Part shown: in pieces, positions 1 through 64,000 of the stretch
Layout of the letters: every line of letters begins with the position of its first letter
Numbering within the stretch: the first letter of the stretch is position 1
IMG/VR virus record: IMGVR_UViG_3300032242_002454
Span: 1 to 64,000 of that record
Length of the DNA: 64,000 nucleotides
Direction: 5' to 3' (one strand)
The notes under the pieces: generated by a model
Databases searched by the model: none
What the model saw: only the letters and a program-made list of their open reading frames with translations
What the model was told of the DNA's origin: nothing
Translations under genes and position numbers: made by a program

Positions 1-1
1 A

Positions 2-622
2 CAAGCGGTAGAAGAAATCAAAAAGACTCCATTTTTTCACAAAAGCATAGCTGGAAAACCTTTTGAAGATCAATTGGCTATTATGAGAAGATGGGTCTTG
101 AAAGAAGTTGGTCTTAATGATGATGGAACAGCTAAGGATTGCGTTATATTCTATGACTATCTAAAACTAATGGATAGTGCCGGAATGAGTCAGGACTTAA
201 AAGAGTATCAGGTTTTGGGTTTTATGATGACCTCTCTGCATAACTTTGCTGTTAGATATAAAGTACCAATTGTGGCCTTTATTCAATTAAACAGAGACGG
301 CATAACAAAGGAAAGTACAGACACAGCAAGTGGTTCAGACAGAATTATTTGGTTGTGTAGTAATTTCAGTATATTTAAAAGAAAAACACCAGAAGAAATT
401 GCAGAAGACGGTCCAGATAATGGCAATCGTAAACTAGTTCCTTTAATTAGTAGACATGGTGGTGGCTTAGACGATAATGATTATATTAACTGCCACATGA
501 AGGGTTGGTGTGCAAAGATTACTGAAGGTAGAACAAGATTAGAAGTTATTAATAATAAAGGCGGCTCATCTGATGGATTTATTGTTGAAGAACAAAATAA
601 TGAAGAAATCCCATTCGAATGA
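2..622 (+). CDS. dnaB: Replicative DnaB-like helicase, C-terminal part (5' truncated by window edge)
   Basis: Frame is open from nt 2 (QAVEEIKKTPFFHKS...) through the track ORF. It has DnaB motifs IFYDYLKLM (Walker B), VPIVAFIQLNR and SGSDRI, and lies directly upstream of primase. Confidence 0.85.
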   Translation, partial: QAVEEIKKTPFFHKSIAGKPFEDQLAIMRRWVLKEVGLNDDGTAKDCVIFYDYLKLMDSAGMSQDLKEYQVLGFMMTSLHNFAVRYKVPIVAFIQLNRDGITKESTDTASGSDRIIWLCSNFSIFKRKTPEEIAEDGPDNGNRKLVPLISRHGGGLDDNDYINCHMKGWCAKITEGRTRLEVINNKGGSSDGFIVEEQNNEEIPFE

Positions 623-1751
623 TCAACACAAACTTAAAATAGTTTGTGATGAGGTATGTGATAACATTGATACCTTATTGGACTTTTTTAATATTGAATA
701 TAGATCAAATAATAAAATGATTTCAATGGCTTGTCCAATTCATGGAGGAGACAACATTTCGGCTATCAATCTGTATCCAGAAGGAGATAGATATAGAGGC
801 AACTGGAAGTGTAGAACACATGGATGTGATAAGGTATTTAAAGCATCTGTCATTGGTTTCATCAGAGGAGTATTATCTCATCAAAAACATGGTTGGGAAA
901 AAGATGGAGATAAGGCTTGTTCATTTAATGATGCTTTAGACTTCGCTCTTAAGTTCATTAAAAAAGATCTAAAGAACATTAAAATCTCTGGATCAGAGAA
1001 AAACAAGAAATTATTTACTAGTACTATTAATTATATAGGTAATGCTACTGCCACCCAAACTCCAGTATCACAACTTCCCACAAGACAACAAGTGAGAAAG
1101 TCTTTGATAATGCCTGCTGAATATTATTTGAGTAGAGGATATTCATTAGAAATACTAGATAAGTACGATATTGGATTTTGTAACAAACCTAGTAAAGAAA
1201 TGTCTAACAGAGTAGTAGTTCCTATTTATAATAATGACTATACTCACATGATAGGATGTTCCGGTAGAAGCGTATCTGAGAAATGTTCAAAATGCTCATC
1301 ATATCATGCTTCATCAGAACTTTGTCCACCAGATGAAAAGAAATGGTTATGTTCAAAATGGAAACATAGTACTAATTTCAAAAGTCAAAATTGTTTGTAT
1401 AATTTTTGGTTTGCTAAAGAACATATTATTAAAAGCACTGTAGCTGTTATTGTAGAAAGTCCAGGTAATGTTTGGAGATTAGAGGAAAACGGTATACATA
1501 ATAGTGTAGCTATTTTTGGTTCTTCACTAAGCGATAGACAGAAAATCATGCTTGATTCTTCTGGAGCTATGACTATTGTTATATTAACAGATAATGATGA
1601 AGCAGGAAAAAAGGCAGCTGAACAAATTAAAGATAAGTGCAAAAATACATACAGAATTTTTATTCCTCAAATCTCTAAGGCAGATATTGGAGAAATGACT
1701 CAGGCCGAAATTAATACAGAAATTAAACCCTTCTTAGAAAGTATCATATGA
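600..1751 (+). CDS. dnaG: DnaG-type DNA primase (Zn finger + TOPRIM)
   Basis: N-terminal CPIH...WKCRTHGC zinc finger, RVVVPI...GCSGR catalytic core, and TOPRIM IVESPGNVW / LTDNDEAG...ADIGE. ATG at 600 is preferred over the track start at 573. Confidence 0.9.
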   Translation: MKKSHSNDQHKLKIVCDEVCDNIDTLLDFFNIEYRSNNKMISMACPIHGGDNISAINLYPEGDRYRGNWKCRTHGCDKVFKASVIGFIRGVLSHQKHGWEKDGDKACSFNDALDFALKFIKKDLKNIKISGSEKNKKLFTSTINYIGNATATQTPVSQLPTRQQVRKSLIMPAEYYLSRGYSLEILDKYDIGFCNKPSKEMSNRVVVPIYNNDYTHMIGCSGRSVSEKCSKCSSYHASSELCPPDEKKWLCSKWKHSTNFKSQNCLYNFWFAKEHIIKSTVAVIVESPGNVWRLEENGIHNSVAIFGSSLSDRQKIMLDSSGAMTIVILTDNDEAGKKAAEQIKDKCKNTYRIFIPQISKADIGEMTQAEINTEIKPFLESII

Positions 1752-2344
1752 CCAGAACAAAGATTGTAGCTTTTGCCGGAAGAAAGCAATCTGGTAAAAC
1801 CACATGCTCAGAATCCACACTTGCTTATTTTAAATATTTGGGCGGCGAGTCTGGTAAGATATATAATTTTGCTGATCCTCTGAAACAAGATATTTGTGTG
1901 AATATATTAGGATTAACCCATCAACAGTGTTATGGTGAAGATTCTGATAAAAACACAATGACTGATATTGTATGGGAAGGTAAAAATCTAACAGCTAGAG
2001 AAGTAATGCAATTTGTTGGTACTGATTTATTTCGTAAAATGAAAAATGATGTGTGGACAAGCGCAACGCTAAATAAAATCAACAATGAAAAACCAGCATT
2101 AGCTATTATAGCTGATTGTAGATTTCCTAATGAAGTAGAAGCAGTACAAGCTGTTGGTGGACTAGTTATTAAGCTAACTAGAAATCCTTATGATTCCAAT
2201 CATGATAGCGAAACAGCTTTAGATCCACTTCGTTATCCTCAAAGTCTATTTGATACAATTATACAAAATGATAAAATGGATATACCAACTCAACTTGAGT
2301 TAGTTCTAAATTATCTACAAGATAAAGGAGTGTTCGTATTATAA
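1748..2344 (+). CDS. Deoxynucleoside monophosphate kinase (T4 gp1-like)
   Basis: FAGRKQSGKTT P-loop, FADPLK, AREVMQFVGTDLFR, DCRFPNE and HDSETALD are the typical phage dNMP kinase motifs. Confidence 0.85.
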   Translation: MTRTKIVAFAGRKQSGKTTCSESTLAYFKYLGGESGKIYNFADPLKQDICVNILGLTHQQCYGEDSDKNTMTDIVWEGKNLTAREVMQFVGTDLFRKMKNDVWTSATLNKINNEKPALAIIADCRFPNEVEAVQAVGGLVIKLTRNPYDSNHDSETALDPLRYPQSLFDTIIQNDKMDIPTQLELVLNYLQDKGVFVL

Positions 2345-3378
2345 TCACATATCTTAGAAGTAGTTCTTATGGAACACATTCTATGTGTCCTCAACAATAT
2401 TTTTTTGAATATATTCTTGGTTTAAGATCTCCATCTAATAAAAAAGCAGACAAAGGAACTATTTGTCATAAAGCTTTAGAAATCTTAGCATTTATTAAAC
2501 TAAATACCCAAAACAATAATCCTATTTTTGAGGATGACGTTGTGGGAAAAGTGGATATCAATAATTATAGCATCAAAAAAATAACTGATCAAGTATATGA
2601 TTATTATACTTCTCAATTTACTCATCATGTTTGGGAACCAAAAGATCATAAAGATTGTCATGCATGGATTAATAAAGCCTTAGAATATAATAAGGGTATG
2701 TTTGATCCTAGGAATAGATATATCGTTCAGCCAGAGCAACGCTTTGATATTGAAATCAAGAAACCTTGGTCCTCTTACCGATATGAAACTAAAGACGGAA
2801 TCCTTGAAGGTAATCTTGCTATAAAAGGTACTATTGATCTTATTACTAAAGTCAATGATAATACATTAGAAGTTATTGACTGGAAAACAGGACGAAGACT
2901 AGATTGGGCCACTGGAGAAGAAAAAACTTTAGAGAAATTACAAAATGATCCTCAGTTAAGAATATACCATTATGCTATTCAACATCTATATCCAGAAATT
3001 GAACATGTAATGATATCTATTAATTTTATTAATGATGGTGGAGCATTTACTATTTGTTTTGACAAAAATGATTTATACAAAACTGAAATAATGTTAAAAC
3101 AAAAATTTGAAACTATCAAGAATACCCAAAAACCTCAGTTAAATAAAAGTTGGAAATGTAGTAAGCTTTGCTATTTTGGTAAAAGTACATTTGCTAATAG
3201 TACAATAGAGCCATTAACAGAATACAGAGATGGTCAGCTAACAGCTAAAAATCAATGTATGACTAAGTGTGAACAGGTTAAACACGATATAGATACAACC
3301 GGGATGAAAGCAGTCATTGACAAGTATCAGGCTCCCGGTTATAGTATAGGTCACTACAAGGCACCCGGCACCGTATAA
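2338..3378 (+). CDS. PD-(D/E)XK (Cas4/RecB-like) exonuclease, probable non-canonical ATT start
   Basis: GTICH, IKGTIDL, VIDWKTG and QLRIY motifs, with Cys pattern C...C-x2-C...C (Fe-S type). The frame is open upstream to TAA 2323-2325. AAGGAG at 2325-2330 lies 7 nt before ATT 2338 and gives IITYLRSSSY ahead of the track Met. Confidence 0.8.
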   Translation: MIITYLRSSSYGTHSMCPQQYFFEYILGLRSPSNKKADKGTICHKALEILAFIKLNTQNNNPIFEDDVVGKVDINNYSIKKITDQVYDYYTSQFTHHVWEPKDHKDCHAWINKALEYNKGMFDPRNRYIVQPEQRFDIEIKKPWSSYRYETKDGILEGNLAIKGTIDLITKVNDNTLEVIDWKTGRRLDWATGEEKTLEKLQNDPQLRIYHYAIQHLYPEIEHVMISINFINDGGAFTICFDKNDLYKTEIMLKQKFETIKNTQKPQLNKSWKCSKLCYFGKSTFANSTIEPLTEYRDGQLTAKNQCMTKCEQVKHDIDTTGMKAVIDKYQAPGYSIGHYKAPGTV

Positions 3379-3417
3379 CATTTTGGCTAGAACAATTAAA
3401 TAAGGAGACAATTAGAT

Positions 3418-5311
3418 ATGGACATGACTAGAGGATATGTGCCTCTTCATGTCCATTCTTAGGTGGGCTATGTACTCACTTTTGGATGGACTGTCGCAAC
3501 CAAGAACTATTGCTGAACGATGTCAAGAAATCGGAGCAACTTCTTGTGCATTAACTGATCATGGTAATATTGCCGGAGCAGTTAAGTTTTATACAGAAAT
3601 GAAAAAGAAAGGCATTAAGCCTATTCTAGGTTGTGAGGTTTATCTATGTGATCAAGACCCTAAGATTAAAACCAAAGAAAATAAAGACTTGACCCACTTT
3701 GTTATTCTAGCTAAGAATTATGAAGGGTGGAAGAGTCTTATTAGAATTGTTTCTGAGTCTAATCAACCAGATCATTTTTATCATAAGCCAAGACTAGATA
3801 TAGCCTCTTTGGCAAAGTATACTAATGGTAATATTATTGGTTTTTGTGGTCATGCTGGATCATATTTGGCAGATAGGATAACCTCTGATAATCGATTAAT
3901 TGGCGATTGGAAGAATGTTGGTATTGACCAAATTGGTAAATTAAAAGATGTTTTTGGCAAAGAGAACTTTTTTCTAGAAGCACAATTAATGGATTCGGTC
4001 AATTCTCCTATTCAGACACTCTTAACTGGTGCTATGAGAGATTTGGCCAAAATTACCAACACTAAAATCATATCTACGCCAGACGCTCATTATTGCCGTA
4101 AGGAGGACGCTGTAGATCAAAGGGTGCTTCTCTGTAATAATTTAAAAACAACCTTCCCAGAGATCAGCAGGAAGATTAGCAATGATGAGGAAGTGCCTCT
4201 TGGATGCTTTTTTACATCTGACAACTTCCATATCCTATCTCCAGAAGAAATGGGTCATTTTCATACAGAAGAAGAGATGGAGAATACCAAGTTAGTGGAT
4301 GCATTATGTGAAAAATATAATATATTAGATAAGCCACATTTACCCCCATTTCCTTGTCCTGACGGAGCTAATCCAGATGAATATCTAAGGCAATTATGTC
4401 GTAATGGTTGGAGAGATAAAATTGCTAATAATATAGATAAAGATATCCAAGAAGATTATGTGAATCGAATAAAGTATGAATTAGAGGTTCTACAAGGAGC
4501 CGATCTCTCTAGTTACTTTTTAATTGTACAAGATATTGTGAACTATGTCAGGAAAAATAACTGGCTTCCGGGACCGGGAAGAGGAAGTGCGGCTGGTTGT
4601 CTAGTCTCTTACCTGATTGGTATTACTAGTATTGATCCTATTAAGTATGGTTTATTATTTGACAGATTTTATAATGCTGGACGAAATAGTAAAGACCATA
4701 TCTCTATGCCTGATATTGACGTAGACGTACCTATTAATAAGAGAGAAAATGTAATCGAATATATTAAGCAGTGTTATGGGGCTGATAAGGTTTCCCAAAT
4801 GATTACATTTAATACTATTAAGGGTCGTGGTGCTATTAAGGATGTATTGAGAGTTTATGGTAATATATCATTTGATGAAATGAATAAGATCACTAAAAGT
4901 ATTCCAGATGAAGCTAAAATTGCCGACGATCTTCAAGAAATGAAAGAAGAAACTGGGGAAGCATCTATTATTCGGTGGGCATTAGAAAATGAGCCAGATA
5001 AACTGAAAGAATGGTGCTATATAGATGAAAAAAATGAATTACAAGGACCGCTTGCCAAAAGATTTGAACAGGCTATTAGATTAGAAGGAACTAAGTCTAA
5101 TCAGTCCAAACATGCGGCTGGTATTGCTATTAGTTCTAAACCATTAAATACATTGTGTCCTATGGTGTACGATTCAAAAAACGATCAGCTTATAGCTGGT
5201 ATGGAAATGCAAGATCTAGAAGCGTTAGGCATTATCAAATTTGATATTCTTGGCGTGGCAATGTTAGATAAAATTATGACTATCCAAGACATCTTATCAA
5301 AAGGAGATTAA
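3418..5311 (+). CDS. dnaE: DNA polymerase III alpha (DnaE) N-terminal chain (PHP + palm); inferred join(3418..3459,3470..5311) across a 10-nt coding gap
   Basis: An AAGGAG SD precedes ATG 3418, giving MDMTRGYVPLHVHS then TAG. The +1 frame resumes MYSLLDG at 3470. PHP motifs TDHG, GCEVY and DAHY are present, as are GPGRGSAAG, MPDIDVD and KFDILG. No intein ends are seen. Confidence 0.9.
3451..3491 (+). promoter_or_regulatory. 41-nt mRNA hairpin covering the dnaE coding gap (candidate recoding/translation-control element)
   Basis: GUCCAUUC(3451-58) pairs with GGAUGGAC(3484-91). A 2x2 U-U internal loop follows, then AGGUGGG(3461-67) pairs with CUCACUU(3475-81). The 7-nt loop CUAUGUA contains AUG 3470. 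Pairing was worked out by hand. Confidence 0.6.
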
Positions 5312-5312
5312 T

Positions 5313-5510
5313 ATGGCAATGCAAAAATTCATGGATATAGCAATCGGTACTGTTTTTAAGCATGAAGGTAATGATTATCGAAAAATCCCAGAAGAAAGAA
5401 TAAGTTGTTGTTCGGCCATTAATGCTCAAGGAGTACATAATGCCCAGCAAAGAATTCAGGTTTTACCATTGGTGGAAGTCGAAGTCCTAGGAGATAACAC
5501 TCAAGCATGA
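5313..5510 (+). CDS. Small hypothetical protein (65 aa, beta-rich, SCC motif)
   Basis: Fills the gap between dnaE-N and the exonuclease and overlaps the latter by ATGA coupling. Confidence 0.75.
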   Translation: MAMQKFMDIAIGTVFKHEGNDYRKIPEERISCCSAINAQGVHNAQQRIQVLPLVEVEVLGDNTQA

Positions 5511-6208
5511 TCAATTATAACAAAATTTGCGTTTTTGATTTTGAAACCGATGGTTCTGATCCTAAATCTTGTAGCCCGGTACAAATTGCAGCAATAATTA
5601 TTGATCCACTAAAATTGGAAATTGTTCCTAACTCTGAATTTAATATCTTTTTTAAACCAGAGGTATTGGCAAATGATGAACAATATCAATATACTACAGA
5701 TATTTTGGATTTTCATGCTAAGGTAAGAGGCTCTTCTAAAGAAGCTATTTTAGAAGAATGGAAAAAGTATCCAGCTCAAGATCAGTCTTGGAAATTGTTT
5801 ACAAACTATTTAACAATGCATCATACAAGATCCAGCAAAAAGAGCCAGTTTAGTGCTCCTATTGCTGCTGGTTACAATATAAATAGATTTGACTTGCCAA
5901 TTATTGATAGATTGAGTCGTAAATATGGTAATACAAATAAGGAAGAAAGAAGCGATATTTTTTATCCAAGAGACGTATTAGATATTATGAACCTAGTCTT
6001 CTATTGGTTTGAAAATAATGGAGATCTCAAAAATCTTTCTCTGGATACTCTTAGAGATTATCTGGGCATAAATAAAGAGGGTTCTCATGATGCTCTAAAA
6101 GATGTTAAAGATTGTGCAGAAATTCTGATTCGTTTTATGAGACTACATCGTAACCTAGGAAATAAGATTAAGTTTAAGGACTCATTTCAGTCACCATCAC
6201 ATGTCTAA
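5507..6208 (+). CDS. DEDDh 3'-5' exonuclease (Pol III epsilon-like proofreader)
   Basis: ExoI VFDFETDG, ExoII GYNINRFDLP, ExoIII HDALKD. Confidence 0.9.
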   Translation: MINYNKICVFDFETDGSDPKSCSPVQIAAIIIDPLKLEIVPNSEFNIFFKPEVLANDEQYQYTTDILDFHAKVRGSSKEAILEEWKKYPAQDQSWKLFTNYLTMHHTRSSKKSQFSAPIAAGYNINRFDLPIIDRLSRKYGNTNKEERSDIFYPRDVLDIMNLVFYWFENNGDLKNLSLDTLRDYLGINKEGSHDALKDVKDCAEILIRFMRLHRNLGNKIKFKDSFQSPSHV

Positions 6209-7832
6209 AAAATTTCAATACAGTTGTGGATGTTCTTTTGACATTATATCTGAACATGACGATAAGGATAGAATGACTCTTAGATTTAATCCTAAAATAG
6301 AAGAGATAAGTTTGGAGTGTCAAAAGACTTGGGATCTAATTTCAGATGGAAATACTAAGGGGTGTTTCCAGTTGGAGTCTAGACTTGGTAAGTCTATGGC
6401 TAAAAAACTAAAGCCAGAAAATATAGAACAGCTATCTGCCTTAATTAGTATTATGAGGCCGGGTTGTCTAGAAGCTTTTAGAGATGGCAAATCAGTTTCT
6501 AATCATTTTATAGATAAAAAGAATGGTCAGGAGTCTGTAGACTATTATCATCCCTCTTTGGAGCCTATTTTAAAGGCAACGTATGGTGAAATGATTTATC
6601 AAGAACAAGCTATGGAAATAGCTAAGATCGTAGCTGGTTTTGATCTTCAGGAAGCAGACATGTTAAGAAAAGCCATTGGTAAAAAGAAACCAGAAGAAAT
6701 GGCTAAAATTAAGATTAAGTTCTTAGAAGGTACAGAAAAAGTAGGAACAGTGGCTACTTCTCAAGCAGAAGAAATTTTCGGCTGGATTGAAAAGTCTCAG
6801 AGATATTCTTTCAATAAATCTCATGCTGTTAGTTATGCTATTAATAGTTATTTGTCAGCTTATACTAAAGCTCATTTTCCCAAAATATTTTTTGCTGCAT
6901 ATTTAAGATTTGCAAAAGATAAAATTGATCCTAAAGCAGAAATTAAAGAATTGGTACAAAACGCTAACGAAATGGATGTTCCTGTTTGTATACCAGATAT
7001 TAGAAACTTAAATCAACTATTTATTCTTAAGAATAATAAGATCTATTTTGGACTAACAGATATTAAAGGTTTTGGACAATCTGTATTTGATAAATTAGTC
7101 AAACTCAAAGAAGATAAGAAGCTAGACTTCGATACTATGAATTGGATAGAAATGCTTATGATGGTTTTGATCAATATCAACTCCACATCTGCTAAAGCTC
7201 TAATTCAAAGTGGAGCAATGTCATATTTGGGTAAGAATAGGGTGGCCATGTTATTTGAATTTGGTTTAGTCTCAGAATTAACTAAGAAAGAATCAGATTT
7301 CATCATAGCTAATCTCTATAAATATAAATCAATAGGAGATGCTCTTCACGATCTATATCATAATGGTAAGTCTAATAAGAATAGAAAAGCTATTATACTA
7401 GACCTAATTAATAGTTATAATAAACCCCCATATTCTTTAGAAGATAATCCAGATTGGATCGCTGATGCGGAGGATTCATTTTTAGGATGTAGTATTACTT
7501 GTTCCAAGGTTGATATGTATGATATTACTATGACCAATACAACTTGTAAAGACTTTAAAAATACCACACTCAAAGATAATATTTTGTTGTGCGGAGAAAT
7601 TGAAAGTGTGGGTGTTACTAAGACCAAATCTGGCAAGACTCCGGGACAAGAGATGGCATTTGTTACTATGAGTGATGGAACAGGGGTAATTGAGTCTGTT
7701 GTATTTTTTCCAGAAGCCTACAAAGCTTATCGAAATATTTTATTTGATGGTAATGTTATTATCGTAAAGGGGAACAAAGCAAAGTCTGGTGATTCGTTAA
7801 TAGTTGAAAAGACGTATATTCCCAAAACTTGA
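6201..7832 (+). CDS. dnaE: DNA polymerase III alpha (DnaE) C-terminal chain (fingers, HhH, OB fold)
   Basis: GCFQLES, IMRPG, TYGEMIYQEQAM, ADMLRKAIGKK, YSFNKSHAVSYA, FGLTDIKG and the OB-fold MAFVTMSDGTG. Confidence 0.92.
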   Translation: MSKKFQYSCGCSFDIISEHDDKDRMTLRFNPKIEEISLECQKTWDLISDGNTKGCFQLESRLGKSMAKKLKPENIEQLSALISIMRPGCLEAFRDGKSVSNHFIDKKNGQESVDYYHPSLEPILKATYGEMIYQEQAMEIAKIVAGFDLQEADMLRKAIGKKKPEEMAKIKIKFLEGTEKVGTVATSQAEEIFGWIEKSQRYSFNKSHAVSYAINSYLSAYTKAHFPKIFFAAYLRFAKDKIDPKAEIKELVQNANEMDVPVCIPDIRNLNQLFILKNNKIYFGLTDIKGFGQSVFDKLVKLKEDKKLDFDTMNWIEMLMMVLININSTSAKALIQSGAMSYLGKNRVAMLFEFGLVSELTKKESDFIIANLYKYKSIGDALHDLYHNGKSNKNRKAIILDLINSYNKPPYSLEDNPDWIADAEDSFLGCSITCSKVDMYDITMTNTTCKDFKNTTLKDNILLCGEIESVGVTKTKSGKTPGQEMAFVTMSDGTGVIESVVFFPEAYKAYRNILFDGNVIIVKGNKAKSGDSLIVEKTYIPKT

Positions 7833-7856
7833 CGCGGACGACCCTCAAACTATAAT
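7829..7856 (+). promoter_or_regulatory. Sigma70-like promoter upstream of ssb
   Basis: TTGACG (7829-7834), 16 nt, then TATAAT (7851-7856); about 50 nt upstream of the ssb ATG, which has an AAGGAG SD. Confidence 0.7.
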
Positions 7857-7905
7857 ATGAAGCAGTGCGTTGGACCTTGGTTTTTTAATTTTAAGGAGAA
7901 CTTGA

Positions 7906-8277
7906 ATGAATATTAATATTCTACGTGGTAATTTAGCTAGAGATCCAGAAATGCGAGTTGTTAATACTGGTGGAAAGCAGACATCAGTAGTAAATTTTAC
8001 TGTTGCTGTTTCTCGTGAGTATACTAAGGCAAATGGCGAACGAGATAAGGTTACTACGTTCGTTCCTTGTGAAGCATGGGATAGTGGTGCCGAGATTATT
8101 GGTCAATCCTTTAAGAAGGGTGATTTTGTTCTGGTAGAAGGCTCACTAAGGAATGACTCATGGGAGAAGGATGGAGTGAAGCATAATTCTCTCAAGGTCA
8201 GGGTAAATAACTTTTCTAAGATTACTAAGCTATCAAAGAAAAGTAAGGAACAGTCGGAAGAAGTAGTAAGCTTCTAA
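7906..8277 (+). CDS. ssb: Single-stranded DNA-binding protein
   Basis: ILRGNLARDPEMR, FTVAVSR, VPCEAW, KGDFVLVEGSLRNDSWEKDG. The tail is short and has no DDIPF motif. Confidence 0.95.
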   Translation: MNINILRGNLARDPEMRVVNTGGKQTSVVNFTVAVSREYTKANGERDKVTTFVPCEAWDSGAEIIGQSFKKGDFVLVEGSLRNDSWEKDGVKHNSLKVRVNNFSKITKLSKKSKEQSEEVVSF

Positions 8278-8306
8278 TCTTATTCTAATCTTATCACTTT
8301 AAAGAG

Positions 8307-8334
8307 ATGGGGGTGGTAACACCCCCCATTTTTT
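8307..8334 (+). terminator. Rho-independent terminator after ssb
   Basis: GGGGGTG-GTAA-CACCCCC stem with a GNRA loop, followed by a T-tract that ends at 8334. Confidence 0.75.
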
Positions 8335-10002
8335 ATGTCTAACAAAAAACTCAAAATTTTAATGTGTTCCGAAGCCAGTTTTTTAAGCTCTGGATTTGGT
8401 ACTTATGCAAAAGAAATCTTAAAAAGACTCTATGCAACAGGCAAATATGAAATAGCTGAATTTGCTTCTTATGGAAAAGTTAATGATCCTAAAGACGTAG
8501 ATATTCATTGGAGATATTATGCTAATGCTGTGGATGATAGAGATCCAAGACATAAAGAATATAATAGCTCAATGGAGAACCAGTTTGGTAGATGGAGATT
8601 TGAGAGAGTTCTTTTAGATTTCCAACCAGATATTGTATTTGATGTAAGAGATTATTGGATGAATTCTTATCAACAATTTTCTCCATTACGACCATTCTAT
8701 CACTGGGTTCTTATGCCCACAGTCGATTCTGCTCCACAACAAGAAGAATGGATTGATACTTTTATTCATGCTGATGCTATTTTTACATATTCTGATTTTG
8801 GTAAAGACACAGTATTAGAGCAAAGCAATAATCAAATAAGATATATAGATACTACATCTCCTGGTGTTGATCTTAATACTTTTAATATTATCGCAGATAA
8901 GAAGTCTGTAAAAAAAGCTTTAGGATTAGATGAAGATAGTTTTATTATCGGTTCTGTGATGCGTAATCAAAAGAGAAAGCTTATTCCAGAGCTTTTTGTT
9001 TCATTGCGTAAATTACTAGATAAGTTTCAAACAGAAAATAATCCTATTGGAGAAAAGACATATCTGTATTTACATACCAGCTATCCAGATGCTGGCTGGG
9101 ATTTGCCACAACTATTAAAAGAATATAAGATAGGTAATAGAGTTCTATTTACATATAGTTGTAAAAACTGTGGCTTTTTTCAGCCATCTTTATTTCAACA
9201 TCCTCTCACTTTCTGTCCAAGATGTAGTCAAAAATCTTTGTCTATGCCTAATGTAAGTGCTGGAGTACAATCTAAAAATTTAGCTACCATTATAAATACT
9301 TTTGATATCTATGTACAATATGCTATTTGTGAAGGTTTCGGTATGCCTCAAGTAGAAGCTGCTGCTTGTGGTGTGCCAATAGCTTCTGTAGACTATAGCG
9401 CTATGAGTGACGTTGTTAGAAAAGTAAATGGTTATCCAGTTAGAATTAATCAATATTTCAAAGAACTGGAAACCAAAGCTATTCGAGCTTATCCAGATAA
9501 TAATGATTTAGTAGAAATACTATATAATTATGCTAATATGCCAGATTTCTTAAAAGAACAAAAAAGATTCGAAACCAGAAAGCTAACAGAAGAACATTAT
9601 AACTGGGACCATATTGCACAAAAATGGGAAAAATATTTTGATAGCGTTAAACTTACTGGTTTACAAGGTAAGTGGTCAGAAAACTTACCAATGTTGGAGA
9701 CTATTAAAGAACCAACAGGGAAAGTCAATCCATATGATTTTATGACACATTCAGTATCTAAGAATATGTCTCAACATCAGCTTACGTCATCATTAATACT
9801 ATTGAATATGATTAAAGATTTGGACTATGGTTTTGCTATTAATGGAATACAAACAGAACCATATGATATAAGCAAAGCATTAGATGTTATCAATAATATT
9901 ATTAACAATAACAATTTAGCTCAAAATGCTAAGATGAATCATGATAGTCTAAGAAATGAAGATTTTATCCAATATGCTCATATGAAAGAAAACCTAAAAT
10001 GA
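8335..10002 (+). CDS. GT-B (GT4-like) glycosyltransferase with CxxC..CxxC insertion
   Basis: N-terminal SGFG motif, IGSVMRNQKRK, EGFGMPQVEAAACGVP; Zn ribbon CKNC...CPRC. Confidence 0.85.
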   Translation: MSNKKLKILMCSEASFLSSGFGTYAKEILKRLYATGKYEIAEFASYGKVNDPKDVDIHWRYYANAVDDRDPRHKEYNSSMENQFGRWRFERVLLDFQPDIVFDVRDYWMNSYQQFSPLRPFYHWVLMPTVDSAPQQEEWIDTFIHADAIFTYSDFGKDTVLEQSNNQIRYIDTTSPGVDLNTFNIIADKKSVKKALGLDEDSFIIGSVMRNQKRKLIPELFVSLRKLLDKFQTENNPIGEKTYLYLHTSYPDAGWDLPQLLKEYKIGNRVLFTYSCKNCGFFQPSLFQHPLTFCPRCSQKSLSMPNVSAGVQSKNLATIINTFDIYVQYAICEGFGMPQVEAAACGVPIASVDYSAMSDVVRKVNGYPVRINQYFKELETKAIRAYPDNNDLVEILYNYANMPDFLKEQKRFETRKLTEEHYNWDHIAQKWEKYFDSVKLTGLQGKWSENLPMLETIKEPTGKVNPYDFMTHSVSKNMSQHQLTSSLILLNMIKDLDYGFAINGIQTEPYDISKALDVINNIINNNNLAQNAKMNHDSLRNEDFIQYAHMKENLK

Positions 10003-11120
10003 ATGTATTGTTCGTAGGACCATATAGACAACAAGATGGCTGGGGTTTAGCTACCCAAAGCTATATTAGGGCACTGGCTTCTCAAAAACACAATTTAACA
10101 ACTAGGCCTGTGTTTTTAGGGACTCCATCTAATATTATAGCTGATGATATTTTAGCTTATGAAAACTCATTATATGATTCTTATGATGTAGTTATTCAAA
10201 AGACACTGCCTCATGGTTTGTTTTACAATAAAAAATTTAAGAAAAATATAGGCTTATTTGTCTTAGAAACTAATAATATTGGTAACTCATCTTGCATTTT
10301 TAATATCAATCAGATGGATGAGGTGTGGGTTCCTAGTAAGCAAGAACAAAAATGTTTACTGAAATCAGGAGTCACTAAGCCGATTAAAGTAGTATCACAA
10401 CCACTTGATACCGATTTTATTAAGTCTAATAAAAACCATACTTTGGATCTTCACTCTCTAGTTAAAAAAACATTTAAGTTTTATTTTATTGGAGAATATG
10501 TTCAACGTAAAAACATTAGGGATTTGGTAACTGCTTTTCATTTAGCTTTCGATATGAGTCAATCAGTTTCTTTAATTATTAAAACTAATATCCCCGGTAT
10601 GTCACCTATTGATTCTCAAAAAACTATTGAAAAAGATATAGAAAGTATTAAAAGACAACTTAATATTAATCAAAAATATAAACAAGAAATTATTATCACA
10701 GATAGACTATCTGATAAAGAGATAGTTGGTCTACATAACTCTTGTGACTGTTTTGTTATGCCTTCTTTTGGTGAAGCATTTTGTCGTCCAGCAGCAGAAG
10801 CTCTTGTATTAGGTAAAACACCTATTGTAACTGACAATACTGGAATGGTAGATTATGTAAATCATGATAACGGTTTTGTGGTTCAAAGTCACAGAACCCC
10901 AGTTATGTTAAATCAAAGAACTTTATCTGTAGACTATGATATCTACAATGCTAATGAGTATTGGTATCGAGTTAATATGTATGATTTAATTGAAAAAATG
11001 AGATCAGCATATATAATGAATAAAAACGAAAAGAAAAAACTAGAAGAAAAAAGACTACTAGGTATTAATAGTATTGATCAATTTAGCTATCAACACATCG
11101 GGGAAAATCTATGTATCTGA
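9999..11120 (+). CDS. GT-B (GT4-like) glycosyltransferase
   Basis: DGWG motif, RKNIRDLV, CFVMPSFGEAFCRPAAEALVLGKTPI. Confidence 0.85.
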   Translation: MNVLFVGPYRQQDGWGLATQSYIRALASQKHNLTTRPVFLGTPSNIIADDILAYENSLYDSYDVVIQKTLPHGLFYNKKFKKNIGLFVLETNNIGNSSCIFNINQMDEVWVPSKQEQKCLLKSGVTKPIKVVSQPLDTDFIKSNKNHTLDLHSLVKKTFKFYFIGEYVQRKNIRDLVTAFHLAFDMSQSVSLIIKTNIPGMSPIDSQKTIEKDIESIKRQLNINQKYKQEIIITDRLSDKEIVGLHNSCDCFVMPSFGEAFCRPAAEALVLGKTPIVTDNTGMVDYVNHDNGFVVQSHRTPVMLNQRTLSVDYDIYNANEYWYRVNMYDLIEKMRSAYIMNKNEKKKLEEKRLLGINSIDQFSYQHIGENLCI

Positions 11121-12031
11121 GCTTTATTACCGGTAATGTTTTAGAAAAATTTACAGACGATAAGCACAATATCATATATTATCCTCAAAATAATATGTTT
11201 GATCATTTGTTAGCTAATATTAATGATCATTCCTATTATATCTTTGGAGAAAATAAAGATAATTTTCAGATTGCAAATATAATCAATCTACCTAACAGTC
11301 TAGTATCTCTGTATAATTACAATTTATCTATTACAAATAATATTTTAGGCTATGCGTCTAATAATTTAAAACATTTACATTTAAATAGTATTATTTGTAC
11401 ACACTCACATAAGCCATCATATATTAAAAAAGAAGATTCTCTATTAATGGATCAAAGACTATCCAAAGAAATAAAAGTCTTTTTTACAGAATCGAGTAAA
11501 GAGTCTTGGAGAATCAGCACAGGTAGTGTTATTAAATATGGTATTCCAGAACTATTTAGTAATGAGGTTCTTGTAGAAAATAGAAAAGATGTTTTGATTC
11601 TTAATTTTGAAAATACTCCTCATGCTAAACAAATTCAGCAAGCATTATTGAACAGTAACTACTCTTGTGATATTATGGATTCATGCTCTGTTAATACTAA
11701 AGAAATTTCTAAGCAATTTAATAATTATAAGGTATGCATAGATTTATCTGAACATAATATTATTAATCTTCTGTGTGCTATTGCTGCTGGGTGTGAGACT
11801 ATTACTATGATGCCACAAATACTGGCTTCAGAATATACTGATCTTGATGGTTTAGTCTTTATAGAATCAATTAGTCAAATAGGAGATGCTATTCAATCAG
11901 TTCTTGCTATTTCAGATGAAAGAAGACAACAAAATAGAGATCAAGTGCTAGAAAGATTTTCTTTCAATAATTTTAAAACACAGTTTAATTCTTTAATTAC
12001 TAGAGCCAACACGGAGGCATTTGTCCTATGA
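11111..12031 (+). CDS. Glycosyltransferase-like protein (divergent GT-B)
   Basis: IKYGIP, FNNYKVCID, LLCAIAAGC and RFSFNNF resemble a GT-B C-terminal half; operon context agrees. Confidence 0.55.
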   Translation: MYLSFITGNVLEKFTDDKHNIIYYPQNNMFDHLLANINDHSYYIFGENKDNFQIANIINLPNSLVSLYNYNLSITNNILGYASNNLKHLHLNSIICTHSHKPSYIKKEDSLLMDQRLSKEIKVFFTESSKESWRISTGSVIKYGIPELFSNEVLVENRKDVLILNFENTPHAKQIQQALLNSNYSCDIMDSCSVNTKEISKQFNNYKVCIDLSEHNIINLLCAIAAGCETITMMPQILASEYTDLDGLVFIESISQIGDAIQSVLAISDERRQQNRDQVLERFSFNNFKTQFNSLITRANTEAFVL

Positions 12032-12444
12032 TTCATCAAATTAACATTGTAGTCAATCCTGAAACAGATGCTCTTGATGGGTATTCTAATCTGGAAATTG
12101 ACAATATTCCACAAGTTACCAACGGCTTTGTTAATGCTATTGTTTTTACAACAATTGATAAGGTTGTGCAGAAAAATCGAGATGCCATATTTATTGAGTT
12201 ACTAAAAAAACTAACTCGCGGAGGATCTTTAACTGTTCGATTTTTAAATCCAGAATCCATTTGTCATAAGATCAAAAATGGGTCTTGTTCCGGTCTAGCA
12301 TTTGCATCAATGGTTGATAGTCTTAAGTCTTCATGGATGGAAACAGAATTTTTATCTCTGGTATCGTCTATACCCGGATTCGAATTAATTAAACATATTC
12401 ATGAAGATGTTCACTCTATAGCTGTTATAGAAAAGAGCAAATGA
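12028..12444 (+). CDS. Hypothetical protein, possible degenerate methyltransferase-fold fragment
   Basis: The IFIELLKKLTRGGSLTV pattern recalls class I MTase motif (L)KPGG; translationally coupled on both sides. Confidence 0.45.
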   Translation: MIHQINIVVNPETDALDGYSNLEIDNIPQVTNGFVNAIVFTTIDKVVQKNRDAIFIELLKKLTRGGSLTVRFLNPESICHKIKNGSCSGLAFASMVDSLKSSWMETEFLSLVSSIPGFELIKHIHEDVHSIAVIEKSK

Positions 12445-13133
12445 GTAAGATAGCCTCCGTTATACTCTCATATGAAATTACTAAGGGTATGAAATCTTTT
12501 GGTCCAATAGGATTGCTAAAGTCCAAGACCAATGGTAAAGAGCTAATTTTACATCAAATTGAAGGATTAGAAAAACTGTTTAAACATACTGATATGTTTG
12601 TGGTATCTGGTTTTGGCTATGAAAAACTAAATAAAGCTATTCCTAAAAACACAAAAATTATTGTGAATAATGAATTCCAAAATAAAAGTCATGCATATGC
12701 TATTAAACTAATATTATCCGAATATAATCCAGATAACTATGATGGTGTTTTCATTATTAATAATGGAGGCATTATCAAAGCCCAAATTCCTTCCAAAAAC
12801 CTTTCATTTAATCATTCTTGGATCTTATCCAAAAATATTAAAACAAGTCAACAGAACAGTAAATTCTTGGGTTCAGTAACCAACGATCAGGGATTAGTTG
12901 ATTATATCTTTTATAATGTAGGACAAAATGCTTGGTGTGAGGGTGTTTATTGGTGCAATAAAGATATTAAAAAAATATTGTCATCAATAGATACTTATTA
13001 TGATAATATGTTTTTATTCGAAGTAATTAATAAATCTATTACGCAAAATATAAAATATAAACAGGTAGTGTTGAGTGCAGATGAGATTATAAGTATTTAT
13101 GGCATGAGAGACAAACACAAAATTAAAGTATAA
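12441..13133 (+). CDS. Sugar/choline-phosphate nucleotidyltransferase-like protein (GT-A/NTP_transferase fold, divergent)
   Basis: GMKSFGPIGLL, ELILHQIE, VVSGFGYE and IIVNNEF match the N-terminus of the LicC/MobA/GlmU-like family. Confidence 0.6.
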   Translation: MSKIASVILSYEITKGMKSFGPIGLLKSKTNGKELILHQIEGLEKLFKHTDMFVVSGFGYEKLNKAIPKNTKIIVNNEFQNKSHAYAIKLILSEYNPDNYDGVFIINNGGIIKAQIPSKNLSFNHSWILSKNIKTSQQNSKFLGSVTNDQGLVDYIFYNVGQNAWCEGVYWCNKDIKKILSSIDTYYDNMFLFEVINKSITQNIKYKQVVLSADEIISIYGMRDKHKIKV

Positions 13134-13136
13134 ATT

Positions 13137-13922
13137 ATGAAAAAGATAAAAGTAATAACCCATGTCCCATCAAATAATGACGAATATAGGTCATTTGTCA
13201 AGAATTTGTATAATAATGATGAAATCCTGGATGTTTCATCTACTAATGTTCATGGTAATCTATTTGAGATATATTATCAATATAAACCAGAAATTCTAGT
13301 TCTCTGTGCTAGTGAATATACTCAAGAATTTCATGATTTTATTAGTGAACATGAAAAACATTTACAGATAGTATTATTTATTAATCTTCCCATTGCTAAT
13401 GTACAACTAATAGATTTTTGGAATAGTACTTCAATATTAGGAGTTGGTAGAAAAGACTACCCTGTTAAACTGCTAACTAACGACAAACTTTTTTATAATA
13501 AGCTATACGATAATACTATTTTTACAAAATCAGATACTGAGGCTAGAAATGACAAGATAGCCGTACTTCTATCTAAGAATGATGAGGTCAACGACAAGAT
13601 AATTGGTCCATATTTATATCCTTCTACAAAAGAAAAATTTGTATTATTTAACTCTCCAACATACAAAAAATTTCAAAATGTAGGAACATTAAACTCAACA
13701 GATACTTGTTTAATCTTTAATACCTATAAGTGTCTCGTAGATCTAGATAATAACTATGAACTAGAAGCTAAAGTTTGTTCAATAGACAATATTGATACCG
13801 AAGGAAATCTTATAGAAAATATAAAGAATCATGTTGTAAAAAATACTCATATCAATATTGAAGAATCTTCTTATGACTATTTTATTAAAAATAAGTTTTT
13901 ATCTACAATAATAAAGGAATAA
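13137..13922 (+). CDS. Hypothetical glycosyltransferase-like protein
   Basis: YKPEILVL Rossmann-like segment; FNTYKCLVD resembles the neighbouring GT-like ORF; cluster context. Confidence 0.45.
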   Translation: MKKIKVITHVPSNNDEYRSFVKNLYNNDEILDVSSTNVHGNLFEIYYQYKPEILVLCASEYTQEFHDFISEHEKHLQIVLFINLPIANVQLIDFWNSTSILGVGRKDYPVKLLTNDKLFYNKLYDNTIFTKSDTEARNDKIAVLLSKNDEVNDKIIGPYLYPSTKEKFVLFNSPTYKKFQNVGTLNSTDTCLIFNTYKCLVDLDNNYELEAKVCSIDNIDTEGNLIENIKNHVVKNTHINIEESSYDYFIKNKFLSTIIKE

Positions 13923-13924
13923 CT

Positions 13925-14392
13925 ATGGATATAGGTTTTTATCTATTGGATGTTGAGCCAAATAATGAAACTCAAAACAAAATTATTAAAGCCATAAATG
14001 ACTTGTGTGGCACATATCCATATGCTAATATTGTTTTATTTAATAATCAATTCAATAATATAGATATTGGACATAAGTATTATACATTGCACATTCAACA
14101 GGCTAAATATTTTGATGGGATACTTTTTGTTTTTGATATTAAAAGTGCAATGTTAACACAAACTTTTCCTGCTCCAAAAAAACAAGTTCTATATATGTCA
14201 AATCCAGAATGGAATAAAAATGGATCCATCCCGTATGGGTTTTGGCATAACATTTATATGAAAAATAATTTTGAGCTTATTACAGATAATCAACAAACCT
14301 ATGATTTGTGTGAAATTTGCTGGAAAAAACCATTAAGTTTAATCCAAGAGATTAATAGTCAGGAGCTTCAAAATGTCATCTCCCAAATATAA
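13925..14392 (+). CDS. Hypothetical protein, GT-B N-terminal-domain-like
   Basis: Coupled ORF at the end of the cluster with a Rossmann-like strand/helix pattern; function is inferred from context only. Confidence 0.5.
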   Translation: MDIGFYLLDVEPNNETQNKIIKAINDLCGTYPYANIVLFNNQFNNIDIGHKYYTLHIQQAKYFDGILFVFDIKSAMLTQTFPAPKKQVLYMSNPEWNKNGSIPYGFWHNIYMKNNFELITDNQQTYDLCEICWKKPLSLIQEINSQELQNVISQI

Positions 14393-15164
14393 GAAATTGA
14401 CTGACACAGATAAGTTGGCTGTTTTGCAACAGCATTATGTTAAAGAAAAGCTAAGTTTTCAAGATATTGCTGACATATATGGAACATATGCTAATGAAAT
14501 AAGAAGAGATGCTAAAAAATTTGAGATACCAATTAGAGATAAAAGTGAAGCTCAAAAAAATGCTCTCTCATCAGGTAAACATAAACACCCAACCAAAGGA
14601 ATAGCTCGTAGCGAAGAAACCAAAGAAAAAATTGGTTCTGGTGTTATGGGAGCATGGAATAATCTTAGTGCGGACGAATTGCAAAAAAGACAAGACAAAA
14701 GTAGACTAAATTGGGAAAAGCTAAGTGAAGAAGAAAAAGGAAATATCGTAAAAGCTGCTAATACTGCTGCTAGACTAAGTAGCAAAACTGGATCAAAATT
14801 AGAGAAATTTATCCTAAAAAAGCTTTTAACAGATGGATATTCTGTTGAGTTGCACAAAGAGCAATTGTTATCAAATACCAAGTTGCAAATTGACCTGTTC
14901 TTGCCTACAATGAACATAGCGATAGAGGTTGACGGACCATCCCACTTTTCTCCTATATGGGGAGAGGATGCTCTTAAAAAAAATCAGAGTTATGATGAGA
15001 AGAAAAATGGATTAATTATCGGTAGAGGATTATCATTGATCAGGATCAAGCAATGTAGAGATTTTTCTAATGCTAGAGCTAATTTAATTTACTCAAGACT
15101 ATTAGACTGTTTACAAAACAAAACATATCAGAATAATACTATTACAAACATAGAGGATGAATAA
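14373..15164 (+). CDS. HTH/NUMOD3-like + Vsr/DUF559-type endonuclease (free-standing homing-endonuclease-like)
   Basis: LSFQDIADIYG HTH, RSEETKEKIG NUMOD3-like motif, and C-terminal IDLFLP...IAIEVDGPSHF...DEKKN...LIRI. Confidence 0.75.
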   Translation: MSSPKYKKLTDTDKLAVLQQHYVKEKLSFQDIADIYGTYANEIRRDAKKFEIPIRDKSEAQKNALSSGKHKHPTKGIARSEETKEKIGSGVMGAWNNLSADELQKRQDKSRLNWEKLSEEEKGNIVKAANTAARLSSKTGSKLEKFILKKLLTDGYSVELHKEQLLSNTKLQIDLFLPTMNIAIEVDGPSHFSPIWGEDALKKNQSYDEKKNGLIIGRGLSLIRIKQCRDFSNARANLIYSRLLDCLQNKTYQNNTITNIEDE

Positions 15165-15889
15165 TGGTTAAGGAAAAGAAAATTGCAGAAGTAGTGACTG
15201 AATCTGTGGAATCAACATCAGTAAAAGTCACACCTAATGATCTAGGATGGACAGATTATGTTTTGGGATTATTGTCAGATGATGAAAAAATTTCTGGCAA
15301 TCCTACTACTGATGGTTTAAGGAGAATATTTGAAATAGCTTTAAATTGTGATGTTATTGAGGCTATGACAGAAATTGTTCAAGCTCCAACACCAGAGAAT
15401 GAAAAAAGGGCAACTGCTACTCATACTATTCGTTATGTATTAAAAGGGGATCTCTCCTCAGAAGGAGAAGTTAAATACCGGGCTGTAACGGGCGCTGCTG
15501 ACGTTTATTGGGGTAATTGTGATAAGATCTATCGTAACCACCCTACTGCTGTAGCAGAAACAAGAGCAGAAGGTCGAGCACTACGAAGAGGTCTTAAACT
15601 AAGGAAAGTTGTTGCTGCTGAAGAAATAGCTAAAGATATTGAAGATCATCCAGATGAGAATTCAGTATCTAAGATTAGTGTTAATCAGATTAACTTTATA
15701 GATGTAATTGCACAAAGACTAAATGTTAATGTAGCTAATTTAATAAAATCGCTTGCAATTACTGAAGCTAACATATATAATATCGCACATGAGGATGCTG
15801 TGAGCGTGATCAAGCATCTTACTTCATATCAACAAGATATGAGCAAATTAACAGATGAACTATTAGGCTATCAATCAAACTGGAAGTGA
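15164..15889 (+). CDS. Putative Rad52/Sak-like single-strand annealing protein
   Basis: AVAETRAEGRALRRGL matches the A-x-T-R-A-x-G-R-A-L helix of Rad52-like phage annealases. Confidence 0.6.
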   Translation: MVKEKKIAEVVTESVESTSVKVTPNDLGWTDYVLGLLSDDEKISGNPTTDGLRRIFEIALNCDVIEAMTEIVQAPTPENEKRATATHTIRYVLKGDLSSEGEVKYRAVTGAADVYWGNCDKIYRNHPTAVAETRAEGRALRRGLKLRKVVAAEEIAKDIEDHPDENSVSKISVNQINFIDVIAQRLNVNVANLIKSLAITEANIYNIAHEDAVSVIKHLTSYQQDMSKLTDELLGYQSNWK

Positions 15890-15893
15890 TATT

Positions 15894-16226
15894 ATGAAAG
15901 TAACTTATAAAGCCAATGACAAACTATCTTTTGAACTAGAAGCTGCTGGACAAAAGGAAATTTTCAAAGAATTAGCCTTAATTCAGGAGATTTTTTCAGA
16001 AGATAAGTGTGGGCTTTGTAAGAGTACTAATTTGAAGTTTATAGTTCGTAATGTCGAAGGTAACGATTATTATGAATTAAGATGCATGGACTGTGGGGCA
16101 ATCTTGTCCTTTGGTCAGCATAAAAAGGGTGGTACTTTATTTCCTAAGCGTAAAGATGACGAAAACAATTGGTTACCAAATAATGGTTGGCACAAATGGC
16201 AAAAAAATTCGGCAGACAAAACTTAA
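15894..16226 (+). CDS. Zinc-ribbon hypothetical protein
   Basis: CGLC...YELRCMDC; follows the annealase gene. Confidence 0.75.
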   Translation: MKVTYKANDKLSFELEAAGQKEIFKELALIQEIFSEDKCGLCKSTNLKFIVRNVEGNDYYELRCMDCGAILSFGQHKKGGTLFPKRKDDENNWLPNNGWHKWQKNSADKT

Positions 16227-17167
16227 ATCGTTGGTTAGATAAAACAGTTAATGAACTGCATGATTCTGGTATATTATATAGTTGTATTTTACATACAATT
16301 ATACTCTTAGTAATGTCTTTGACATTTTTAGTACCAGAGCCTTTACAAACCATAAGATTAACACTATCTTTTAATGGTGATTCTTCAATAGAAGAAGGTT
16401 CAGAACCAATATTAGATATTCAAACAATGGAAGATATTTCTGAATCAGCTTCGGATATCGAGTCCGATTTTAATCCAGAAAATATTGCAGCAATTGAAAG
16501 TTCGGATATTATAGAAACTGATAGCCTATCTCCTATTTTGGACTCTTTAGAACCATCTGATAGTAATGAAATAATCGATTTAGCAACTGAGCAGCTTGAT
16601 CAACAAATAGCAGCACAAGAAGAAACCCCTGCTCCTGCACCACCTAAAGTTGTGGTAGCCAAAACTGGAAAACAAACTAGTAGTAATACTTCAACAAATG
16701 AAAAGTCTGGTGGTGAACAATTAAGCTCTGGTGATCAGGCTATAGTTGGTGCTATAGGAGAAAGATTAAGAATGGCTGGTGCAAAAACGGGGGATATACA
16801 AATATCTATTGGATGGAATACCGTGGACGATATTGATTTGCATGTGAAAGCAAAAAATGGTCATGGTGTATCTTGGATAAACTGGATGGCTCCATTCGGT
16901 ACAGATGGTGGTCACTTAGATGTGGATATGAATGCTTCACCTACTCAGCTAACAAATAGAGCGGTAGAAAATGTTTATTGGCCGTTCGGTCAGTCGCCAC
17001 AAGCAGAATATATAGTTGGAGTGCATTTGTTCAGAAACAGGACTGGATTGCGATCTGTACCAGTAAGCGTTGTTATTAAAGTGGGAGATAAAACTAAAGT
17101 GTTTAATGTCAACTGTATGTCTGGCACAAATGTGACTGAGGTGACTCGATTTACGAAGGTAAACTAG
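16196..17167 (+). CDS. Membrane-anchored protein with C-terminal YfaP/DUF2135-like domain
   Basis: Hydrophobic helix ILYSCILHTIILLVMSLTFLV, an acidic/Pro linker, then ISIGWNTVDDIDLHV...LDVDMN...ENVYWP...YIVGVHLF. ATG 16196 is preferred over TTG 16187. Confidence 0.7.
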   Translation: MAKKFGRQNLNRWLDKTVNELHDSGILYSCILHTIILLVMSLTFLVPEPLQTIRLTLSFNGDSSIEEGSEPILDIQTMEDISESASDIESDFNPENIAAIESSDIIETDSLSPILDSLEPSDSNEIIDLATEQLDQQIAAQEETPAPAPPKVVVAKTGKQTSSNTSTNEKSGGEQLSSGDQAIVGAIGERLRMAGAKTGDIQISIGWNTVDDIDLHVKAKNGHGVSWINWMAPFGTDGGHLDVDMNASPTQLTNRAVENVYWPFGQSPQAEYIVGVHLFRNRTGLRSVPVSVVIKVGDKTKVFNVNCMSGTNVTEVTRFTKVN

Positions 17168-17642
17168 GCATAATAGGACCCCATTTATCGGCGGGACATT
17201 TTTGATCTCTGTGAGCAAGCTTGTTTTTATGATTAGCATCCCTTACCACGGTACATCCACATAATAAACAAGAACTATCTTTAAAATACTCACATGTTTT
17301 ACAAATAGCTAATCTTTGATCTATTTCTTCTTCAGAACACATATTTGCTGGAGCATTTTTAACTGATTCATCATTTCTAATTGCTTCTTTTTTAATTTGA
17401 TCTAATAAAATATTATTCATATCATTAGGACTAGAAAGATGTACCGGTTTTTCTAGATTAGGATCATTAATATGATTAGAGTGTATTAAATGAGCTAAAT
17501 CTTCTATTTTTTTAAAACACATTATCTTAGTGTCAGGATTTTCTAAGCCCATAGTTAAACCACAATATTTACATTTATAAAGTGGTTTATTATTAAAACT
17601 TGATCCTAAGCTCTCTAAATCACAATAAGCTGTTTTATTCAT
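17151..17642 (-). CDS. Cys-rich protein with C-terminal DUF6171-like domain
   Basis: QRLAICKTC...CLLCGC...CPADKW; N-terminal CKYC. Start overlaps the upstream stop (TAATG). Confidence 0.7.
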   Translation of the reverse strand: MNKTAYCDLESLGSSFNNKPLYKCKYCGLTMGLENPDTKIMCFKKIEDLAHLIHSNHINDPNLEKPVHLSSPNDMNNILLDQIKKEAIRNDESVKNAPANMCSEEEIDQRLAICKTCEYFKDSSCLLCGCTVVRDANHKNKLAHRDQKCPADKWGPIMPSLPS

Positions 17643-20600
17643 TAGTTAGGTGGCCTGTTATTTGTCTTTTTTCCTGCTTTACAACAATAGTTAGTATCAT
17701 TACATGTTGGAATATCAGTATTATAACATTGTGGAGTATTATCGCAATCTGATGTTTTATATATTTCTGTTGTATTAATTGATCCTGTAGGACAAGATCC
17801 TTTGATTCTATCACATTTTTCTCTTATTGCATCTGTTTTTAAAGTATCTTGTATGGTTCTTGGTCTACGATATTCATAAGTATAATATGCTACTTTATAT
17901 GTAACAGTTGAGGATTTGAGTTCAGGATTAGTTATGGTTGCTCTATATCTTATAGCAGGATAGGTGATGTCTGTATAGAGTACTGAACTACAAAAGCCAG
18001 GAACAATTCCTTCTACAATATCATTTTCATTTAATGATGTATTATTATGACAAGGAGCGACATTCCTTAGAATCTGTTCCATTTGCTCTTGCCATATTTG
18101 TAACTTTCTATTTTGTGCTACAGGATTAGCTGCTGGAAAAAATACTGGAATATCGCATCCGGAAATAATGGCTCTTGAACGAGCATTGCCACCAACACAA
18201 ATTTTGGGAGCATCTAAAGAAAAGGATATGCATGTGGTCCAAGGAAAAGAGTCTGGGGCTTCTTTGCCACACTGACCAAAACCAGCACTAGTATAATCTT
18301 GGGAACCGCAAGCAATATCAGAACATCCATTACAAGTTCCACAACCTATAGTTTGTGAACCAACAGCTATTAATGCTTCGGTATTAGCGTCAGCGCTATT
18401 TAAAAAATATCCCAAAATACAGGTTCTAGTCTCAGTTATTATATCCCAAGTTTGTGTTTGTGCTGGCATAGTTATTTTATTCGGTTCAACTCCACAATTA
18501 TCACAATTGCTAGATATTGAATCTGAAATTGTAAAACTATCATCTGGTACTGTAATTTTAATTACAGGACAATTATCTCTAATACTATGAGATATGCAGT
18601 GGGATGGTCCATTAGGTAAATTAATAGTTAATGAATTATTATCATAATTAATGGAACATAAATTTGTAGGACAAATTGGATTATATGGTGTTATTGAAGA
18701 TCTAGTCACAGCATCATAAATATACCATGTAGCCGGTGCTCCTGTGTCGCATTCTATCCAAGCACATTCTTCTGTTATATCTCCTCCTATCTCACCTAAT
18801 TTACCATTTATAGCTCCATTTCCACTATAATCTCCACAAGAATCTAGCGGAGTTACTTTACGAGCATCTTCATTTCCATATTTAATTCTTCTTTTATGTC
18901 CTTTTAATTGTATTTGATATCTACAATATTCAAAATTGTAATCAAATTCATTATATTCATATCGTGAAGGTCCACCTGTGGCATTGGGTCCAGAAGGAAT
19001 ACATCCGCATTGGCCATTACGACAATATCCATATTCCCAATCCGCACAATCACAATGATTTTCATTATCTCCCGCAGCTGGAGGATATGATCTACCACTT
19101 ATAGCATCATAATATAAATTTTTAGTTAAAGGATCTATATAACTATCTGTAAAACAAGTACCACAAGATGGTTCAGAAACAGCTCTTAAACTACCTACTC
19201 CTAGTGGATGACTAATAATTCTACCTCCTATACCCAGCTCTAAAGAACGTGTTATTGATGAGTTGCTAATACTACCTTCAACATAGCACTCTGATTCAAA
19301 AACATTAAAAACTCCTCTTGCATATCCTCCTAATTTTATATTACTAGATGTTTGTGTTAATATTTTGCAGTTTGGTCCTATAAGATCTTTTACAGAATCT
19401 CCTATTCCCATATTAGTACATGTATATTCTGGTGGAGCATATGCTATAGTACCTACGCATCCGACTGCTGGTATGTATCGTACGACATATCCTGGAGGAC
19501 TTCCATAGTCTGGATTACAGTCTGGATAAGGAGTACCCGGTTTCCAAAGAGCAGCAGTACACGGGGCACCTTTTTCCCAATATGGTAATTTTAAATCATA
19601 TCTGGTTATTCCATCACAATCAAATGCATTATATAATGTTCCCTTTGGGTGTTGTGCCATAAAACCAACACTATGACTGGCTATTTCTTGACATGTTGTT
19701 AAAAAATCATATCTAGTAGTATTTGTACTATTTAATTCTTGATCTGATACTGCCATAGTATGATTATCTATATATTCTGTATGAATAACACTCTCAATAG
19801 TTTGACCATCTACTACTGCTATTATTTTAATTTTTCCATCAACACTTGCTACTCTAATAGAAATATTTTTATTTCCAATAGTTACTGATACTGCTTTTCC
19901 TATAGTTAATTTACCCTCAATTGATAATGATCCAGAAATTTTTCTATTGCTAGAAGATGCGTTTGTATCTAAATTATATGGAATATTTTTATAGATATCT
20001 TTTGCTTCTATTTTAGGATCGGTATATTTAATTAGATCATTGAATTTAATTGGTTGAGTAGTATGATCATCTATAGTTTTTAAATTGATTTTTTGTTTTT
20101 CTCCATACATCATACGAAATAACATCTCATTTGCTAATATATCTGTATTTTTTACTATTTCTGTATGATCTTCTACTATACTATCTCTCATGATAGCCTG
20201 ATATTCTTCATTTAATACTGATATTTTATTTATAGTTGGTCGAGGAGATATATTTGAATTACAATTATTGGTTGTAAATAATGTATTTTTAATATTTGTA
20301 GGATCTAATTCTAATCTTTGTATATAGTATAATTCATGATTACCGATAGGATTATAGATACCAGCATCATAAGATATTATATATGGAATATCATTAAGTT
20401 CTTTGGGCAAGGATATAGTTTTTGGCATTTGAATATGATATATTCCACTAAAAGCTACAGAACCAATAGTGTTTATCCCACAACCAACGCTATTACATCC
20501 TTCAACTCTATCGGTGTCTCCATAAACTGGCATTTTAATAAAAGGAGTACTTTTATATTCAGTATTATTAAAGTGGTCAAAATCAAATGTTATTGATTGA

Positions 20601-23600
20601 AAAGTTGTTGAGTTAGTTGGTACTACAGGTTTAAAAGTACCTCCAGCACGTATTCCCTGATCATTAATAATACTATTAGATTCTACAGAATATAATTGAA
20701 AAGGAACATCATCTACTCTTAATGTATTTGTATAAAAAATTTGATCTTTTTTAATGGTTAATGCTGATTTCAATTGATCATCTTTTTTCTGCAAATCTAT
20801 AAAAAATAATGGTTTTTCATCAGGATTTAGATAATTTTTTTCCCACTCATGATCAGCATCTAGATTTTTATATATTCCACTAATTTGAACAACACCAGAA
20901 TAGATATAAGATTGATTCTGTAATAAGTTTTTTAGTACTGATACATCTTTTATTAATAAATCTTTTAGTACTGGCTTTAAATTTTCTCTAACGGAATTCT
21001 CATATTTACCAGAATCTGGTATAAAATTAATATCCATAAATGGTAAATAGTTATTATAGTCTCTAAAAGTTTTTTTGACTATAGAATTATTTCCATCTCC
21101 AATATTGTATTTTTGATGAATAACATATGAGGTTTGACCATCATAGGTAATTAGAATATTTTTATCTTTATTTTTTTGATCCTTGATTTTAAAATTATAG
21201 TTGTATAAATTATTATTAGCATTATTAATAATTGTTTTGAAAAATAAGTTCTTATACAGACTGTCTGGATAAAAATCTCGTAAATATCCAGTATTATAAA
21301 TATATTGTCCTAGTTCATTAGTTAACTTGCCATCAAAATTAATCAAATCTCCCCATTTAGTACTATATATGGGATTTCTTAATAGCGGATCATATTCACT
21401 TTTTAAAGCTTCTGATATGTCTTGATAAATAATTAAAGAATCAATGCCCATCTTAATATCTTCTGATCTATCAAAAATATCCCCTAAATTTGCAGCATTA
21501 TCAAGGGTTATTTGTGGTATTTTTCCTAGAAAAGTAAAATCTAAATTACCTATATTATATTTTACTTTAGCATCTAATACAAATTCTGTATATATTTTTA
21601 AATATTTATCATGAATATTGTCATTATAACTTAATTTATTTCCATCTTTATCAACATATATTGCATAAATACTTTTCTTTATAATTTTGCCGATATATGA
21701 TAACTTTGGGTTTTCACTTGAACTTATCAGAACTTTTTGATCACAATTTTTTGTAGTATTATGGACATATCCAACTTTATTTTTACGATTGTAATCAATC
21801 TGTAACTCGGTAAACTTAGTATTTAAACGACTAGTATTATCCTCAGTATGCTCTGCTACAAAAAAATAAGGCCGAGAACCTTCTATAACTATTTTAGTTT
21901 CATCTCTACCTCTTAAAAACCGAGTATTAATAATCGGATAATAAGAAGTATTATTTCTTTGTGTATTAAATAAGTCGTATGTAAAATTATAGAAAAAATT
22001 AAAGTCTAGGTATTCTTTAGTAGATACTGGTAGAATTGGTCCCGATAAATCTGTAGAACTATCTTTTTTCACATATTCAAATAAATATGGTTTACCAATA
22101 TACTTTTTGCCATCTTTAAAATATCCAAAAATATTAGGATCATTATATTCCCACCACTGATTTTGTATATTTAAATAAAGTCTAATTTTTTTATGACTAT
22201 TTAATTCTCCTATTTGTCGTAATGTTTCTTTAAGCTTATCGTTCATTTCTCCGATAAGCATTGTGCCATCTTGGAATTCTTCTTGTTCTCTAAATACTTC
22301 TTTATCATAATCAATATATGAAGTTAAATTATTACTATCTCTAACAACTGATGTTTTATCAGTTTTATCGCTATTATAGATCAATCCAGTATTAGGATGA
22401 AAAAATCCTTTTTTAAGAGTTCCCATTTGTACTGGAGCAGGAACTGCAAAATTTAACATTTGCTTGCGAGGAATTCTCTCAAACTTTATCATTAGGTCGA
22501 TACTTTGATCTCCTAGTGTTCCAAATACGGTATTAGTTGAACAAAAATTCCCTATTGGAGGATATAAAATCAAATTATCATTTCCTGCTAAAGCTTCTAA
22601 ATAAGGATTTACTAAGACAGCAGTAACAGCAGAGGCTGATGCTCCTCCCTTTAATATGAAAGGTTTTTTCTGTTTATCATAAATTAAGATATCATTTAGA
22701 CTAACACGAGTAGCAAATCTTTGGTATCCTATATTTGGAGAAGGTGTCCACTCTAAATTTCCATCCTCATCAAAAGTTTGAGAATAACTTGTTGTTTTAA
22801 ATAAATCAACATTCTCGATAACTTCTGCCCAAACGTCGGCATGAATAGTGTTATAAGAAGGTAATGAGAAATTCCATTCTGTTTTAACATAATTAGGAAA
22901 ACTAACAGTTACCGACTGAGAGCATCCATATGGTTGTTCTGGATCTATTTTTTGATCTAAGCTAGCTAAAGAAGATCCTATACTTGGATGATGAGGTATC
23001 CTGCTATTATCTAAAAGTTGAGTAATATAATTTTCAGAATACCCACCATAAGCTTTAAAAACTGGACCATTAGCTGTTGATAAGTTAGGAGTAAATAATA
23101 ATGGTTCATTACTATAGGTAACCTCTCCATCTTGTCCACAAACATGTGGATATTCTGTTACTGTATTAATAGAGAAACATTGACATTCATTTTTATTAGG
23201 GAAACCTAAGCATTCATAGGTGCTAGGATCAGAACCTCTTAATTTTTCTATATTTAAACCATAAATTTTAATACCAACATCTTTAGTAGTAAAAGTTATA
23301 CGACACTTACCCGCTGTTAAAGAAGGAGTAGCTTTATTAAAAATTGTACTATTATTCGCACCAAAAACTTTACTATCATAGTAAACACCACCCTGATGAT
23401 GAAATGCAGCTTTATCAATACGAGGATTCATTATCGCAGCATGATATTTTCTTTGATCATAAAGACTGCCATCAAGAATAGTTCTTCCTGGTCTTGTTCC
23501 CTCTATTAATCCTTCGCTATTGTTATTAAATCTTGCATCAAGTTCATCACAAAAACTACTATCTCCTTCAGAGCCAGAACAAATAGTAGGATTTAATTTA

Positions 23601-25666
23601 ACAGCTAATTTATAAGATGATCCATCTTCACAAGTAGAACATGATCGAGTAGAATCTTTTATAAATGGTCTGGGATAAGTATTTTGAAATGTCGAACAAC
23701 CAGTAAAATATACTAGTTCTTTTAACAAGTGATCATTTAAAAAAATACCAGCCATACTAGCTGATTTTGTTGTAGTTATATCTCCATTAGTACTATTACA
23801 AGCTGAAGCATATCTTTTTCTAGTATTTGTTTTACTTTCTATTTTTAGATTACCTAACTCGATAGTTTGATCATATGAAAATGATTTAAATTGTGAATTA
23901 GTATGATCGGCACAATCTACTTCAGATGAGCAACCTCCCAATAATCTTCTAGTGTCTTTTATTTTTATTCCCATATCAAAACTTAAATCTACATAGGATT
24001 GAGCACTGATATCTTTTGTAAATTCTAATATAGAAGTTGTATTAGCATCACACCATAAATAAGATCCATATTTATTAGCGAGGGTATGTATTAGTTCCTC
24101 TTGAGAAGAAATAAAATTCATATGACTTGCAGAATCAATAAGACTAGTAGACATATCTTTATTCATCTGATCTCTTTGTCTATAGTCATTAATAGGCTTG
24201 ATAGGCTGCTGATCTTGATCTAATTGTTCGGGGTCTAAGTCCGTAGTTTTTAATAAATCTACCACAACAGCATCGTATTGAGGTGCAGTACTGAGCAAAG
24301 CTGCCAACTCAAATTTTTGCAGTGTGGTCATTGAGTTTGGTTTTTTAACTGACTGCTTATCTGCATTATCTATACGATTATAAATGTCTCTCATAAGAGG
24401 ATAAAGATTAGCAGAAATATATGTGAAAGATGAACCAGATGGAATAACTCCTATCACTGTAGAGTCTTTGATCAGTTTAATACCAGAAGGGCAAGTATTA
24501 ATAACTGGAGTGCCATCTTGTGATGCTGGAACAGTATCAGATAGTGGTTCTGGACCATCATTTTTAGCATAAAAAACATCTCCGGGAGATATGTATAAAT
24601 CTATGCCAGGGATTGGCCTATTATCATTCTTCCTATCTTTATCATAATATCTATACCATCCAATGATACCAGAAGAATAATTCCATCTCCAATAAGAAGC
24701 TAATTTTTCTGTTTTTACAAAAATATTATTATATGTAGTTTTAGCAAATCCATAAGGAACATCACTAAAATCTTTGACAGAGGGTAAGAGGGTGGTGACA
24801 TCGCTAGATACAGTTGACTCTGGTAGAGGATATTCTGTGGTGTCTACCTCAGAGTCTTCTCCCATTAATCCACTAAATAAATCATCAGAAGTATATGAAA
24901 CTGATCCTTCATTATTTAATTTGGTAAGAATAAAATGTCCACAAGTACTCCCAGTTTGAAGATATTTTTTATATGCTTTATTATGGTCATCTATATTATC
25001 ATACTGAGAAGTAATAGAATCGTATGGTATTTCACCTATTCTAGGCTTAAGTTCCCAGTCTATACATAATTGAGGCGTAGATGAATTATTTGTGAAACTA
25101 TTAAGTGGTTTATTGCTGCCATCTCCAAATTTAATAAATTTATCAAAACCTAATCCAGAACCAATAGCAGGAAACTGTTTCATATGTTTGAAATCATAAA
25201 ACTGATCTACATATTTCTGGTTCAGTATGGGTATTTTTGGCAAATAATCATCTTTGTCCATTCTAATATCACAAGCCCCATTGCAACAATTAGAAGATAA
25301 TTTATAAGATTCATTTCCTTGAATATCTTTTAGTTTCCAAGAAACAGTGTGGTCTTTATTATTGTCTAATGAGGAACAATAAGAACAACGAAAAGAATCA
25401 AGAGATTCAATTTCATCATAATTCGTAATGACAGGAGAACAAGAACAAGGATTAAAAGCAGCATTTAAAGTAGAATCAGGCTGGGATAGCAAATCACCAT
25501 ATTTAATGGTAGAATTTTTCTTATAAATAACAATAGGTTTCCATAAGCCACTAGTTTTTTGATCAAATGGAGAAAGAAGAGTTGTTAATGATGCCATATC
25601 AATAACAGCAGTACTAAAATCTGTATCTGATAAAAAAGACTTATTAAATATGGAGCAACAACTCAT
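17642..25666 (-). CDS. Giant Cys-rich protein (about 2674 aa), probably virion-associated
   Basis: Uninterrupted 8-kb ORF at the end of the structural operon with Cys-dense N- and C-terminal regions. ATG 25666 is preferred over TTG 25681. Confidence 0.8.
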   Translation of the reverse strand: MSCCSIFNKSFLSDTDFSTAVIDMASLTTLLSPFDQKTSGLWKPIVIYKKNSTIKYGDLLSQPDSTLNAAFNPCSCSPVITNYDEIESLDSFRCSYCSSLDNNKDHTVSWKLKDIQGNESYKLSSNCCNGACDIRMDKDDYLPKIPILNQKYVDQFYDFKHMKQFPAIGSGLGFDKFIKFGDGSNKPLNSFTNNSSTPQLCIDWELKPRIGEIPYDSITSQYDNIDDHNKAYKKYLQTGSTCGHFILTKLNNEGSVSYTSDDLFSGLMGEDSEVDTTEYPLPESTVSSDVTTLLPSVKDFSDVPYGFAKTTYNNIFVKTEKLASYWRWNYSSGIIGWYRYYDKDRKNDNRPIPGIDLYISPGDVFYAKNDGPEPLSDTVPASQDGTPVINTCPSGIKLIKDSTVIGVIPSGSSFTYISANLYPLMRDIYNRIDNADKQSVKKPNSMTTLQKFELAALLSTAPQYDAVVVDLLKTTDLDPEQLDQDQQPIKPINDYRQRDQMNKDMSTSLIDSASHMNFISSQEELIHTLANKYGSYLWCDANTTSILEFTKDISAQSYVDLSFDMGIKIKDTRRLLGGCSSEVDCADHTNSQFKSFSYDQTIELGNLKIESKTNTRKRYASACNSTNGDITTTKSASMAGIFLNDHLLKELVYFTGCSTFQNTYPRPFIKDSTRSCSTCEDGSSYKLAVKLNPTICSGSEGDSSFCDELDARFNNNSEGLIEGTRPGRTILDGSLYDQRKYHAAIMNPRIDKAAFHHQGGVYYDSKVFGANNSTIFNKATPSLTAGKCRITFTTKDVGIKIYGLNIEKLRGSDPSTYECLGFPNKNECQCFSINTVTEYPHVCGQDGEVTYSNEPLLFTPNLSTANGPVFKAYGGYSENYITQLLDNSRIPHHPSIGSSLASLDQKIDPEQPYGCSQSVTVSFPNYVKTEWNFSLPSYNTIHADVWAEVIENVDLFKTTSYSQTFDEDGNLEWTPSPNIGYQRFATRVSLNDILIYDKQKKPFILKGGASASAVTAVLVNPYLEALAGNDNLILYPPIGNFCSTNTVFGTLGDQSIDLMIKFERIPRKQMLNFAVPAPVQMGTLKKGFFHPNTGLIYNSDKTDKTSVVRDSNNLTSYIDYDKEVFREQEEFQDGTMLIGEMNDKLKETLRQIGELNSHKKIRLYLNIQNQWWEYNDPNIFGYFKDGKKYIGKPYLFEYVKKDSSTDLSGPILPVSTKEYLDFNFFYNFTYDLFNTQRNNTSYYPIINTRFLRGRDETKIVIEGSRPYFFVAEHTEDNTSRLNTKFTELQIDYNRKNKVGYVHNTTKNCDQKVLISSSENPKLSYIGKIIKKSIYAIYVDKDGNKLSYNDNIHDKYLKIYTEFVLDAKVKYNIGNLDFTFLGKIPQITLDNAANLGDIFDRSEDIKMGIDSLIIYQDISEALKSEYDPLLRNPIYSTKWGDLINFDGKLTNELGQYIYNTGYLRDFYPDSLYKNLFFKTIINNANNNLYNYNFKIKDQKNKDKNILITYDGQTSYVIHQKYNIGDGNNSIVKKTFRDYNNYLPFMDINFIPDSGKYENSVRENLKPVLKDLLIKDVSVLKNLLQNQSYIYSGVVQISGIYKNLDADHEWEKNYLNPDEKPLFFIDLQKKDDQLKSALTIKKDQIFYTNTLRVDDVPFQLYSVESNSIINDQGIRAGGTFKPVVPTNSTTFQSITFDFDHFNNTEYKSTPFIKMPVYGDTDRVEGCNSVGCGINTIGSVAFSGIYHIQMPKTISLPKELNDIPYIISYDAGIYNPIGNHELYYIQRLELDPTNIKNTLFTTNNCNSNISPRPTINKISVLNEEYQAIMRDSIVEDHTEIVKNTDILANEMLFRMMYGEKQKINLKTIDDHTTQPIKFNDLIKYTDPKIEAKDIYKNIPYNLDTNASSSNRKISGSLSIEGKLTIGKAVSVTIGNKNISIRVASVDGKIKIIAVVDGQTIESVIHTEYIDNHTMAVSDQELNSTNTTRYDFLTTCQEIASHSVGFMAQHPKGTLYNAFDCDGITRYDLKLPYWEKGAPCTAALWKPGTPYPDCNPDYGSPPGYVVRYIPAVGCVGTIAYAPPEYTCTNMGIGDSVKDLIGPNCKILTQTSSNIKLGGYARGVFNVFESECYVEGSISNSSITRSLELGIGGRIISHPLGVGSLRAVSEPSCGTCFTDSYIDPLTKNLYYDAISGRSYPPAAGDNENHCDCADWEYGYCRNGQCGCIPSGPNATGGPSRYEYNEFDYNFEYCRYQIQLKGHKRRIKYGNEDARKVTPLDSCGDYSGNGAINGKLGEIGGDITEECAWIECDTGAPATWYIYDAVTRSSITPYNPICPTNLCSINYDNNSLTINLPNGPSHCISHSIRDNCPVIKITVPDDSFTISDSISSNCDNCGVEPNKITMPAQTQTWDIITETRTCILGYFLNSADANTEALIAVGSQTIGCGTCNGCSDIACGSQDYTSAGFGQCGKEAPDSFPWTTCISFSLDAPKICVGGNARSRAIISGCDIPVFFPAANPVAQNRKLQIWQEQMEQILRNVAPCHNNTSLNENDIVEGIVPGFCSSVLYTDITYPAIRYRATITNPELKSSTVTYKVAYYTYEYRRPRTIQDTLKTDAIREKCDRIKGSCPTGSINTTEIYKTSDCDNTPQCYNTDIPTCNDTNYCCKAGKKTNNRPPN

Positions 25667-25674
25667 TTTATTTC

Positions 25675-28600
25675 CTAACAATTAACTGACTGTAATACCC
25701 AAGATCCATTAATAAAAACAAACATTCCTAAGTCTCCAGCAGAAACATTAAAACCCATGGGATTATTATAATTGGTACGATACATAATAGGGATGGGTAT
25801 TGGTGCGGGAGAGTCTGTTGACGTAGTGTTTGCTGTCATGGCGGTTGTATCTTGATAAATCTGATATATAGATACATCTGTATCTCCTTGAATAACTCCA
25901 GAAGTCATGTAGTGTTTATTATAGATGGGTTCATAAAATCCATTTTGACCATTGTATTTACAATAAACTGGAGCACCTCTGGGTACACAAACAATATTCA
26001 AGTTATCTTGAACGAATACTAATTTTCTTAAACCACTTGGTAATGGATCATTTGTATATGAATCTTCTATAATAGCTCCTCTAGAAGGTTGTCTATTTAC
26101 TAAATCAGTTTCTAAAACTACCCAAATTGGTTTATAATTAGCTCCTACTGTCCACACTCCTGCATTAGCATCCCACCTTAAATCAACTGGCCCGACTGGC
26201 CAAGTGCTAGGTAATTGTCCCCAGCCTTTATAAAACTGATGCTCTTTATATGGAGCTGTCCAAGTTCCGTCGGGTTTTTGGCTTTGGTTTTTGTATATGA
26301 TTTGTTTGGTTCTTGTGTCTCTAACTATTTCTCCATTAAGAACCTTTGGTTCACCAGAAGCATTAGGTACAGGATAACCTTCTAAGTCATAACCCCAAGC
26401 ATGAACCATTAAAGGTCCACGTAAACCAAAATATCTCATATTGTTAGCAGGAGTAATACCTGGGGCAATTCCTCGTTTACTACAAAACTCCATATAGTTC
26501 TGGTCATAATCCAAAAAACTACGTTCTATATTTTTTGAATATGCTGGCTTTAATCCATTATAGCCTTCAGGAATTGATAAACCCTGACCAATTAAATCTA
26601 TACTATGACCAGTTTTATCAGTGAATTGTCTATTAGGAAAACTACTAAACTCACCAACAGACATTAATACAGGATTTAATGTTCCATAATTAATAATTGG
26701 ATTACCACTTAATCCATTAGGTAGTCCAGAAGAATTTCTACTAATTAAAGTTAGATCATCTCCACTAGCTAAAATATAAGGTGGATTAGTTTCTTTTGGA
26801 GATGCTGAAACCAAAGCTTTTTTAGTTTTATCTTCTATAGTTTCACAAAAAGGACAATCTACTTCTTTTTCGATTGCGGCATTAGTTATTGTACTAACAT
26901 TAACAGTAGTCAAAGGATTATCAGGATCTAAATACTTATACCTATATTTTGCAGTTCCTTGACAAAATGGACATCCTGGCCTAGGATACTTAGTAATACT
27001 AAAGGTGGATCCGTGCGGAGTTGGATAAAATGAAATAGGAGATAATATTCCATCTAAACTCATCATAGATTTATTTTCATATCCTTTTTCAAATTCTCTA
27101 GGTAATTCTTGAACGTCCTGTAAAGAAACATTCGTTGATTCCCTTATCATATTTATAGGGTCATATGATATGTTTTTGGTCGTAAAAGGCATTTTAGACC
27201 AACCGGGAGAATAATTTAAATCTTTGTAAATATCAGTTATTGTACTATCTGGACGAACAATAGTAGCATTAGATCCAGCCAAAATTTCAAATGGACTCCA
27301 TCTTAAAAACTTAGGAGTATTGTTTTCGTTGGGTATATTAAAAAGATTTCCAAAATATCCTTGATTACTTAGTGTTGGACCATATTGTGGCCCATTATTT
27401 AATGTGTTTAATACTCCCATTAAGCTGGTGCTTATTTCTTTTCTTCTTTTTAGTGATTCTTGACCTATTTCTTTTATTCTATCTGCATTTTCTTTATTAT
27501 AAAACCCCAATTTTCTAGTATAGGTTCTAAAGTTATAATTAGTAGTTATTCCTCCTTCACCAACCTGAACTTGAATACTACTAATGATAGGACCACCAAA
27601 TGTTTGATTTTCACCTATTAAAGCATCTCCTAAATTAAAAGCTGTTCCTTGAAGACTTGTTAATAATGCTCCAGGAACTTGAATAGAACCTTGTTCAGTA
27701 ATTTGTTGATAATTAACATCATCTTTAATTCTTGCCATAACCGCAGCATCTAAAGCATCCATACCACCATAATTCCACGGAACTAATCCAGCATCATGCT
27801 GAACCTTAACGCTCCCCACAAGATTATTAACAGATGATGGTACGTCTAAAACTCTACTATCAAAGATTTTCTCTTCTATTAGTCCAGGATGATTGGTCCA
27901 TGGCCCATATGTGGCCATTGAACTTTCAAGTGGTATAGCAGCAAAGTATGGGTAAGCTGCTTTTTCTAATATATGCATATTATCTGATGATAGGTTCGAA
28001 TCTTGACCATTACTATCTAAAAATACTTCCCTTTGTAGACCAGGATATAAAAATGCTGCCAAGACAGTTCTTGGATCCCAAGTCAAAGTAAAAGGATATC
28101 TGCGCAATCCTCCATTAACTGTTGAATTGGTATTAATATCTACTGGATTTTTTACTGGAGAAGGTATTGTGGAATCTCTCAGCATTTTCAGTAAAAAATC
28201 TTGACTTATAATATGGTTTAATTCTTTATCAGCTATATTTCTACCATTACCCATTTTAACTGGTGAAGATATTTGTATTACTACTCTAGCATCAGTTACA
28301 TCCCCATTTGGTAATGCTTCCATAAAAACAAAATCTTTTTCACAATTAGCTTTAACATATGTTTTACTAATTTGTTTACTAACTTTACTATTTGCTCCAG
28401 TACTAGTTCCTATAGGAAATCCGTGAGCTGTGCGAAAAGCTACAGAATTTGCAAATCCACCAGTATATATGTCAATATATTCTTCTGGAGGCAAAGAATG
28501 ATTAATAGAACCATAATAATTATTACTTTCTTCTAAGGCATCATTTGCATTCCGACTATTTAGTAAAAATCTCCAATCTGTGACTAAATGAGATTTGCCA

Positions 28601-31281
28601 TAATTACTAGCAGGAGCATTACTAGCAATATTAATATATTGTTCAGCCACCCATTTTTCTCTGCTATTAACTTCTGGATGATTACTAAATCCGACTATCG
28701 GGGGAATTTTACCTTGATCATCGCACATAGCATTAACTGTAACTGATCCTACTATCAAAGCATCATCAATATAATTGCCTGGTTCTTCCCAGGCCCCGTC
28801 AGACGAAATCTCAAAGTCTGTATAAATTTTTCCATTACCTTGTTGAACAAAAATTTTAGTACCGTTTCCTTCTGAATCTTTGATTTCAGTCGTGGCACCA
28901 TCATTAGTAAATAATCTACTATCTCTATACCATTGTGGCATAGGAACTTTAACCATATATTGTTTACCATAATATTCTGTGGCAATATTAGCAAAAAATT
29001 GATGAATAGCTTGCAAATGATTATATAGAGTTTTTTGAAAAGGATCAGCTTTGTCCATTTCTGTTTGACCTTGTCTTTGTGCTCCACCTTGAAAATTTGC
29101 TCGATTTACACGATCATTATAAGTATTATTCAATATTGATTTTGTTAAACCTTGAAACAGTTCCAAAGTATTATTACCATATATTTGTCTAAAAACTTTG
29201 TAACAAAGTTCAGCAATATCTGTGGTAAACATTGGATTAAAAGCATATGCCATCCATATGTCGAAACCTTTACCAGCAGCTCGTATTTCATTTTCTAAAA
29301 CTAAAAATAATGAACTATGATTACTATAACCATCAAAATATGTTTTTGGTAAAGCACCCTTAAGATCATCAATATAAAATAAAATTTGCATTTGAGCCAT
29401 ACCAGGATCAAAATAAACCTTACGAACTAGTCCATTAGAACCTACTCCAAAATAAGGACAGATCGTATCTGCATACATTGGATGATTCTTTTTAGTACCT
29501 GGTAAATTAATAAGAATAATTTCACCAGCTAAATTTACTCCATCATAATAATTTCCTCTAGAAATATTATTAGAAGAACTCCAAGGATCTAAAGGATTAG
29601 GATGATTTGAAAACATCTGTTGATCAGCAAAATTTCCGGGTTGATTCTCAGCCACGGCTGCTCCATCACCATATAACCTAGAATATCTTCTGGTGCTTAA
29701 AAAACTAGGAACTCTTAATTGATTACTCCCTGGCTGTAGAGAATTTTCATAATTAATAAAAGAACCAGTTCTATTATTAGCATAAGGATCATAAATTAAT
29801 GTGGTCTGTTTAGAAACTAAAGAACTAGTTTTAAATTGCCATAATCGTTTCTGTTTTCCTCCCAAATACATTGATCGAGTAGTTTGATCAGAATATTCTT
29901 GTCCATAATTAAAAGTGCTAACATTTAACTTTTGATTTACTAACCAAGATACATAGTTTTTAATAACGTCTTTTTGTGGCTGTAATCTACGAGATATTGT
30001 GTTAACTTTAAAAATACCACTATATGCACTTCCAGGAGGAGCTGGTTCTAATGAGATAAAAAAATCATATCCTGATCCATCACAAATTTCTGTAATGAAA
30101 GACATTAAACTAATAGTTGGTCCTGTCATATATAGACTAGAAGGAGGATATGGTAATGCACTTAAGTCTAATTTATAGTAAGAATGAAAACTACCATCAC
30201 CACCCATAACGCTAGGACACAGACCACATTCTTTTAATGAGATATGATTAGTATCAGCATCATCTATACCAGATTGATCAAAGTCTACAGGCGAACCATT
30301 TGCAAAAGATAATGCTCGACCAAGAATTGCTCCATGAGGGAAAAATGGATTAGTATCTGTTGTTCCTGGAGCCAACATATTAACTAGAGCATCATAGATA
30401 TTTCTTGCGGGTATGCCATTATCTGTTCTTCCAGAATTACCGAATTTTATTTGTTCCCAATATCCATAAACATTAAAAACATTAGGTAAATTGCCCTGTC
30501 TTATAGAACCATTAAAAGGTAAGAATGGTTGAGTAGAATCATAATGACATGGTACAGATATGTTCTGTTCAGTATTATTGTCTGATGTATTTGGTATTGT
30601 GGCCGCTACTGTTCCAGCGTATTCGTCTATAATTAAATAGCATCCTTTTAATAAAGAGGATCCACTCTTCATCTCTATCTCATACGTAGGCGAACCACCT
30701 TGAGAACCCATAGCTTTCCATGAGGTTATTAATCCTCCAAAATATAAATCTTGAAACCAAAAAACTGCTGGTATACCAATTAAGTCATATCCTACATTAG
30801 AAAATTTGTTAGCGCCAGCCAAAAATCCTGGATCTGGACCTAGCCATCTTTTTGGAATACCATTAACATTTTTACATATCTTGCCCGGATCCATATTGCT
30901 GAGATTTTGTTGCTCTATTTGTAAACTAATTGGTTTAACTAAATTTTTAGTGTTGTCTGTAGCAAAATTTTCTGATGAGTCTATCACTAAAGCTTGAGAC
31001 TTAACAGTAGTAGGTTGATTATTAACTTGTTTTACTACAGTATTAAGAGAGTTATATTTAACAGATCTTGGGTGGTATGCTTTGTCTTCTACTATGGTAA
31101 CGGTTAAAGAACTAGAATCTTCGCCCCAGGCTAGATTCATATTAAAATTAGTGACACTGCATCCTAAAAATATTGATTGTTCTAATGGTCCAACTTCTCT
31201 ATAGTTTCCGGCCGGATTTGTTTGAACAATAGTGGAGAATTCTGATGCAGTACACTCTTGACTATTGACTATGTTTCCCAT
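25675..31281 (-). CDS. Large tail-tip/hub-like structural protein (1868 aa)
   Basis: Lies downstream of TMP and fibre. N-terminal FLGCSVTNFNMNLAW...SSLTVTIVED hub-like strands; late SIQVQVGEGGITTNYNF motif. Product inferred from synteny. Confidence 0.6.
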   Translation of the reverse strand: MGNIVNSQECTASEFSTIVQTNPAGNYREVGPLEQSIFLGCSVTNFNMNLAWGEDSSSLTVTIVEDKAYHPRSVKYNSLNTVVKQVNNQPTTVKSQALVIDSSENFATDNTKNLVKPISLQIEQQNLSNMDPGKICKNVNGIPKRWLGPDPGFLAGANKFSNVGYDLIGIPAVFWFQDLYFGGLITSWKAMGSQGGSPTYEIEMKSGSSLLKGCYLIIDEYAGTVAATIPNTSDNNTEQNISVPCHYDSTQPFLPFNGSIRQGNLPNVFNVYGYWEQIKFGNSGRTDNGIPARNIYDALVNMLAPGTTDTNPFFPHGAILGRALSFANGSPVDFDQSGIDDADTNHISLKECGLCPSVMGGDGSFHSYYKLDLSALPYPPSSLYMTGPTISLMSFITEICDGSGYDFFISLEPAPPGSAYSGIFKVNTISRRLQPQKDVIKNYVSWLVNQKLNVSTFNYGQEYSDQTTRSMYLGGKQKRLWQFKTSSLVSKQTTLIYDPYANNRTGSFINYENSLQPGSNQLRVPSFLSTRRYSRLYGDGAAVAENQPGNFADQQMFSNHPNPLDPWSSSNNISRGNYYDGVNLAGEIILINLPGTKKNHPMYADTICPYFGVGSNGLVRKVYFDPGMAQMQILFYIDDLKGALPKTYFDGYSNHSSLFLVLENEIRAAGKGFDIWMAYAFNPMFTTDIAELCYKVFRQIYGNNTLELFQGLTKSILNNTYNDRVNRANFQGGAQRQGQTEMDKADPFQKTLYNHLQAIHQFFANIATEYYGKQYMVKVPMPQWYRDSRLFTNDGATTEIKDSEGNGTKIFVQQGNGKIYTDFEISSDGAWEEPGNYIDDALIVGSVTVNAMCDDQGKIPPIVGFSNHPEVNSREKWVAEQYINIASNAPASNYGKSHLVTDWRFLLNSRNANDALEESNNYYGSINHSLPPEEYIDIYTGGFANSVAFRTAHGFPIGTSTGANSKVSKQISKTYVKANCEKDFVFMEALPNGDVTDARVVIQISSPVKMGNGRNIADKELNHIISQDFLLKMLRDSTIPSPVKNPVDINTNSTVNGGLRRYPFTLTWDPRTVLAAFLYPGLQREVFLDSNGQDSNLSSDNMHILEKAAYPYFAAIPLESSMATYGPWTNHPGLIEEKIFDSRVLDVPSSVNNLVGSVKVQHDAGLVPWNYGGMDALDAAVMARIKDDVNYQQITEQGSIQVPGALLTSLQGTAFNLGDALIGENQTFGGPIISSIQVQVGEGGITTNYNFRTYTRKLGFYNKENADRIKEIGQESLKRRKEISTSLMGVLNTLNNGPQYGPTLSNQGYFGNLFNIPNENNTPKFLRWSPFEILAGSNATIVRPDSTITDIYKDLNYSPGWSKMPFTTKNISYDPINMIRESTNVSLQDVQELPREFEKGYENKSMMSLDGILSPISFYPTPHGSTFSITKYPRPGCPFCQGTAKYRYKYLDPDNPLTTVNVSTITNAAIEKEVDCPFCETIEDKTKKALVSASPKETNPPYILASGDDLTLISRNSSGLPNGLSGNPIINYGTLNPVLMSVGEFSSFPNRQFTDKTGHSIDLIGQGLSIPEGYNGLKPAYSKNIERSFLDYDQNYMEFCSKRGIAPGITPANNMRYFGLRGPLMVHAWGYDLEGYPVPNASGEPKVLNGEIVRDTRTKQIIYKNQSQKPDGTWTAPYKEHQFYKGWGQLPSTWPVGPVDLRWDANAGVWTVGANYKPIWVVLETDLVNRQPSRGAIIEDSYTNDPLPSGLRKLVFVQDNLNIVCVPRGAPVYCKYNGQNGFYEPIYNKHYMTSGVIQGDTDVSIYQIYQDTTAMTANTTSTDSPAPIPIPIMYRTNYNNPMGFNVSAGDLGMFVFINGSWVLQSVNC

Positions 31282-31307
31282 AATTTATCCTTATTTTAAT
31301 CTTCTTA

Positions 31308-32948
31308 TTAATCTGTTATGCACCTGATCCATTCCCATCCTTTAATTTTAGTGAATCTTCCTTCTGATGGATTCCAGGTTGAACTATCTTGTTTGATATA
31401 AGATTTTACACCACCGTTGATTGGATTATATGACATATTTCCGGGATTAAAAGCTTCCACCGCACCTGTAACAGCATTAAAATGTTCTATTGGGAATGCT
31501 AGATTTTTTAAGCCTGTAGGTCTAGGAAATATAACTTCAAAAGTAACATTTCTAGAAGCAGCAGTAATTGTACCTAAATCTTGTAAAATAGGTCCAAGTT
31601 TACGACCAAGAACAAAAATAGAAGCAATAACAGGTATGGCAGAAGTATCTTCTACTGTTAATGTTTCACTAATTGATCCTGGAATTAAATTAATAGGTCT
31701 ATTATTAAAAGTCCAACTATAAGTAACAGTACCTTCTGATGGATTAAAGCCTTCTTGAATATTAAATGGAATGGGATTCATTGCATTTTCATATCCATTT
31801 GGTCGGTTTCTATCTGACTTAAATTGATCTTTAAATAGAGGAGGAAAAAAGCTGCGATCTCCCGTATTTGCAAAACTATTTGCTCTATTCAACATTTCTA
31901 TTTTGACACCACTATATCCACTAATAGCAGCAATAAATTTATTATTATAGTCTTTATCATTTTTAGTAAATGAATTATGCAAAGTAGCTAATGAGCCGCT
32001 TAATCCACCAGTAATATAGGTAACTGAATTAGTATCGTATATATTACCACTTTGAAAAGGTTCTAAACCTTTAATACTTCCATTAATAACAACTGTTCTT
32101 AGCATGGTATTGTCTAGAGTATTCTCTACTGAGAAAGTTTCTATATATCCGAGTGCATTACCGGGCATACCTAGCCAAGTATCTGTAATTTTATAAGAAC
32201 CTTCAGTATCACTAACATTAATGCTTCTAACAAAATTATATAGAGTTAAACCTTTATCAATAACTCCTGTATATTTGGGGGTTTGACTAAGATGAAAATT
32301 TACCCAGTCTTTTGCCCCACTAACTGCACTTAATCCTGATCCTCCTATTCCAGTTCCTGTGGGTATAAATTTACCAACTGCTCCTAATGTTCTAGTGATA
32401 CGATATAGTGGATAAGCTAGTCCAGCATCATATTTAGGACTACCAAAACCCAAAGAACCAAGAATAAGAGGAGATCTAGCAGTCCAGTTATATTCATCTA
32501 TAGTTTCTATTGTATAGTCATCTTGTGTTTGACTAACATGAAAAATACTATTAGAAGCATCTTTTACTTCTGATTGTAGTTCTATACTATAGTCAATAGT
32601 ACTTGTCCAATTATTATCAGTTTTACTAGCACCATATTTACTAATCTTAATTCCAGAATATACTATATTAGTAGTAGAAGTATTATCTCCACAACCAATA
32701 GTTAAATTTTGTCCATCTATTGAAAAAGTATTTCGTAATCCACTTTCTAAGATTAACAAATTATTAAAAGCAGTGACTCCGCTTCCGCTATAAATTTGAC
32801 CTTCTAAAGTAATAGTAACAGTAGCACCAATAGCTTTACCAGCTCCATCTCTTTGTTGTTCTTTAGAGATACTTATTGATGGAACAGGATATCCACTAGC
32901 TCCTTTAAAACTAAAGTCTCCATATTTTATATATGATGGTGTTGCCAT
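31308..32948 (-). CDS. Putative distal tail/tail-tip protein (546 aa)
   Basis: Beta-rich with repeated tube-like strands (TITLEGQI, GTVTYSWTF); position after TMP and fibre. Confidence 0.55.
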   Translation of the reverse strand: MATPSYIKYGDFSFKGASGYPVPSISISKEQQRDGAGKAIGATVTITLEGQIYSGSGVTAFNNLLILESGLRNTFSIDGQNLTIGCGDNTSTTNIVYSGIKISKYGASKTDNNWTSTIDYSIELQSEVKDASNSIFHVSQTQDDYTIETIDEYNWTARSPLILGSLGFGSPKYDAGLAYPLYRITRTLGAVGKFIPTGTGIGGSGLSAVSGAKDWVNFHLSQTPKYTGVIDKGLTLYNFVRSINVSDTEGSYKITDTWLGMPGNALGYIETFSVENTLDNTMLRTVVINGSIKGLEPFQSGNIYDTNSVTYITGGLSGSLATLHNSFTKNDKDYNNKFIAAISGYSGVKIEMLNRANSFANTGDRSFFPPLFKDQFKSDRNRPNGYENAMNPIPFNIQEGFNPSEGTVTYSWTFNNRPINLIPGSISETLTVEDTSAIPVIASIFVLGRKLGPILQDLGTITAASRNVTFEVIFPRPTGLKNLAFPIEHFNAVTGAVEAFNPGNMSYNPINGGVKSYIKQDSSTWNPSEGRFTKIKGWEWIRCITD

Positions 32949-32976
32949 AAATTAATCCTAAATTCTATTTATTTTC

Positions 32977-35900
32977 CTAGTTTGTATACAAATCATCAGC
33001 CCCATAATGATTAAGCTGATTAATCCTTGCTGTGGCCGACCATATTGCAGTATAATTGTCTGCACCGCTAGCAACAACACTAAGTCTAGAAGGATTAGAG
33101 CCAACGATTTGAGTATAAAGTGTCATGCCTCCAGGCATAGTATCTCCATAAGTTCTTACACTTTCTGTACCAAGTTTAGAAAATCTAATACCACTAACTG
33201 TTTTAATTAAAGCTCCTTCAATAAACATTCCAGCACCATATTTAGTGCCATATCTGTTGGTATTTGTTAAGCTACCTGATTGCCATAGTACAGATACATC
33301 TATTTGATATGCCCACACTCTATCATATTCAGCGTCTTGAAGTCCAGAAAAAGCATCCAAGTTAATACAATTTGTTGATGTTTCTGTAGTAGGAACTGTA
33401 GTACCAACTGCTGGTTTGGTCCAATTAGTTACTAATGGTCTTACTTGACCACCATTTGTGGTACGAGTTCTTAAATAATATTGAGCAAACTGTGAGGATC
33501 CATTATATTTATCATCACTAACTTTGAGAGATCCTCCAGCAAAAACATGGTTGTGTTTAGTTCGAGTTACTTGTGCTTTATAGCCAAACTCTATACCAGC
33601 AACAGTTGATGGATCATTAATTGGATTTGTATTTTGATAAACTCTTAAACCAGTAGATCCTACCCATGTGTCTCCACGATAAACTAACATGGTTCCATCG
33701 GTCAGATCAGTGCCATCAGGAAATTTGGTAGTTAACCCAAGGTCTACTCTGTATGACGAATTACCCTGTGAAGTATAGGTAATATTTGCTGGATATATTC
33801 CAGAAAACTGTGTTTTCAAATCTATATCACTAAAGCTTAAGTTTCCATACTGATCGGTTTTTAGATAATAGCCAGATACAGTAGATCCAACACCAAGCTT
33901 TAAACTATTAAACCAAGCTGTACCATTGGCATATAGTACCACGCCACTAGCATTATATCTAGAGATATCGCTTGATGAAGCATTTATCATCACAGATCCT
34001 GTGGGACTAATATGAAAACCGTTTCTAGTGCTCCAAGAACCAGAATTAATCACAGAAAACTTATTTCCTAAACCACGATTATTAAATACTGTATCATATG
34101 TATCATTAGAACTTAATACAATATTATAGAAACTATCTGGATTAGTAGTTAAAGCATCAGTATTCACAACCCCTGTAGCTCCTAAAGCTAAAATTTGTTG
34201 AGAATTAATCCATTTTATACTAGTATTACCTGTAGCTAATGAACTTTGATTAGCAAAAATAATACTATTAGGACTTGTTGTGCTAGAATTTAATTTTCCA
34301 CTATTATTAACATATAGGAATGTTCCAGTAAGACTAGGAGAAAGACTGATCCCACTACTTACTGTTAAATTATTAAATGTACCAGAATTACCACTAATAT
34401 TATAAAAATCAATTCTTTGATTACCAAAATTAGTATCTAGTAATACTTTAGCAAATTCAACGCCGCCACTGCCTCTGATTCTGAACTTATATGTGGATGC
34501 TTGATCATTAACAAATAATCCAGTAGAAGCAATATAAAAACCATTATCTCCACCCAAATTAAAGTTCATAGTCTTGGTACTGGGACTATATAATATTTCG
34601 GAAATACCACTAGCTACCTTATCACTTACTCTGTACATTAATCCAGTATCTAGACCAGAAATTCTAACAGGCAACTGCCATGTTCCAACTCCATTAGTAT
34701 TAGTAGTTAATACATAAGCATCTGGAGCAGAGAAACCTACCCTAAGTCCTGATGTTGTTGTTAGTCCACTTACTGAAAACTCTGATGTGGGACTATCTGT
34801 ATTAATACCCACCCTATTATTATTTAAAGAAATATTGAGTATACTAGTATTATCACTACTAGATTTAATAATAAAGTTATCTTGTGTAGCTCCAGAATTA
34901 AAAACTACTTTATCATTGTCTAATACCATTTTATTGGAGTTATTGGTACCCATATATAGAGTATTATCTGCAACGCCACTAATACCATAACCCACTACCA
35001 CATTACGAACACCAGAAACATTATTATTATAGCCAACAATAACACCACTACTATATAAGTATGTATTATTAGTGCCAACAACTATGTTATTAGAACCATA
35101 AATTGGATTTGTTTCTGTTCCACCAGCACCACCCATTCTTTGATATGGCATTACCCAGCCACTAATTGCTGATGTATTAGGACTATTATTATCATCAAAA
35201 GCAGTATTAATAGCATAATATCCATTAGTAGTATCAATAGCCATTGGTGCACCAACAGATATTGTTGTATTATTATTCATACTACTTTCTACTACATTAG
35301 TAATCTCTCTAATGAAAGTATTTGAAACAGAGGGTGGGTTCTGAATACAAACTAAAAGCTTATCTCCTGTTAAATATTTAGACGCAACACCTTGGGTTGG
35401 AATTGTAATATTAAGACCAGCAACATCTAAAGAACACTTATCTCTAGTAGAACCCAAAGTATTATTACGACCATATACTATATTGTTGACGCCATGTAAA
35501 TTATTTGATGTTCCAATAATAATTCCACTTGATACTACCTGATTATAACCTAATACAACATTACCACTACCAAAAACATCCATTTTGCTATCTATGGTAT
35601 TGAAAATTAGAGACTCTTGACCCACAACAGCTATTTTGGATCCAACAGTACCTAACTGATTACCAGCCAAGAAATTAGAATTACCAATAGAATAAGAGTT
35701 TGAGGCGTTTTTTAAGTTGTTATAAGAACCAACAGCACTAAGATTAGAACCAGAAGCTATGTTTTTATTACCTAAAATAACATTACTATTACCAGACAAT
35801 ACTAAATTATTAATACCTGCAACAATAGAATTATTAACTGTACCAGCTGTTCTAGACGGAGTGCCACTTATGGTGCCATCTGAAGAGATATAGACACCAG

Positions 35901-37308
35901 TTTGATTATTCAATATACCAACAACTAAATTATTATTACTGGTTGGTGGAACAGCATTAATACTCCCTAACACTAAATTGTTGGCAACAGTACCACTTAG
36001 ATTATTAGTATTACCAACTACTAAAGAGCCATTAATATCTTTAAGAGTATTAGACTGACCAATTAGTAATAGTTTAGACGGAGCACCACTAGCAAGATTA
36101 TTATTTATACCTAAAAGAATACTTTGATCCAGACCAGAGATTGTGGAGTTACCTAGTCCAATAATAATAGACTTATTGGTATCTTGTAGGCTGATATTAT
36201 TACCAACAAAAATACCACTAGAAATATTAGTTATAGTTTGATCAGAACCAATGCAGATGAGTTTAGTGCCAGTAATTACATCTGAGCTGCCATATACCTT
36301 ATTGGAGTTACCACTCAGACTAACTTTAGAACCTACTACACTATTATCATTACCAATTAAAGTATTAACATTTCCAATGTAAATATTATTATCACCACTA
36401 TTGCTTACATAAGAACCTAAAACTACACCGGACGCTCCAGAACTCACTCCAACCTGTACTAACCCAACGCTAGTAGAAGTATTGAGACTATTATTGCTGC
36501 CTAAAAGAATATTGTAGTTGCCAGTAATGCTACTAGAATTACCCACGAAAATATTAGATAGTCCATTCAAATTAATTGAATCACCTAAAGCAGTATTATT
36601 TGCGCCAATTAATCTAGAATTATTTACTAGGGCAAAAACTTTGGCTCCATTGAAATAATTATAACTACCAATAGCTATGCCAGTATTAGATATTCCTGTG
36701 TTACTAGAACCTACAGTTATTAAATTAACACCTGTTACAGAATTGCTAACACCCATAACAGTATAAGTATAACCAGAAACACTATTGCTACCACCTAACA
36801 CTATATTTCTTAAATTAGCACTAAATACTGGTTTATTTGTTCCCTTATCATCAACAGTAAATAGTATTTCACCACTAGTAGATCCAGTTATAGGATCTAA
36901 AATTTTGGACATTATTTGTCCATAAACAATTTCATTATAGTTTGTATCTCGTCCAGCTAAATTAATCGTGGCTGGATAGCTACCAGATAATGGAGCAGTC
37001 TGGGGGTTGTGTACTAATAGAAGGGTGACACCTGTGGGGCAATTGGTGATACTTTCAACAATTAAACCATCTTTAGAGCATGGGGCTACAACATGTAAAA
37101 CAGCGTCGGGTAAGCCTGTGCCAATTCCTAATCTACCAGCAGAAGCATCAAAATATACTAATCCATTGCCGGTACCACGAATGCTAAAATCAATATCTTG
37201 TTTGAGAGCATTAAAAGAAGTACTAATTCCAGAAGTTTCTGATAATATAATTGATGGATTAATACCAGAACCAATATAAAGTGTACCAGATACTGTTTGA
37301 CTACTCAT
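32977..37308 (-). CDS. Tail fibre/adhesin with long G-x-x-N beta-roll (YadA-head-like) repeats
   Basis: Dozens of (I/V/L)-G-x-x-N repeats across about 35000-36800. Two copies of a GRLGIGT/NRVGINT-x-P module; Ser/Gly/Asn-rich. Confidence 0.75.
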   Translation of the reverse strand: MSSQTVSGTLYIGSGINPSIILSETSGISTSFNALKQDIDFSIRGTGNGLVYFDASAGRLGIGTGLPDAVLHVVAPCSKDGLIVESITNCPTGVTLLLVHNPQTAPLSGSYPATINLAGRDTNYNEIVYGQIMSKILDPITGSTSGEILFTVDDKGTNKPVFSANLRNIVLGGSNSVSGYTYTVMGVSNSVTGVNLITVGSSNTGISNTGIAIGSYNYFNGAKVFALVNNSRLIGANNTALGDSINLNGLSNIFVGNSSSITGNYNILLGSNNSLNTSTSVGLVQVGVSSGASGVVLGSYVSNSGDNNIYIGNVNTLIGNDNSVVGSKVSLSGNSNKVYGSSDVITGTKLICIGSDQTITNISSGIFVGNNISLQDTNKSIIIGLGNSTISGLDQSILLGINNNLASGAPSKLLLIGQSNTLKDINGSLVVGNTNNLSGTVANNLVLGSINAVPPTSNNNLVVGILNNQTGVYISSDGTISGTPSRTAGTVNNSIVAGINNLVLSGNSNVILGNKNIASGSNLSAVGSYNNLKNASNSYSIGNSNFLAGNQLGTVGSKIAVVGQESLIFNTIDSKMDVFGSGNVVLGYNQVVSSGIIIGTSNNLHGVNNIVYGRNNTLGSTRDKCSLDVAGLNITIPTQGVASKYLTGDKLLVCIQNPPSVSNTFIREITNVVESSMNNNTTISVGAPMAIDTTNGYYAINTAFDDNNSPNTSAISGWVMPYQRMGGAGGTETNPIYGSNNIVVGTNNTYLYSSGVIVGYNNNVSGVRNVVVGYGISGVADNTLYMGTNNSNKMVLDNDKVVFNSGATQDNFIIKSSSDNTSILNISLNNNRVGINTDSPTSEFSVSGLTTTSGLRVGFSAPDAYVLTTNTNGVGTWQLPVRISGLDTGLMYRVSDKVASGISEILYSPSTKTMNFNLGGDNGFYIASTGLFVNDQASTYKFRIRGSGGVEFAKVLLDTNFGNQRIDFYNISGNSGTFNNLTVSSGISLSPSLTGTFLYVNNSGKLNSSTTSPNSIIFANQSSLATGNTSIKWINSQQILALGATGVVNTDALTTNPDSFYNIVLSSNDTYDTVFNNRGLGNKFSVINSGSWSTRNGFHISPTGSVMINASSSDISRYNASGVVLYANGTAWFNSLKLGVGSTVSGYYLKTDQYGNLSFSDIDLKTQFSGIYPANITYTSQGNSSYRVDLGLTTKFPDGTDLTDGTMLVYRGDTWVGSTGLRVYQNTNPINDPSTVAGIEFGYKAQVTRTKHNHVFAGGSLKVSDDKYNGSSQFAQYYLRTRTTNGGQVRPLVTNWTKPAVGTTVPTTETSTNCINLDAFSGLQDAEYDRVWAYQIDVSVLWQSGSLTNTNRYGTKYGAGMFIEGALIKTVSGIRFSKLGTESVRTYGDTMPGGMTLYTQIVGSNPSRLSVVASGADNYTAIWSATARINQLNHYGADDLYTN

Positions 37309-37320
37309 TATAGTTACTCC

Positions 37321-40300
37321 TTAGAGTACTCCTTCTGTTTTTCTTGATAGGTTATTCATGGCCTTATCTACTTCTGTTACTATCATTCTTTGAATAGGCT
37401 CTTGCATATTAGCGAATACTGATGCTCCATTAATAACAACATCTACTCTGTGTGTGCCTTGTAGACTAACTTGTTCTGGTATCTTAATCTGTTCAAGTTG
37501 ACCAATAAATTTATTGAAGGTGTTAGTAAACTGGCTTAATCCATCCATATTTAGTGTATTTGAGCCATTATTATTAGATACACTATTTGTGGTTGTTGAG
37601 GATAGTTGTTTTTGATACTCTGAGAGTGTATTGACTGCTAATTGTAAGCTATTTGTGAACTGTTTTGTGGTCTGTGATAGGGTGGTAAATATTTGACCAA
37701 AATTAAATGTGCTACTACCAGTTACGGGTACTGAGCCTCCATCAGCAAGATAAACTGATCCACCACCACTCATATGGTTATTTCCATTATTTATTGATTG
37801 TAATAGTGGCAGATTTTGTTGGGTAGCTTGACGATTAACAACAAACTCTCCGGGTGTGAGCATGGCTGGGACAGTATCTGTTCCGCGAGGCTGGTAGTTT
37901 ACTAATGTTCCACGAGAAGCATATATCATGCCTCCATTAGCTTTATGTGTTGATGATAAAGATTTTTGTTTAAACTCTTCAAAAATACCATCAAGCATTC
38001 CAGGTTTTGATGTCTCTGGAGATAGAGGAGGTGTTTTAATTCCTGGTTTTCCTTGTCTAAATGCTGCTGCTGCTTGTTCCGCAGCAGACGGAGTATATGG
38101 AGCAGATAACTCTCCACCAAATCGTGCTATATTTCTTGTAAACGAAATAGTAGGTAGATTACGACCTATCTTGTCAGCGCCAGCACCAGCAACTACAGAC
38201 CCCAATAATGAAGCCTGCCAATGTTCTTCCATAGTATCGTTAATGTTTTTATTTAGTTCTGGAGCTAAAGCATTCAAATAATTTTCTTGAGCTTTATATA
38301 CTGCGGTCCCTGCTCCTAAACTAATAGCAAATCCACCAGGACCTGTGGTGGGTAAACCTAAAACTCCAGCACCCAAACCAGCTAAACCTGGAAGTATTGA
38401 TTTAGCGGCTCCGTATAAAGCAGCTTTGCCTTCTCCGGCCAACTTCTCACTGTCAAAATTAGTAATAGGTTGTTGGGGTAGCGTTGAAGTTGGACCCTTT
38501 CCATGACGATTCATCATAGGATTTAATGGTCTTGATGGATCGAATCCATCCTGAGCATAAATTACCCCACCCTTACTCTTAAATCTATCATCTAAAAGTC
38601 CCACATCCAACGCTTTATCTAGCTCATTTCTATTAGTAAATGATTCAATTAAAAATTGACTAATTTGTTCTTTGTTAGTTAATGTGTCTTGGACAGGAAA
38701 CCCACTACCAGTATATTCTATACCAGAAAGATGAGGTCGTGGACTATGATATTTAGAAGCCTTTATTCCTAATGCCGGAGCCATATTTGGATATCTTGCC
38801 GACATTTGTAAGTGAAAAGGTAGGTCTTGTATATCTACCTGTGTCGCTTGTTGAGCCACTTCTTTAGGAAATACGAACTCTGAGCCTCTCATAGCGCTAG
38901 CTTTTGTTAGAGGATGATCAGACATATTAGTATGTGATAGTCTATATTTCTCTGCTTCTCCTCTTGGTAATTGTAGTCTTTTAATAACCATGTCTTGAAG
39001 ACTATCTAATGGAGCATTATATTGTTCCCTTTGTGGTAAGGACTGTATGGTACCAGATCTTTTTGATAAATAAAATGATAATTGACTTGCTGCTTCTGTT
39101 TCATTCTCAGGAAAGAAATAACGACTTCTGTTCTCTCCAATTGAACCACCATCTCTAGCAGCCGCTTCCGTTAATCGTTGACTATATGTCGAGTTATCAA
39201 GTGTATCACTATTGCCAGAAGCTGCCTCCACACGAAGAAAAGTTATCATTTCTTTTAGATTGGTCGATGTTCCCACCATTTTTAATATAGCTTCTTCTCT
39301 TGGAGAAAGAGGCTTTTGTGCTGGAACTTGTGGTTTAGAAGACTGTAAATTTCCAGGAATAGCAGCACTAATCATGCTCTCTCTACCAGCCATTTTTAAT
39401 TCGTCAACAGTAAGTTTACCATCTAAAGCAGAAAAACCCAAGCTTAATCCACCACCAATACCTGCGGAAGCTGCTCTTTGACCAACGCTTCCCTTTAATA
39501 ATTCTGGTATGCGAGTAATATTTCCACCAGCTCTAGTAACTCCACCACCAATAGCTGATCCTCCCATAGAAGCCCATGGTCTTTCGTTCATTCTCTTATT
39601 CATGTACTCATTGAGTTCTGGAGCAAAAGCGTTTAAATAATTTTCTTGTGCGTGTGCGGCAGCAACTCCTGATGCAATACCTGTAACCGGGGCTGCTGGC
39701 CCACTAACTGCTCCTACGCCAGTTCCAACAAGAGTTGGTAAAACGCTCTTAGCTGCTCCATAAGCAAAAGATTCTGCTTGTAAACCAGCTTCTTGAGCAT
39801 AACCTAGTAATTGGTTTAAAAAACCTCCTGATTGAGCATAAATTATCCCACCCCTAGAGTAAGGCTTGCCTTGTTGATCATACTGGATACCAGCACCACC
39901 AAAACCAGGAGCTCTAGTATTTCTATCTCTATCTAGTGCCTGTTGTTGTCTTTCTTGAGCAGCTTCTGGGCTATTTTCTTGTTGTCTTCTTCTTTCCATT
40001 TCATTATCATAGGCATTCTGTCTATCATAAACTTCTTGATCATGCAGTGCTCCCCTTGTTTTGTGTTTAAACTCTCTAGTTGCCTGTTCTACTACTGCTT
40101 GATTTCTTTTATCTTGTTGAGCATTTCCGTGAGCTATTTTCTTTTGATCTGCTATTTTAGCCGCTAAACTAGGATAAGGTACAAAGCTCTCTGCTTTATT
40201 TCTTTTTGCTTCTTGAGATGCATTATAAGCTGTTCGTTTTTCAGCTGCTCTTTTATCTGCTAAACTACGGAAAGGAACAATACTTTCTACTTTTCTACCA

Positions 40301-43300
40301 TCTTGAGCATAAACTACTCCACCCTTACTAAATCCATAAGCTTTCATAATCTGTGATAATAATTCACTAGCTGCTGGATTATTTTTAAATGCATCAGTAC
40401 TTTCAGCTTGTATAAGATTAGTGAATATTTCTCTAGGATCTTTTCTCAAGTCTTCGGCAGTATAGAAGGTTCCTGTTGCTTTTTTTAATGCATCCCAACC
40501 TTTTGGATCTTTTAAGAATGTTTCAATATTTTCTTGTAATCTTGTTTTAGTATTGAACGTATTTTTAAATTGACCACTAGCATTTACCAATGCATGACCT
40601 AATTCATGATGTATTAGTTTTGGATCAACATATTTATCTCTGTAATGAATAGATCCTGTTTTGTCACCATACGCGAAATACTGTCCATCGTAGTTTGGAT
40701 TATCAACATCTCCTTGACCATGAAACTCAAGACCAAAGTTACGTCTAGCAAGATTACGAAGTTTCCTACTTCCAGCTGTCATTTTTCCAGGTTTATAGCC
40801 GGTGGTGTATTTGTCCAGTATTTCCACAAAGGATCGTTTATGAGCTTCAAGATTTTCAGGATCAGTAACATTAACAGCACCAGGAAATGGTTCATTACTT
40901 GATTTTCCGCTATCTGTAACAGGATTAGAATTTATACGCACTCCTGTTTTTCTCTCTATTCTATCGATTAATGTTCCATCTTGAGCATAAACTATACCAC
41001 CTTTATTAAAATGTGGAGCACCCGAATATTGACTTATTATTGTATTAACCTTGAGTAAGCGGATATATTCCTCAAAACCATGATCCTCTTGAGTTTTTAA
41101 AATATTATCTAATGTTTCATTATGTAATTGTATTATTCCTTCTTTCGCAGGTATGTTTAACCGAGTATTTTTATTAGACTTATATATTGCTTCTACATAA
41201 TTTCTTCTTTCGTGTAGATTTTTTATAACACTATCATATGCCTGTTGTTTGTTATCTTCTCCTATTTGTTTATTAATATATTTTTGAGCTTGATCTGCTT
41301 TTTCCTCGACATCTAAATCTTCATGAAGCATATCATTATTAAAAATATCATACATATTTTTGTTAGACAATATATCATGAGCTGCTTTTTTTCCAAGTAT
41401 ACTCTTAAAATCTTTGAGGGGATTTGGGTTCCCAGCAGCTGCTGCACCAGGAAGTCCTCCTCCTTTTTGAAGATAAACTGGTCCTCCCTTGCTCTTATTA
41501 ATAGCTTGCAATAAAGGTAGATTGCTACTAGTAGCTTGAGCATTAACAACAAATTCTCCCGGAGTAAGCATTGCTGGTACAGTATCAGTTCCTCGTGGCT
41601 GATAATTAATTAGTTTGCCATTTGAAGCATATACCATACCACCACTACTAAATACTCTAGAAGCTATTAGTAATTTGTTAGTATTTTTAACTAATGCTTG
41701 GCCGGTAGAATCCACCTTATCGAATCTTGCAGCATTAGATGTAGCAATAGACTGCGTATTGTTTAATAATTTAGGTATTTCTTTATCTTTAGTAGTTTTA
41801 GTAATATCAGAAACTTGTGATGAAACTGATAAATTATTTTTAGTATTATTAGCAATTTCTTGTTGTAGTCTAGAATTAAGATCTCTATCACGAATTTGTG
41901 ATGATGCTTGTGTGGGGCTTAATGATTTTGTTTCGCCTCCAGCTGCTCTATAAATTACTCCACCGTTACTCTTATTAAGAGCTTGTAATAAAGGAAGATG
42001 TTGGCTAGTAGCTTTAGCATTAACAACAAATTCGCCCGGTGTTAACATTGCAGGAACAGTATCAGTTCCTCGTGGCTGATAATTTACTAAGGCTCCTTCA
42101 GCAGCATAAATCATTCCACCATTACTGGCTCCTTGGGCAACTCTGAAAGCTGGATTGCCAGCAGCAACCCTAGGATATAATAATCCAACAGTATTATTAA
42201 TATTAAAAGCTGATAGTCTAGCAGCATTAGCAGCATCAGTATCTTGTGGGTTAATATAACCCATTTTAGTTAATTGTTTACTGATATTATTTCTTAGCAT
42301 GGCCTGTTGGGCAAGGTTCATGCTTTGTCCTCTTGCGGCCATCTTATCAATGCTAGTAAAGTTTCTTAATAACTTAGCAAAAGTTTTTCCTTGAGCTTTC
42401 TCTAATCTCTTTCTCTCAGCCATAGTAGCCACATCCGCACCATAATCACCAGACTTATTATATATACGAAATGCAGCTTGTTCAATCTGATCTTGACTCA
42501 TTCTTAATATAGAAATATCTCTATCACTATATTTATAGTTACCACCAACCGTTTGCTGACTCATGGTTTTAATGAGCGCTTCAGCTTGTTCTGGAGTAAA
42601 TGGACGGAAAAGATCTTGAGCAGCATCAGCTGACAATCCATACTTTGTCAAGAGTTTTTCATCTAGTCTGGGACTGCCACTTAGATTAAACTTTGCTCTA
42701 AGTTTAGATAAAGTTTGTTCTCTCCATCCCATGAAAGCTTCTGGACTTCTGAATTTATCGGGAGCACCCATACCAACAGCTTTACCTACCGCTAATTCCA
42801 AATTAAATCGTCTAGAATTTGCCCTATTAGATGCTAAAATTTGTGCTCTATTAGCTTCTCTCTCTTGTTTTTTCTCATAGTTTTTCCATAATCTATTTTG
42901 TTCAGCTATTGGGTAATTTTCAGCAGCTTTATTATTTAATACTATAATTTCTCTATTTTTAGCACTAAGTTGTCTTTCTAATCTTGCTTTTTCTGCTTTA
43001 TCATCATCGCTCATATTTTTAGGGTCTTTATATTTAAACCTATCTAAATCAGCTTCTATCTCTTTCTTTTCTTTTCCTAGTTTTTCTGTTTGTTTATAAA
43101 CATCAATTCTATCTCCATCAAAAGCAATCTTTCCAACTCCTGGTGGTAATGCTGGATGAGCAACTAAACTATTAGCTTCTGCTTGATTAGAGGCTTGTCT
43201 ATTTCTCTTATATGTTTCTTCTTCTTTTTGTCTCACTCTTTGACCAGTTGCACCAAGTCCATAAAAATCAGTCTGTCCATTAACAATATTTATTCTCATT

Positions 43301-46300
43301 CTACTACTGGTCGGCGCTTCATTTTCCGAGCCCATATTGCTAGCATCTATACTTTCTCCATTAACATTACCAAATATTGAAGAAGAAGCTCTATCAGCAA
43401 TTTTTCTCTGTTGTCTTCTTTGTTCTCTACCAGCTTTTGCTTTTTCATGTCTAGCATGAACTTTTTGAACTCTTTTTCTCTCTATTTCTTGTTGTGTTCG
43501 TTGTTCCATCATTTCTGTATAAGTTATTTGATCTTGAATAGCTCTATCATAATAGTTTTTATTTTCAGCTCCTTTAGTATTATTTCCTCTTGATACTCTA
43601 GTGTTACCATAAAGATAGCCAGGCACCAACGTAGAATCTTCAGAATTAAGAGCTTCTCTAGTAAGAATCATTTGTTGATTCAAAAAAGCTTCATCCATGA
43701 ATTTACCGGGCTGGTTTGCAACAGGTTTTGGAGCACCTCCATTTTGTATTCTTCTTCTTTCTCTTTCTAGTTCGGCTAATCTTTCAAGAGCTGATCTTTC
43801 TATAACATTAAATCTAGCTAAAGGATCTCTAAAAGGAATAACGGATGGTCCTCTTGGTCCTCTGGTTCTTAGTAATGCATTATTTACTCTATCTGTACTA
43901 TCAAAAGCCTCATGCTGTGCTTCTATTGCACTAGAAGCAGTATAACCAGCTTCCACCATAGTATTAATTGGTCTAGTAAAACCCTGCAAGGCTCCACCAA
44001 TCATAGAAGTTTCATTATGTCTGGTAGAGTCTACTCTATTTCTATGAAATGCTTCACGATCATAAAGAAATTCTCCACCAGTACGAATAGCATCTATACC
44101 AGTATTCAAAGCAATAGTACTAGCTGTTCCTGCTCTGGCGGTTGTAGCCATACTCCCCACAGTTGCATCGCCAGCAGCTGTTGCAAAAGTATGGCCAAAA
44201 CGAACACCAAATTCTCCTGTTGTGGTTAATAAATGAGCTGTTTTTTCATCTACCCCTGATGCAGAAAGAACAACTCCCGCACCCAGAGATGTCAAACTGC
44301 CAGCATTATTAGCAGAAAATCCACGAGCACCATTCGCTAATCCAGACCCAAGATTTCTAGCGCCAGATCTTGTACCAGATAAAAATCCTTTAGTTCTTTC
44401 ATATATACTTCCAGCTGTTTCTCTAGCTCTGGTTAAAAATGAAGGCTTGGTGTCTGGTAAGTCTGGTTTAAATGTTGTTTTTGGCTTGGGTGTTGTTGAC
44501 GACTGAGATGGTAATGGTTTTCTACCATCTCTACGATCAATAGCATCTCCTACTTCTTGAATATATGGTTCAAACATGGGATCAAGAATACCTGATGTAT
44601 AACCTTGACGATGAGCGGAACTAATTGCATTCTTCCACTCTTTCAAAGTTCTAGGGTTTGAAAGAGTAGGATCAGATTCTCTGGCTATTAAAAATCTAAA
44701 TAAAGGATGTCCAGGTCTAACATTAATACCAACATGATGTACCGGATTAGTAGTACCACCAGCCAAATAAACCACCCCACCCTTAGCATAGTTGCCAGAA
44801 TTAATACTCTTTAAAAGAGGCAAATTGCGCTGTGTAGCTGATCTATTAACTACAAATTCACCAGGAGTTAACATAGCAGGAACAGTGTCAGTTCCTCTTG
44901 GCTCATAATTAACTAAAGTTCCACTAGCAGCATAAACTGGACCACCTTGTGCTCTAGTCATAACATTGCCCGGTCTGGCTAATCCTAATCCTTCATTACG
45001 ACCTTGAGCATTATTAAAAGCATTGGTCAAATTAGTTAAAGCTGTAATTAAAGCTGTATTAGCAGTATTAAGTATTTGAGCTTGTTTTTCTAATAGTGGG
45101 TTAATAGCCTTTTGAGTAGCTTCGCCCAAAGCTGCCTGTTGTTGTTTGTATAGATTCTCTAATGCTTTGATTTGTGGATCTTCTTTTGGTGCAGCTCTTA
45201 GGTTTGCGATAATGTCTCTTAAAAAAGGATTATTCTCAACATTAAGTCCTTGATTCCTGGCTGTATTTTGTATTAGATCAGCTCTTAAATTATTGGCTTT
45301 TTGTTTATCAGTAACATCTAAACCGGAAACTTGAATAAGCTCATTAAATAAACTAAAACTATTTTTAGCTTCACTAGCAAAGGCTTCTTGAGCAGCTCCA
45401 ACGGCCTCCATATGCGTACCACCATCTTGGATAACTTTTTGATAAGCTTGTTGGGAAGAAACAGATTGGTTGATTGTGGTTATTTGACCATTTAATGTTC
45501 TATTAAGAAGGTCATAGGTGGAATTGAGATTTTTTAATTCTGTGGGGGTGCTTGTTACTAATTTTTCTCCAAAAGAAGCGCCGACCTGAGTTTTATTCTC
45601 TTTTTCTCCTCTAAGTTGTTCAATTTTAGCTTTAGTATTCTCCATATCTTTTCTAATAAGATCTGGTAAAGTTTCTAATCCTTTTTCAGTAGCAGCAATT
45701 TGTCTATTTAAACCAGCAAGAGCTTCTTTTTGTTTGTTAATAAGAGATATAACAGCAGGATCTGCCGCATTGCCTGAATTTTCTAGTTTACTAATATTAC
45801 CTTGAACAGCAGCCTGCTGACCCATCAATAAGGTTCTTTGGTTAGTTAAATTAGCAGCTGTTAAAGAACCAGGTTTTACTCCAGCATTTATGGCTGATTC
45901 TGTATATGCTCCTGATGCTCTTTCTTTAAGAGAAATATTTCGTCCTTCTCCCAAAGCTTCTTTGAGTGCAACATTACTATCTGCTATATATCCTTGTAAA
46001 TTAGCAAATTTACCAATAGCTTGAGTTTGAAGTTCAGCTGCTTTTTGTACAGCTTCTCCGTATTGATTTAATCCTTTTTCTATAAATTCATACTGACCCA
46101 ACATTGTATTGAAGGATTTTTTCTGAGAGTCAATTAATTGCTTAAGTCCACCAGTACTCTCTATCAAAGCTTGAGGATCTAATACTCCGTTATTCTTTTT
46201 AACATTCTCTTGAACAGCATCTTTTAATTCGGTGCGAATAGCATCAGAAACCCTATTATCTCCAAAGGTATCTATAAGTTGTTGAGTTAATTCTCTGGTG

Positions 46301-49300
46301 ATGTTTTCTCCTAGAACTTCACCACTAGCACCAGTCTGTTGTGCTTGAACAGCAATCTTAGTAATAGTATCTTCAGCTGAGGAACCAAATTTTGATAATC
46401 CTTCAACAAACTTCTTATCCGTACCAAACATACCGCTAACTTGACTAATTGCTGTTTGACGTTCTTTTTGTGAATAAGCATTAGGATTTTTTAATACGTC
46501 TTTAGACTTAAATTCTGTTTTTAGCGAAGCTTGACCACTTGCTATCTCATCAATTCTTTGACTAGCCTTATCTAGTCCCATAGTAGCTGCTGCAATAGCC
46601 TGATCCATGTTATCAAAAGTTTTAGAAATACTGACAGATGCAAGATTTAATGTTCGTGCAGATTGCTGTAAAGCTTTTACTCTGGATCTTTCTGCAACAG
46701 TAGCTTGTAGTGTTGCTGTTTCTTCTTTAAAATAGGTATTAACTAATTCTTTTTGTCTCTTCTCTATATCTGCTATGATCTGTGGATCTTGACCCGGTGT
46801 TTTCTTAATATTCTCTAGTCTTTGGTTTTCAGTATTAAACTTTTTATTTGTTTGAGCAATATTCAATTTTGCTAAGTCTTGATCTCCACCAAAAGAAGCT
46901 AAAGCTTCTTGAATATTTGATCCACTCTCAACCTTAGTACTTATTGTTTTAAGAGCTATCTCTCCAGCTACTTTTTGATTAGCAGTTTCTTCTTCTCCAA
47001 TTTGTTCATTTGTTGGTCTAGCAGCTTTATAGAAACCAAAAGAAGCCTTTTCTAGACCGCGAGTAAGCATACTAGGCTGACGTAGCTCTGCTTGTTTTGC
47101 TGATATTTTTTCTTCTTCAGCAGCAATACTCTTAAAATTTTGAATAATTGACGATGTAAGAGCAGCATCTTTTGGATTTTTATTAAGTTTTTCTAACTGA
47201 GCTTCCGCATTTGTTGCACTACCTTCTATTTTCTTTTTGCTAAGATCTATATCAGCTTCTGCAACTGCCTTTTTAAAACTATCCATAGCGAGAACTAAAC
47301 CAACAAATGCTCCAGTAGCTGCTCCTATGGGACCAAATTGCGCCCCAACAGATACGGCTCCACCAAAAGCTGTTCCAAAAGCGGCAGCACCTCTACCATT
47401 ACTTCCACCAACCATTGATCCTACCGCTTCTGCTGCCATAGGAGCAGCAAATGCTAATCCCAAACCTCTATTCATCCAAGCTGCTCTATTATCTCTCTTA
47501 GCCTGATATCTATTTCTATCGACATCAGACATATTAGCTATTTCATCTTCTGATGGTCCCATTATTCGACTTCTAATTGAACCCAATCCTCTGGATGCTC
47601 CTTGAAATGCTCTGGAAAGAGTAGGAAAGCTTTGTGCTAGCCTACTCTGAGATTGAGTATTTGTTTGAACAGCCTTATACAAACCTCCCCATGCGTCTGC
47701 TACTTTTCTTTCTGCTGCGGCCTTGGCCATAGAAACACTGACACTACTATCTGTTGCTCTAATTTGTCTAGTAAGAGATACTACCTGTTTACGTTGAGCA
47801 TCAGCTACAGCCTTAGCGGCATTTTGATCTCCTAAATCAGCTGCTTGTCTAGTACCAAGACTAACTCCTCCAATTACTTGATCTTCTGCTGCTCTATGAG
47901 CCGTATCAAAATCAACAGTAGGATTAGCTGCGGCTATCTGACCTACAATTTTAGCTAATAAATCATCTACTGCTTTTTCAGCTTGTGCCGATACTGCATC
48001 AAAACTTGATACTGCTTCATATGTTTTACCACCATCAGAAAATCCTTTTACTCTGCGAACAGCACCACCAGAACGATAACCTAAAGCTTTTGTTGCAGCT
48101 TCACGCAGAATAAAGCTGCCTACTGGTAAGTCTATTGGTCCAATACTATCGCTAGTACCTGTTCCCGAACCTTTAAAAACACTAATGCCTCCACTAGAAA
48201 ATGAGCTCATTCCGTTACGATCTGCTTGATTCATTCGGTTAAGTGTGCCATATCCTATTGCTTTTGCTGTTTCTGGTGGAATATAAGCCTCACCATTAGA
48301 AACCATAGCCTGAACATGTCCACCATCAGCTTTTTTAATGGGAGCTACTAATCTTGTTCCTCTAGTTATTTCTTTTTCTTCTAATAAAAGTTGACCGCTA
48401 ATCTTAGAAGCCATTGATTTATTTGTCGCAACATCATCGCTAGCTTTAGCATCCACATATTGCATACCGAGCTTATTGAACAAAGACCCGGCATCTCCAA
48501 GATAGTTTGGAAAATCGAAAGGTCTATTGGGATCAGGACTGGAATCGAAAGATCCCTTATTTCTCATAGCTCCTAAAATTTCTTCAAAAAAAGCACCCTT
48601 AGCTCCAGGATTAATACCTGCTAAAAATTTATCTTTCATTCCTTCTGTTACTGCTGGTTTAGGCAGACTACTAAATCCTGGTTTAGTAAATAATGTAGAT
48701 ACAGCACCATTAATTCCATCAAATAGACCTTGTCCGATTGCTTCATTAAAGTAATCTTTAGCTGGATCTGATAATCCTTGTTTAGTTAATACATACGGCG
48801 CTTTTCCTCTAGTATTATCTAGTACTTCTTTGGTATCTTTTTTGTATTTAGTAGGGGTTGCTGATAGTATATCTGTTGTGGTAATTAGACTCTTTTTCCC
48901 TTGGGATAATTTAGAAGATAAAATAGCAAAACCAACACTACTATCTTTAACTAAATTTCCAACACCTTTTAATCCTTTAAAAGATTCAGCTTTGTCTATT
49001 TTTTTAGATAGTGCGTTCTTTTTTTCTCCTACTTTTGAGGTATATTTCGCTATAATAGAATCTTTAATCTGTTGCTGTTCTAAACTTAAGTTTCTTGATT
49101 TTAATATTTTATATTCTTCTGAAGTAGCGCTAATACCCAGTCCTCTAGCAATTTCTGTCATTGAAGCTGGTTTTCCTTTATCTCCTCCTATAGAGAATGT
49201 TCTCATCTTCATAGATTCAATTCTGGATAACATCTTGCCTGTTCTTCTTCCTAACTTACCAGTTAAGTGATCTCTTTCTTCTCTTAAACTCTCCATTCTA

Positions 49301-52300
49301 GCTATAATTTCTGGTGGTGTAGTTTTGGTTTTTCTTGCTGGTAATTCAGATAATTGACTATTAATAGAAGATAATCTTCCTGATATTCCTTTTCCACTTT
49401 GGAAACGACTTAATATAGCATCAAGTAGTTGTGGTCTTCTTTGTAAGGTTTTAATATGTTGTTGTATATATTGAAAACCATCAGGAGTCAACAGTTTTTT
49501 CATAGCAACAATGTCATTATTCATGATTGCTGCTCTAGCAGCAGTACCGCTAATACCATTTCTTGCTATAGCTAATGGTGAGTATCCATATCTAGAATAT
49601 TTATCTGTAGTTAATGATCCTTTGTCGTCTCCAATAATAGCAACATTTCCTGTCTCTTTTGGTACTATGTATGAGTCATCTCCAACCTTAAATGAGCTAG
49701 GAATAGATCCCGGAGCACTTCCTTTAGGCATAGCAGAAACATTAAAGTCTCTAGAACCGAATACTGTTTGAGCCATACCTAGTCTAGAGGGACCATCTTT
49801 AGATGTTTGCGGCAGATACGCTGTTCTTATTTGTTGATCATCTCTTTTAAGAGGATCTATAGGAGTATCTCCAGACACTACTACAATAGTATCTTTAGCA
49901 CTAACTCCTGCTTTTTTAGCTCCTTGTTCAGCTGCACTAACATGACCAGCTGTTGCTGGACCAAAATTACCAACATAGATTGCTGTTTTTTCTGGTGTTC
50001 TTACTGTTGGTTGGTTAGTTCTCTTCTTAGAAAAATTAGAACCAATAGCATATGTTACTACTTTTTTAGGGTCAACTCCAGAGACGCTACTAGCTGCAAT
50101 ATAGGCTTCTCCTGGACCACTATCTAAAGAAGCTCCCTTCGTAGCTCCTACTTTACGTCCAAATAATCCTTGTCCTGTCTTATCTCTATACTTTCTATTT
50201 TCTACTAGTGCTGTTTGAGATTCTTTTGTTCTTGATGAAAGATTAATAATTCTATCTGATTGACTTAAAAATCCTCTTTGATTAGGACCAGCAACAGAAG
50301 TAGAGTCTATTATTTGATTTGATCTTAAAATATCTGCTTCTGTCAATATTGGATATCTATTAGTTTTTCTTAATCTGCTATTATCTGCCTGTTGAGCTTT
50401 AGAGCCTCCTTGAACAAATGTACTCTTGCCTGAACCTGCAACGCCATGAACAGTTGTTAGTCTACTTAAGTCTCCAGATTTACGTTTTGCTGCTGCAAAA
50501 TTAGATAAATGCATTTTATATTTATGTATATCTGCAATCTTAAGTCTTTCCATCTCTTTTCTAACAACAACTGCATGAATAGGATCATTTAATACGTCTC
50601 CATCTATATATCCTATATTACGAACTGTCTGTCCTCCAATATTAAATTTTTGAACACTTCCTCCTCCAGCATGTCTATTAATACGATGAAGATTTCCTAC
50701 TCCAATACTGCGAACAGCACTTTTTCTAATAACAAACTCACCAGGAGTCAACATGGCTGGAACAGTGTCTCCATCCCCAGAACCCGGAACATGACCACCA
50801 GCAGCAAAAGCCCTAATTTGTCCACCCTGACTATTTCTATTGGGTCTCATACCACCAATAAATCCTCTACCAAATTGACCAATAGCAGATAATCCTCTTA
50901 GTGCAAAGATAGCTCCTAAAGCTGGTAATGCTCCCTTAGCAGCATCTGTTAATCGAATTAAATTACTAGTTAAGTCTAAAGATAATTTAACGAAAGATTG
51001 GAATCCAGAACTTTGTCCAATAGATCGGACTAATCCTACAAATTCATTTCTTACTTTTGCCATTTGAACAGCTAAAGATTGTTGTGCTGTGGCAGCATCA
51101 ATTGCTAAAGAGTCTTGTCCACTTTGTGCAACCTTTAATGCTGCTTGAGCAGTTGCGAACTGTTGAATTAATGGGATCACCTTACCAATCTGACGGAAAC
51201 CACCAAGTTCTTCTACAATTCTGGAGAACTTTAAATCTCGGGGATCTAGTTGTGATAATCCTTCACTTAATCTTCTAACAGCTTCATATGGTCCAACGAA
51301 CTTGCCTTGTAGATCTGTTAATGTTACACCATATTCTTTAAGAGCATCAATTGTGTCGCCTCTTTGAATTCTGGTAAAAATTGTTCTTAAACCAGTAGCA
51401 ATAGTTTCAGCACTTTCACGAGTAGTAGCACGAACACTGGTAAATACAGCCATAAATTCATTTAAGGCTTGAGTACCTTCGCTAACTCCCTTACTAGCTG
51501 TAGCAAACACACCACCAGTACGTTGAATAGCAGTAATAATGTCACCGGCTTCAACAGCAAATTTAGCAGCTACAGCGTTTACTGAACCTAGTGCTCTATC
51601 TAATTCACCAGCACTAATACCGAACTGTCTCATCAATGCAATACTACCTTCTACAGTACTATTTAAATTATCGAATGATGGAGCTAATGCACTAAGTGCT
51701 AATGCTTTTAATGCTTTCTCTGTATCTCTAGCACTTAAACCAGCCTGAGCTAATGTACTAGATACTTTAATTAATTCATTAGATGACACACCAAACTTAG
51801 TAGATAGATCAGTAATTTCAGCAACTAATCCACCCAAGTTTTTAACTGATGTATCAGTAACCTGAGATACTCTCACTAATTCTTGATTAAAAGCAATAAA
51901 ATCAGTTGTTGCCGATGTTAAAGCATTAGATACTTTATAGATAACCCCTGTTACTGTAGCAAATGCGGCAAATCTACGAACAGCCAATGCTGATTGGCGA
52001 CCAAATTCCATAAAAGCCGAAGTAGTAGTATTTGCAGCATTAGTAGCAGCAGCATTTTGCTGAACCATATTTCGTGTAGCAGCATTGATCTGTTGTAGGT
52101 TTGCTGGTAGATTAGCAGCACTATTATTAACTTGCTGTATAGCTGCTCCAAGATTTCTCAAAGATAATGCTGTAGCATTTGCTGAAGCATTAGTAGCTTG
52201 TAAGGTATTATTAAAATTTCTAAAAGTTTGGTTGAGCGTATTAATATTACGGGTAACACCGGGATCAACACGAACATTAACATTAGCATTAATTGTTCCT

Positions 52301-52389
52301 AATTGTCGCCTAATATCAGCAACAACGGTCCTAATATTAGATGGTCCTCGTAAATTTAACTCTGCTGTAAGATTAAAACCTCTAGACAT
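37321..52389 (-). CDS. Tape measure protein, 5022 aa, with embedded enzymatic cargo domains
   Basis: N-terminal TP901-type TMP core (LAQAGLS, AAKFAVEA, TGLRTIFTRI, GGFRQIGK) and long Ala/Gln helical regions. GAGGT SD. Lies downstream of the tube and chaperone genes. Confidence 0.9.
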   Translation of the reverse strand: MSRGFNLTAELNLRGPSNIRTVVADIRRQLGTINANVNVRVDPGVTRNINTLNQTFRNFNNTLQATNASANATALSLRNLGAAIQQVNNSAANLPANLQQINAATRNMVQQNAAATNAANTTTSAFMEFGRQSALAVRRFAAFATVTGVIYKVSNALTSATTDFIAFNQELVRVSQVTDTSVKNLGGLVAEITDLSTKFGVSSNELIKVSSTLAQAGLSARDTEKALKALALSALAPSFDNLNSTVEGSIALMRQFGISAGELDRALGSVNAVAAKFAVEAGDIITAIQRTGGVFATASKGVSEGTQALNEFMAVFTSVRATTRESAETIATGLRTIFTRIQRGDTIDALKEYGVTLTDLQGKFVGPYEAVRRLSEGLSQLDPRDLKFSRIVEELGGFRQIGKVIPLIQQFATAQAALKVAQSGQDSLAIDAATAQQSLAVQMAKVRNEFVGLVRSIGQSSGFQSFVKLSLDLTSNLIRLTDAAKGALPALGAIFALRGLSAIGQFGRGFIGGMRPNRNSQGGQIRAFAAGGHVPGSGDGDTVPAMLTPGEFVIRKSAVRSIGVGNLHRINRHAGGGSVQKFNIGGQTVRNIGYIDGDVLNDPIHAVVVRKEMERLKIADIHKYKMHLSNFAAAKRKSGDLSRLTTVHGVAGSGKSTFVQGGSKAQQADNSRLRKTNRYPILTEADILRSNQIIDSTSVAGPNQRGFLSQSDRIINLSSRTKESQTALVENRKYRDKTGQGLFGRKVGATKGASLDSGPGEAYIAASSVSGVDPKKVVTYAIGSNFSKKRTNQPTVRTPEKTAIYVGNFGPATAGHVSAAEQGAKKAGVSAKDTIVVVSGDTPIDPLKRDDQQIRTAYLPQTSKDGPSRLGMAQTVFGSRDFNVSAMPKGSAPGSIPSSFKVGDDSYIVPKETGNVAIIGDDKGSLTTDKYSRYGYSPLAIARNGISGTAARAAIMNNDIVAMKKLLTPDGFQYIQQHIKTLQRRPQLLDAILSRFQSGKGISGRLSSINSQLSELPARKTKTTPPEIIARMESLREERDHLTGKLGRRTGKMLSRIESMKMRTFSIGGDKGKPASMTEIARGLGISATSEEYKILKSRNLSLEQQQIKDSIIAKYTSKVGEKKNALSKKIDKAESFKGLKGVGNLVKDSSVGFAILSSKLSQGKKSLITTTDILSATPTKYKKDTKEVLDNTRGKAPYVLTKQGLSDPAKDYFNEAIGQGLFDGINGAVSTLFTKPGFSSLPKPAVTEGMKDKFLAGINPGAKGAFFEEILGAMRNKGSFDSSPDPNRPFDFPNYLGDAGSLFNKLGMQYVDAKASDDVATNKSMASKISGQLLLEEKEITRGTRLVAPIKKADGGHVQAMVSNGEAYIPPETAKAIGYGTLNRMNQADRNGMSSFSSGGISVFKGSGTGTSDSIGPIDLPVGSFILREAATKALGYRSGGAVRRVKGFSDGGKTYEAVSSFDAVSAQAEKAVDDLLAKIVGQIAAANPTVDFDTAHRAAEDQVIGGVSLGTRQAADLGDQNAAKAVADAQRKQVVSLTRQIRATDSSVSVSMAKAAAERKVADAWGGLYKAVQTNTQSQSRLAQSFPTLSRAFQGASRGLGSIRSRIMGPSEDEIANMSDVDRNRYQAKRDNRAAWMNRGLGLAFAAPMAAEAVGSMVGGSNGRGAAAFGTAFGGAVSVGAQFGPIGAATGAFVGLVLAMDSFKKAVAEADIDLSKKKIEGSATNAEAQLEKLNKNPKDAALTSSIIQNFKSIAAEEEKISAKQAELRQPSMLTRGLEKASFGFYKAARPTNEQIGEEETANQKVAGEIALKTISTKVESGSNIQEALASFGGDQDLAKLNIAQTNKKFNTENQRLENIKKTPGQDPQIIADIEKRQKELVNTYFKEETATLQATVAERSRVKALQQSARTLNLASVSISKTFDNMDQAIAAATMGLDKASQRIDEIASGQASLKTEFKSKDVLKNPNAYSQKERQTAISQVSGMFGTDKKFVEGLSKFGSSAEDTITKIAVQAQQTGASGEVLGENITRELTQQLIDTFGDNRVSDAIRTELKDAVQENVKKNNGVLDPQALIESTGGLKQLIDSQKKSFNTMLGQYEFIEKGLNQYGEAVQKAAELQTQAIGKFANLQGYIADSNVALKEALGEGRNISLKERASGAYTESAINAGVKPGSLTAANLTNQRTLLMGQQAAVQGNISKLENSGNAADPAVISLINKQKEALAGLNRQIAATEKGLETLPDLIRKDMENTKAKIEQLRGEKENKTQVGASFGEKLVTSTPTELKNLNSTYDLLNRTLNGQITTINQSVSSQQAYQKVIQDGGTHMEAVGAAQEAFASEAKNSFSLFNELIQVSGLDVTDKQKANNLRADLIQNTARNQGLNVENNPFLRDIIANLRAAPKEDPQIKALENLYKQQQAALGEATQKAINPLLEKQAQILNTANTALITALTNLTNAFNNAQGRNEGLGLARPGNVMTRAQGGPVYAASGTLVNYEPRGTDTVPAMLTPGEFVVNRSATQRNLPLLKSINSGNYAKGGVVYLAGGTTNPVHHVGINVRPGHPLFRFLIARESDPTLSNPRTLKEWKNAISSAHRQGYTSGILDPMFEPYIQEVGDAIDRRDGRKPLPSQSSTTPKPKTTFKPDLPDTKPSFLTRARETAGSIYERTKGFLSGTRSGARNLGSGLANGARGFSANNAGSLTSLGAGVVLSASGVDEKTAHLLTTTGEFGVRFGHTFATAAGDATVGSMATTARAGTASTIALNTGIDAIRTGGEFLYDREAFHRNRVDSTRHNETSMIGGALQGFTRPINTMVEAGYTASSAIEAQHEAFDSTDRVNNALLRTRGPRGPSVIPFRDPLARFNVIERSALERLAELERERRRIQNGGAPKPVANQPGKFMDEAFLNQQMILTREALNSEDSTLVPGYLYGNTRVSRGNNTKGAENKNYYDRAIQDQITYTEMMEQRTQQEIERKRVQKVHARHEKAKAGREQRRQQRKIADRASSSIFGNVNGESIDASNMGSENEAPTSSRMRINIVNGQTDFYGLGATGQRVRQKEEETYKRNRQASNQAEANSLVAHPALPPGVGKIAFDGDRIDVYKQTEKLGKEKKEIEADLDRFKYKDPKNMSDDDKAEKARLERQLSAKNREIIVLNNKAAENYPIAEQNRLWKNYEKKQEREANRAQILASNRANSRRFNLELAVGKAVGMGAPDKFRSPEAFMGWREQTLSKLRAKFNLSGSPRLDEKLLTKYGLSADAAQDLFRPFTPEQAEALIKTMSQQTVGGNYKYSDRDISILRMSQDQIEQAAFRIYNKSGDYGADVATMAERKRLEKAQGKTFAKLLRNFTSIDKMAARGQSMNLAQQAMLRNNISKQLTKMGYINPQDTDAANAARLSAFNINNTVGLLYPRVAAGNPAFRVAQGASNGGMIYAAEGALVNYQPRGTDTVPAMLTPGEFVVNAKATSQHLPLLQALNKSNGGVIYRAAGGETKSLSPTQASSQIRDRDLNSRLQQEIANNTKNNLSVSSQVSDITKTTKDKEIPKLLNNTQSIATSNAARFDKVDSTGQALVKNTNKLLIASRVFSSGGMVYASNGKLINYQPRGTDTVPAMLTPGEFVVNAQATSSNLPLLQAINKSKGGPVYLQKGGGLPGAAAAGNPNPLKDFKSILGKKAAHDILSNKNMYDIFNNDMLHEDLDVEEKADQAQKYINKQIGEDNKQQAYDSVIKNLHERRNYVEAIYKSNKNTRLNIPAKEGIIQLHNETLDNILKTQEDHGFEEYIRLLKVNTIISQYSGAPHFNKGGIVYAQDGTLIDRIERKTGVRINSNPVTDSGKSSNEPFPGAVNVTDPENLEAHKRSFVEILDKYTTGYKPGKMTAGSRKLRNLARRNFGLEFHGQGDVDNPNYDGQYFAYGDKTGSIHYRDKYVDPKLIHHELGHALVNASGQFKNTFNTKTRLQENIETFLKDPKGWDALKKATGTFYTAEDLRKDPREIFTNLIQAESTDAFKNNPAASELLSQIMKAYGFSKGGVVYAQDGRKVESIVPFRSLADKRAAEKRTAYNASQEAKRNKAESFVPYPSLAAKIADQKKIAHGNAQQDKRNQAVVEQATREFKHKTRGALHDQEVYDRQNAYDNEMERRRQQENSPEAAQERQQQALDRDRNTRAPGFGGAGIQYDQQGKPYSRGGIIYAQSGGFLNQLLGYAQEAGLQAESFAYGAAKSVLPTLVGTGVGAVSGPAAPVTGIASGVAAAHAQENYLNAFAPELNEYMNKRMNERPWASMGGSAIGGGVTRAGGNITRIPELLKGSVGQRAASAGIGGGLSLGFSALDGKLTVDELKMAGRESMISAAIPGNLQSSKPQVPAQKPLSPREEAILKMVGTSTNLKEMITFLRVEAASGNSDTLDNSTYSQRLTEAAARDGGSIGENRSRYFFPENETEAASQLSFYLSKRSGTIQSLPQREQYNAPLDSLQDMVIKRLQLPRGEAEKYRLSHTNMSDHPLTKASAMRGSEFVFPKEVAQQATQVDIQDLPFHLQMSARYPNMAPALGIKASKYHSPRPHLSGIEYTGSGFPVQDTLTNKEQISQFLIESFTNRNELDKALDVGLLDDRFKSKGGVIYAQDGFDPSRPLNPMMNRHGKGPTSTLPQQPITNFDSEKLAGEGKAALYGAAKSILPGLAGLGAGVLGLPTTGPGGFAISLGAGTAVYKAQENYLNALAPELNKNINDTMEEHWQASLLGSVVAGAGADKIGRNLPTISFTRNIARFGGELSAPYTPSAAEQAAAAFRQGKPGIKTPPLSPETSKPGMLDGIFEEFKQKSLSSTHKANGGMIYASRGTLVNYQPRGTDTVPAMLTPGEFVVNRQATQQNLPLLQSINNGNNHMSGGGSVYLADGGSVPVTGSSTFNFGQIFTTLSQTTKQFTNSLQLAVNTLSEYQKQLSSTTTNSVSNNNGSNTLNMDGLSQFTNTFNKFIGQLEQIKIPEQVSLQGTHRVDVVINGASVFANMQEPIQRMIVTEVDKAMNNLSRKTEGVL
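37740..50830 (-). repeat. Dispersed intragenic repeat family in the TMP (GG-x-x-Y-A-x-x-G ... GTDTVPAMLTPGEFVV)
   Basis: Long copies at about 50630-50830, 44755-44950, 41935-42126, 41460-41650 and 37740-37940, and a degenerate double copy at about 48050-48330. Short GGxxYAQ(D/S)G copies at about 40976-41010, 40298-40333, 39823-39861 and 38546-38584. Confidence 0.9.
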
Positions 52390-52404
52390 AATTTATATTA
52401 CCTC

Positions 52405-52442
52405 AAAAAAATAACACCACACTGTCGATTAACAGTATGGTG
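52405..52442 (-). terminator. Rho-independent terminator immediately upstream of the TMP gene
   Basis: Minus strand CACCATACTGT-TAATCG-ACAGTGTGGTG (11 bp, one G-U) followed by TTATTTTTTT. Confidence 0.7.
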
Positions 52443-52472
52443 CTATAAGTGAAACAAAATTTAAAAAAAATA

Positions 52473-53354
52473 TCAGACAGTCTTATCTGATGGAGTTGGC
52501 TCTGGGGATGGCGTAGTTGTAGGTGTTGTTTCATCTTTTTTAGTTTCTTCTTTATTGCTTTCTAATACAACAGGCTTTCCTTCTTCGTCCAAAAATGGCT
52601 GTGCTTCAACTACATAGTCACCTTCTAGATCTACCCTATTGCCGAACTTATCAACAAAGTTACCCTGCTCATCAATGAAACGATTATTCTCATCGATCAA
52701 CCTACCTTCTGCATCAACCAAACGACCCTGCTTATCAACAAGTCTTAGTTTTTCATCAACAAATTTATACTTCTGTAAAAACTTATTTTCAGGTAAAGTC
52801 TTTTCAAAATTATTATCCAACCCATAAATTATATTAGCCAATTTTTGAGCACCAAGCAAAGCCACTGGGTCATCAGCTTTGTTCAAATACTCTTCCAAAC
52901 TCTTAAAATAAGGCTCATTAGTATCTTTATACACCACACAAGCAGATACTAAATAATTAAACCTAGCATTATCAGCTTGACCTTCAGCACTATGATTATC
53001 TAGAGATGTACGAACACTAATTAGATCTCTTATTTCGGCTCTAATTTCTTTCATCTTTAAAGCAAGATCTTTAGCCTCTTTTAGACCAAATCCACCTTTA
53101 GCTAATCTCTTTTCACCATCTAGTAGTTCTTGTTGCAGGTCTGAAAACTTCTTCTGTTTGTCTCTATTCCATAATCCCTGTTCTTCTAAAAGATCATCCA
53201 TCTTGGCTCTAACCACAGACTTGCTCTTGATAGCGTCTGTAAAGGCTTGGTTATAAGTCTTCTGGGCTTCTCTCTGGTCATTTAAAGAGGGTGAACGAAC
53301 CACGAAATGCTTCTCTACGTTATCAACAACCACACTAAAATTATCAGTTTTCAT
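52473..53354 (-). CDS. Putative tail assembly chaperone with 7-residue D-x-x-G repeats
   Basis: Directly upstream of the TMP; helical N-terminus; RLVDKQG/RLVDAEG/RLIDENN/RFIDEQG/NFVDKFG/NRVDLEG repeats. Confidence 0.55.
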   Translation of the reverse strand: MKTDNFSVVVDNVEKHFVVRSPSLNDQREAQKTYNQAFTDAIKSKSVVRAKMDDLLEEQGLWNRDKQKKFSDLQQELLDGEKRLAKGGFGLKEAKDLALKMKEIRAEIRDLISVRTSLDNHSAEGQADNARFNYLVSACVVYKDTNEPYFKSLEEYLNKADDPVALLGAQKLANIIYGLDNNFEKTLPENKFLQKYKFVDEKLRLVDKQGRLVDAEGRLIDENNRFIDEQGNFVDKFGNRVDLEGDYVVEAQPFLDEEGKPVVLESNKEETKKDETTPTTTPSPEPTPSDKTV

Positions 53355-53355
53355 A

Positions 53356-53661
53356 TTAATTGTCCTTCCTGTCTTGATTTTTAATTACTGGAAATGAGTA
53401 GTTATATTGTGTCTTAAACAAACCGCCGTATCTATAAAAGTCTTCTTTAATATTTCTAATTTGTGTATTACCGTGATTCAAAATTTGATTACGAGTGTAA
53501 TCCCACATATCAGCAAATTCTTCTTCTTTTTGTGATAGTTCTCCATCTTTATCATGGCCCCACAAAAAACCAAAGTTATCTTCCATGCGAGCTAATGCTC
53601 CGATCATGGTTGTTTGAATCCTTTTTTCCATATAAAATCTTAGTCTGTCTGGATCATACAT
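53356..53661 (-). CDS. Hypothetical protein (101 aa)
   Basis: Tightly packed between neighbours on the coding strand. Confidence 0.75.
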   Translation of the reverse strand: MYDPDRLRFYMEKRIQTTMIGALARMEDNFGFLWGHDKDGELSQKEEEFADMWDYTRNQILNHGNTQIRNIKEDFYRYGGLFKTQYNYSFPVIKNQDRKDN

Positions 53662-53665
53662 AAAA

Positions 53666-54706
53666 CTATCCCTTACTATTTAATTGTTGTACTATCCTCT
53701 GTTGAACATCCGGTAATTGAGCATCGGGCACTCTATTTCCAGCATGGGTCTTTGTTACAAAATCTACCTTTTGTCTAAGAGTAGATAATCCTTCATTATT
53801 ATTAAGTCCAAGTATATCATCTGCCTGTTGTTTATTTCCGGCCATTAAAAATACTTCAGAAGCATTTTTCAAATTGCCACTCAATACATTTTCTACACCC
53901 TTTTGCTTTTTTTGTCTTTCATTTTCTTGTTTATTAAAAAGCATCCAACCATCTAGAGCATCATCATCATTAATAATATCTTGTTGTGGACATTCTGGAT
54001 GTTCATATATCTTATCATACATATAAGAAATATTTATCAAACTCTTTTGTTCTTCAGACCATTCTTTAACAGAATCATCTAGTATATTACTTTTATTATT
54101 ATTCCAATAATTTCTCCAATATTCACTTCTAGCGAGAGCTTTGAAAGTACTAATATCTATCAGATTTTGAGAAATTTTGGATGCTATACTGTTAAAAAAA
54201 TTATAATTAATATGATCATTGTTAAAAATTAAATTATCTGTATTATATTCATAAAGAGTATTAGTTATTAAAAATTCATTCCTAATATTATCACAATAAT
54301 GTTCTAATGTAATATAATCTAAGCAATGTTGTTTTTGTAAGAATTGCTCAAGATCCTTTTTTAAATTTTGTATTTTCTGTTTAATTTTATTTCTTTTGGT
54401 ACTATCAAAGTATTGTTGATATAGTGTAATTTTACTGGACTCTAAACTTTTTTCTATTTTCTCTATTATTTTTTTATAGTCCCATGGAAGAATCTGTAAT
54501 TCAAATAATAAATGTTCAATATCTTCTAAGAACCAAAATTCATTATAGAGATTATTCTCATAGGCATCGGTATAGAGAATATCTCCACTAATTTTTAGAG
54601 ATAAAGAAGGTTTCCTAAGTTCATAAGTGATATCATTACAAACAAAAACTTGTTTTCCAGATAAAATCCTATGTACTAGTATTTCGTGATACTTAGACTC
54701 ATTCAC
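53666..54706 (-). CDS. Putative tail assembly chaperone-like protein (346 aa, GTG start)
   Basis: Between tube and TMP; helical; YDKIYEHPECP...DDDALDGW segment. Function inferred from synteny. Confidence 0.55.
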   Translation of the reverse strand: MNESKYHEILVHRILSGKQVFVCNDITYELRKPSLSLKISGDILYTDAYENNLYNEFWFLEDIEHLLFELQILPWDYKKIIEKIEKSLESSKITLYQQYFDSTKRNKIKQKIQNLKKDLEQFLQKQHCLDYITLEHYCDNIRNEFLITNTLYEYNTDNLIFNNDHINYNFFNSIASKISQNLIDISTFKALARSEYWRNYWNNNKSNILDDSVKEWSEEQKSLINISYMYDKIYEHPECPQQDIINDDDALDGWMLFNKQENERQKKQKGVENVLSGNLKNASEVFLMAGNKQQADDILGLNNNEGLSTLRQKVDFVTKTHAGNRVPDAQLPDVQQRIVQQLNSKG

Positions 54707-54708
54707 AT

Positions 54709-54855
54709 TTACTGTTCTTGAGAAATAATAGAAGCTTGTAATTTAGAGATATCTTTTTCTCTATCTTCCAATTTTTTTTGTAGATTTTCTATTATTTTTT
54801 GACTTTGTAATAGATCTAAATATAATTTTCCTATTGTTGCAAATACTTCATCCAT
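54709..54855 (-). CDS. Small coiled-coil protein (48 aa) missing from the ORF track
   Basis: MDEVFATIGKLYLDLLQSQKIIENLQKKLEDREKDISKLQASIISQEQ*; GAGGA SD upstream; fills the gap exactly. Confidence 0.75.
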   Translation of the reverse strand: MDEVFATIGKLYLDLLQSQKIIENLQKKLEDREKDISKLQASIISQEQ

Positions 54856-54900
54856 AATAGTCCTCGAACCATGTTCTTTTGATATAAATTAACTTAACAA

Positions 54901-55977
54901 TTAGTAATCATTACCTGGGGTTGGTAGCCCACTTTCAATAACATCAGTAAAACCAATTGGAGCATAACCACTACCAGAAGCAGGTGGAGTAAAGATAAAA
55001 TCACTGTATGTTGTATAGCTATAAGTGATTGTAGCATTACCACCATCAGTGCCACCGCCGTTGTAGTTAACTGACTTGAGCTTGTTCTTACTACCAAGAT
55101 CAATACTCATACCGTCGCAAAGAGCAATCTTGATACTCTTATTACTAAGAGCCTTTGGGTTACTGCAAGAGGTGTTACTGGAACCGCTAACTCCAACCAT
55201 GTCTCCAGTATTAGCTGTAACTTCAATATCTGTTGAAATTTCAACTGGAAACTTGATATAACGATAGTAAGGTGTTCTACTACCTAATTCACGAATTTGT
55301 TCACGACCAAGATTCATACTAACTTTAACACTGTTAATCTTAATACCACCTGGAATACCACCAGAAGCTGACTGTTTATCCAAAGTGTTACCGACCCCAG
55401 TACCACCAGTTGGAAGAATAGTATTAGCAACACTCCATAATCCACGACGCATAATACCAAGACCTGACGGAACATCAACAGATGGTGCTGTTCCAGTAGA
55501 ACTTAGTGCTGATGCCCATGTTTTATCGTTACTTACCAAAGTAACTTCTTCTGTAAAATTACCATCTGTGGGGAAGTTATATGTGACAGATGATAGGTAG
55601 GCTGGGGTGCATTCCACTACTGCAATAGGAACACCTGTGGCACTAGTAACTGTATCTGGATAAAGCAACATTTTGACACCGCAACGATTATTTGCTAAAT
55701 CAGCTAAACTGCCACTACCCATACTCATTTCATAGATTGTTGGCATACCATCTAAAACTTTATTCAAAGTAATTTCAACTTCTGGAATTTCTTCATAGTT
55801 ATCATATAAAGAAAGTTGACCAAGTTGATAAACTGGTTCTAGATTAAAGTTTGTTTGCATTCCGACACTTTGTAAACCTTGTACTGTGTCGTAGTCAGTA
55901 TTGAAGGTACGTTTAGTGCCTGATGGACCAGCTAATTGAACAGATTGGCAGGCGTAGTAAATACGATTTGAGGCCAT
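54901..55977 (-). CDS. Putative major tail tube protein
   Basis: GLQSVGMQTNFNLEPVYQLGQL, VEITLNKV, EQIRELG...PVEISTDIEV and NATITYSY give a tube-fold-like strand pattern; GGAGA SD; synteny. Confidence 0.7.
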   Translation of the reverse strand: MASNRIYYACQSVQLAGPSGTKRTFNTDYDTVQGLQSVGMQTNFNLEPVYQLGQLSLYDNYEEIPEVEITLNKVLDGMPTIYEMSMGSGSLADLANNRCGVKMLLYPDTVTSATGVPIAVVECTPAYLSSVTYNFPTDGNFTEEVTLVSNDKTWASALSSTGTAPSVDVPSGLGIMRRGLWSVANTILPTGGTGVGNTLDKQSASGGIPGGIKINSVKVSMNLGREQIRELGSRTPYYRYIKFPVEISTDIEVTANTGDMVGVSGSSNTSCSNPKALSNKSIKIALCDGMSIDLGSKNKLKSVNYNGGGTDGGNATITYSYTTYSDFIFTPPASGSGYAPIGFTDVIESGLPTPGNDY

Positions 55978-55999
55978 GAGAGTGTCTCCATTAATTTGG

Positions 56000-56962
56000 C
56001 TAAATAATAACTTCAGTCGTTAATCTTAATGTACACCAATATAAATTTTTATTTCTGCTTTCCATGTCTAAAATTGAGACCTCTTTTAAATAACATCTTT
56101 TCCATCTGTATAATGGATTTAGTACTAAGTCGCAATAATTTTTACCAGTATTATTGATAGAACCTTGATAATTTAAGGGATTTACTCCACTATTTATTAC
56201 TTTTTGAATATCGTATAACCATAAAGTTTTTTGTTTTTGTAGTCGTATAATATCGGCTATTTTATTTTTATCAGAAGAATTTTCTGCAAAAACATGTAAT
56301 AATACATCCTGATTAACAGCAAAATCATGAGCTCCCATTTGCCAAGGTTGAGAATAACTACTAGCAATAGGTTCAATAACTACACAGGGCATTTGAACTC
56401 TATGATTAGAAGATATCTGATAATCACCTTTATCTTTTTGATTAATAGCTGGTGATGGACTATATGTCATACCTTGTAGTTCTACCCAATAAGGATCAGT
56501 ACTACTTTTATATACTTGACACCATCTATAAGCATATTCTAGCTTAACGGATGATCCAGCAGCTAATGGTTTGTCAAATACTACTTGTCCCAGAGGATAA
56601 TTTATATGATAACCTACAGACCCACTACCAGTTGGAGATGGATAAAAATTAGTTCCAATAGTAACTCCAGAAATATTTGTTGGTTGAGTACCATTAAATG
56701 ATACTCCAGTTTCCCACACCCAATCTTTTTTTGGAGTTTGCCATATTTGGCCTTTAGTAAAGCCTGGTTGTTCAGAAATTTTAAGTTCATGAAATGATCC
56801 GCCATATAAGCCACTGGTTGGAATCTTTACATTAACAAAACCTCCTATATTAAGAAATCCCCAATCTAGGAATGTTTTTAAATTTTCTTCTAATTCATTT
56901 AGTAAAGTATTACCACCTAATGAAGTAATAGTATTAAATTTTGTATAGTCTTCACAACTCAT
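56000..56962 (-). CDS. Putative tail terminator/completion protein
   Basis: Immediately upstream of the tube gene; RVQMPCVVIE...QDVLLHVFAE...IADII resembles tail-terminator folds. Confidence 0.5.
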   Translation of the reverse strand: MSCEDYTKFNTITSLGGNTLLNELEENLKTFLDWGFLNIGGFVNVKIPTSGLYGGSFHELKISEQPGFTKGQIWQTPKKDWVWETGVSFNGTQPTNISGVTIGTNFYPSPTGSGSVGYHINYPLGQVVFDKPLAAGSSVKLEYAYRWCQVYKSSTDPYWVELQGMTYSPSPAINQKDKGDYQISSNHRVQMPCVVIEPIASSYSQPWQMGAHDFAVNQDVLLHVFAENSSDKNKIADIIRLQKQKTLWLYDIQKVINSGVNPLNYQGSINNTGKNYCDLVLNPLYRWKRCYLKEVSILDMESRNKNLYWCTLRLTTEVII

Positions 56963-57606
56963 ATGTTTTTCTCAATTTCTGTTTGTATCATAGTTGGAAT
57001 TTTGTTATCGTCTAATTTATCTAATGCTCTAGTTACCCAGTTATTAGTAGATGTTCCAGCAAATTCTGGAGGAACTCTCCAATTTTCTTTTGCTGGTTTC
57101 ATAATAGCTAATCCTGTTCTAGAATATGGATTAGGACCAACCTGAACGGTATAGTTTTTTACAATAATTTTACTACCATATAATAATAGCCACTCTAGCC
57201 ATGGTAATACAGCTTTACTCAAACCATCAAATACTAAAGCACTATCACTAGTTAAAACATCTTCATAATTAGACTTAATCATATTGATACTAAAACCACC
57301 TTTTAGACCAGATCCATTCAACGTAATTGGATTAACATTAACAACTACATTATTGGTCCATATATGAACTATTTCATTAACTTTTTGAGCAGCTTCTGGG
57401 ATACCGAATTCATATCTTAGTCTACCGGATATTAAAGATTGATATTCCGGTTCAGATACTATAGCTTTATAAATTTCAGCTGGTATAGTTTTGGCTAATA
57501 CCAGACGAGCTTTATAAAATGCAGTCTGTAAATGGTCTTTGATGCTATCTAGAACCATTCTTTGGATAGTGGCATCAGATTCTAATAGTTTTAATGAAAA
57601 TTCCAT
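56959..57606 (-). CDS. Putative neck/tail completion protein
   Basis: ATG 57606 follows the upstream stop (TAAAATG), so the track start at 57699 is likely too long. Product inferred from synteny. Confidence 0.5.
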   Translation of the reverse strand: MEFSLKLLESDATIQRMVLDSIKDHLQTAFYKARLVLAKTIPAEIYKAIVSEPEYQSLISGRLRYEFGIPEAAQKVNEIVHIWTNNVVVNVNPITLNGSGLKGGFSINMIKSNYEDVLTSDSALVFDGLSKAVLPWLEWLLLYGSKIIVKNYTVQVGPNPYSRTGLAIMKPAKENWRVPPEFAGTSTNNWVTRALDKLDDNKIPTMIQTEIEKNI

Positions 57607-57607
57607 T

Positions 57608-58141
57608 TTAGGCCCTCGACCACATTGTAATAATATATCTGTTTTCTCCAAATCCGCATGGTTGTGGATCGCCAGCGGTAACGTAGGTATAACCACCATA
57701 ATTTGTTAAATTTTTATCTATTGTGATATATTGGGCATTTTTAATTTTAGGCAATAGCATTATTGGACATATAGTTTGAATCATACCATCTACAATATTG
57801 ATAGAATCATTCTTAGGAGACCAATCAAACCAGTATTTACTGTCAAATAGTACTGCTAAATAAACTAATTCTTCTTTAGACTGATCAATGAAACCATATC
57901 CATTACAAACTGGGCAAATGGTATCAGTAGTAAAAGAAACTGGTCCTGTTCCATTATATCTGTTGGCTGATCTGACAGAAATGGGGTCAAATATACAGTT
58001 ATTGCATGGGTTATTGTTAGAAGAACCATAGGATATAAGACACGGGACTGTTAGTCCAGTGTTAGACAATATTGCGTCTATGGCTTGATTATATAAGTTT
58101 TTATAACCGGCTGATATTACGCCTTCAAAAGGATTAGCCAT
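57608..58141 (-). CDS. Putative head-closure/neck protein with CxxC pairs
   Basis: ATG 58141 with AAGGA SD; CNNC and CPVC; beta-barrel-like C-terminus (YVTAGDPQPCGFG..RYIITMW). Confidence 0.5.
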   Translation of the reverse strand: MANPFEGVISAGYKNLYNQAIDAILSNTGLTVPCLISYGSSNNNPCNNCIFDPISVRSANRYNGTGPVSFTTDTICPVCNGYGFIDQSKEELVYLAVLFDSKYWFDWSPKNDSINIVDGMIQTICPIMLLPKIKNAQYITIDKNLTNYGGYTYVTAGDPQPCGFGENRYIITMWSRA

Positions 58142-58185
58142 ATTAATTATCCTTAGAGTGAAAATACTAATATAAAGTACACATT

Positions 58186-59130
58186 TTACCAACCACTATG
58201 AGCAGAACGTCTCCAGGTATTATTACCTACACAAATATATAGATAGGATGAATCCCATACTATATCTCCAGGATTTCCAGAAGAAGACGAAGAAGCTATC
58301 ATTCTGTAAGGTATATTTGTAACTGACCTAGAAAAATCTACAATATCAGATAAATAGTGTTTATGTCCACTAATAGAATAATTACCAACAGGTTGTGGAA
58401 TATAACTTAACGCTCCACTAATATCTGTGAAAGATAAAGTAACTGTGCCAGATCTGGCATTAAACGATGTTACCCCACTATTTCCCAAAGAATCAACAGT
58501 GATAGTCTTAGAATTATTATCATAATAAATATTAGTATATCCGCTACCAACAATATTTAGTCTTTCATTAGTGGAATAATAAATTGCTGGTGATTTACCA
58601 TCTCCAATAACTAGATTGTGAAGATGACTACTATAGGAATATGATCCACTAGGCTGTTTGCTATCTAATGTTGTTTGGAGATCCGTAATTTGATCTATAG
58701 TATGATGATGTCCATTTACGCTATAGTCTCCAGATACTTGTGGAGTATAACCAAGCCTACTGATAATATTGGGAGCAGTTAAAAAGCTAGAACCTGATTT
58801 GGTATCAATAACTAAGCTACGAGCAGTATTATTATACGAAATAGTTGTATCACCTGAACCTACAACATTGAGATATTGTCCACTAGATAAATTAATAGCT
58901 ACCCTTGGGTCTGCTCCATCTGCTATGGATAGATAAATTTCTGGGAAATTAATAGTTATCGGAGGAATATCCACATATGACAAACCAGACCAGCTAGTAA
59001 CCCCATCTCCAATTTTTAAATATCTAGATTCGGTTTCATATCCTGGCTCTCCTAAAGCTAAAATAGGATTAGAAGCAATCCATTCTCCACTAGCTGCTCT
59101 TCGTAGTCTAATTCTTCGATAATCACTCAT
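58186..59130 (-). CDS. Fibre protein with Mtd/hyaluronidase-type N-terminal domain and HxH repeats
   Basis: IRLRR...W..SNPILALGEPGYET...LKIGDGVTSW..L.Y N-domain; two internal repeats ending GHHH/GHKH; C-terminal GNPGDIVWDSSYLYICV..NTWRR. Confidence 0.75.
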   Translation of the reverse strand: MSDYRRIRLRRAASGEWIASNPILALGEPGYETESRYLKIGDGVTSWSGLSYVDIPPITINFPEIYLSIADGADPRVAINLSSGQYLNVVGSGDTTISYNNTARSLVIDTKSGSSFLTAPNIISRLGYTPQVSGDYSVNGHHHTIDQITDLQTTLDSKQPSGSYSYSSHLHNLVIGDGKSPAIYYSTNERLNIVGSGYTNIYYDNNSKTITVDSLGNSGVTSFNARSGTVTLSFTDISGALSYIPQPVGNYSISGHKHYLSDIVDFSRSVTNIPYRMIASSSSSGNPGDIVWDSSYLYICVGNNTWRRSAHSGW

Positions 59131-61565
59131 AGTTTTTTAACTCCGAAAATTAAACCAGTTACTTGTGGGACCAACCAGTTTTCTTGTGTAATTGGGTTTT
59201 GATTCACATAATATTGATATGTTTTATAGCTTGTTTTATTAACAGTTTGTATCGGGCCCACTTCCACATAGTCATCTGCTTTAGTTTTAAATGCTGAAAG
59301 CGGTACACTAAAATTAGTTAGATAACGATTTACTCCCGAAGTAATTCTATACTCATCTATATATCCGTCTTTACCAATACTGAGATATGGTTTAGGACCA
59401 TAAGAAGTATCTAAATAAGAAGATATCTCTGATCCAGCATCTGGTAATGTATAGATAGTATTAAAGGTTCCTGTAGATTCAGAGTCAATACCTAAGAAAA
59501 AATTTCCACTGGTAGAAAGTTTATACGAATTACCAGCCTGACCATCAAGATAACATACTATATGATTACCAGAACTTCTTGTAATAGCAACATGATGCCA
59601 AGCTCCTGTGGTTGCTACATTAGGGAAAAATAATTGTCTAATAACTTTATGTGGATTGTAATAATTAACATAATCAGATATATACTGAATTCCACTAATA
59701 TTAGTATTAAAAGAATATTGTTTTGAATTTATATCAGTTGGAGATACTGATGAGACAGCATCAACTGCTGGTAATTGAACTTTATCAAATAAAGAGATAG
59801 ATGTTCCGCTATTGGTAAAATACACCCACGATTCTATTGTAAAAAGAGAAGTTGATAAGTCTGGATAATTCAAATATATGTAAGAGTTTTGATTGGGAAA
59901 ACTAATGCTACGAGCACCTATTTTACTAAGTGAAGCTGTGGTAGTTGTTGATCCATAAAGATTAAGAGACCTTGGATTTATTGCATTATCTACTATAGGA
60001 TTAGAATCTCCATGTAAAAGCAATGTTACGTTGGGTTCATAGCTATCACTTTGTCCAGAATACATTACATTGATAAATTTAGTATCAAGATATTTTTTAC
60101 GAGCACTATTATAAACTTTCATTCCTCCGACAGCATCATTAAAATTAGTTCTCCAAACAGAATCAGGATCAAATGAACTATATATGGTATTCAACTGATA
60201 GTTAGGTTTACTCATTTTTATAGCATCTATATTACCACTAACAATAGTTTCTATATTATTACCATCAGCATCTGGCATTAAAAAAGCTCTCCTATGACTA
60301 CTATAATCATAGTATGTATATCCACCATCAGTAGTTTTGGTAATAGAACGAACAGCGGGATCTTTATACCATTTTAATAAACCATCTGATGATCCATAAT
60401 TATCTACCAAACTACCACTAACTCCGGGATAGATAGACATAATTTTAGCCGAGCTCCCTATCCAATAAGATGGAGGCGGGTCAGCATTATCTACTAAAAC
60501 TAAGTCATCTAATAGCCAAACTCTTCCTCTCATATAATACCAAGAATCTTTCCACAAATCCTCTCCTTGAGTAGAGGCTGTTATTCCATTCATAATAGAA
60601 CTAGAATATGTACGATTATAAAAACGTAAATTATTAAAATTAAAACCACTAATTGGTAAGCTAGTACTCCAGGATTCTTTAAGAATTGTTGGATCAGGAT
60701 CCACAACTTGTAAATTAATATCTTCAGCATTAATATACAGTAATACTTGACTAGCAGATTGATCTATAGAAAACTCTAAATGACACCATCTGCTAATCAT
60801 AGAACTAAAGCCGTCACCAGCATTTGTATCTGCTATTGTTAATATTTTATTTGTATTAGTATTAAGTACAGAAGCTATCTCATATCTATTTATGAGATTA
60901 GAAATATTAAGATCAAAATAGCCTAAAATATTATTATTTTGCTGTATTTCTAAAGCTAGTGTCTCTTTTTTATTATTTATTGTTGTTAGATTATCTCCAG
61001 TTATTTTAACAACATTAATTGTTAAACAAGGAAGATTGCCGCTATTGAAACTAAATAGTGTGTGTCTATACGGATAAGTTGAATAATCACTATGTTTGGA
61101 TTCTAAACCAAGACATCTCATTGATAGATATGAAATATTTCCTGATGCAAGAGGGAATCCGCTGGCTTGTAAGTATGTTGGTGTTTCTAAATTATTAGTA
61201 TCTTCTATTTGTATATTGGTAAATGCAAGAAATCCAGGTGGACTTCCAAAACCAGGGTATGAATTTTTAGAAAAATAATTTGTATAATATCCATTAGAAA
61301 AACTGGCTCTATTATCTGTATATCTTCCACTAGGAAGTAGTCCATTAATAGATGTTGGAGTAGAGTACTTATATATGAAAGCTAATTTATCTACACCTAT
61401 ATTGTTTCCAAATATTCCATCCATAGCTTGATCTTCTATAGTAGTTGGAGCATATCCTCCAAAAGCATATTTAGGAAAATGATTAAATTGAGTAGACCAA
61501 TACTTAGGGTCTAGCTCATTTAAGAGTACTCCTTTATCAAAGCCTTCAAAAAATAAAGTAGACAT
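59127..61565 (-). CDS. Virion protein with concanavalin A/LamG-like domain
   Basis: LLLHGD, FTIESWVY, WHHVAITR...YLDG, GYIDEYRITSGVNRY; AGGAG SD. Confidence 0.8.
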   Translation of the reverse strand: MSTLFFEGFDKGVLLNELDPKYWSTQFNHFPKYAFGGYAPTTIEDQAMDGIFGNNIGVDKLAFIYKYSTPTSINGLLPSGRYTDNRASFSNGYYTNYFSKNSYPGFGSPPGFLAFTNIQIEDTNNLETPTYLQASGFPLASGNISYLSMRCLGLESKHSDYSTYPYRHTLFSFNSGNLPCLTINVVKITGDNLTTINNKKETLALEIQQNNNILGYFDLNISNLINRYEIASVLNTNTNKILTIADTNAGDGFSSMISRWCHLEFSIDQSASQVLLYINAEDINLQVVDPDPTILKESWSTSLPISGFNFNNLRFYNRTYSSSIMNGITASTQGEDLWKDSWYYMRGRVWLLDDLVLVDNADPPPSYWIGSSAKIMSIYPGVSGSLVDNYGSSDGLLKWYKDPAVRSITKTTDGGYTYYDYSSHRRAFLMPDADGNNIETIVSGNIDAIKMSKPNYQLNTIYSSFDPDSVWRTNFNDAVGGMKVYNSARKKYLDTKFINVMYSGQSDSYEPNVTLLLHGDSNPIVDNAINPRSLNLYGSTTTTASLSKIGARSISFPNQNSYIYLNYPDLSTSLFTIESWVYFTNSGTSISLFDKVQLPAVDAVSSVSPTDINSKQYSFNTNISGIQYISDYVNYYNPHKVIRQLFFPNVATTGAWHHVAITRSSGNHIVCYLDGQAGNSYKLSTSGNFFLGIDSESTGTFNTIYTLPDAGSEISSYLDTSYGPKPYLSIGKDGYIDEYRITSGVNRYLTNFSVPLSAFKTKADDYVEVGPIQTVNKTSYKTYQYYVNQNPITQENWLVPQVTGLIFGVKKL

Positions 61566-61645
61566 AGCATCTCCTAGACCGGATTATATTATTTAATGTT
61601 ATCATTATAATGGTCAATATAGTCCTAATAGTTTAATACACCGGT

Positions 61646-61837
61646 TTAAATGATTGAAATCTCTAAGTCGCATGGCAAATTGTATAATAAAACTTCAACG
61701 GATACATACGATACTATAGCTATTTCATTAGGCTTAGTATATGTTAATAAATCATTAGATAAATAAGAATGATAGAGTCTAAAAATCTCTCTATCTTGAT
61801 ATGATAAAGGATATCCAAAAAATGGAGGTAAAATCAT
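61646..61837 (-). CDS. Small hypothetical virion-module protein (63 aa)
   Basis: AAGGAG SD upstream; on the coding strand between fibre genes. Confidence 0.7.
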   Translation of the reverse strand: MILPPFFGYPLSYQDREIFRLYHSYLSNDLLTYTKPNEIAIVSYVSVEVLLYNLPCDLEISII

Positions 61838-61848
61838 TACTATTCTCC

Positions 61849-63003
61849 TTATTCTGGACCACCATTTGCATCTGTGGTATCCCCAGATATTATGATAGTA
61901 TTATCTCCAGCCTTTACTAGGGTAGCAACAGAAAACTGTCCTACCAGTTTGGAGTGACCTAACCTGTTCGATAATCCATTACCAGATAGTCTTACTTGGC
62001 CAGAACCCAGTTGAGAAATCAAGCAATTAAATCCTAAAGACAGGTTATCACTAAAGGATACATTGATAGCACGAATATTATTAGTAAAAGTCAATACTTT
62101 ACCATTATCAGCTTGAGATATGGTATAGCCAGACGAGGATATTGTCTGCAATGATGCTGAGAATCTTGTTAATTCACCATCTCCGAGAGATTGAGTTCCT
62201 GTAAAGCTATTCCCTCCATTTAGTTTGGCAAAAATACCGGATGACAGTGTCGATATGTCTCCGAGACCTAAAGTAGTTCGTTGAGCAGAGGCCGATGCGT
62301 CATTAATTAGTAATTTGCCAGCATCAGTTATAGATATGGTTCCATATTTATCTACTCCTGTACCACAGATAAGTTTATTTTGAATAATAGAAAGATTGCT
62401 GAGTTCACTAAGTCTACTATTATAAGCCTGTACATTTGTACCAATTGTTAGTCCAGTGACTGATATAGTTAAAGTATTCAGATCCTGGTCTGCATAACTT
62501 AATTGAAGATTATTTCCGGGTTGTAATAAATTAGCTACCCTATCATCTACTGACTCATTAAAATTATCGATTTCGCTTGAATTGTGATGGTGTCCTAACT
62601 GAGAATATTGAGAACTTAAACTATCTGATGAAATACTGATAGTTTTAGTATTAGGAATAAATGAAACAACAGTACCTCCAGCGCCCTCAATATTAAGAGT
62701 ATCATTTTCTCGAATAGTAATAGTACCAACATTCAGTTTGGTTAGACCAGTTCCCGGTGGTCCCTGTAAACCCGATGGCCCAATTGGTCCGGCTGGACCG
62801 CTTGGACCGATTTCTCCTGGCAAACCGCTTGGTCCAGTTAATCCAGTCAAACCTCTTTCAACATAAACAACGCTTACAGTATTGTCAAAGCCATCTATAA
62901 TATTTAAATTTGTAGTAATAATTCCAGTACTATCAGAACCATCAGTAGACTGATTAATTACTAAAACTTTTTGAGATGGTGGTATTATATTAACAGTAGC
63001 CAT
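61849..63003 (-). CDS. Fibre protein with collagen-like G-X-Y segment
   Basis: Twelve G-X-Y triplets (62746-62853), GHHH motif, ARTTLGLG fibre motif, and a typical phage fibre C-terminal beta domain. Confidence 0.75.
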   Translation of the reverse strand: MATVNIIPPSQKVLVINQSTDGSDSTGIITTNLNIIDGFDNTVSVVYVERGLTGLTGPSGLPGEIGPSGPAGPIGPSGLQGPPGTGLTKLNVGTITIRENDTLNIEGAGGTVVSFIPNTKTISISSDSLSSQYSQLGHHHNSSEIDNFNESVDDRVANLLQPGNNLQLSYADQDLNTLTISVTGLTIGTNVQAYNSRLSELSNLSIIQNKLICGTGVDKYGTISITDAGKLLINDASASAQRTTLGLGDISTLSSGIFAKLNGGNSFTGTQSLGDGELTRFSASLQTISSSGYTISQADNGKVLTFTNNIRAINVSFSDNLSLGFNCLISQLGSGQVRLSGNGLSNRLGHSKLVGQFSVATLVKAGDNTIIISGDTTDANGGPE

Positions 63004-63018
63004 AATTAAATACTATCC

Positions 63019-63999
63019 TTATGGTGAAGTTAAGTTTACTGTTTGTGTATCAAAACCAGTATCATCATATACTTTAAGACTAAAATTACTAGTATTTCTC
63101 CAATCATATCCTATAGAATTAATACCAGATAAAGTAATAGAGAGTCTGTCTGTACTACTGTTATAGTTATCGGTCATATCTTGAATATTTAATTTTCGAG
63201 TAAAGTTACACATATTGCCATTGATTAAGATTTCTGGAGTGTTGCTATAAACAGGTCTTAATCCTCCCTCAATTTCAAAACTAAGACTCCATGCTCCATT
63301 ATTTTTACTAATATTAGGATTAGGCAATATGATCTGAATAGGTTTATTGATAAATAATGGATATTCTACTGTATATTTCTTTGGAGTTAAACTTGTTCCT
63401 GAAAAAGCTGGTAGGTTAGGGTTTTCTAAAGATATCATTTTATAGATATAGTCTTTATATAGTCCAATTGGAGTGCCACTCAAGCTAAATCTCCATTCTC
63501 CTTCTTTATTCGAATAGGCAATATTTCTTATTTGAATTTGATCATAGTAATTTTTTCTCAAATCATAAAAACCAGAAACAAACAATCCGCTCATAAAAGG
63601 ATAATTACTAGGCCCACTAAAAGAAGCAGTCAGCGTTGTACTATTACCACCTACAATAGATAGCTTATAATTAGAGGGTAAAATGCTATTATTTTCAGTA
63701 GATGCAGAACTACCATCTAATATATCAATATAATCTCCAACACTATAAGTAAGATTATTGTGATTGATAGTAACTGTTCCATTGTTAACTGATTGTATAA
63801 CACACTTATCAGATGCTATTACTAACCCCGAAACAGAAAGTCCTTGGCGCTCAAAAGGTAGACTAATTGTATTAGCATATGTATTACTTAATACTATACC
63901 AGTTGAAAAAGATAAATCGCCACTAAAGGTAAGTAAAACGTAATTATTAGAATCAAAACCTGCTGGAAGAGATATATTAATTTTTTGTCCATTAACACC
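63019..63999 (-). CDS. C-terminal part of a larger Ser/Asn-rich virion protein (5' truncated by window edge)
   Basis: The frame of track ORF 63019..63594 stays open to nt 63999 (GVNGQKINISLPAG...), so the Met at 63594 is internal. Confidence 0.75.
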   Translation of the reverse strand, partial: GVNGQKINISLPAGFDSNNYVLLTFSGDLSFSTGIVLSNTYANTISLPFERQGLSVSGLVIASDKCVIQSVNNGTVTINHNNLTYSVGDYIDILDGSSASTENNSILPSNYKLSIVGGNSTTLTASFSGPSNYPFMSGLFVSGFYDLRKNYYDQIQIRNIAYSNKEGEWRFSLSGTPIGLYKDYIYKMISLENPNLPAFSGTSLTPKKYTVEYPLFINKPIQIILPNPNISKNNGAWSLSFEIEGGLRPVYSNTPEILINGNMCNFTRKLNIQDMTDNYNSSTDRLSITLSGINSIGYDWRNTSNFSLKVYDDTGFDTQTVNLTSP

Positions 64000-64000
64000 A

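Follow-up and report, generated by a model that had tools for sequence, protein, structure and literature searches.

Natural programmed translational bypassing, in which ribosomes skip a block of non-coding nucleotides within a gene, is known from very few systems, namely the gene 60 family of phage T4, the mitochondria of Magnusiomyces and a candidate in Streptomyces phage Hau3. One of these is T4 gene 60 with its mobA homing-endonuclease cassette, which is inserted in the topoisomerase II large-subunit gene (Manning & Atkins, bioRxiv 10.1101/2022.08.31.505936; Wills et al., bioRxiv 10.1101/2024.12.09.627546). In the terminase gene of Hau3, two 10-nt blocks have been proposed to be bypassed, supported by mass spectrometry in E. 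coli with the codon changed to UAA (PMC10732093). Low-level hops over stop or hungry codons have also been described in E. coli, though these are unprogrammed and inefficient, whilst the byp elements of Magnusiomyces mitochondria are 27-55 nt in length and depend on features of the mitochondrial translation system.

Here we examined the 5' region of a phage dnaE gene within a 64,000-nt stretch of DNA (positions 1 to 64,000 of IMG/VR record IMGVR_UViG_3300032242_002454), hereafter the window, in which the first 14 codons of the replicative polymerase gene are separated from the remainder by a stop codon and a short coding gap. In both T4 gene 60 and this locus the take-off codon is followed directly by a stop codon and lies in the 5' side of a stem-loop whose upper part begins at the stop, and a separate 5' stem-loop can form behind the ribosome, whereas it is less clear whether the landing triplet of the dnaE element counts as matched. 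In both, the gap interrupts a highly conserved metal-binding motif of an essential replication enzyme, is linked with an HNH endonuclease that is progressively lost while the bypass is kept, and has a patchy distribution, as if mobile. The dnaE element differs in that its gap is 6-12 nt instead of 50 nt, the proposed hop occurs at codon 13-14 with almost no nascent peptide, and the tRNA is Ser (UCY), not Gly (GGA). Its 5' hairpin contains the start codon itself and abuts the take-off codon, its two hairpins share a strand and have nearly equal predicted stability, the landing and resume codons sit in the hairpin loop, and an SD-like motif is not universal. Neither similarity to the gene 60 cassette nor any DNA match to other GenBank phages was detected.

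In common with Hau3, a short, roughly 10-nt, frame-disrupting block is found in an essential phage gene, with flanks that are contiguous in relatives and local secondary structure that brings the landing codon near the take-off site. In Hau3, however, the trigger is the rare sense codon UUA, which acts as a sensor of host tRNA, rather than a stop codon, only 3 terminase genes carry it, and no endonuclease link or large natural series of variants was reported. As in the E. coli hops and the byps, peptidyl-tRNA would detach and re-pair at a non-overlapping codon, and one variant of the dnaE element (TCT TAA TCT, in locus L063; L numbers denote individual fetched loci) has the form of the classic 6-nt hop over a stop, though here dedicated, conserved RNA structures surround the site.

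Organization of the dnaE 5' region

The first-pass annotation of this sequence had described a 10-nt coding gap embedded in a hairpin within the PHP motif of DnaE, and each of its sequence statements was confirmed; the 10-nt bypass in a Streptomyces phage terminase that it mentioned is the one proposed for Hau3. The features of the region are listed in Table 1. A Pfam search identified PHP and DNA_pol3_alpha domains in the downstream ORF, with the PHP match commencing at profile position 8 with residue 2, so that the first 7 profile positions are missing, which is what P-L-H-V-H-S plus Met would supply. The two pieces of the protein were analysed separately throughout. The frame of the downstream ORF is formally open from ATG 3437 (624 aa).

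Table 1. Features of the dnaE 5' region, in window coordinates. Stem-loops are predicted, and the take-off, landing and resume roles are proposed.
Feature	Position	Strand	Description
Spacer	3379..3417	+	Between the PD-(D/E)XK nuclease gene (stop at 3376-3378) and ORF1
Shine-Dalgarno	3402-3407	+	AAGGAG, within the spacer
ORF1	3418..3459	+	Opens at ATG 3418; 14 sense codons, MDMTRGYVPLHVHS; first PHP strand with the H-x-H metal ligands
5' stem-loop	3418..3456	+	AUGGACAUGA (3418-3427) pairs with UCAUGUCCAU (3447-3456); inner stem pairs 3430-3434 with 3442-3446
Take-off codon	3457..3459	+	UCU (Ser14)
Coding gap	3460..3469	+	10 nt, UAGGUGGGCU; stop UAG at 3460-3462; landing triplet GCU at 3467-3469
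Upper stem of take-off hairpin	3461..3481	+	AGGUGGG (3461-3467) pairs with CUCACUU (3475-3481), 7 bp; loop at 3468-3474 holds the last two bases (CU) of the landing triplet, whose G closes the stem, and the resume codon
Whole take-off stem-loop	3451..3491	+	Lower stem of 8 bp pairs GUCCAUUC (3451-3458, including the first two bases of the take-off codon) with GGAUGGAC (3484-3491); 2x2 U/U internal loop
ORF2	3470..5311	+	Opens at ATG 3470 (resume codon AUG), MYSLLDG..., 613 aa, stop at 5309-5311; N-terminal half of DnaE, comprising the PHP domain minus its first strand plus the polymerase core

Neither a near-identity DNA search with 2.1 kb nor a distant search with the 106-nt element retrieved any match among GenBank phages, and the best protein matches were only 34% identical, such that no cultured relative or host could be named. 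PHROG scans of ten other window ORFs did not identify the phage type, and no tRNA genes were present in the window. An alternative genetic code was rejected, since TGA, TAA and TAG all end long ORFs in the window, and reading TAG as sense in frame 0 does not give the motif.

Conservation and variation of the coding gap

The same layout was found in 110 fetched loci, representing 37 distinct sequences and 25 take-off/gap types, whilst 58 close relatives had an uninterrupted H-x-H-S-x-[Y/F]-S-L-L-D-G motif. Precise removal of the gap restored the motif with the spacing seen in 58 of 58 ungapped relatives. The gap identical to that of the window (TAGGTGGGCT) was present in contigs from several different metagenomes. 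ORF1 was 13-14 codons long in every element, and Y-x-P-L was kept with synonymous variation, as in the ungapped N-termini.

Gap lengths of 6, 8, 9, 10, 11 and 12 nt were observed, covering all three frames. The gap always commenced with TAA or TAG directly after a TCY serine codon (TCT or TCC), and a relaxed scan of viral contigs permitting any take-off codon and TGA/TGG returned only unrelated chance matches. A scan of representative bacterial and archaeal genomes gave 4 chance matches and no element, and hence no clue as to the host. The gap always ended in NCN, this triplet being TCT in 13 types, TCA in 4, TCC in 1, GCT in 3, GCC in 1 and ACT in 3, that is, a serine codon in 18 of 25 types. 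In the window, however, the landing triplet GCU matches the take-off UCU in only 2 of 3 positions, and ACT-type relatives are similar. Several variants lacked a start codon for the downstream ORF: loci L055, L063 and L068/L074 had no ATG, GTG or TTG in the downstream frame, whilst in L186 and L193 the same gap as in the window was followed by CAT or GAA, respectively, instead of ATG.

Predicted RNA secondary structures

Two stable, mutually exclusive hairpins sharing GUCCAU were predicted. The take-off hairpin, which the first-pass annotation had described correctly, scored -19.3 kcal/mol (z = -5.9), with 0 of 200 shuffles as good. The first-pass annotation had missed an equally stable 5' hairpin, made of the start codon and the HVH codons (-19.7 kcal/mol, z = -5.0). 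Over the 37 elements the 5' and take-off hairpins averaged -17.7 and -17.6 kcal/mol, respectively, against -2.4 and -4.0 kcal/mol in the ungapped controls. Rfam gave no match.

The outer 9 bp of the 5' stem were paired in 33 of 33 distinct elements, with A-U/G-C covariation (GC 17, AU 15, GU 1). Part of the locus set was collected with a pattern that required the 5' hairpin arms, which inflates their apparent invariance, though in the unbiased protein-based set 21 of 22 gapped loci fitted the pattern and the 22nd (L063) had compensatory changes. The H-V-H codons are moreover constrained by both protein and RNA, hence their conservation alone cannot be assigned to either. The take-off stem-loop was predicted in 36 of 37 elements, and the upper stem folded in the same manner in 32 of 33 elements, with compensatory changes such as UAGAGA/UCUCUA, UAGCGA/UCGCUA and UAACGA/UCGUUA. 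As MAFFT columns could not hold the upper stem in one register owing to the differing gap lengths, its covariation was counted per sequence, anchored on the Tyr-Ser-Leu codons. The lower stem was 99% paired, but both strands were invariant and covariation was therefore uninformative. Synonymous sites of GAT GGA C were fixed in gapped loci but not in ungapped ones, and the element-specific synonymous constraint ended about 21 nt after the Tyr codon, where the lower stem ends. The SD-like AGGUG noted in the first-pass annotation was not universal, with variants carrying UAGAGA, UAGCGA or UAACGA lacking it.

Association with an HNH endonuclease gene

In the 58 ungapped relatives, dnaE starts a few bases before or after the nuclease stop. 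In contrast, the spacer of four gapped loci (L033, L044, L104 and L085) held a 253-aa HNH gene whose last codons overlap ATGGACATGA, and truncated copies were present in L106 and L091. An HNH endonuclease gene, full length or truncated, was found directly upstream only in gapped loci and in 0 of 58 ungapped loci. The window itself has no endonuclease. The distribution of the element was patchy on the DnaE tree, requiring at least 9 gains or losses, and appears to be that of a mobile element. Neither the endonuclease link nor this distribution had been recognised in the first-pass annotation.

Proposed translational bypass and alternative explanations

The comparative data favour a programmed translational bypass, a short ribosome hop at the 5' end of dnaE, which had also been the leading suggestion of the first-pass annotation; its further suggestion that the element gates polymerase production is still a hypothesis. 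We consider this reading well supported by sequence comparison, though the hop itself, the role of each hairpin and the immunity function are inferred. In the proposed scheme, ribosomes would start at the AUG of ORF1, translate 14 codons and stall with peptidyl-tRNA(Ser) on the take-off UCU in the P site and UAG in the A site, where the upper stem of the take-off hairpin would occupy or block the A site and hinder release. The anticodon would then let go of the take-off codon, and the just-translated CAUGUCCAU would leave the exit side and re-pair with AUGGACAUG (the start-codon region), re-forming the 5' hairpin and drawing about 9-10 nt of mRNA through the ribosome. The peptidyl-tRNA would re-pair with the landing triplet, which is GCU here and a true serine codon in most relatives, and decoding would resume at the AUG of ORF2. 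The product would be one polypeptide with the canonical PLHVHS-M-YSLLDG PHP motif. Only 14 residues would have been made at take-off, and from the sequences alone no peptide signal like that of gene 60 can be recognised. The same logic is established for T4 gene 60/mobA and proposed for Hau3.

The element belongs to a cassette that in some relatives still carries an HNH homing-type endonuclease directly upstream. Its likely origin is a selfish insertion whose coding gap alters the endonuclease's target in a highly conserved stretch of dnaE without altering the protein, the phage of the window having lost the endonuclease and kept the bypass.

It is unlikely that the gap is decoded rather than skipped. 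A stop codon in the A site with nearby structure is the classic setting for +1 frameshifting, which in the window would give HVHS-RWA-MYSLLDG, whilst relatives would use -1/+2 shifts, or stop-codon readthrough, which is formally possible in the 7 types with an in-frame gap (6, 9 or 12 nt). All of these would insert 2-4 extra residues into a PHP motif whose H-x-H-S-x-[Y/F]-S spacing is invariant in the ungapped relatives, and closely related elements sharing the same two hairpins would need three different mechanisms. The frame offset of 0, +1 or +2, depending on the variant, does not fit a fixed +1 shift of the prfB type. Furthermore, the gap sequence covaries with the Ser-Leu codons as RNA, not as codons, and the serine-like landing triplet would be unexplained.

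Termination followed by re-initiation, with a released 14-residue peptide that either complements the PHP domain in trans or is dispensable, is similarly disfavoured. In the window the AUG of ORF2 follows the stop by 7 nt and AGGUGG lies just upstream, yet GGUGG is only 3 nt from the AUG, and the start codon is absent in the five loci or locus pairs noted above. ATG is simply the commonest codon at that motif position in ungapped relatives, and Y-x-P-L in ORF1 stays under protein-level constraint.

Removal of the gap from the mRNA by endonucleolytic excision and re-ligation guided by the hairpin also appears improbable. The gap does lie in a conserved, stable predicted hairpin and RNA processing cannot be excluded by sequence, but excision of 6-12 nt from one strand of a stem seems to be without precedent in bacterial or phage mRNA, and nothing in this model requires a stop codon as the first triplet of the gap, a TCY codon before it or a serine-like triplet at its end. 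No RNA ligase was identified among the window ORFs that were scanned, although many ORFs were not scanned. Finally, an assembly or sequencing error, or a decaying pseudo-N-terminus with an enzyme that works from the Met of ORF2 alone, is contradicted, even without the raw reads of this metagenomic contig, by the recurrence of the gap in several metagenomes, the 25 structured variants with compensatory changes and the conserved length of ORF1.

More tentatively, the element may be a minimal bypass module of about 75 nt that is driven by RNA structure, in which two stem-loops compete for the same GUCCAU strand and the 5' stem-loop, on re-forming behind the stalled ribosome, acts as both motor and ruler, moving the mRNA by roughly the length of its 3' arm. 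This would allow landing even on non-cognate GCU or ACU. On this view the module would have arisen independently of T4 gene 60 as the immunity device of a different HNH homing endonuclease, making 'endonuclease plus coding gap' a recurrent strategy, and the toggle could also make polymerase synthesis depend on temperature or translation rate.

Implications

In practice, gene callers will truncate dnaE in these phages, and annotation pipelines should recognise the pattern. If ribosomes hop over the gap, as is most likely, this would be a second, unrelated phage family with programmed bypassing, a very rare way of decoding a gene. It comes with a natural series of mutants, encompassing 25 gap types of 6-12 nt, several landing triplets, compensated stems and one variant with no take-off hairpin, and as the whole element fits in about 75 nt, questions about take-off, the driving force and landing become directly testable. 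It also repeats the gene 60 pattern of a coding gap travelling with a homing endonuclease, which suggests a general route by which such gaps arise.

Sequence features of the dnaE 5' region

Examination of the window confirmed the sequence arrangement reported in the first-pass annotation, in which a 14-codon ORF (ORF1) is followed by a 10-nt gap that begins with its stop codon, after which a second ORF (ORF2) continues for 613 aa. A Pfam search of ORF2 identified PHP and DNA_pol3_alpha domains, with the PHP match starting at profile position 8, so that exactly the first strand of the domain is missing from ORF2 and is present in ORF1. Whilst the downstream frame is formally open from an upstream ATG, this start is not conserved in relatives. 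The window, which represents the beginning of a 204,625-bp IMG/VR contig (locus L073), uses the standard code, as TAA, TGA and TAG all terminate long ORFs. Its GC content is 33.5% and no tRNA genes were found with ARAGORN.

DnaE is also split into two genes, between which lie a short ORF with no family match and an exonuclease gene. This split, with the exonuclease in between, was also present in the gapped locus L033 and the ungapped locus L022, and is hence independent of the bypass element. A near-consensus sigma-70-type promoter (11 of 12 matches) lies inside the 3' end of the upstream nuclease gene, about 70 nt upstream of ORF1, whilst other elements (loci L108 and L136) carry TTGACA...TACAAT in their spacer; the bypass cassette may bring its own promoter. 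Elsewhere in the window, a run of five very large ORFs was noted, of which the 546-aa and 1443-aa ORFs gave no PHROG match.

Coordinates of features in the window and in related loci
Sequence	Coordinates	Strand	Feature
Window	3317-3345		Promoter, TTGACA-17-TATAGT
Window	3402-3407		AAGGAG
Window	3418		ATG opening ORF1, 14 codons, MDMTRGYVPLHVHS
Window	3418-3456		5' stem-loop
Window	3437		ATG from which the downstream frame is formally open
Window	3451-3491		Hairpin reported in the first-pass annotation
Window	3460-3462		TAG stop codon of ORF1
Window	ends at 3469		10-nt gap, TAGGTGGGCT
Window	3470		ATG opening ORF2, beginning MYSLLDG
Window	3470-7832		Split DnaE region
Window	3470-5311		DnaE N-half (PHP plus polymerase core)
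Window	5313-5510		65-aa ORF
Window	5507-6208		RNase_T/DnaQ-like exonuclease gene
Window	6201-7832		DnaE C-half (fingers, HhH, OB)
Window	17642-52389	minus	Run of very large ORFs
Window	17642-25681	minus	2679-aa ORF
Window	25675-31281	minus	1868-aa ORF
Window	31308-32948	minus	546-aa ORF
Window	32977-37308	minus	1443-aa ORF
Window	37321-52389	minus	5022-aa ORF
L085	1496-1587		Element variant with GAC (Asp) in the motif
L037	801-1157		HNH endonuclease paralogue or fragment
L103	3488-3835		HNH endonuclease paralogue or fragment
L008	4785-4916		HNH endonuclease paralogue or fragment
L051	4630-4923		HNH endonuclease paralogue or fragment

Distribution of the element

Searches of GenBank phages retrieved nothing close. 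In contrast, a total of 80 loci whose DnaE N-half is 66-100% identical were retrieved from IMG/VR. Of these, 58 have an uninterrupted M-x(1-3)-Y-x-P-L-H-x-H-S-x-[Y/F/H/M]-S-L-L-D-G motif, with a start codon that overlaps or abuts the stop of the upstream PD-(D/E)XK nuclease gene. The other 22 have a stop and a short gap directly after the serine codon of H-x-H-S. A DNA pattern built on the element identified it in 58 IMG/VR contigs and 34 JGI metagenome contigs, a few of which are chance matches outside dnaE. Together, these searches gave 110 loci with a full element, comprising 37 distinct element sequences and 25 distinct take-off/gap types. The element was absent from 185,579 representative bacterial and archaeal genomes and from all GenBank phages.

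Gap variants and decoding mechanism

Gap lengths, counted from the stop codon to the base before the x codon of the motif, were 6, 8, 9, 10, 11 and 12 nt, represented by 1, 2, 5, 8, 8 and 1 types, respectively. The two ORFs are thus in frame, +1 or +2 depending on the variant, and in every case removal of the gap restores the invariant motif spacing. The codon before the gap is always TCT or TCC and the gap always begins with TAA or TAG; a relaxed scan that allowed any codon and TGA/TGG returned only unrelated sequences. The last triplet of the gap was found to be TCT (13 types), TCA (4), TCC (1), GCT (3), GCC (1) or ACT (3), which is a serine codon in 18 of 25 types, with C in the middle position in all. 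This is consistent with the signature of a peptidyl-tRNA(Ser) that leaves one codon and re-pairs with another. One element variant (L085), with an 11-nt gap and a TCC landing triplet, has GAC (Asp) in place of the conserved Tyr/Phe codon, giving H-D-S-L-L-D-G. ORF1 is always 13-14 codons, and Y-x-P-L is kept with synonymous variation, indicating that ORF1 is selected as protein.

Alternative explanations were less compatible with these data. No single frameshift can restore the motif spacing across the observed gap lengths. Re-initiation is not general, since the gapped loci L055, L063 and L068/L074 have no ATG, GTG or TTG in the downstream frame, and the gap sequence of the window itself is followed by CAT in locus L186 and by GAA in locus L193. 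The AUG at 3470 is thus simply the methionine that many ungapped relatives have at that motif position. The gap is not an assembly error, as the identical 10-nt gap recurs in contigs from several metagenomes.

Predicted RNA structures

Two predicted structures flank the take-off codon. In the 5' stem-loop, AUGGACAUGA, which includes the start codon, pairs with UCAUGUCCAU, which includes the H-V-H codons, and there is also an inner stem. The structure in the window scored -19.7 kcal/mol (z = -5.0), and the outer 9 bp were paired in 33 of 33 distinct elements. One position switches cleanly between G-C (17), A-U (15) and G-U (1), and in L063 an A-U pair becomes G-C.

The second structure is the hairpin described in the first-pass annotation, which scored -19.3 kcal/mol (z = -5.9) in the window. 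The lower stem pairs GUCCAUUC with GGAUGGAC and contains the first two bases of the take-off codon, whilst the upper stem pairs AGGUGGG with CUCACUU and starts at the second base of the stop. The last two bases of the landing triplet, the G of which closes the upper stem, and the resume codon lie in the loop. The upper stem forms in 32 of 33 elements and shows compensatory changes at three positions of the Tyr-Ser-Leu codons, namely AAGUGA/UCACUU, UAGAGA/UCUCUA, UAGCGA/UCGCUA, UAACGA/UCGUUA and UAAGGAAAA/UUUUCUUUA. The lower stem is 99% paired but invariant. Its downstream strand, however, is held at synonymous sites only in gapped loci (GAT in 20 of 20 against 17 of 29, and GGA in 19 of 20 against 11 of 29), and element-specific similarity falls to background right after it.

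Over the 37 elements, the 5' stem-loop and the hairpin averaged -17.7 and -17.6 kcal/mol, respectively, compared with -2.4 and -4.0 for the equivalent regions of ungapped relatives. The two structures share GUCCAU and so cannot coexist. The variant L063 (TCT TAA TCT, a 6-nt gap) has no take-off hairpin but keeps a compensated 5' stem-loop, which suggests that the 5' stem-loop is the core signal.

Inferred bypass mechanism and comparison with known systems

We infer that the ribosome initiates at the ORF1 start codon, opening the 5' stem-loop, and stalls at codon 14 with UAG in the A site, where the upper stem hinders release-factor action. Peptidyl-tRNA(Ser) would then dissociate from UCU, and CAUGUCCAU would emerge from the exit side and re-pair with AUGGACAUG, drawing roughly 9-10 nt of mRNA forward, such that the tRNA re-pairs at the landing triplet and decoding resumes at the start of ORF2. 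This scheme mirrors what has been worked out for gene 60, namely the stop after take-off, the take-off stem-loop, and the 5' stem-loop as driver, although the match between the length of the 3' arm and the hop is our own inference.

On this computational evidence, the element probably works like gene 60 and like the proposed 10-nt bypasses in the phage Hau3 terminase. It is not a member of the gene 60 family, as the gene, tRNA, gap length and position differ and no sequence similarity was found. No report of bypassing in dnaE was identified in full-text literature searches, albeit of a collection that does not cover most subscription journals, and the element is of high interest to the recoding field.

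Association with HNH endonuclease genes

On a maximum-likelihood tree of the DnaE N-half, the gapped state needs at least 9 changes, and well-supported branches force that number. In L033, the space between the nuclease gene and ORF1 holds a 253-aa ORF that matches PHROG endonuclease, HNH and endonuclease VII families (E = 1e-22 to 3e-13), as well as free-standing HNH endonucleases of many phages, and the stop codon of which lies inside ATGGACATGA. Full-length copies of this gene sit at the same place in L033/L107, L044/L098, L104 and L085, whilst truncated remnants sit there in L106/L118/L121 and in L091/L103/L113/L129. Other gapped loci, including the window, have only a 0-100-nt spacer, and none of the 58 ungapped loci has the gene there. 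Further paralogues or fragments of the same HNH endonuclease family occur 1-2 kb upstream of dnaE in several relatives, both gapped and ungapped, which points to other homing sites in this replication module. The distribution of full-length, truncated and absent copies is the decay series described for mobA and the gene 60 bypass, and suggests a homing cassette whose gap may alter the endonuclease target in a conserved stretch of dnaE.

Follow-up and report, generated by a model that had tools for sequence, protein, structure and literature searches.

The only DNA polymerase of a complete 204.6-kb freshwater jumbo-phage genome is of the bacterial DnaE type and is encoded in pieces, namely a 14-codon first open reading frame (ORF1) and two large chains, with an exonuclease gene lying between the large chains. 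The explanation that best combines the available evidence, and to which we give somewhat better than even odds, is a replicase split into two chains, the first of which would be completed by translational bypass over a stop codon. No PolA, PolB, or second DnaE was found in the complete phage genome.

Gene Order and Domain Content

The locus was analyzed within a 64,000-nt window (positions 1 to 64,000 of IMG/VR record IMGVR_UViG_3300032242_002454), to whose plus strand all coordinates refer. From 5' to 3' the genes encode the N chain, a 65-aa protein, a DEDDh exonuclease, and the C chain, with 1 nt between the first two and overlaps of 4 nt and 8 nt at the following junctions. A sequence-only reading of this stretch had proposed an intein-free split DnaE with these two genes between its halves, all translationally coupled, and each of these features is borne out, the genes being tightly coupled throughout. 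The polymerase is not one continuous polypeptide, as stops interrupt it at 3460-3462 and 5309-5311 and a new start follows at 6201 only after two other genes. Every one of the 44 distinct IMG/VR loci spanning the complete cassette has the same four-gene order, and an independent strain (~95% identical) spans the whole locus with zero indels within genes; the arrangement is therefore neither chance nor an assembly error.

The Pfam domains of the two chains, read in order, are PHP, palm with three catalytic Asp, fingers, HhH/beta-binding, and OB, which is the set of a DnaE-type alpha subunit. The PDIDVD and KFDILG motifs are conserved, and both chains align to the solved alpha subunits of Taq, Escherichia coli, and Mtb. 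The N chain ORF (3437/3470-5311) matches Pfam PHP (2.8e-32) and DNA_pol3_alpha (1.2e-73), and its 613-aa body (3470-5311; Pfam and alignment A3) carries PHP, palm, thumb, and the three catalytic Asp. The 543-aa C chain (6201-7832; Pfam and alignment A2) consists of a split-specific 32-aa head followed by fingers (1.5e-47), HHH_6, and OB.

The Palm/Fingers Split

As predicted from the sequence, the N chain ends just after KFDILG (18 residues past it) and the C chain begins before the FQLES motif, which lies from about residue 56, the chain start being ~53 residues before it. The N chain can be aligned to the Taq, Mtb, and E. coli subunits until approximately residue 566 (E. coli numbering), and the C chain to E. 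coli alpha from residue 586. Approximately 33 junction residues, with invariant Cys, are peculiar to the split form. The C chain has invariant C9, C11, and C40 (alignment A2), and the invariant Cys of the junction extension are absent from P0150, the one unsplit relative examined at the junction. Pfam identified no intein or Hint domain on either chain, although the same scan does recognize inteins in relatives bearing them; Rfam found no intron at the locus, and the 32-aa head of the C chain has no His-Asn.

Both halves are unbroken and 55-97% identical across relatives. The split point, whose conservation the sequence-only reading had proposed to survey, is shared by 100 of the 150 nearest 50%-identity representatives, only five of which run on past it, and stand-alone C chains form 3724 clusters. 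A split relative at 40% identity again has the exonuclease between its halves. In unsplit relatives (45-49% identity) the surrounding module is syntenic and an exonuclease homologue lies outside dnaE, which indicates that the split form is derived and that the ancestral dnaE was single. Two loci, L039 and L158, carry extra cargo genes between the halves (a methyltransferase, a pilin-like protein, and ThyX in the case of L039), and the halves are therefore separate genes. The split arrangement is conserved, derived, and under selection.

Taken together, the conservation of the halves, their being the sole polymerase, the split-specific junction Cys, and the cargo between the halves leave a non-covalent two-chain alpha as the only reasonable inferred reading, and we regard a functional alpha of two chains as very likely. 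An ancestral single dnaE would have been broken at the palm/fingers boundary into two separate, translationally coupled genes, whose products would re-associate non-covalently into one active site, the N chain contributing the three catalytic Asp and the C chain the nucleotide-binding fingers. The ~33 split-specific junction residues probably help to keep the chains together, and the exonuclease encoded between the halves would act in trans as the proofreader. The sequence-only reading also suggested that such a replicase may be put together in the order of the operon.

Genes between the Halves and Possible Proofreading Sites

The 233-aa exonuclease (5507-6208) is of the DEDDh (DnaQ/epsilon-like) 3'-5' type (Pfam RNase_T, 1.8e-13) and matches phrog_192 "DNA polymerase exonuclease subunit" (5.2e-23). 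Its catalytic residues are intact, D11 and E13 (ExoI Asp-x-Glu), D129 (ExoII Asp), and H194 and D199 (ExoIII His-x4-Asp) being invariant or nearly so in 23 sequences, and it ends in a conserved basic/aromatic tail of ~18 residues. It is likely the proofreader of the split alpha.

The 65-aa protein (5313-5510) has its own Shine-Dalgarno (SD) sequence and an invariant Cys-Cys pair (alignment A1). Profile searches, including Pfam, returned no family match, and no homologue was found in unsplit relatives. AF2 confidently predicts an SH3/KOW-like beta barrel (pLDDT 90.6), whose fold matches are generic only (Foldseek E 0.07; VIA Z up to 5.2). The protein is a further candidate polymerase subunit.

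All nine PHP ligand positions are conserved within the clade (alignment A3). Seven are invariant in the N chain body (D6, H31, E56, H76, H128, D205, and H207, in the numbering of that alignment), and the remaining two, a His-x-His, lie in this window within the detached 14-codon ORF1, so that the set is complete here only if ORF1 is joined to the body. Two proofreading sites, PHP and DEDDh, as suggested in the sequence-only reading, are plausible.

Interruption of the 5' End

The N chain had been read as starting at 3418, but the ATG at this position opens only 14 codons (ORF1, 3418-3459), which are closed by TAG (3460-3462). The body resumes 10 nt on, at ATG 3470, in a different frame, so the N chain is itself interrupted. 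This stop and gap after codon 14 constitute a third interruption, overlooked in the earlier reading. ORF1 is preceded by the SD sequence AAGGAGA (3402-3408), which is conserved upstream of ORF1 in relatives with the same 5' cassette. By sequence comparison ORF1 encodes the canonical N-terminal peptide of DnaE, including the HxH that supplies metal ligands to PHP; Tyr, Pro, Leu, His-x-His, and Ser of the canonical sequence are all retained, and the ligand motif and loop-located Tyr are present in all 45 distinct cassette sequences. In relatives without the cassette this peptide and the body share one reading frame.

The last ORF1 codon, TCT (3457-3459), and the adjoining stop (together 3457-3462) form the proposed take-off site. 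TCT or TCC followed by a stop is found in 45/45 sequences (TAA 25, TAG 18, and TGA 2), whereas six different Ser codons occupy the take-off position in relatives without the cassette. The coding gap is 10 nt in this phage (3460-3469) and 6, 8, 9, 10, 11, or 12 nt among the 45, covering all three frames, and even close relatives differ (8, 9, 10, 11, and 12 nt). Its last triplet, the proposed landing position, is always xCx: TCN (Ser) in 31/45 and ACT, GCT, or GCC in the other 14, with a central C that is invariant though unpaired. In this window GCT (3467-3469) at the landing position contrasts with TCT at take-off. The body ORF has no ATG, GTG, or TTG in 20 sequences, all with a Ser landing triplet, and in a further four the sole canonical start of the body lies 11 codons upstream.

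Over its whole length ORF1 folds as a hairpin, helix 1 (3418-3456), in which 3418-3426 pairs with 3448-3456 (the His-Val-His codons) and an inner stem joins 3430-3434 to 3442-3446. Hairpin 2 (3461-3481) has a 5' arm formed by the end of the stop and the gap (3461-3467), a loop (3468-3474) comprising most of the landing-position triplet plus the resumption codon, and a 3' arm in the Tyr-Ser-Leu codons (3475-3481). Apparent conservation of the hairpins is high (98.5% of cells paired for helix 1 in the 45 sequences; hairpin 2 in 36 of 37 distinct segments) but is inflated because the arms partly overlap conserved coding sequence. Covariation is seen in helix 1 (GC 29, AU 13, and GU 3 at one pair; AU 44 and GC 1 at the start-codon pair) and at synonymous sites of hairpin 2, both at the Tyr wobble (AT 10, GC 14, and GT 1) and at the Ser wobble (TA 23, AT 4, CG 3, GT 2, and TG 2). 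An alternative long-range stem is predicted between 3451-3458 and 3484-3491 (overall 3451-3491), enclosing hairpin 2 and competing with helix 1, which uses this 3' arm as well; in many relatives it has the lowest energy, and synonymous sites in bearers of the 5' cassette are fixed as GAT and GGA. The mean fold z is -3.4 with the cassette versus +0.41 in relatives without it, which are unstructured. Besides this phage, roughly one in four of its relatives has the cassette, which has been gained or lost ~15 times.

Proposed Translational Bypass and Alternative Explanations

We favor programmed translational bypass, with slightly better than even probability, as the general mechanism of the 5' cassette. 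According to this model, the peptidyl-tRNA(Ser) would un-pair from UCY while hairpin 2 masks the stop codon, the ribosome would slide forward, aided by helix 1 refolding behind it, and the tRNA would re-pair at xCx, the final triplet of the gap, after which decoding would resume. Such a hop over the stop and gap would restore the exact canonical N-terminus. The model is favored because of the constant UCY plus stop, the gaps in three frames, the Ser bias at landing, the 20 bodies without a start codon, the canonical ORF1 peptide, covarying helix 1 and hairpin 2, the contrast in fold z, and the precedent of T4 gene 60. For this particular window bypass rather than restart is a more tentative call, which we place a little short of even. 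Against bypass, GCU at the window's landing position gives a first-position mismatch, decoding would resume at an AUG with an SD-like GGUGG before it, the landing site falls within hairpin 2, and the nascent chain is just 14 aa. The locus was found in no RNA run.

The last of the ORF1 codons could instead be a true end, with a free 14-aa peptide released and the same ribosome restarting at a nearby AUG or GUG. This would be a third true split, its peptide either complementing the PHP barrel in trans or being dispensable, and we give it about one chance in four. The GGUGG lies 3 nt before ATG 3470, and this AUG, the SD-like element, and the landing mismatch mean that restart could yield a body without its first strand in the window. 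An ATG or GTG stands at the resumption codon or no more than three codons upstream of it in 21/45 sequences, including 13 of the 14 with a non-Ser landing triplet, and restart may therefore operate in part of the family; stop/start overlaps are also a common means of coupling, seen at the other three junctions of the locus too. Yet termination and restart would leave 20 bodies of a sole polymerase without a canonical start and four more with one only 11 codons upstream, would rely on a diffusible 14-aa strand that would be a poor binder, and give no role to the invariant unpaired central C or the Ser bias of the last triplet.

A regulatory upstream ORF, in which ORF1 and the hairpins only tune ribosome flow to the body, is improbable. 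Helix 1 does bury the ORF1 start codon and competes with the long-range stem in a switch-like manner, and the corollary, a polymerase without its first PHP strand in which PHP is purely structural and the DEDDh enzyme does all the proofreading, has a parallel in E. coli alpha, whose PHP site is degenerate and which works with epsilon as a separate subunit (PMC3664792). This reading is opposed by the retention of the canonical ligand motif and loop-located Tyr in every ORF1, by the invariance of the other seven PHP ligands in the body, and by the bodies that lack a start codon.

Conventional recoding, that is, a +1 or -1 frameshift or stop readthrough with the gap decoded triplet by triplet, is very unlikely. 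In prfB a +1 frameshift takes place with a stop codon in the A site and an SD-like element nearby, a situation resembled by that at the dnaE stop, and where the gap is 6, 9, or 12 nt the frame is kept, so that readthrough alone would be sufficient. One shift, however, cannot fit the gaps of 8 to 12 nt found among close relatives, and a decoded gap would add 1-3 residues inside the invariant HxHS-x-YSLLDG. A decaying gene or assembly artefact in a phage relying on the host polymerase, for which the lack of a detected sliding-clamp gene in the phage genome might speak, is scarcely credible given thousands of intact co-linear copies (39-97% identity), invariant catalytic residues, the same structure from independent runs and strains, and no other polymerase encoded by the phage.

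Comparison with Known Systems

Bypass in gene 60 and the topoisomerase II cassettes involves a stop after the take-off site, codons that match, a stem-loop at take-off, and another stem-loop 5' of it that drives forward movement (bioRxiv 10.1101/2022.08.31.505936; 10.1101/2024.12.09.627546). The dnaE cassette shares with them a take-off codon followed directly by a stop within a stem-loop, a 5' stem-loop that could refold once the ribosome has passed, and a split phage replication gene as carrier, with a patchy, mobile-like distribution. A matching or wobble-matched landing codon is shared by the 31/45 sequences with Ser to Ser, the window having TCT to GCT. It differs in that its carrier is dnaE and not a topoisomerase gene, in its shorter gap (6-12 versus 20-50 nt), in taking off from codon 14 (Ser) instead of Gly46, in placing the landing site within the hairpin 2 loop, and in a nascent chain of 14 aa where gene 60 needs a longer nascent peptide signal. 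No homing endonuclease was found next to the cassette, unlike in gene 60, the two have zero sequence similarity, and the dnaE bypass is a proposed one.

The ~80-nt 5' dnaE cassette has, in our estimation, an even chance of being a second, independent family of natural programmed translational bypass elements. If so, its parts (an SD sequence, the hairpin-forming ORF of 14 codons, the Ser codon and stop, and a gap of 6-12 nt within a second hairpin) would let a ribosome cross the stop in a hop of a few nucleotides, with a helix refolding behind it as the driving force. Recombination would spread the cassette between related phages, in which it would be an alternative allele for the start of the gene. 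The bypass cassette would then reside in a replicase that is also assembled from two chains around its own proofreader gene.

Like cyanobacterial split dnaE, the phage polymerase is a DnaE encoded by two genes. The cyanobacterial split lies in the fingers, before the FNKSH motif, and its split intein comprises an N-intein of ~100 aa starting with Cys and a C-intein ending in His-Asn followed by Cys, Ser, or Thr. In contrast, the phage gene is split between palm and fingers, and its halves are adjacent and lack intein halves, whereas the cyanobacterial genes are far apart.

Intein-free phage genes in pieces include the T4-like gp43A/gp43B polymerase and Aeh1 NrdA split by mobE, the pieces of which reassemble non-covalently (PMC2677866). 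There too, inserted DNA divides the gene of an essential replication enzyme into two that are translated separately, although gp43A/gp43B is a family B and not a family C polymerase, and the insert is a homing endonuclease gene. None lies between the dnaE halves, where the insert is the polymerase's own DEDDh exonuclease and the small barrel protein.

The combination of a DnaE polymerase with a separate DEDDh exonuclease resembles the E. coli Pol III core (alpha-epsilon-theta; PMC3664792), and the intact PHP ligand set across the clade alongside a DnaQ-type enzyme resembles mycobacteria, where DnaE1 is described as having a PHP proofreader plus an accessory DnaQ (PMC11348249, PMC5636811). Unlike either alpha, that of the phage is in two chains; its exonuclease has a tail of only ~18 residues in place of the long epsilon-type C-terminal tail, and the 65-aa protein is a predicted beta barrel, unlike a theta-like helical bundle. 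Group 2.2 jumbo phages also encode a C-family polymerase module as two proteins, a split "minimal" Pol III alpha (Iyer et al. 2021, PMC7824862). Their version is without PHP and other domains, its genes are far apart, and a family B polymerase is present alongside, whereas the phage described here has a full-length DnaE as its sole polymerase.

The Split Polymerase and Its Genome

The window is the first 64 kb of a record of 204,625 bp, a single contig with direct terminal repeats, a GC content of 34.5% and a completeness of 100% (CheckV). Its dnaE pieces (3418–7832) lie in a replication module with the end of a DnaB-like helicase gene, a primase, a dNMP kinase, a PD-(D/E)XK nuclease, SSB, and glycosyltransferases. 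Freshwater and lake metagenomes contain near-identical DNA, and a contig from a second sample, ~95% identical, covers the entire locus with no indels inside genes. The assembly at the locus is thus supported by DNA contigs; none of the RNA runs checked contains the locus. No GenBank phage nearly identical to the window was found, the top protein identity being ~33%.

The four open reading frames (ORFs) of the dnaE locus are as the sequence-only reading described them. The N chain (body 3470–5311, 613 aa) comprises the PHP and Pol III alpha palm domains (Pfam) and is alignable with the solved Taq, Mtb, and E. coli alpha subunits up to approximately E. coli residue 566, through the KFDILG motif that includes the third catalytic Asp. 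The C chain (6201–7832, 543 aa) comprises the fingers, HhH, and OB regions, with its alignment starting at E. coli alpha residue 586. Between the halves lie a 65-aa ORF with its own Shine–Dalgarno (SD) sequence (5313–5510) and a 233-aa exonuclease (5507–6208), the successive gene junctions being a 1-nt gap, a 4-nt overlap, and an 8-nt overlap. The claim that the split is intein-free also held, as Pfam found no intein on either chain in a scan that does detect inteins in relatives. Rfam gave nothing near the gathering score for an intron or other RNA family in 3000–8500.

All three catalytic Asp residues are on the N chain and the fingers are on the C chain, from which we infer that polymerase activity would require association of the two. 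Since no PolA, PolB, or second DnaE was detected in the complete genome, nor a DnaN, the split enzyme must be the phage replicase, unless the host polymerase is used. A single complex prediction on N chain residues 290–613, the exonuclease, and C chain residues 1–340, with the 65-aa protein as the only scored partner, scored zero, which counts neither way. The sequence-only proposal of a noncovalent heteromeric replicase is partly supported.

In cyanobacteria, dnaE is split with a split intein. Intein-free genes in pieces include T4-like gp43 and Aeh1 NrdA (PMC2677866), and a split minimal Pol III occurs in other jumbo phages (PMC7824862). In the open-access literature we found no account of an intein-free dnaE split, nor of a full-length dnaE broken around its exonuclease gene.

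The split form has ~33 additional junction residues relative to P0150, an unsplit N-chain relative, among them the invariant cysteines C9, C11, and C40 of the C-chain head. The 65-aa protein, for which no homologue was found in unsplit relatives, contains a Cys-Cys pair that never varies, and its fold is confidently predicted as an SH3/KOW-like barrel with no informative structural neighbor. Its structure matches are only generic SH3/KOW/Tudor barrels, its Atlas neighbors are unnamed viral clusters only, and searches of Pfam and PHROG returned no match; a likeness to EF-P domain I was too weak and was set aside. It could be hypothesized that the cysteines of the C-chain head and the Cys-Cys pair of the 65-aa protein form a common metal site. 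The DEDDh residues of the exonuclease are invariant among relatives. Following its catalytic domain is a conserved C-terminal tail (residues 216–233; Lys, Phe, Lys, Ser, Phe pattern), which could serve to dock onto the polymerase or a clamp; no sliding-clamp gene was detected in the complete genome.

Conservation and Origin of the Split

IMG/VR contains at least 125 relatives, and the four-gene order is conserved in all 44 distinct loci that cover it in full, at protein identities of 55–97%. Stand-alone C chains of ~540 aa form 3724 clusters in a word search. An exhaustive N-chain search was assessed on the best 150 representatives at 50%-identity clustering (39–70% identity to the N chain), of which 100 end no more than 45 residues past the KFDILG-like motif and 5 continue into the fingers. 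The unsplit relatives P0137 and P0150 (48–49% identity) lie in syntenic modules, and in unsplit loci the exonuclease homologue is located outside dnaE, two genes upstream in L159 and ~4 kb downstream in L157. In L158, a split locus only 40% identical, the exonuclease is again between the halves, among 14 genes over 5.9 kb, and in the split locus L039 a methyltransferase, a pilin-like protein, and ThyX are inserted between exonuclease and C chain. This variable content indicates that the halves are independent genes and the break a tolerated insertion site. We conclude that the dnaE split is real, old, and derived.

A family C replicase thus tolerates a break at the palm/fingers boundary, and among uncultured freshwater jumbo phages a very abundant group carries the proofreading exonuclease gene inside that break. 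The locus offers a natural system for studying the assembly of alpha, exonuclease, and a new small subunit.

Besides small ORFs, the 3.6-kb cargo of L039 (10710–14356) encodes ThyX, an FkbM-type methyltransferase, and a DUF1559 protein bearing a prepilin N-methylation motif. DUF1559 proteins occur typically in Planctomycetota, a possible clue to the host of the L039 phage. In L158 (32–9018), an HNH_3 endonuclease gene adjoins the N-chain start, and the C chain has an intein in the fingers. Other N- or C-chain relatives (P0038, P0133, P0136, P0161, and P0185) have inteins in the palm or fingers, some with LAGLIDADG domains, so this polymerase family is a frequent target of mobile elements, the window's own genes being intein-free. 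The N-chain relative P0240 (762 aa) has the usual split-point end followed by a C-terminal circularly permuted YpsA/SLOG domain.

An Interrupted N-Terminus

The sequence-only reading had the N chain begin at 3418, overlooking a stop after codon 14. The ATG at this position, preceded by a strong SD, opens only a 14-codon ORF (ORF1, 3418–3459) closed by TAG at 3460–3462, and the body starts from ATG 3470 in another frame. ORF1 encodes the canonical DnaE N-terminus, with the PHP-site His-x-His among its residues. In the majority of relatives the ORF1 peptide continues in frame into the body, a single codon separating HxHS from YSLLDG; the interrupted form was found in 22 of 80 unbiased loci, and the distinct interrupted sequences reached 45 once a pattern scan was added. 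We refer to the 5' element of these genes (SD, hairpin-forming ORF1, Ser codon, stop, short gap, and second hairpin) as the cassette.

The Ser codon is TCT or TCC with the stop directly after it in 45/45 interrupted sequences. Counted from the stop, the gap is 6, 8, 9, 10, 11, or 12 nt and falls in all three frames, even between close relatives. Its final triplet is TCN in 31 sequences, ACT in 9, and GCY in 5, the central C being invariant though located in a loop. The body frame has no ATG, GTG, or TTG back to the next upstream stop in 20 of the 45, and all 20 have a Ser triplet at this putative landing position. The ORF1 peptide has kept its Tyr, Pro, Leu, His-x-His, and Ser in every interrupted sequence, and the body retains the remaining seven PHP ligand positions without variation.

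A mechanical ORF call places the N-chain start at ATG 3437, which shares the body frame and overlaps ORF1 (3437–3469), so public gene calls on cassette bearers likely begin at internal codons and lose the His-x-His, which would misreport the PHP site as degenerate. Annotation-based surveys of PHP activity will consequently misjudge cassette-bearing polymerases.

RNA Structure of the Cassette

The first 9 nt of ORF1 are the reverse complement of the 9 nt encoding His-Val-His, and across the 45 sequences 98.5% of the cells of this helix (helix 1) are paired. One pair is GC in 29 sequences, AU in 13, and GU in 3, with a Met/Val change at codon 3 tied to a synonymous His change, and in the single sequence with a GTG start the helix 1 partner is also altered. 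The inner stem scored poorly in the MAFFT alignment as a result of register shifts between gap-length classes. In hairpin 2, the Tyr-Ser-Leu codons pair with the gap and the last part of the stop codon. Per-sequence folds, which replaced a fixed-register covariation count, show it in 36 of 37 distinct segments, the Ser wobble position having four Watson–Crick pair types and the Tyr wobble position two. The fixed-register count was rejected (77% paired vs. 72.6%, or 228.7 of 315 cells, with shuffled 3' arms), its signal being blurred by the register shifts among gap-length classes. An alternative long-range stem is predicted to compete for the 3' arm of helix 1. The cassette region has a folding energy of about -27 kcal/mol (mean z -3.4), as compared with -9.7 kcal/mol (z +0.41) for the same region of cassette-free relatives.

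Translational Bypass or Restart

Gap lengths in all three frames make triplet-by-triplet decoding of the gap impossible, leaving two options: two polypeptides from two ORFs, or ribosome bypass of the gap. A bypass linking ORF1 to the body, with take-off at the Ser codon before the stop, would account jointly for the absent start codons, the restriction of take-off to UCY, the landing bias toward Ser with its invariant C, and the retention of a ligand-bearing peptide. The arrangement would resemble that of gene 60 cassettes in having a stop directly behind the take-off codon, matched codons (Ser to Ser in 31 of the 45 sequences), a stem-loop that includes this stop, and 5' pairing, the last proposed there as the driver of forward movement (bioRxiv 10.1101/2022.08.31.505936, 10.1101/2024.12.09.627546). 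Gene 60 cassettes differ in having gaps of 20–50 nt in a topoisomerase II gene, whereas here the gap is 6–12 nt and the gene is dnaE.

The case for bypass is weaker for the window itself than for the family. In the window, restart at ATG 3470 is a live alternative, since the triplet at the landing position is GCT rather than a Ser codon and the body resumes with an ATG preceded by an SD-like GGTGG. A start codon is present at the body in 13 of the 14 sequences with a non-Ser landing triplet, suggesting that bypass and restart may both exist in the family.

The candidate bypass cassette holds the most interest at this locus. To our knowledge, natural programmed bypass outside the T4 gene 60 family is confined to one yeast mitochondrial system, and we found no account of bypass in dnaE in the open-access literature. 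If true, this would be a second phage family of natural programmed bypass, with a very short gap. The 45 natural variants constitute a ready mutational series in gap length, landing triplet, and compensatory stem changes, which would allow tests of forward ribosome drive and landing-site choice.

Distribution and Possible Mobility of the Cassette

A tree of 78 distinct N chains requires 15 changes in cassette state, and at eight nodes with support of at least 0.95 the two joined clades are pure, one bearing the cassette and the other lacking it. Two indels distinguish the members of sister pairs, one of 24–32 nt at the gene start and one of 9–12 nt after the Ser codon, and the segment between the two diverges more than its flanks. 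Based on these repeated changes and paired indels, the cassette behaves as an exchangeable allele of the dnaE 5' end. There is no homing endonuclease between the upstream gene and ORF1, and a search for the endonuclease family of the L158 HNH_3 protein found no homologue in any locus or in the genome.

Other Features of the Window

Three successive genes follow SSB (8335–12031), two of them encoding group-1 glycosyltransferases; the first encodes 555 aa and has a weak, sub-threshold zinc-ribbon-like match. This block also stands after dnaE in L157 and L159, both unsplit, and with the dNMP kinase (1748–2344) it may point to DNA or surface sugar modification. The 64-kb window has no tRNA genes. 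We take a sign change in its cumulative GC skew near 18 kb to mark a coding-strand switch.

What the first reader, a model, noticed from the sequence alone, without database searches (positions are those of the whole stretch)
8335..14392. Seven-gene glycosylation-like cassette inside the replication module
Seen: two clear GT4-like enzymes, up to three divergent GT-B-like ORFs, a nucleotidyltransferase-like ORF and a possible MTase-fold ORF, coupled in one run right after ssb. Known: T4 alpha- and beta-glucosyltransferases are GT-B enzymes that modify DNA, and some large viruses glycosylate virion proteins. Inference: a multi-step pathway that builds an oligosaccharide on DNA (anti-restriction/anti-CRISPR) or on the very Ser/Thr/Asn-rich fibres encoded in this window. 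The target cannot be decided from sequence.
Basis: partly seen in the sequence, partly recalled or inferred. Interest (0 to 1): 0.6.

Follow-up and report, generated by a model that had tools for sequence, protein, structure and literature searches.

The report
Core glycosylation gene block, jumbo phage
Seven back-to-back genes next to the DNA-replication genes of an abundant uncultured aquatic jumbo phage encode a sugar-activating enzyme and at least four sugar-transferring enzymes; the machinery is real and conserved, but the genome evidence points away from DNA and weakly towards a phage protein as the thing it sugar-coats.

Summary
Seven co-oriented ORFs at 8335-14392 overlap or abut each other directly after ssb.

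- **O1 and O2** are GT4 glycosyltransferases. O1 has an invariant EX7E motif and a Cys4 zinc ribbon.
- **O6** folds as a complete minimal GT-B (pLDDT 95, Z 14.8).
- **O3** is a distant paralogue of O6 (hhalign 97%).
- **O5** has a LicC/sugar-1-phosphate nucleotidyltransferase fold (TM 0.74).
- **O4** shows only a weak resemblance to the back half of a methyltransferase and has no SAM motif.
- **O7** remains unassigned.

The block is not a mobile cassette. The gene order O1-O10 is kept in 77 of 87 related loci of a cosmopolitan ~200-kb phage lineage. O1 evolves as slowly as the DnaE polymerase, while O3, O4 and O6 evolve fast.

A DNA target is disfavoured. No ThyA-type hydroxylase, C5-methyltransferase or TET/2OG oxygenase was found in this genome. 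ThyA homologues and C5-methyltransferases were also absent from 16 near-complete relatives. ThyX and dCMP deaminase are present, and 6-bp palindromes are strongly purged.

The genome also carries GDP-mannose dehydratase, two other SDR enzymes, four GT2s and two sugar-type methyltransferases.

Best reading: stepwise glycan assembly on a conserved phage-made acceptor, probably a virion protein. The target remains unproven.

The parts
7906..8277 (+). ssb, upstream neighbour
   Evidence: Pfam SSB 8.6e-24; phrog_44 8e-30
8309..8326 (+). GC-rich hairpin plus T-run (intrinsic-terminator-like or attenuator) between ssb and O1
   Evidence: A hairpin plus T-run lies within 130 nt upstream of O1 in 35 of 62 distinct related loci, with differing sequences.
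8335..10002 (+). O1: GT4 glycosyltransferase with an inserted Cys4 zinc ribbon and a C-terminal extension of about 120 aa. It is the slowest-evolving member and the proposed initiating transferase.
   Evidence: Pfam PF00534 at 36.7 bits (cut-off 26.4); phrog_2170 3.5e-25. E333/E341 (EX7E) and C276, C279, C294, C297 are each kept in 87 of 89 sequences. Identity to relatives is 64-77%, against 60-77% for DnaE. More than 3,280 clusters in the 5.8-billion-protein set.
9999..11120 (+). O2: GT4 glycosyltransferase
   Evidence: Pfam PF00534 2.2e-15; PF13692 3e-11; phrog_2170 5e-26. EX7E (E259/E267) is present here and in 22 of 48 aligned relatives, and is not kept in the divergent subclade.
11111..12031 (+). 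O3: divergent GT-B-like protein, a distant paralogue of O6. It lacks the conserved Glu that O6 keeps.
   Evidence: No Pfam, PHROG, NCBIfam or PDB sequence hit. hhalign against the O6 family: 95% local, 97.3% global, E 5.5e-11 over 247 columns. hhalign against the O2 family: E 0.0065, at the EX7E region.
12028..12444 (+). O4: small, fast-evolving protein. Weak resemblance to the C-terminal half of a class I methyltransferase; no SAM-binding loop. Missing in L009.
   Evidence: PDB profile hit 1ve3, E 0.52, residues 108-169. hhalign to a Methyltransf_23 protein of L006, E 0.067, at the same motif. Only K61 and G66 are conserved. Not found in L009.
12441..13133 (+). O5: LicC-like / sugar-1-phosphate nucleotidyltransferase fold (GT-A-like). 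Proposed donor-activating enzyme.
   Evidence: Family profile hits LicC 1jyk, E 0.0094. AF2 pLDDT 88.9. Foldseek: 1jyk E 1e-11, TM 0.74, followed by ST0452, GlmU, IPCT, PntC, HddC, RmlA. Invariant K15-G16-M17-K18-S19 and K27.
13137..13922 (+). O6: complete minimal (261 aa) GT-B fold protein with a conserved Glu (E210) at the EX7E-equivalent position
   Evidence: AF2 pLDDT 95.2, pTM 0.89. Foldseek PDB: BGluT, BshA, MGAT5, GtfC, Gtf3 at E 3e-5 to 6e-4. VIA-align: Z 14.8 with 249-254 of 261 residues aligned; PimA 14.2; T4 alpha-GT 13.7. BFVD: Mimiviridae GTs rank first.
13925..14392 (+). O7: conserved stand-alone protein of about 155 aa. Fold unassigned.
   Evidence: No family or PDB hit. Atlas feature neighbours are DUF2827, Gtf3_N and GT56 at 0.85-0.88, which are leads only. 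738 representative clusters; all of the best 150 hits are short proteins of 80-171 aa, most about 150 aa, none part of a larger protein. hhalign to O3, O6 and O2 is not significant.
14373..16226 (+). O8-O10: three strictly syntenic, better conserved downstream genes. O8 is an HTH plus Vsr-like nuclease, O9 is unknown, O10 is a zinc ribbon. They are part of the same conserved block but are not glycosylation genes by any test.
   Evidence: Order O1-O10 kept in 77 of 87 loci. Minimum identity 52-63%. O8: phrog_559 5.6e-15 and AbaSI N-terminal nuclease domain at E 0.053. O10: ECs_2282 CxxC at 2.5e-4.

Best explanation
Shown: the seven genes encode a soluble cytoplasmic glycosylation pathway. They form a core, syntenic block of a very abundant uncultured aquatic jumbo-phage lineage with a ~200-kb genome and a DnaE-type polymerase.

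Inferred mechanism:
1. O5, a LicC/sugar-1-phosphate nucleotidyltransferase-fold enzyme, activates a phospho-sugar (or possibly a phospho-alcohol) as an NDP/CDP derivative. A GDP-hexose that feeds the near-core GDP-mannose 4,6-dehydratase encoded elsewhere in the genome is one possibility.
2. O1, a GT4 enzyme with invariant EX7E and a Cys4 zinc ribbon that evolves as slowly as the replicative polymerase, puts the first sugar on a conserved phage-made acceptor.
3. The faster-evolving O2 (GT4) and O6 (minimal GT-B with a conserved Glu) extend the glycan.
4. O3 (an O6 paralogue without that Glu), O4 (a methyltransferase-like remnant without a SAM loop) and O7 act as divergent or non-catalytic helpers.

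I take the acceptor to be a phage protein, most likely exposed on the virion, rather than DNA.

Confidence by part: about 0.85 for 'a multi-enzyme glycosylation pathway that is core to the lineage'; about 0.4 for 'the acceptor is a phage protein or the virion'.
For: Enzyme identities.

Core status and synteny:
- 143 related IMG/VR stretches, 78 loci fetched.
- Order O1-O10 kept in 77 of 87 loci.

Rate gradient: O1 64-77% identity, the same as DnaE at 60-77%, against O3, O4 and O6 at 24-49%. This fits a fixed acceptor with a diversifying outer glycan.

Localisation: none of O1-O7 has a transmembrane-grade hydrophobic segment.

Against DNA as acceptor, and so indirectly for protein:
- No ThyA homologue (0 of 1 own genome; 0 of 16 relatives at least 94% complete).
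- No C5-methyltransferase (0 of 1; 0 of 16).
- No Tet_JBP and no 2OG-FeII_Oxy_3 or _5.
- ThyX in 13 of 16 relatives; dCMP deaminase in this genome.
- Strong avoidance of 6-bp palindromes: mean z -3.2, p 7e-24. Several GC-containing sites stand at 0-0.1 of expectation. Chunks of 50 kb give z -1.2 to -2.6, against T4 at -0.47 and T7 at -2.27.

Scale of glyco-investment, typical of surface glycans:
- GDP-mannose 4,6-dehydratase, 2e-118; a match of that strength (E <= 1e-108) in 12 of 16 relatives.
- Two more SDR enzymes, four GT2s, two Methyltransf_24 proteins and a third GT4.

Structural neighbours: the nearest viral matches of O6 are Mimiviridae glycosyltransferases, and protein-glycan enzymes (GtfC, Gtf3, MGAT5) rank high in the PDB search.

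Context of a distant homologue: the closest cultured-phage homologue of O1, in Synechococcus phage S-CBS4, sits between portal and head protease next to a second GT and a methyltransferase.
Against: - The block lies in the replication/recombination unit, not in the structural module. In T4, a-gt and b-gt also lie among replication genes.
- No acceptor protein is identified.
- The giant virion proteins have no dense Ser/Thr tracts.
- Palindrome avoidance and the absence of known hydroxylases are indirect evidence. They do not exclude partial, sequence-specific or chemically new DNA modification.
- The Tet_JBP search had no positive control.
- The Pfam scans covered only selected ORFs of the 204-kb genome.
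- The structural neighbours of O6 also include T4 alpha-glucosyltransferase (Z 13.7) and DNA-modifying phage GTs (HY126, SP-15, RL2RES) at similar scores.
- The substrate of O5 is unknown, and its canonical G-x-G-T-R loop is replaced by K-G-M-K-S.
Confidence: 0.42

Rival explanations
1. DNA glycosylation. The block decorates phage DNA post-replicatively with a mono- or oligosaccharide to block restriction, CRISPR or other nucleases. O5 would supply the nucleotide-sugar, as in the metavirome cluster where a cytidylyltransferase and a GT-B enzyme put heptose on 5hmC.
For: - Position between ssb and a conserved Vsr-like nuclease, in one unit with primase, dNMP kinase, exonuclease and DnaE.
- Core conservation, with polymerase-like conservation of O1.
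- Zinc ribbon in O1.
- Precedents in PMC13326640 and in bioRxiv 10.1101/2023.12.21.572611.
- O6 matches T4 alpha-GT at Z 13.7.
Against: - Every characterised route needs a ThyA homologue, or a C5-methyltransferase plus a TET-type oxygenase. ThyA homologues and C5-methyltransferases were not found here or in 16 near-complete relatives; Tet_JBP and two 2OG families were not found in this genome.
- ThyX and dCMP deaminase indicate an ordinary dTMP supply.
- Strong purging of type II-like palindromes, unlike in T4.
- O1, O3, O6 and O7 are acidic, with pI 5.2-6.1.
- The genome has about ten glycosyltransferases plus deoxy-sugar and methylation enzymes, which is more than DNA decoration is known to need.
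Confidence: 0.2
2. Remodelling of the host envelope. The enzymes build or alter a host glycoconjugate (LPS or capsule, a teichoic-acid-like polymer, or a glycolipid) during infection, for example to block superinfection or to aid release.
For: - GT4 enzymes commonly act on envelope glycoconjugates.
- The best NCBIfam similarity of O1 is to a GlcN-phosphatidylglycerol synthase (2.7e-11, far below its cut-off).
- Sources name O1 homologues 'glycosyltransferase involved in cell wall biosynthesis'.
- The genome carries GMD, GT2s and an alginate lyase.
- O5 is closest to LicC, which feeds phosphocholine decoration of surface polymers.
Against: - A host-directed function should vary with the host. 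Instead the block is a fixed core with polymerase-like conservation of O1 across deep divergence.
- The block has no membrane segment, initiating phosphoglycosyltransferase, flippase or polymerase.
- The phage looks lytic. No temperate seroconversion-type context was seen in the parts annotated.
Confidence: 0.2
3. Synthesis of a soluble small molecule or storage glycan (for example a sugar-phosphate, a glycosylated cofactor or thiol, or a compatible solute), or diversion of host nucleotide-sugar pools.
For: The top structural matches of O6 include small-molecule GT-B enzymes: tetrahydrobiopterin glucosyltransferase, BshA, sucrose-phosphate synthase and SenB. All seven proteins are soluble.
Against: Four or more transferases in one block suggest an oligosaccharide rather than a single transfer. 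Fast diversification of O2, O3 and O6 is unusual for a metabolic product. No phosphatase or other partner was found in the block.
Confidence: 0.1

Closest known systems
Virion glycosylation gene sets of mycobacteriophages (Freeman et al. 2023, cited as ref 45 in PMC12619734) and of giant viruses (chloroviruses, Mimiviridae; my knowledge)
   Same: Several virus-encoded glycosyltransferases together with methyltransferase-type and sugar-nucleotide genes. They work in the cytoplasm without host secretory machinery. The nearest viral structural neighbours of O6 are Mimiviridae GTs. The genome also carries GMD, as chloroviruses do.
   Different: Here the genes sit in the replication unit, not beside the structural genes. 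They are a strict core with a fixed order. They include two minimal GT-B paralogues and two small families that have no Pfam model. No glycosylated virion protein has been shown.
Phage DNA glycosylation: T4 alpha/beta-glucosyltransferases; 5hoC arabinosylation (PMC13326640); 5hmC glycan clusters from metaviromes (10.1101/2023.12.21.572611)
   Same: GT-B fold transferases in the DNA-metabolism region. One metavirome cluster combines a cytidylyltransferase with a GT-B enzyme. Several GTs act in series.
   Different: No ThyA homologue, C5-methyltransferase or TET-type oxygenase was found in this genome; ThyA homologues and C5-methyltransferases are also absent from 16 relatives. Restriction-site avoidance is strong. 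The clear transferases are GT4-type, not T4 beta-GT-like.
Accessory-Sec glycosylation of serine-rich adhesins (GtfA/GtfB, Gtf3, GtfC, Asp1-3)
   Same: Catalytic GT-B enzymes work with degenerate, non-catalytic GT-B paralogues on a protein acceptor. O6 matches GtfC, Gtf3, GtfA and Asp1 structures at Z 12-13, and Asp1 appears among its Atlas feature neighbours.
   Different: No sequence-level membership. No secretion components. No serine-rich acceptor found. The resemblance is at fold level only.
LicC, CTP:phosphocholine cytidylyltransferase (PDB 1jyk), and short sugar-1-phosphate nucleotidyltransferases
   Same: Best sequence-profile and fold match of O5, with the same size and single-domain architecture.
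   Different: 17% identity. No Pfam model reaches its threshold. The glycine-rich NTP loop is replaced by an invariant K-G-M-K-S. The substrate is unknown.

Membership tests
GT4 / Pfam Glycos_transf_1 (O1, O2) | Match to PF00534 above the gathering score | tested here: met
   O1 scores 36.7 bits and O2 57.0 bits against a cut-off of 26.4.
GT4 / Pfam Glycos_transf_1 (O1, O2) | EX7E motif in the C-terminal Rossmann domain | tested here: met
   O1 E333/E341 are kept in 87 of 89 sequences. O2 E259/E267 are present in the window and in 22 of 48 relatives, and lost in the divergent subclade.
GT-B fold (O6) | Two Rossmann-like domains that superpose on solved GT-B enzymes over the whole chain | tested here: met
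   pLDDT 95.2. Z 14.8 with 249-254 of 261 residues aligned. All 50 top VIA-align rows and nearly all top Foldseek rows are GT-B-fold proteins.
GT-B fold (O3) | Homology to a protein of demonstrated GT-B fold | tested here: met
   hhalign of the O3 family against the O6 family: 97.3%, E 5.5e-11, 247 columns. The conserved Glu of O6 (E210) aligns to a variable position in O3.
GT-B fold (O7) | Any sequence or structure link to GT-B | tested here: inconclusive
   Only Atlas feature neighbours at 0.85-0.88. hhalign E 0.07-0.2. No PDB hit.
Sugar-1-phosphate / LicC-type nucleotidyltransferase (O5) | GT-A-like nucleotidyltransferase fold | tested here: met
   Foldseek 1jyk, E 1e-11, TM 0.74. More than 40 further nucleotidyltransferases at E below 1e-7.
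Sugar-1-phosphate / LicC-type nucleotidyltransferase (O5) | N-terminal G-x-G-[TS]-R loop and the downstream Lys (my knowledge of the family) | tested here: inconclusive
   The loop reads as an invariant K15-G16-M17-K18-S19, and K27 is invariant. No Pfam NTP_transferase hit.
Class I SAM-dependent methyltransferase (O4) | Glycine-rich SAM-binding loop (motif I) and a full seven-strand fold | tested here: not met
   138 aa. Only K61 and G66 are conserved. Weak matches cover only the C-terminal half.
T4-type or 5hmC/5hoC-type DNA glycosylation system | Enzyme that makes the hydroxylated base: a ThyA homologue, or a C5-methyltransferase plus a TET/5mYOX oxygenase | tested here: not met
   PF00303 in 0 of 1 own genome and 0 of 16 relatives. 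PF00145 in 0 of 1 and 0 of 16. PF12851, PF13640 and PF13759 each 0 of 1. The Tet_JBP control did not ring.
T4-type or 5hmC/5hoC-type DNA glycosylation system | Relaxed restriction-site avoidance, as expected for blanket base modification | tested here: not met
   6-mer palindromes: z -3.2, p 7e-24. T4 control -0.47; T7 control -2.27.
Virion protein glycosylation system | Glycan demonstrated on capsid, tail or fibre proteins | not testable with these tools
   This needs glycoproteomics of virions. Composition alone shows no dense Ser/Thr tracts.

The most novel reading that the evidence does not exclude
The block performs a kind of glycosylation that is not yet described. One version is decoration of DNA without any known hydroxyl-generating enzyme, that is, a new acceptor chemistry. 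Another is glycosylation of a replication or recombination protein by the polymerase-like conserved, zinc-ribbon-bearing O1. Either would be a core trait of one of the most widespread aquatic jumbo-phage lineages.
Probability: 0.12. Interest if true: 0.85.

Novelty: new variant of a known kind. Interest (0 to 1): 0.5.

Why it matters
Phage-encoded glycosylation is known for DNA (T-even and related phages) and for virions (mycobacteriophages, giant viruses). It has mostly been seen as variable accessory gene sets.

Here a fixed seven-gene pathway is part of the conserved core of an uncultured, cosmopolitan ~200-kb phage lineage. O1 alone has more than 3,280 sequence clusters, including Tara Oceans records. 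Its first enzyme is as conserved as the DNA polymerase.

Four of the seven proteins (O3, O4, O6, O7) have no family model. O6, at 261 residues, is about 40 or more residues shorter than any solved GT-B chain among its top matches.

Finding the acceptor would show what an abundant group of aquatic viruses coats with sugar and why. It could also yield compact new glycosyltransferases.

Tried and rejected
Searches that gave nothing useful:
- blastn of the block against 50,697 phage records: no match.
- tblastn of O5 against the same records: no match.
- O1 finds only 25%-identical GTs in Synechococcus phages S-EIVl and S-CBS4.
- Single-sequence and profile searches of O3, O6 and O7 against PDB sequences: chance hits only.
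- Pfam scan of every member of the O3 and O6 alignments: no recurrent family.
- The LRR hit of the O4 profile (5a5c) is a repeat artefact spread over six weak stretches.
- The extra ORF of about 245 aa between O4 and O5 in a divergent subclade has no convincing Pfam hit.
- Two distant O7 relatives lie on contigs of 1-1.5 kb and gave no context.

Ideas considered and dropped:
- Moraphages (PMC12619734) as the lineage: rejected, because they use a family B polymerase and this phage uses a split DnaE.
- O8 as a reader of modified DNA: rejected. Only the Vsr-like nuclease half of AbaSI/PvuRts1I matches weakly, not the modification-sensing domain.

Tools not used or not available:
- The 'atlas' structure library was not available.
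- Both structure-prediction jobs went to O5 and O6, so O1, O3, O4 and O7 were not folded.
- Complex prediction, the look-up of sequencing runs and read laying were not used. No binding claim is made, and read depth cannot reveal the acceptor.

Full report
**1. What is there**

The window is the first 64 kb of a 204,625-bp virus record. A 123-bp terminal repeat closes the record, so it is a complete ~204.5-kb genome of about 33% GC.

From 573 to 17167 the + strand carries one tightly packed run of genes:
- primase;
- a T4 gp1-like dNMP kinase;
- a PD-(D/E)XK exonuclease;
- a DnaE-type polymerase split into two ORFs (3437-5311 and 6201-7832), with an RNase T-like exonuclease between them;
- ssb (7906-8277).

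The seven ORFs of the finding come next, at exactly the stated coordinates. They overlap by 4, 10, 4 and 4 nt or are separated by only 3 and 2 nt. The last one overlaps the next gene by 20 nt.

A GC-rich hairpin with a T-run (8309-8326) lies between ssb and O1. Hairpins of different sequence occupy the same place in 35 of 62 distinct relatives. The block is therefore probably set off from ssb by an attenuator.

**2. Identity of each product**

*O1 and O2.* Both pass the Pfam Glycos_transf_1 threshold and match phrog_2170 at about 1e-25. NCBIfam gives only sub-threshold GT4 similarities.
- In O1, the EX7E glutamates (E333, E341) and four cysteines of an inserted zinc ribbon (C276, C279, C294, C297) are each kept in 87 of 89 sequences.
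- In O2, EX7E is present in the window's own subclade only.

*O5.* It has no family hit as a single sequence.
- A profile of 36 homologues finds LicC (1jyk) at E 0.0094.
- The AlphaFold model (pLDDT 88.9) matches LicC at E 1e-11 and TM 0.74. Dozens of sugar-1-phosphate, inositol-phosphate, phosphonate and heptose nucleotidyltransferases follow.
- Its NTP loop is an invariant K-G-M-K-S instead of the usual G-x-G-T-R.

*O6.* It has no sequence-level hit anywhere.
- It folds with pLDDT 95.2 into a complete two-domain GT-B.
- Z is 14.8, with about 250 of its 261 residues aligned to GT4-type enzymes.
- PimA, BshA, sucrose-phosphate synthase, T4 alpha-glucosyltransferase (Z 13.7), Gtf3, GtfC, GtfA and Asp1 are all in the list.
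- A Glu (E210) sits at the EX7E-equivalent place.

*O3.* It is co-linear with O6 in profile-profile comparison: 95% local, 97.3% global, E 5.5e-11 over 247 columns. It aligns weakly to the same region of O2. I therefore infer a GT-B fold. The Glu of O6 falls on a variable column in O3, so O3 may not be a conventional catalyst.

*O4.* It gives only two weak matches, both to the same place: the C-terminal half of class I methyltransferases. It has no conserved SAM loop and is absent from one relative.

*O7.* It stays open. Its neighbours by language-model features are GT-B N-domain families at 0.85-0.88, which is only a lead. An exhaustive profile search finds 738 representative clusters. All of the best 150 hits are short proteins of 80-171 aa, most about 150 aa, and none is part of a larger protein.

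None of the seven proteins has a membrane-grade hydrophobic segment.

**3. The block is core, not a cassette**

- O5 has 69 sequence clusters on contigs of up to 230 kb.
- A degenerate-pattern scan of IMG/VR found 143 related stretches, of which 78 loci were fetched.
- An iterative search of all ORFs in 87 loci shows the order O1-O10 in 77 of them. Most exceptions are contig ends.
- A divergent subclade carries one extra ORF of about 245 aa between O4 and O5.

Rates differ sharply across the block. Across six increasingly distant relatives the identities are:

| Protein | Identity range (%) |
|---|---|
| O1 | 92 to 64 |
| DnaE, two halves | 98 to 60 |
| O2 | 89 to 50 |
| O7 | 87 to 42 |
| O5 | 80 to 38 |
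| O6 | 78 to 31 |
| O3 | 80 to 24 |
| O4 | 84 to 25 |

O1 has more than 3,280 clusters in the 5.8-billion-protein set, including Tara Oceans records. No cultured relative exists in the phage collection.

The lineage is not the recently named moraphages, which use PolB. It fits the Pol III-alpha-bearing marine jumbo group noted in PMC9123017.

**4. What is the acceptor?**

I tested the DNA option as far as sequence allows. Characterised routes to glycosylated bases start from one of two things (PMC13326640; bioRxiv 10.1101/2023.12.21.572611):
- a ThyA homologue, which gives 5hmC, 5hmU or 5hoC;
- a C5-methyltransferase plus a TET-type oxygenase.

Results of the searches:

| Family | This genome | 16 relatives (at least 94% complete) |
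|---|---|---|
| ThyA homologue (PF00303) | none | 0 of 16 |
| C5-methyltransferase (PF00145) | none | 0 of 16 |
| Tet_JBP (PF12851) | none (control did not ring) | not searched |
| 2OG-Fe(II) oxygenases (PF13640, PF13759) | none | not searched |
| N6/N4 or Dam-type methyltransferase | none | not searched |
| ThyX (PF02511) | present | 13 of 16 |
| dCMP deaminase | present | not searched |

ThyX and dCMP deaminase together are the ordinary route to dTMP.

The genome strongly avoids 6-bp palindromes:
- The mean z is -3.2, against 0.05 for other hexamers (Mann-Whitney p 7e-24).
- Several GC-containing sites stand at 0 to 0.1 of expectation.
- In 50-kb pieces z is -1.2 to -2.6.
- The same statistic gives -0.47 for 50 kb of T4 (glucosyl-hmC DNA) and -2.27 for T7 (unmodified DNA).
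- Five 20-kb loci of relatives show the same tendency.

This is what a genome exposed to type II restriction looks like. It argues against a blanket protective modification, at least of G:C pairs.

The phage also invests in sugars on a scale that recalls surface glycans of giant viruses:
- a GDP-mannose 4,6-dehydratase (2e-118), with a match of that strength (E <= 1e-108) in 12 of 16 relatives;
- two more SDR epimerase/dehydratases;
- four GT2s;
- two Methyltransf_24 proteins;
- a third GT4;
- an alginate lyase.

The best viral structural neighbours of O6 are Mimiviridae glycosyltransferases. The nearest cultured-phage homologue of O1 lies in the head module of S-CBS4, beside a second GT and a methyltransferase.

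Against a protein target:
- The block sits in the replication unit.
- No acceptor is known.
- The giant virion proteins of the window (up to 5,022 aa) have S+T of only 14-22%, with no dense tract.

**5. Verdict**

- That this is a multi-enzyme glycosylation pathway and a core trait of the lineage is well supported (about 0.85).
- That the acceptor is a conserved phage-made protein, probably on the virion, is my preferred but weakly held reading (about 0.4). In that reading O1 is the initiating enzyme, O2 and O6 are diversifying extenders, and O3, O4 and O7 are helpers.
- DNA glycosylation (about 0.2) and host-envelope remodelling (about 0.2) remain open. A soluble product is possible (about 0.1).

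Its lean towards DNA is not supported by the genome, and its description of the fibres is overstated.

In kind this is a new variant of virus-encoded glycosylation. What sets it apart is its fixed seven-gene architecture, its place in the replication unit, a zinc-ribbon GT4 conserved like the polymerase, a 261-residue GT-B, and four proteins without family models.

**6. Limits**

- Only two structures could be predicted (O5 and O6).
- The Atlas structure library was unavailable.
- Only selected ORFs outside the window were scanned against Pfam.
- Absence of a family is absence at HMM sensitivity.
- Palindrome avoidance is indirect evidence.

Noticed in passing
window 3437-7832: The DnaE-type polymerase is split into two ORFs (624 and 543 aa). 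A 65-aa ORF and an RNase T-like exonuclease gene (5507-6208) lie between them, and this layout is kept in relatives. In L010 the N-terminal half is further interrupted by a LAGLIDADG ORF.
   Followed up: partly
window 14373-16226: O8-O10 are strictly syntenic with the glyco block and better conserved (minimum identity 52-63%). O8 combines an N-terminal HTH with a Vsr-like nuclease domain that weakly resembles the nuclease half of AbaSI/PvuRts1I. O9 has 69 invariant columns and no known family. O10 is a CxxC zinc ribbon.
   Followed up: partly
whole genome G000:C1: Avoidance of 6-bp palindromes is very strong. Several GC-containing sites are absent or nearly so, while AT-only palindromes are less depleted. 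No DNA methyltransferase of three families was found.
   Followed up: yes
G000:C1 76395-78268, 82539-83417, 97150-98130, 151222-152121, 169110-170174, 189013-194925: Further sugar genes lie outside the window: a GT2 beside an alginate lyase, another GT2, GDP-mannose 4,6-dehydratase, an SDR, a third GT4 next to a GMP reductase/IMPDH-like gene, and a second cluster in the order Methyltransf_24, GT2, Methyltransf_24, three unknown ORFs, GT2, SDR.
   Followed up: partly
window 17642-52389 (- strand): A run of giant ORFs of 2,679, 1,868, 546, 1,443 and 5,022 aa converges on the replication unit. They are presumably virion or fibre proteins. S+T is 14-22%.
   Followed up: no
L049:5253-6005 and L062:5249-5977: A divergent subclade has an eighth gene of about 245 aa inserted between O4 and O5. 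It has no convincing family.
   Followed up: partly
G000:C1 85873-86589 (- strand): A 238-aa protein has a major-tropism-determinant N-terminal domain (Mtd_N, 6e-16). This hints at a diversity-generating retroelement target. No reverse transcriptase was looked for.
   Followed up: no
L011:267-3403: In one relative, the genes upstream of the DnaE C-half are replaced by a GT17-like gene and a protein with N_methyl plus SBP_bac_10 domains. To my knowledge that combination is typical of the Planctomycetota/Verrucomicrobiota group. It is a possible host hint or an assembly chimera.
   Followed up: no
window 8309-8326: A strong GC-rich hairpin plus T-run lies directly after ssb and 8 nt before the O1 start. 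Its position is conserved in relatives but its sequence is not.
   Followed up: yes
G005 (record holding L034): IMG/VR classes one 177,880-bp relative as a provirus. The others are linear or have terminal repeats.
   Followed up: no
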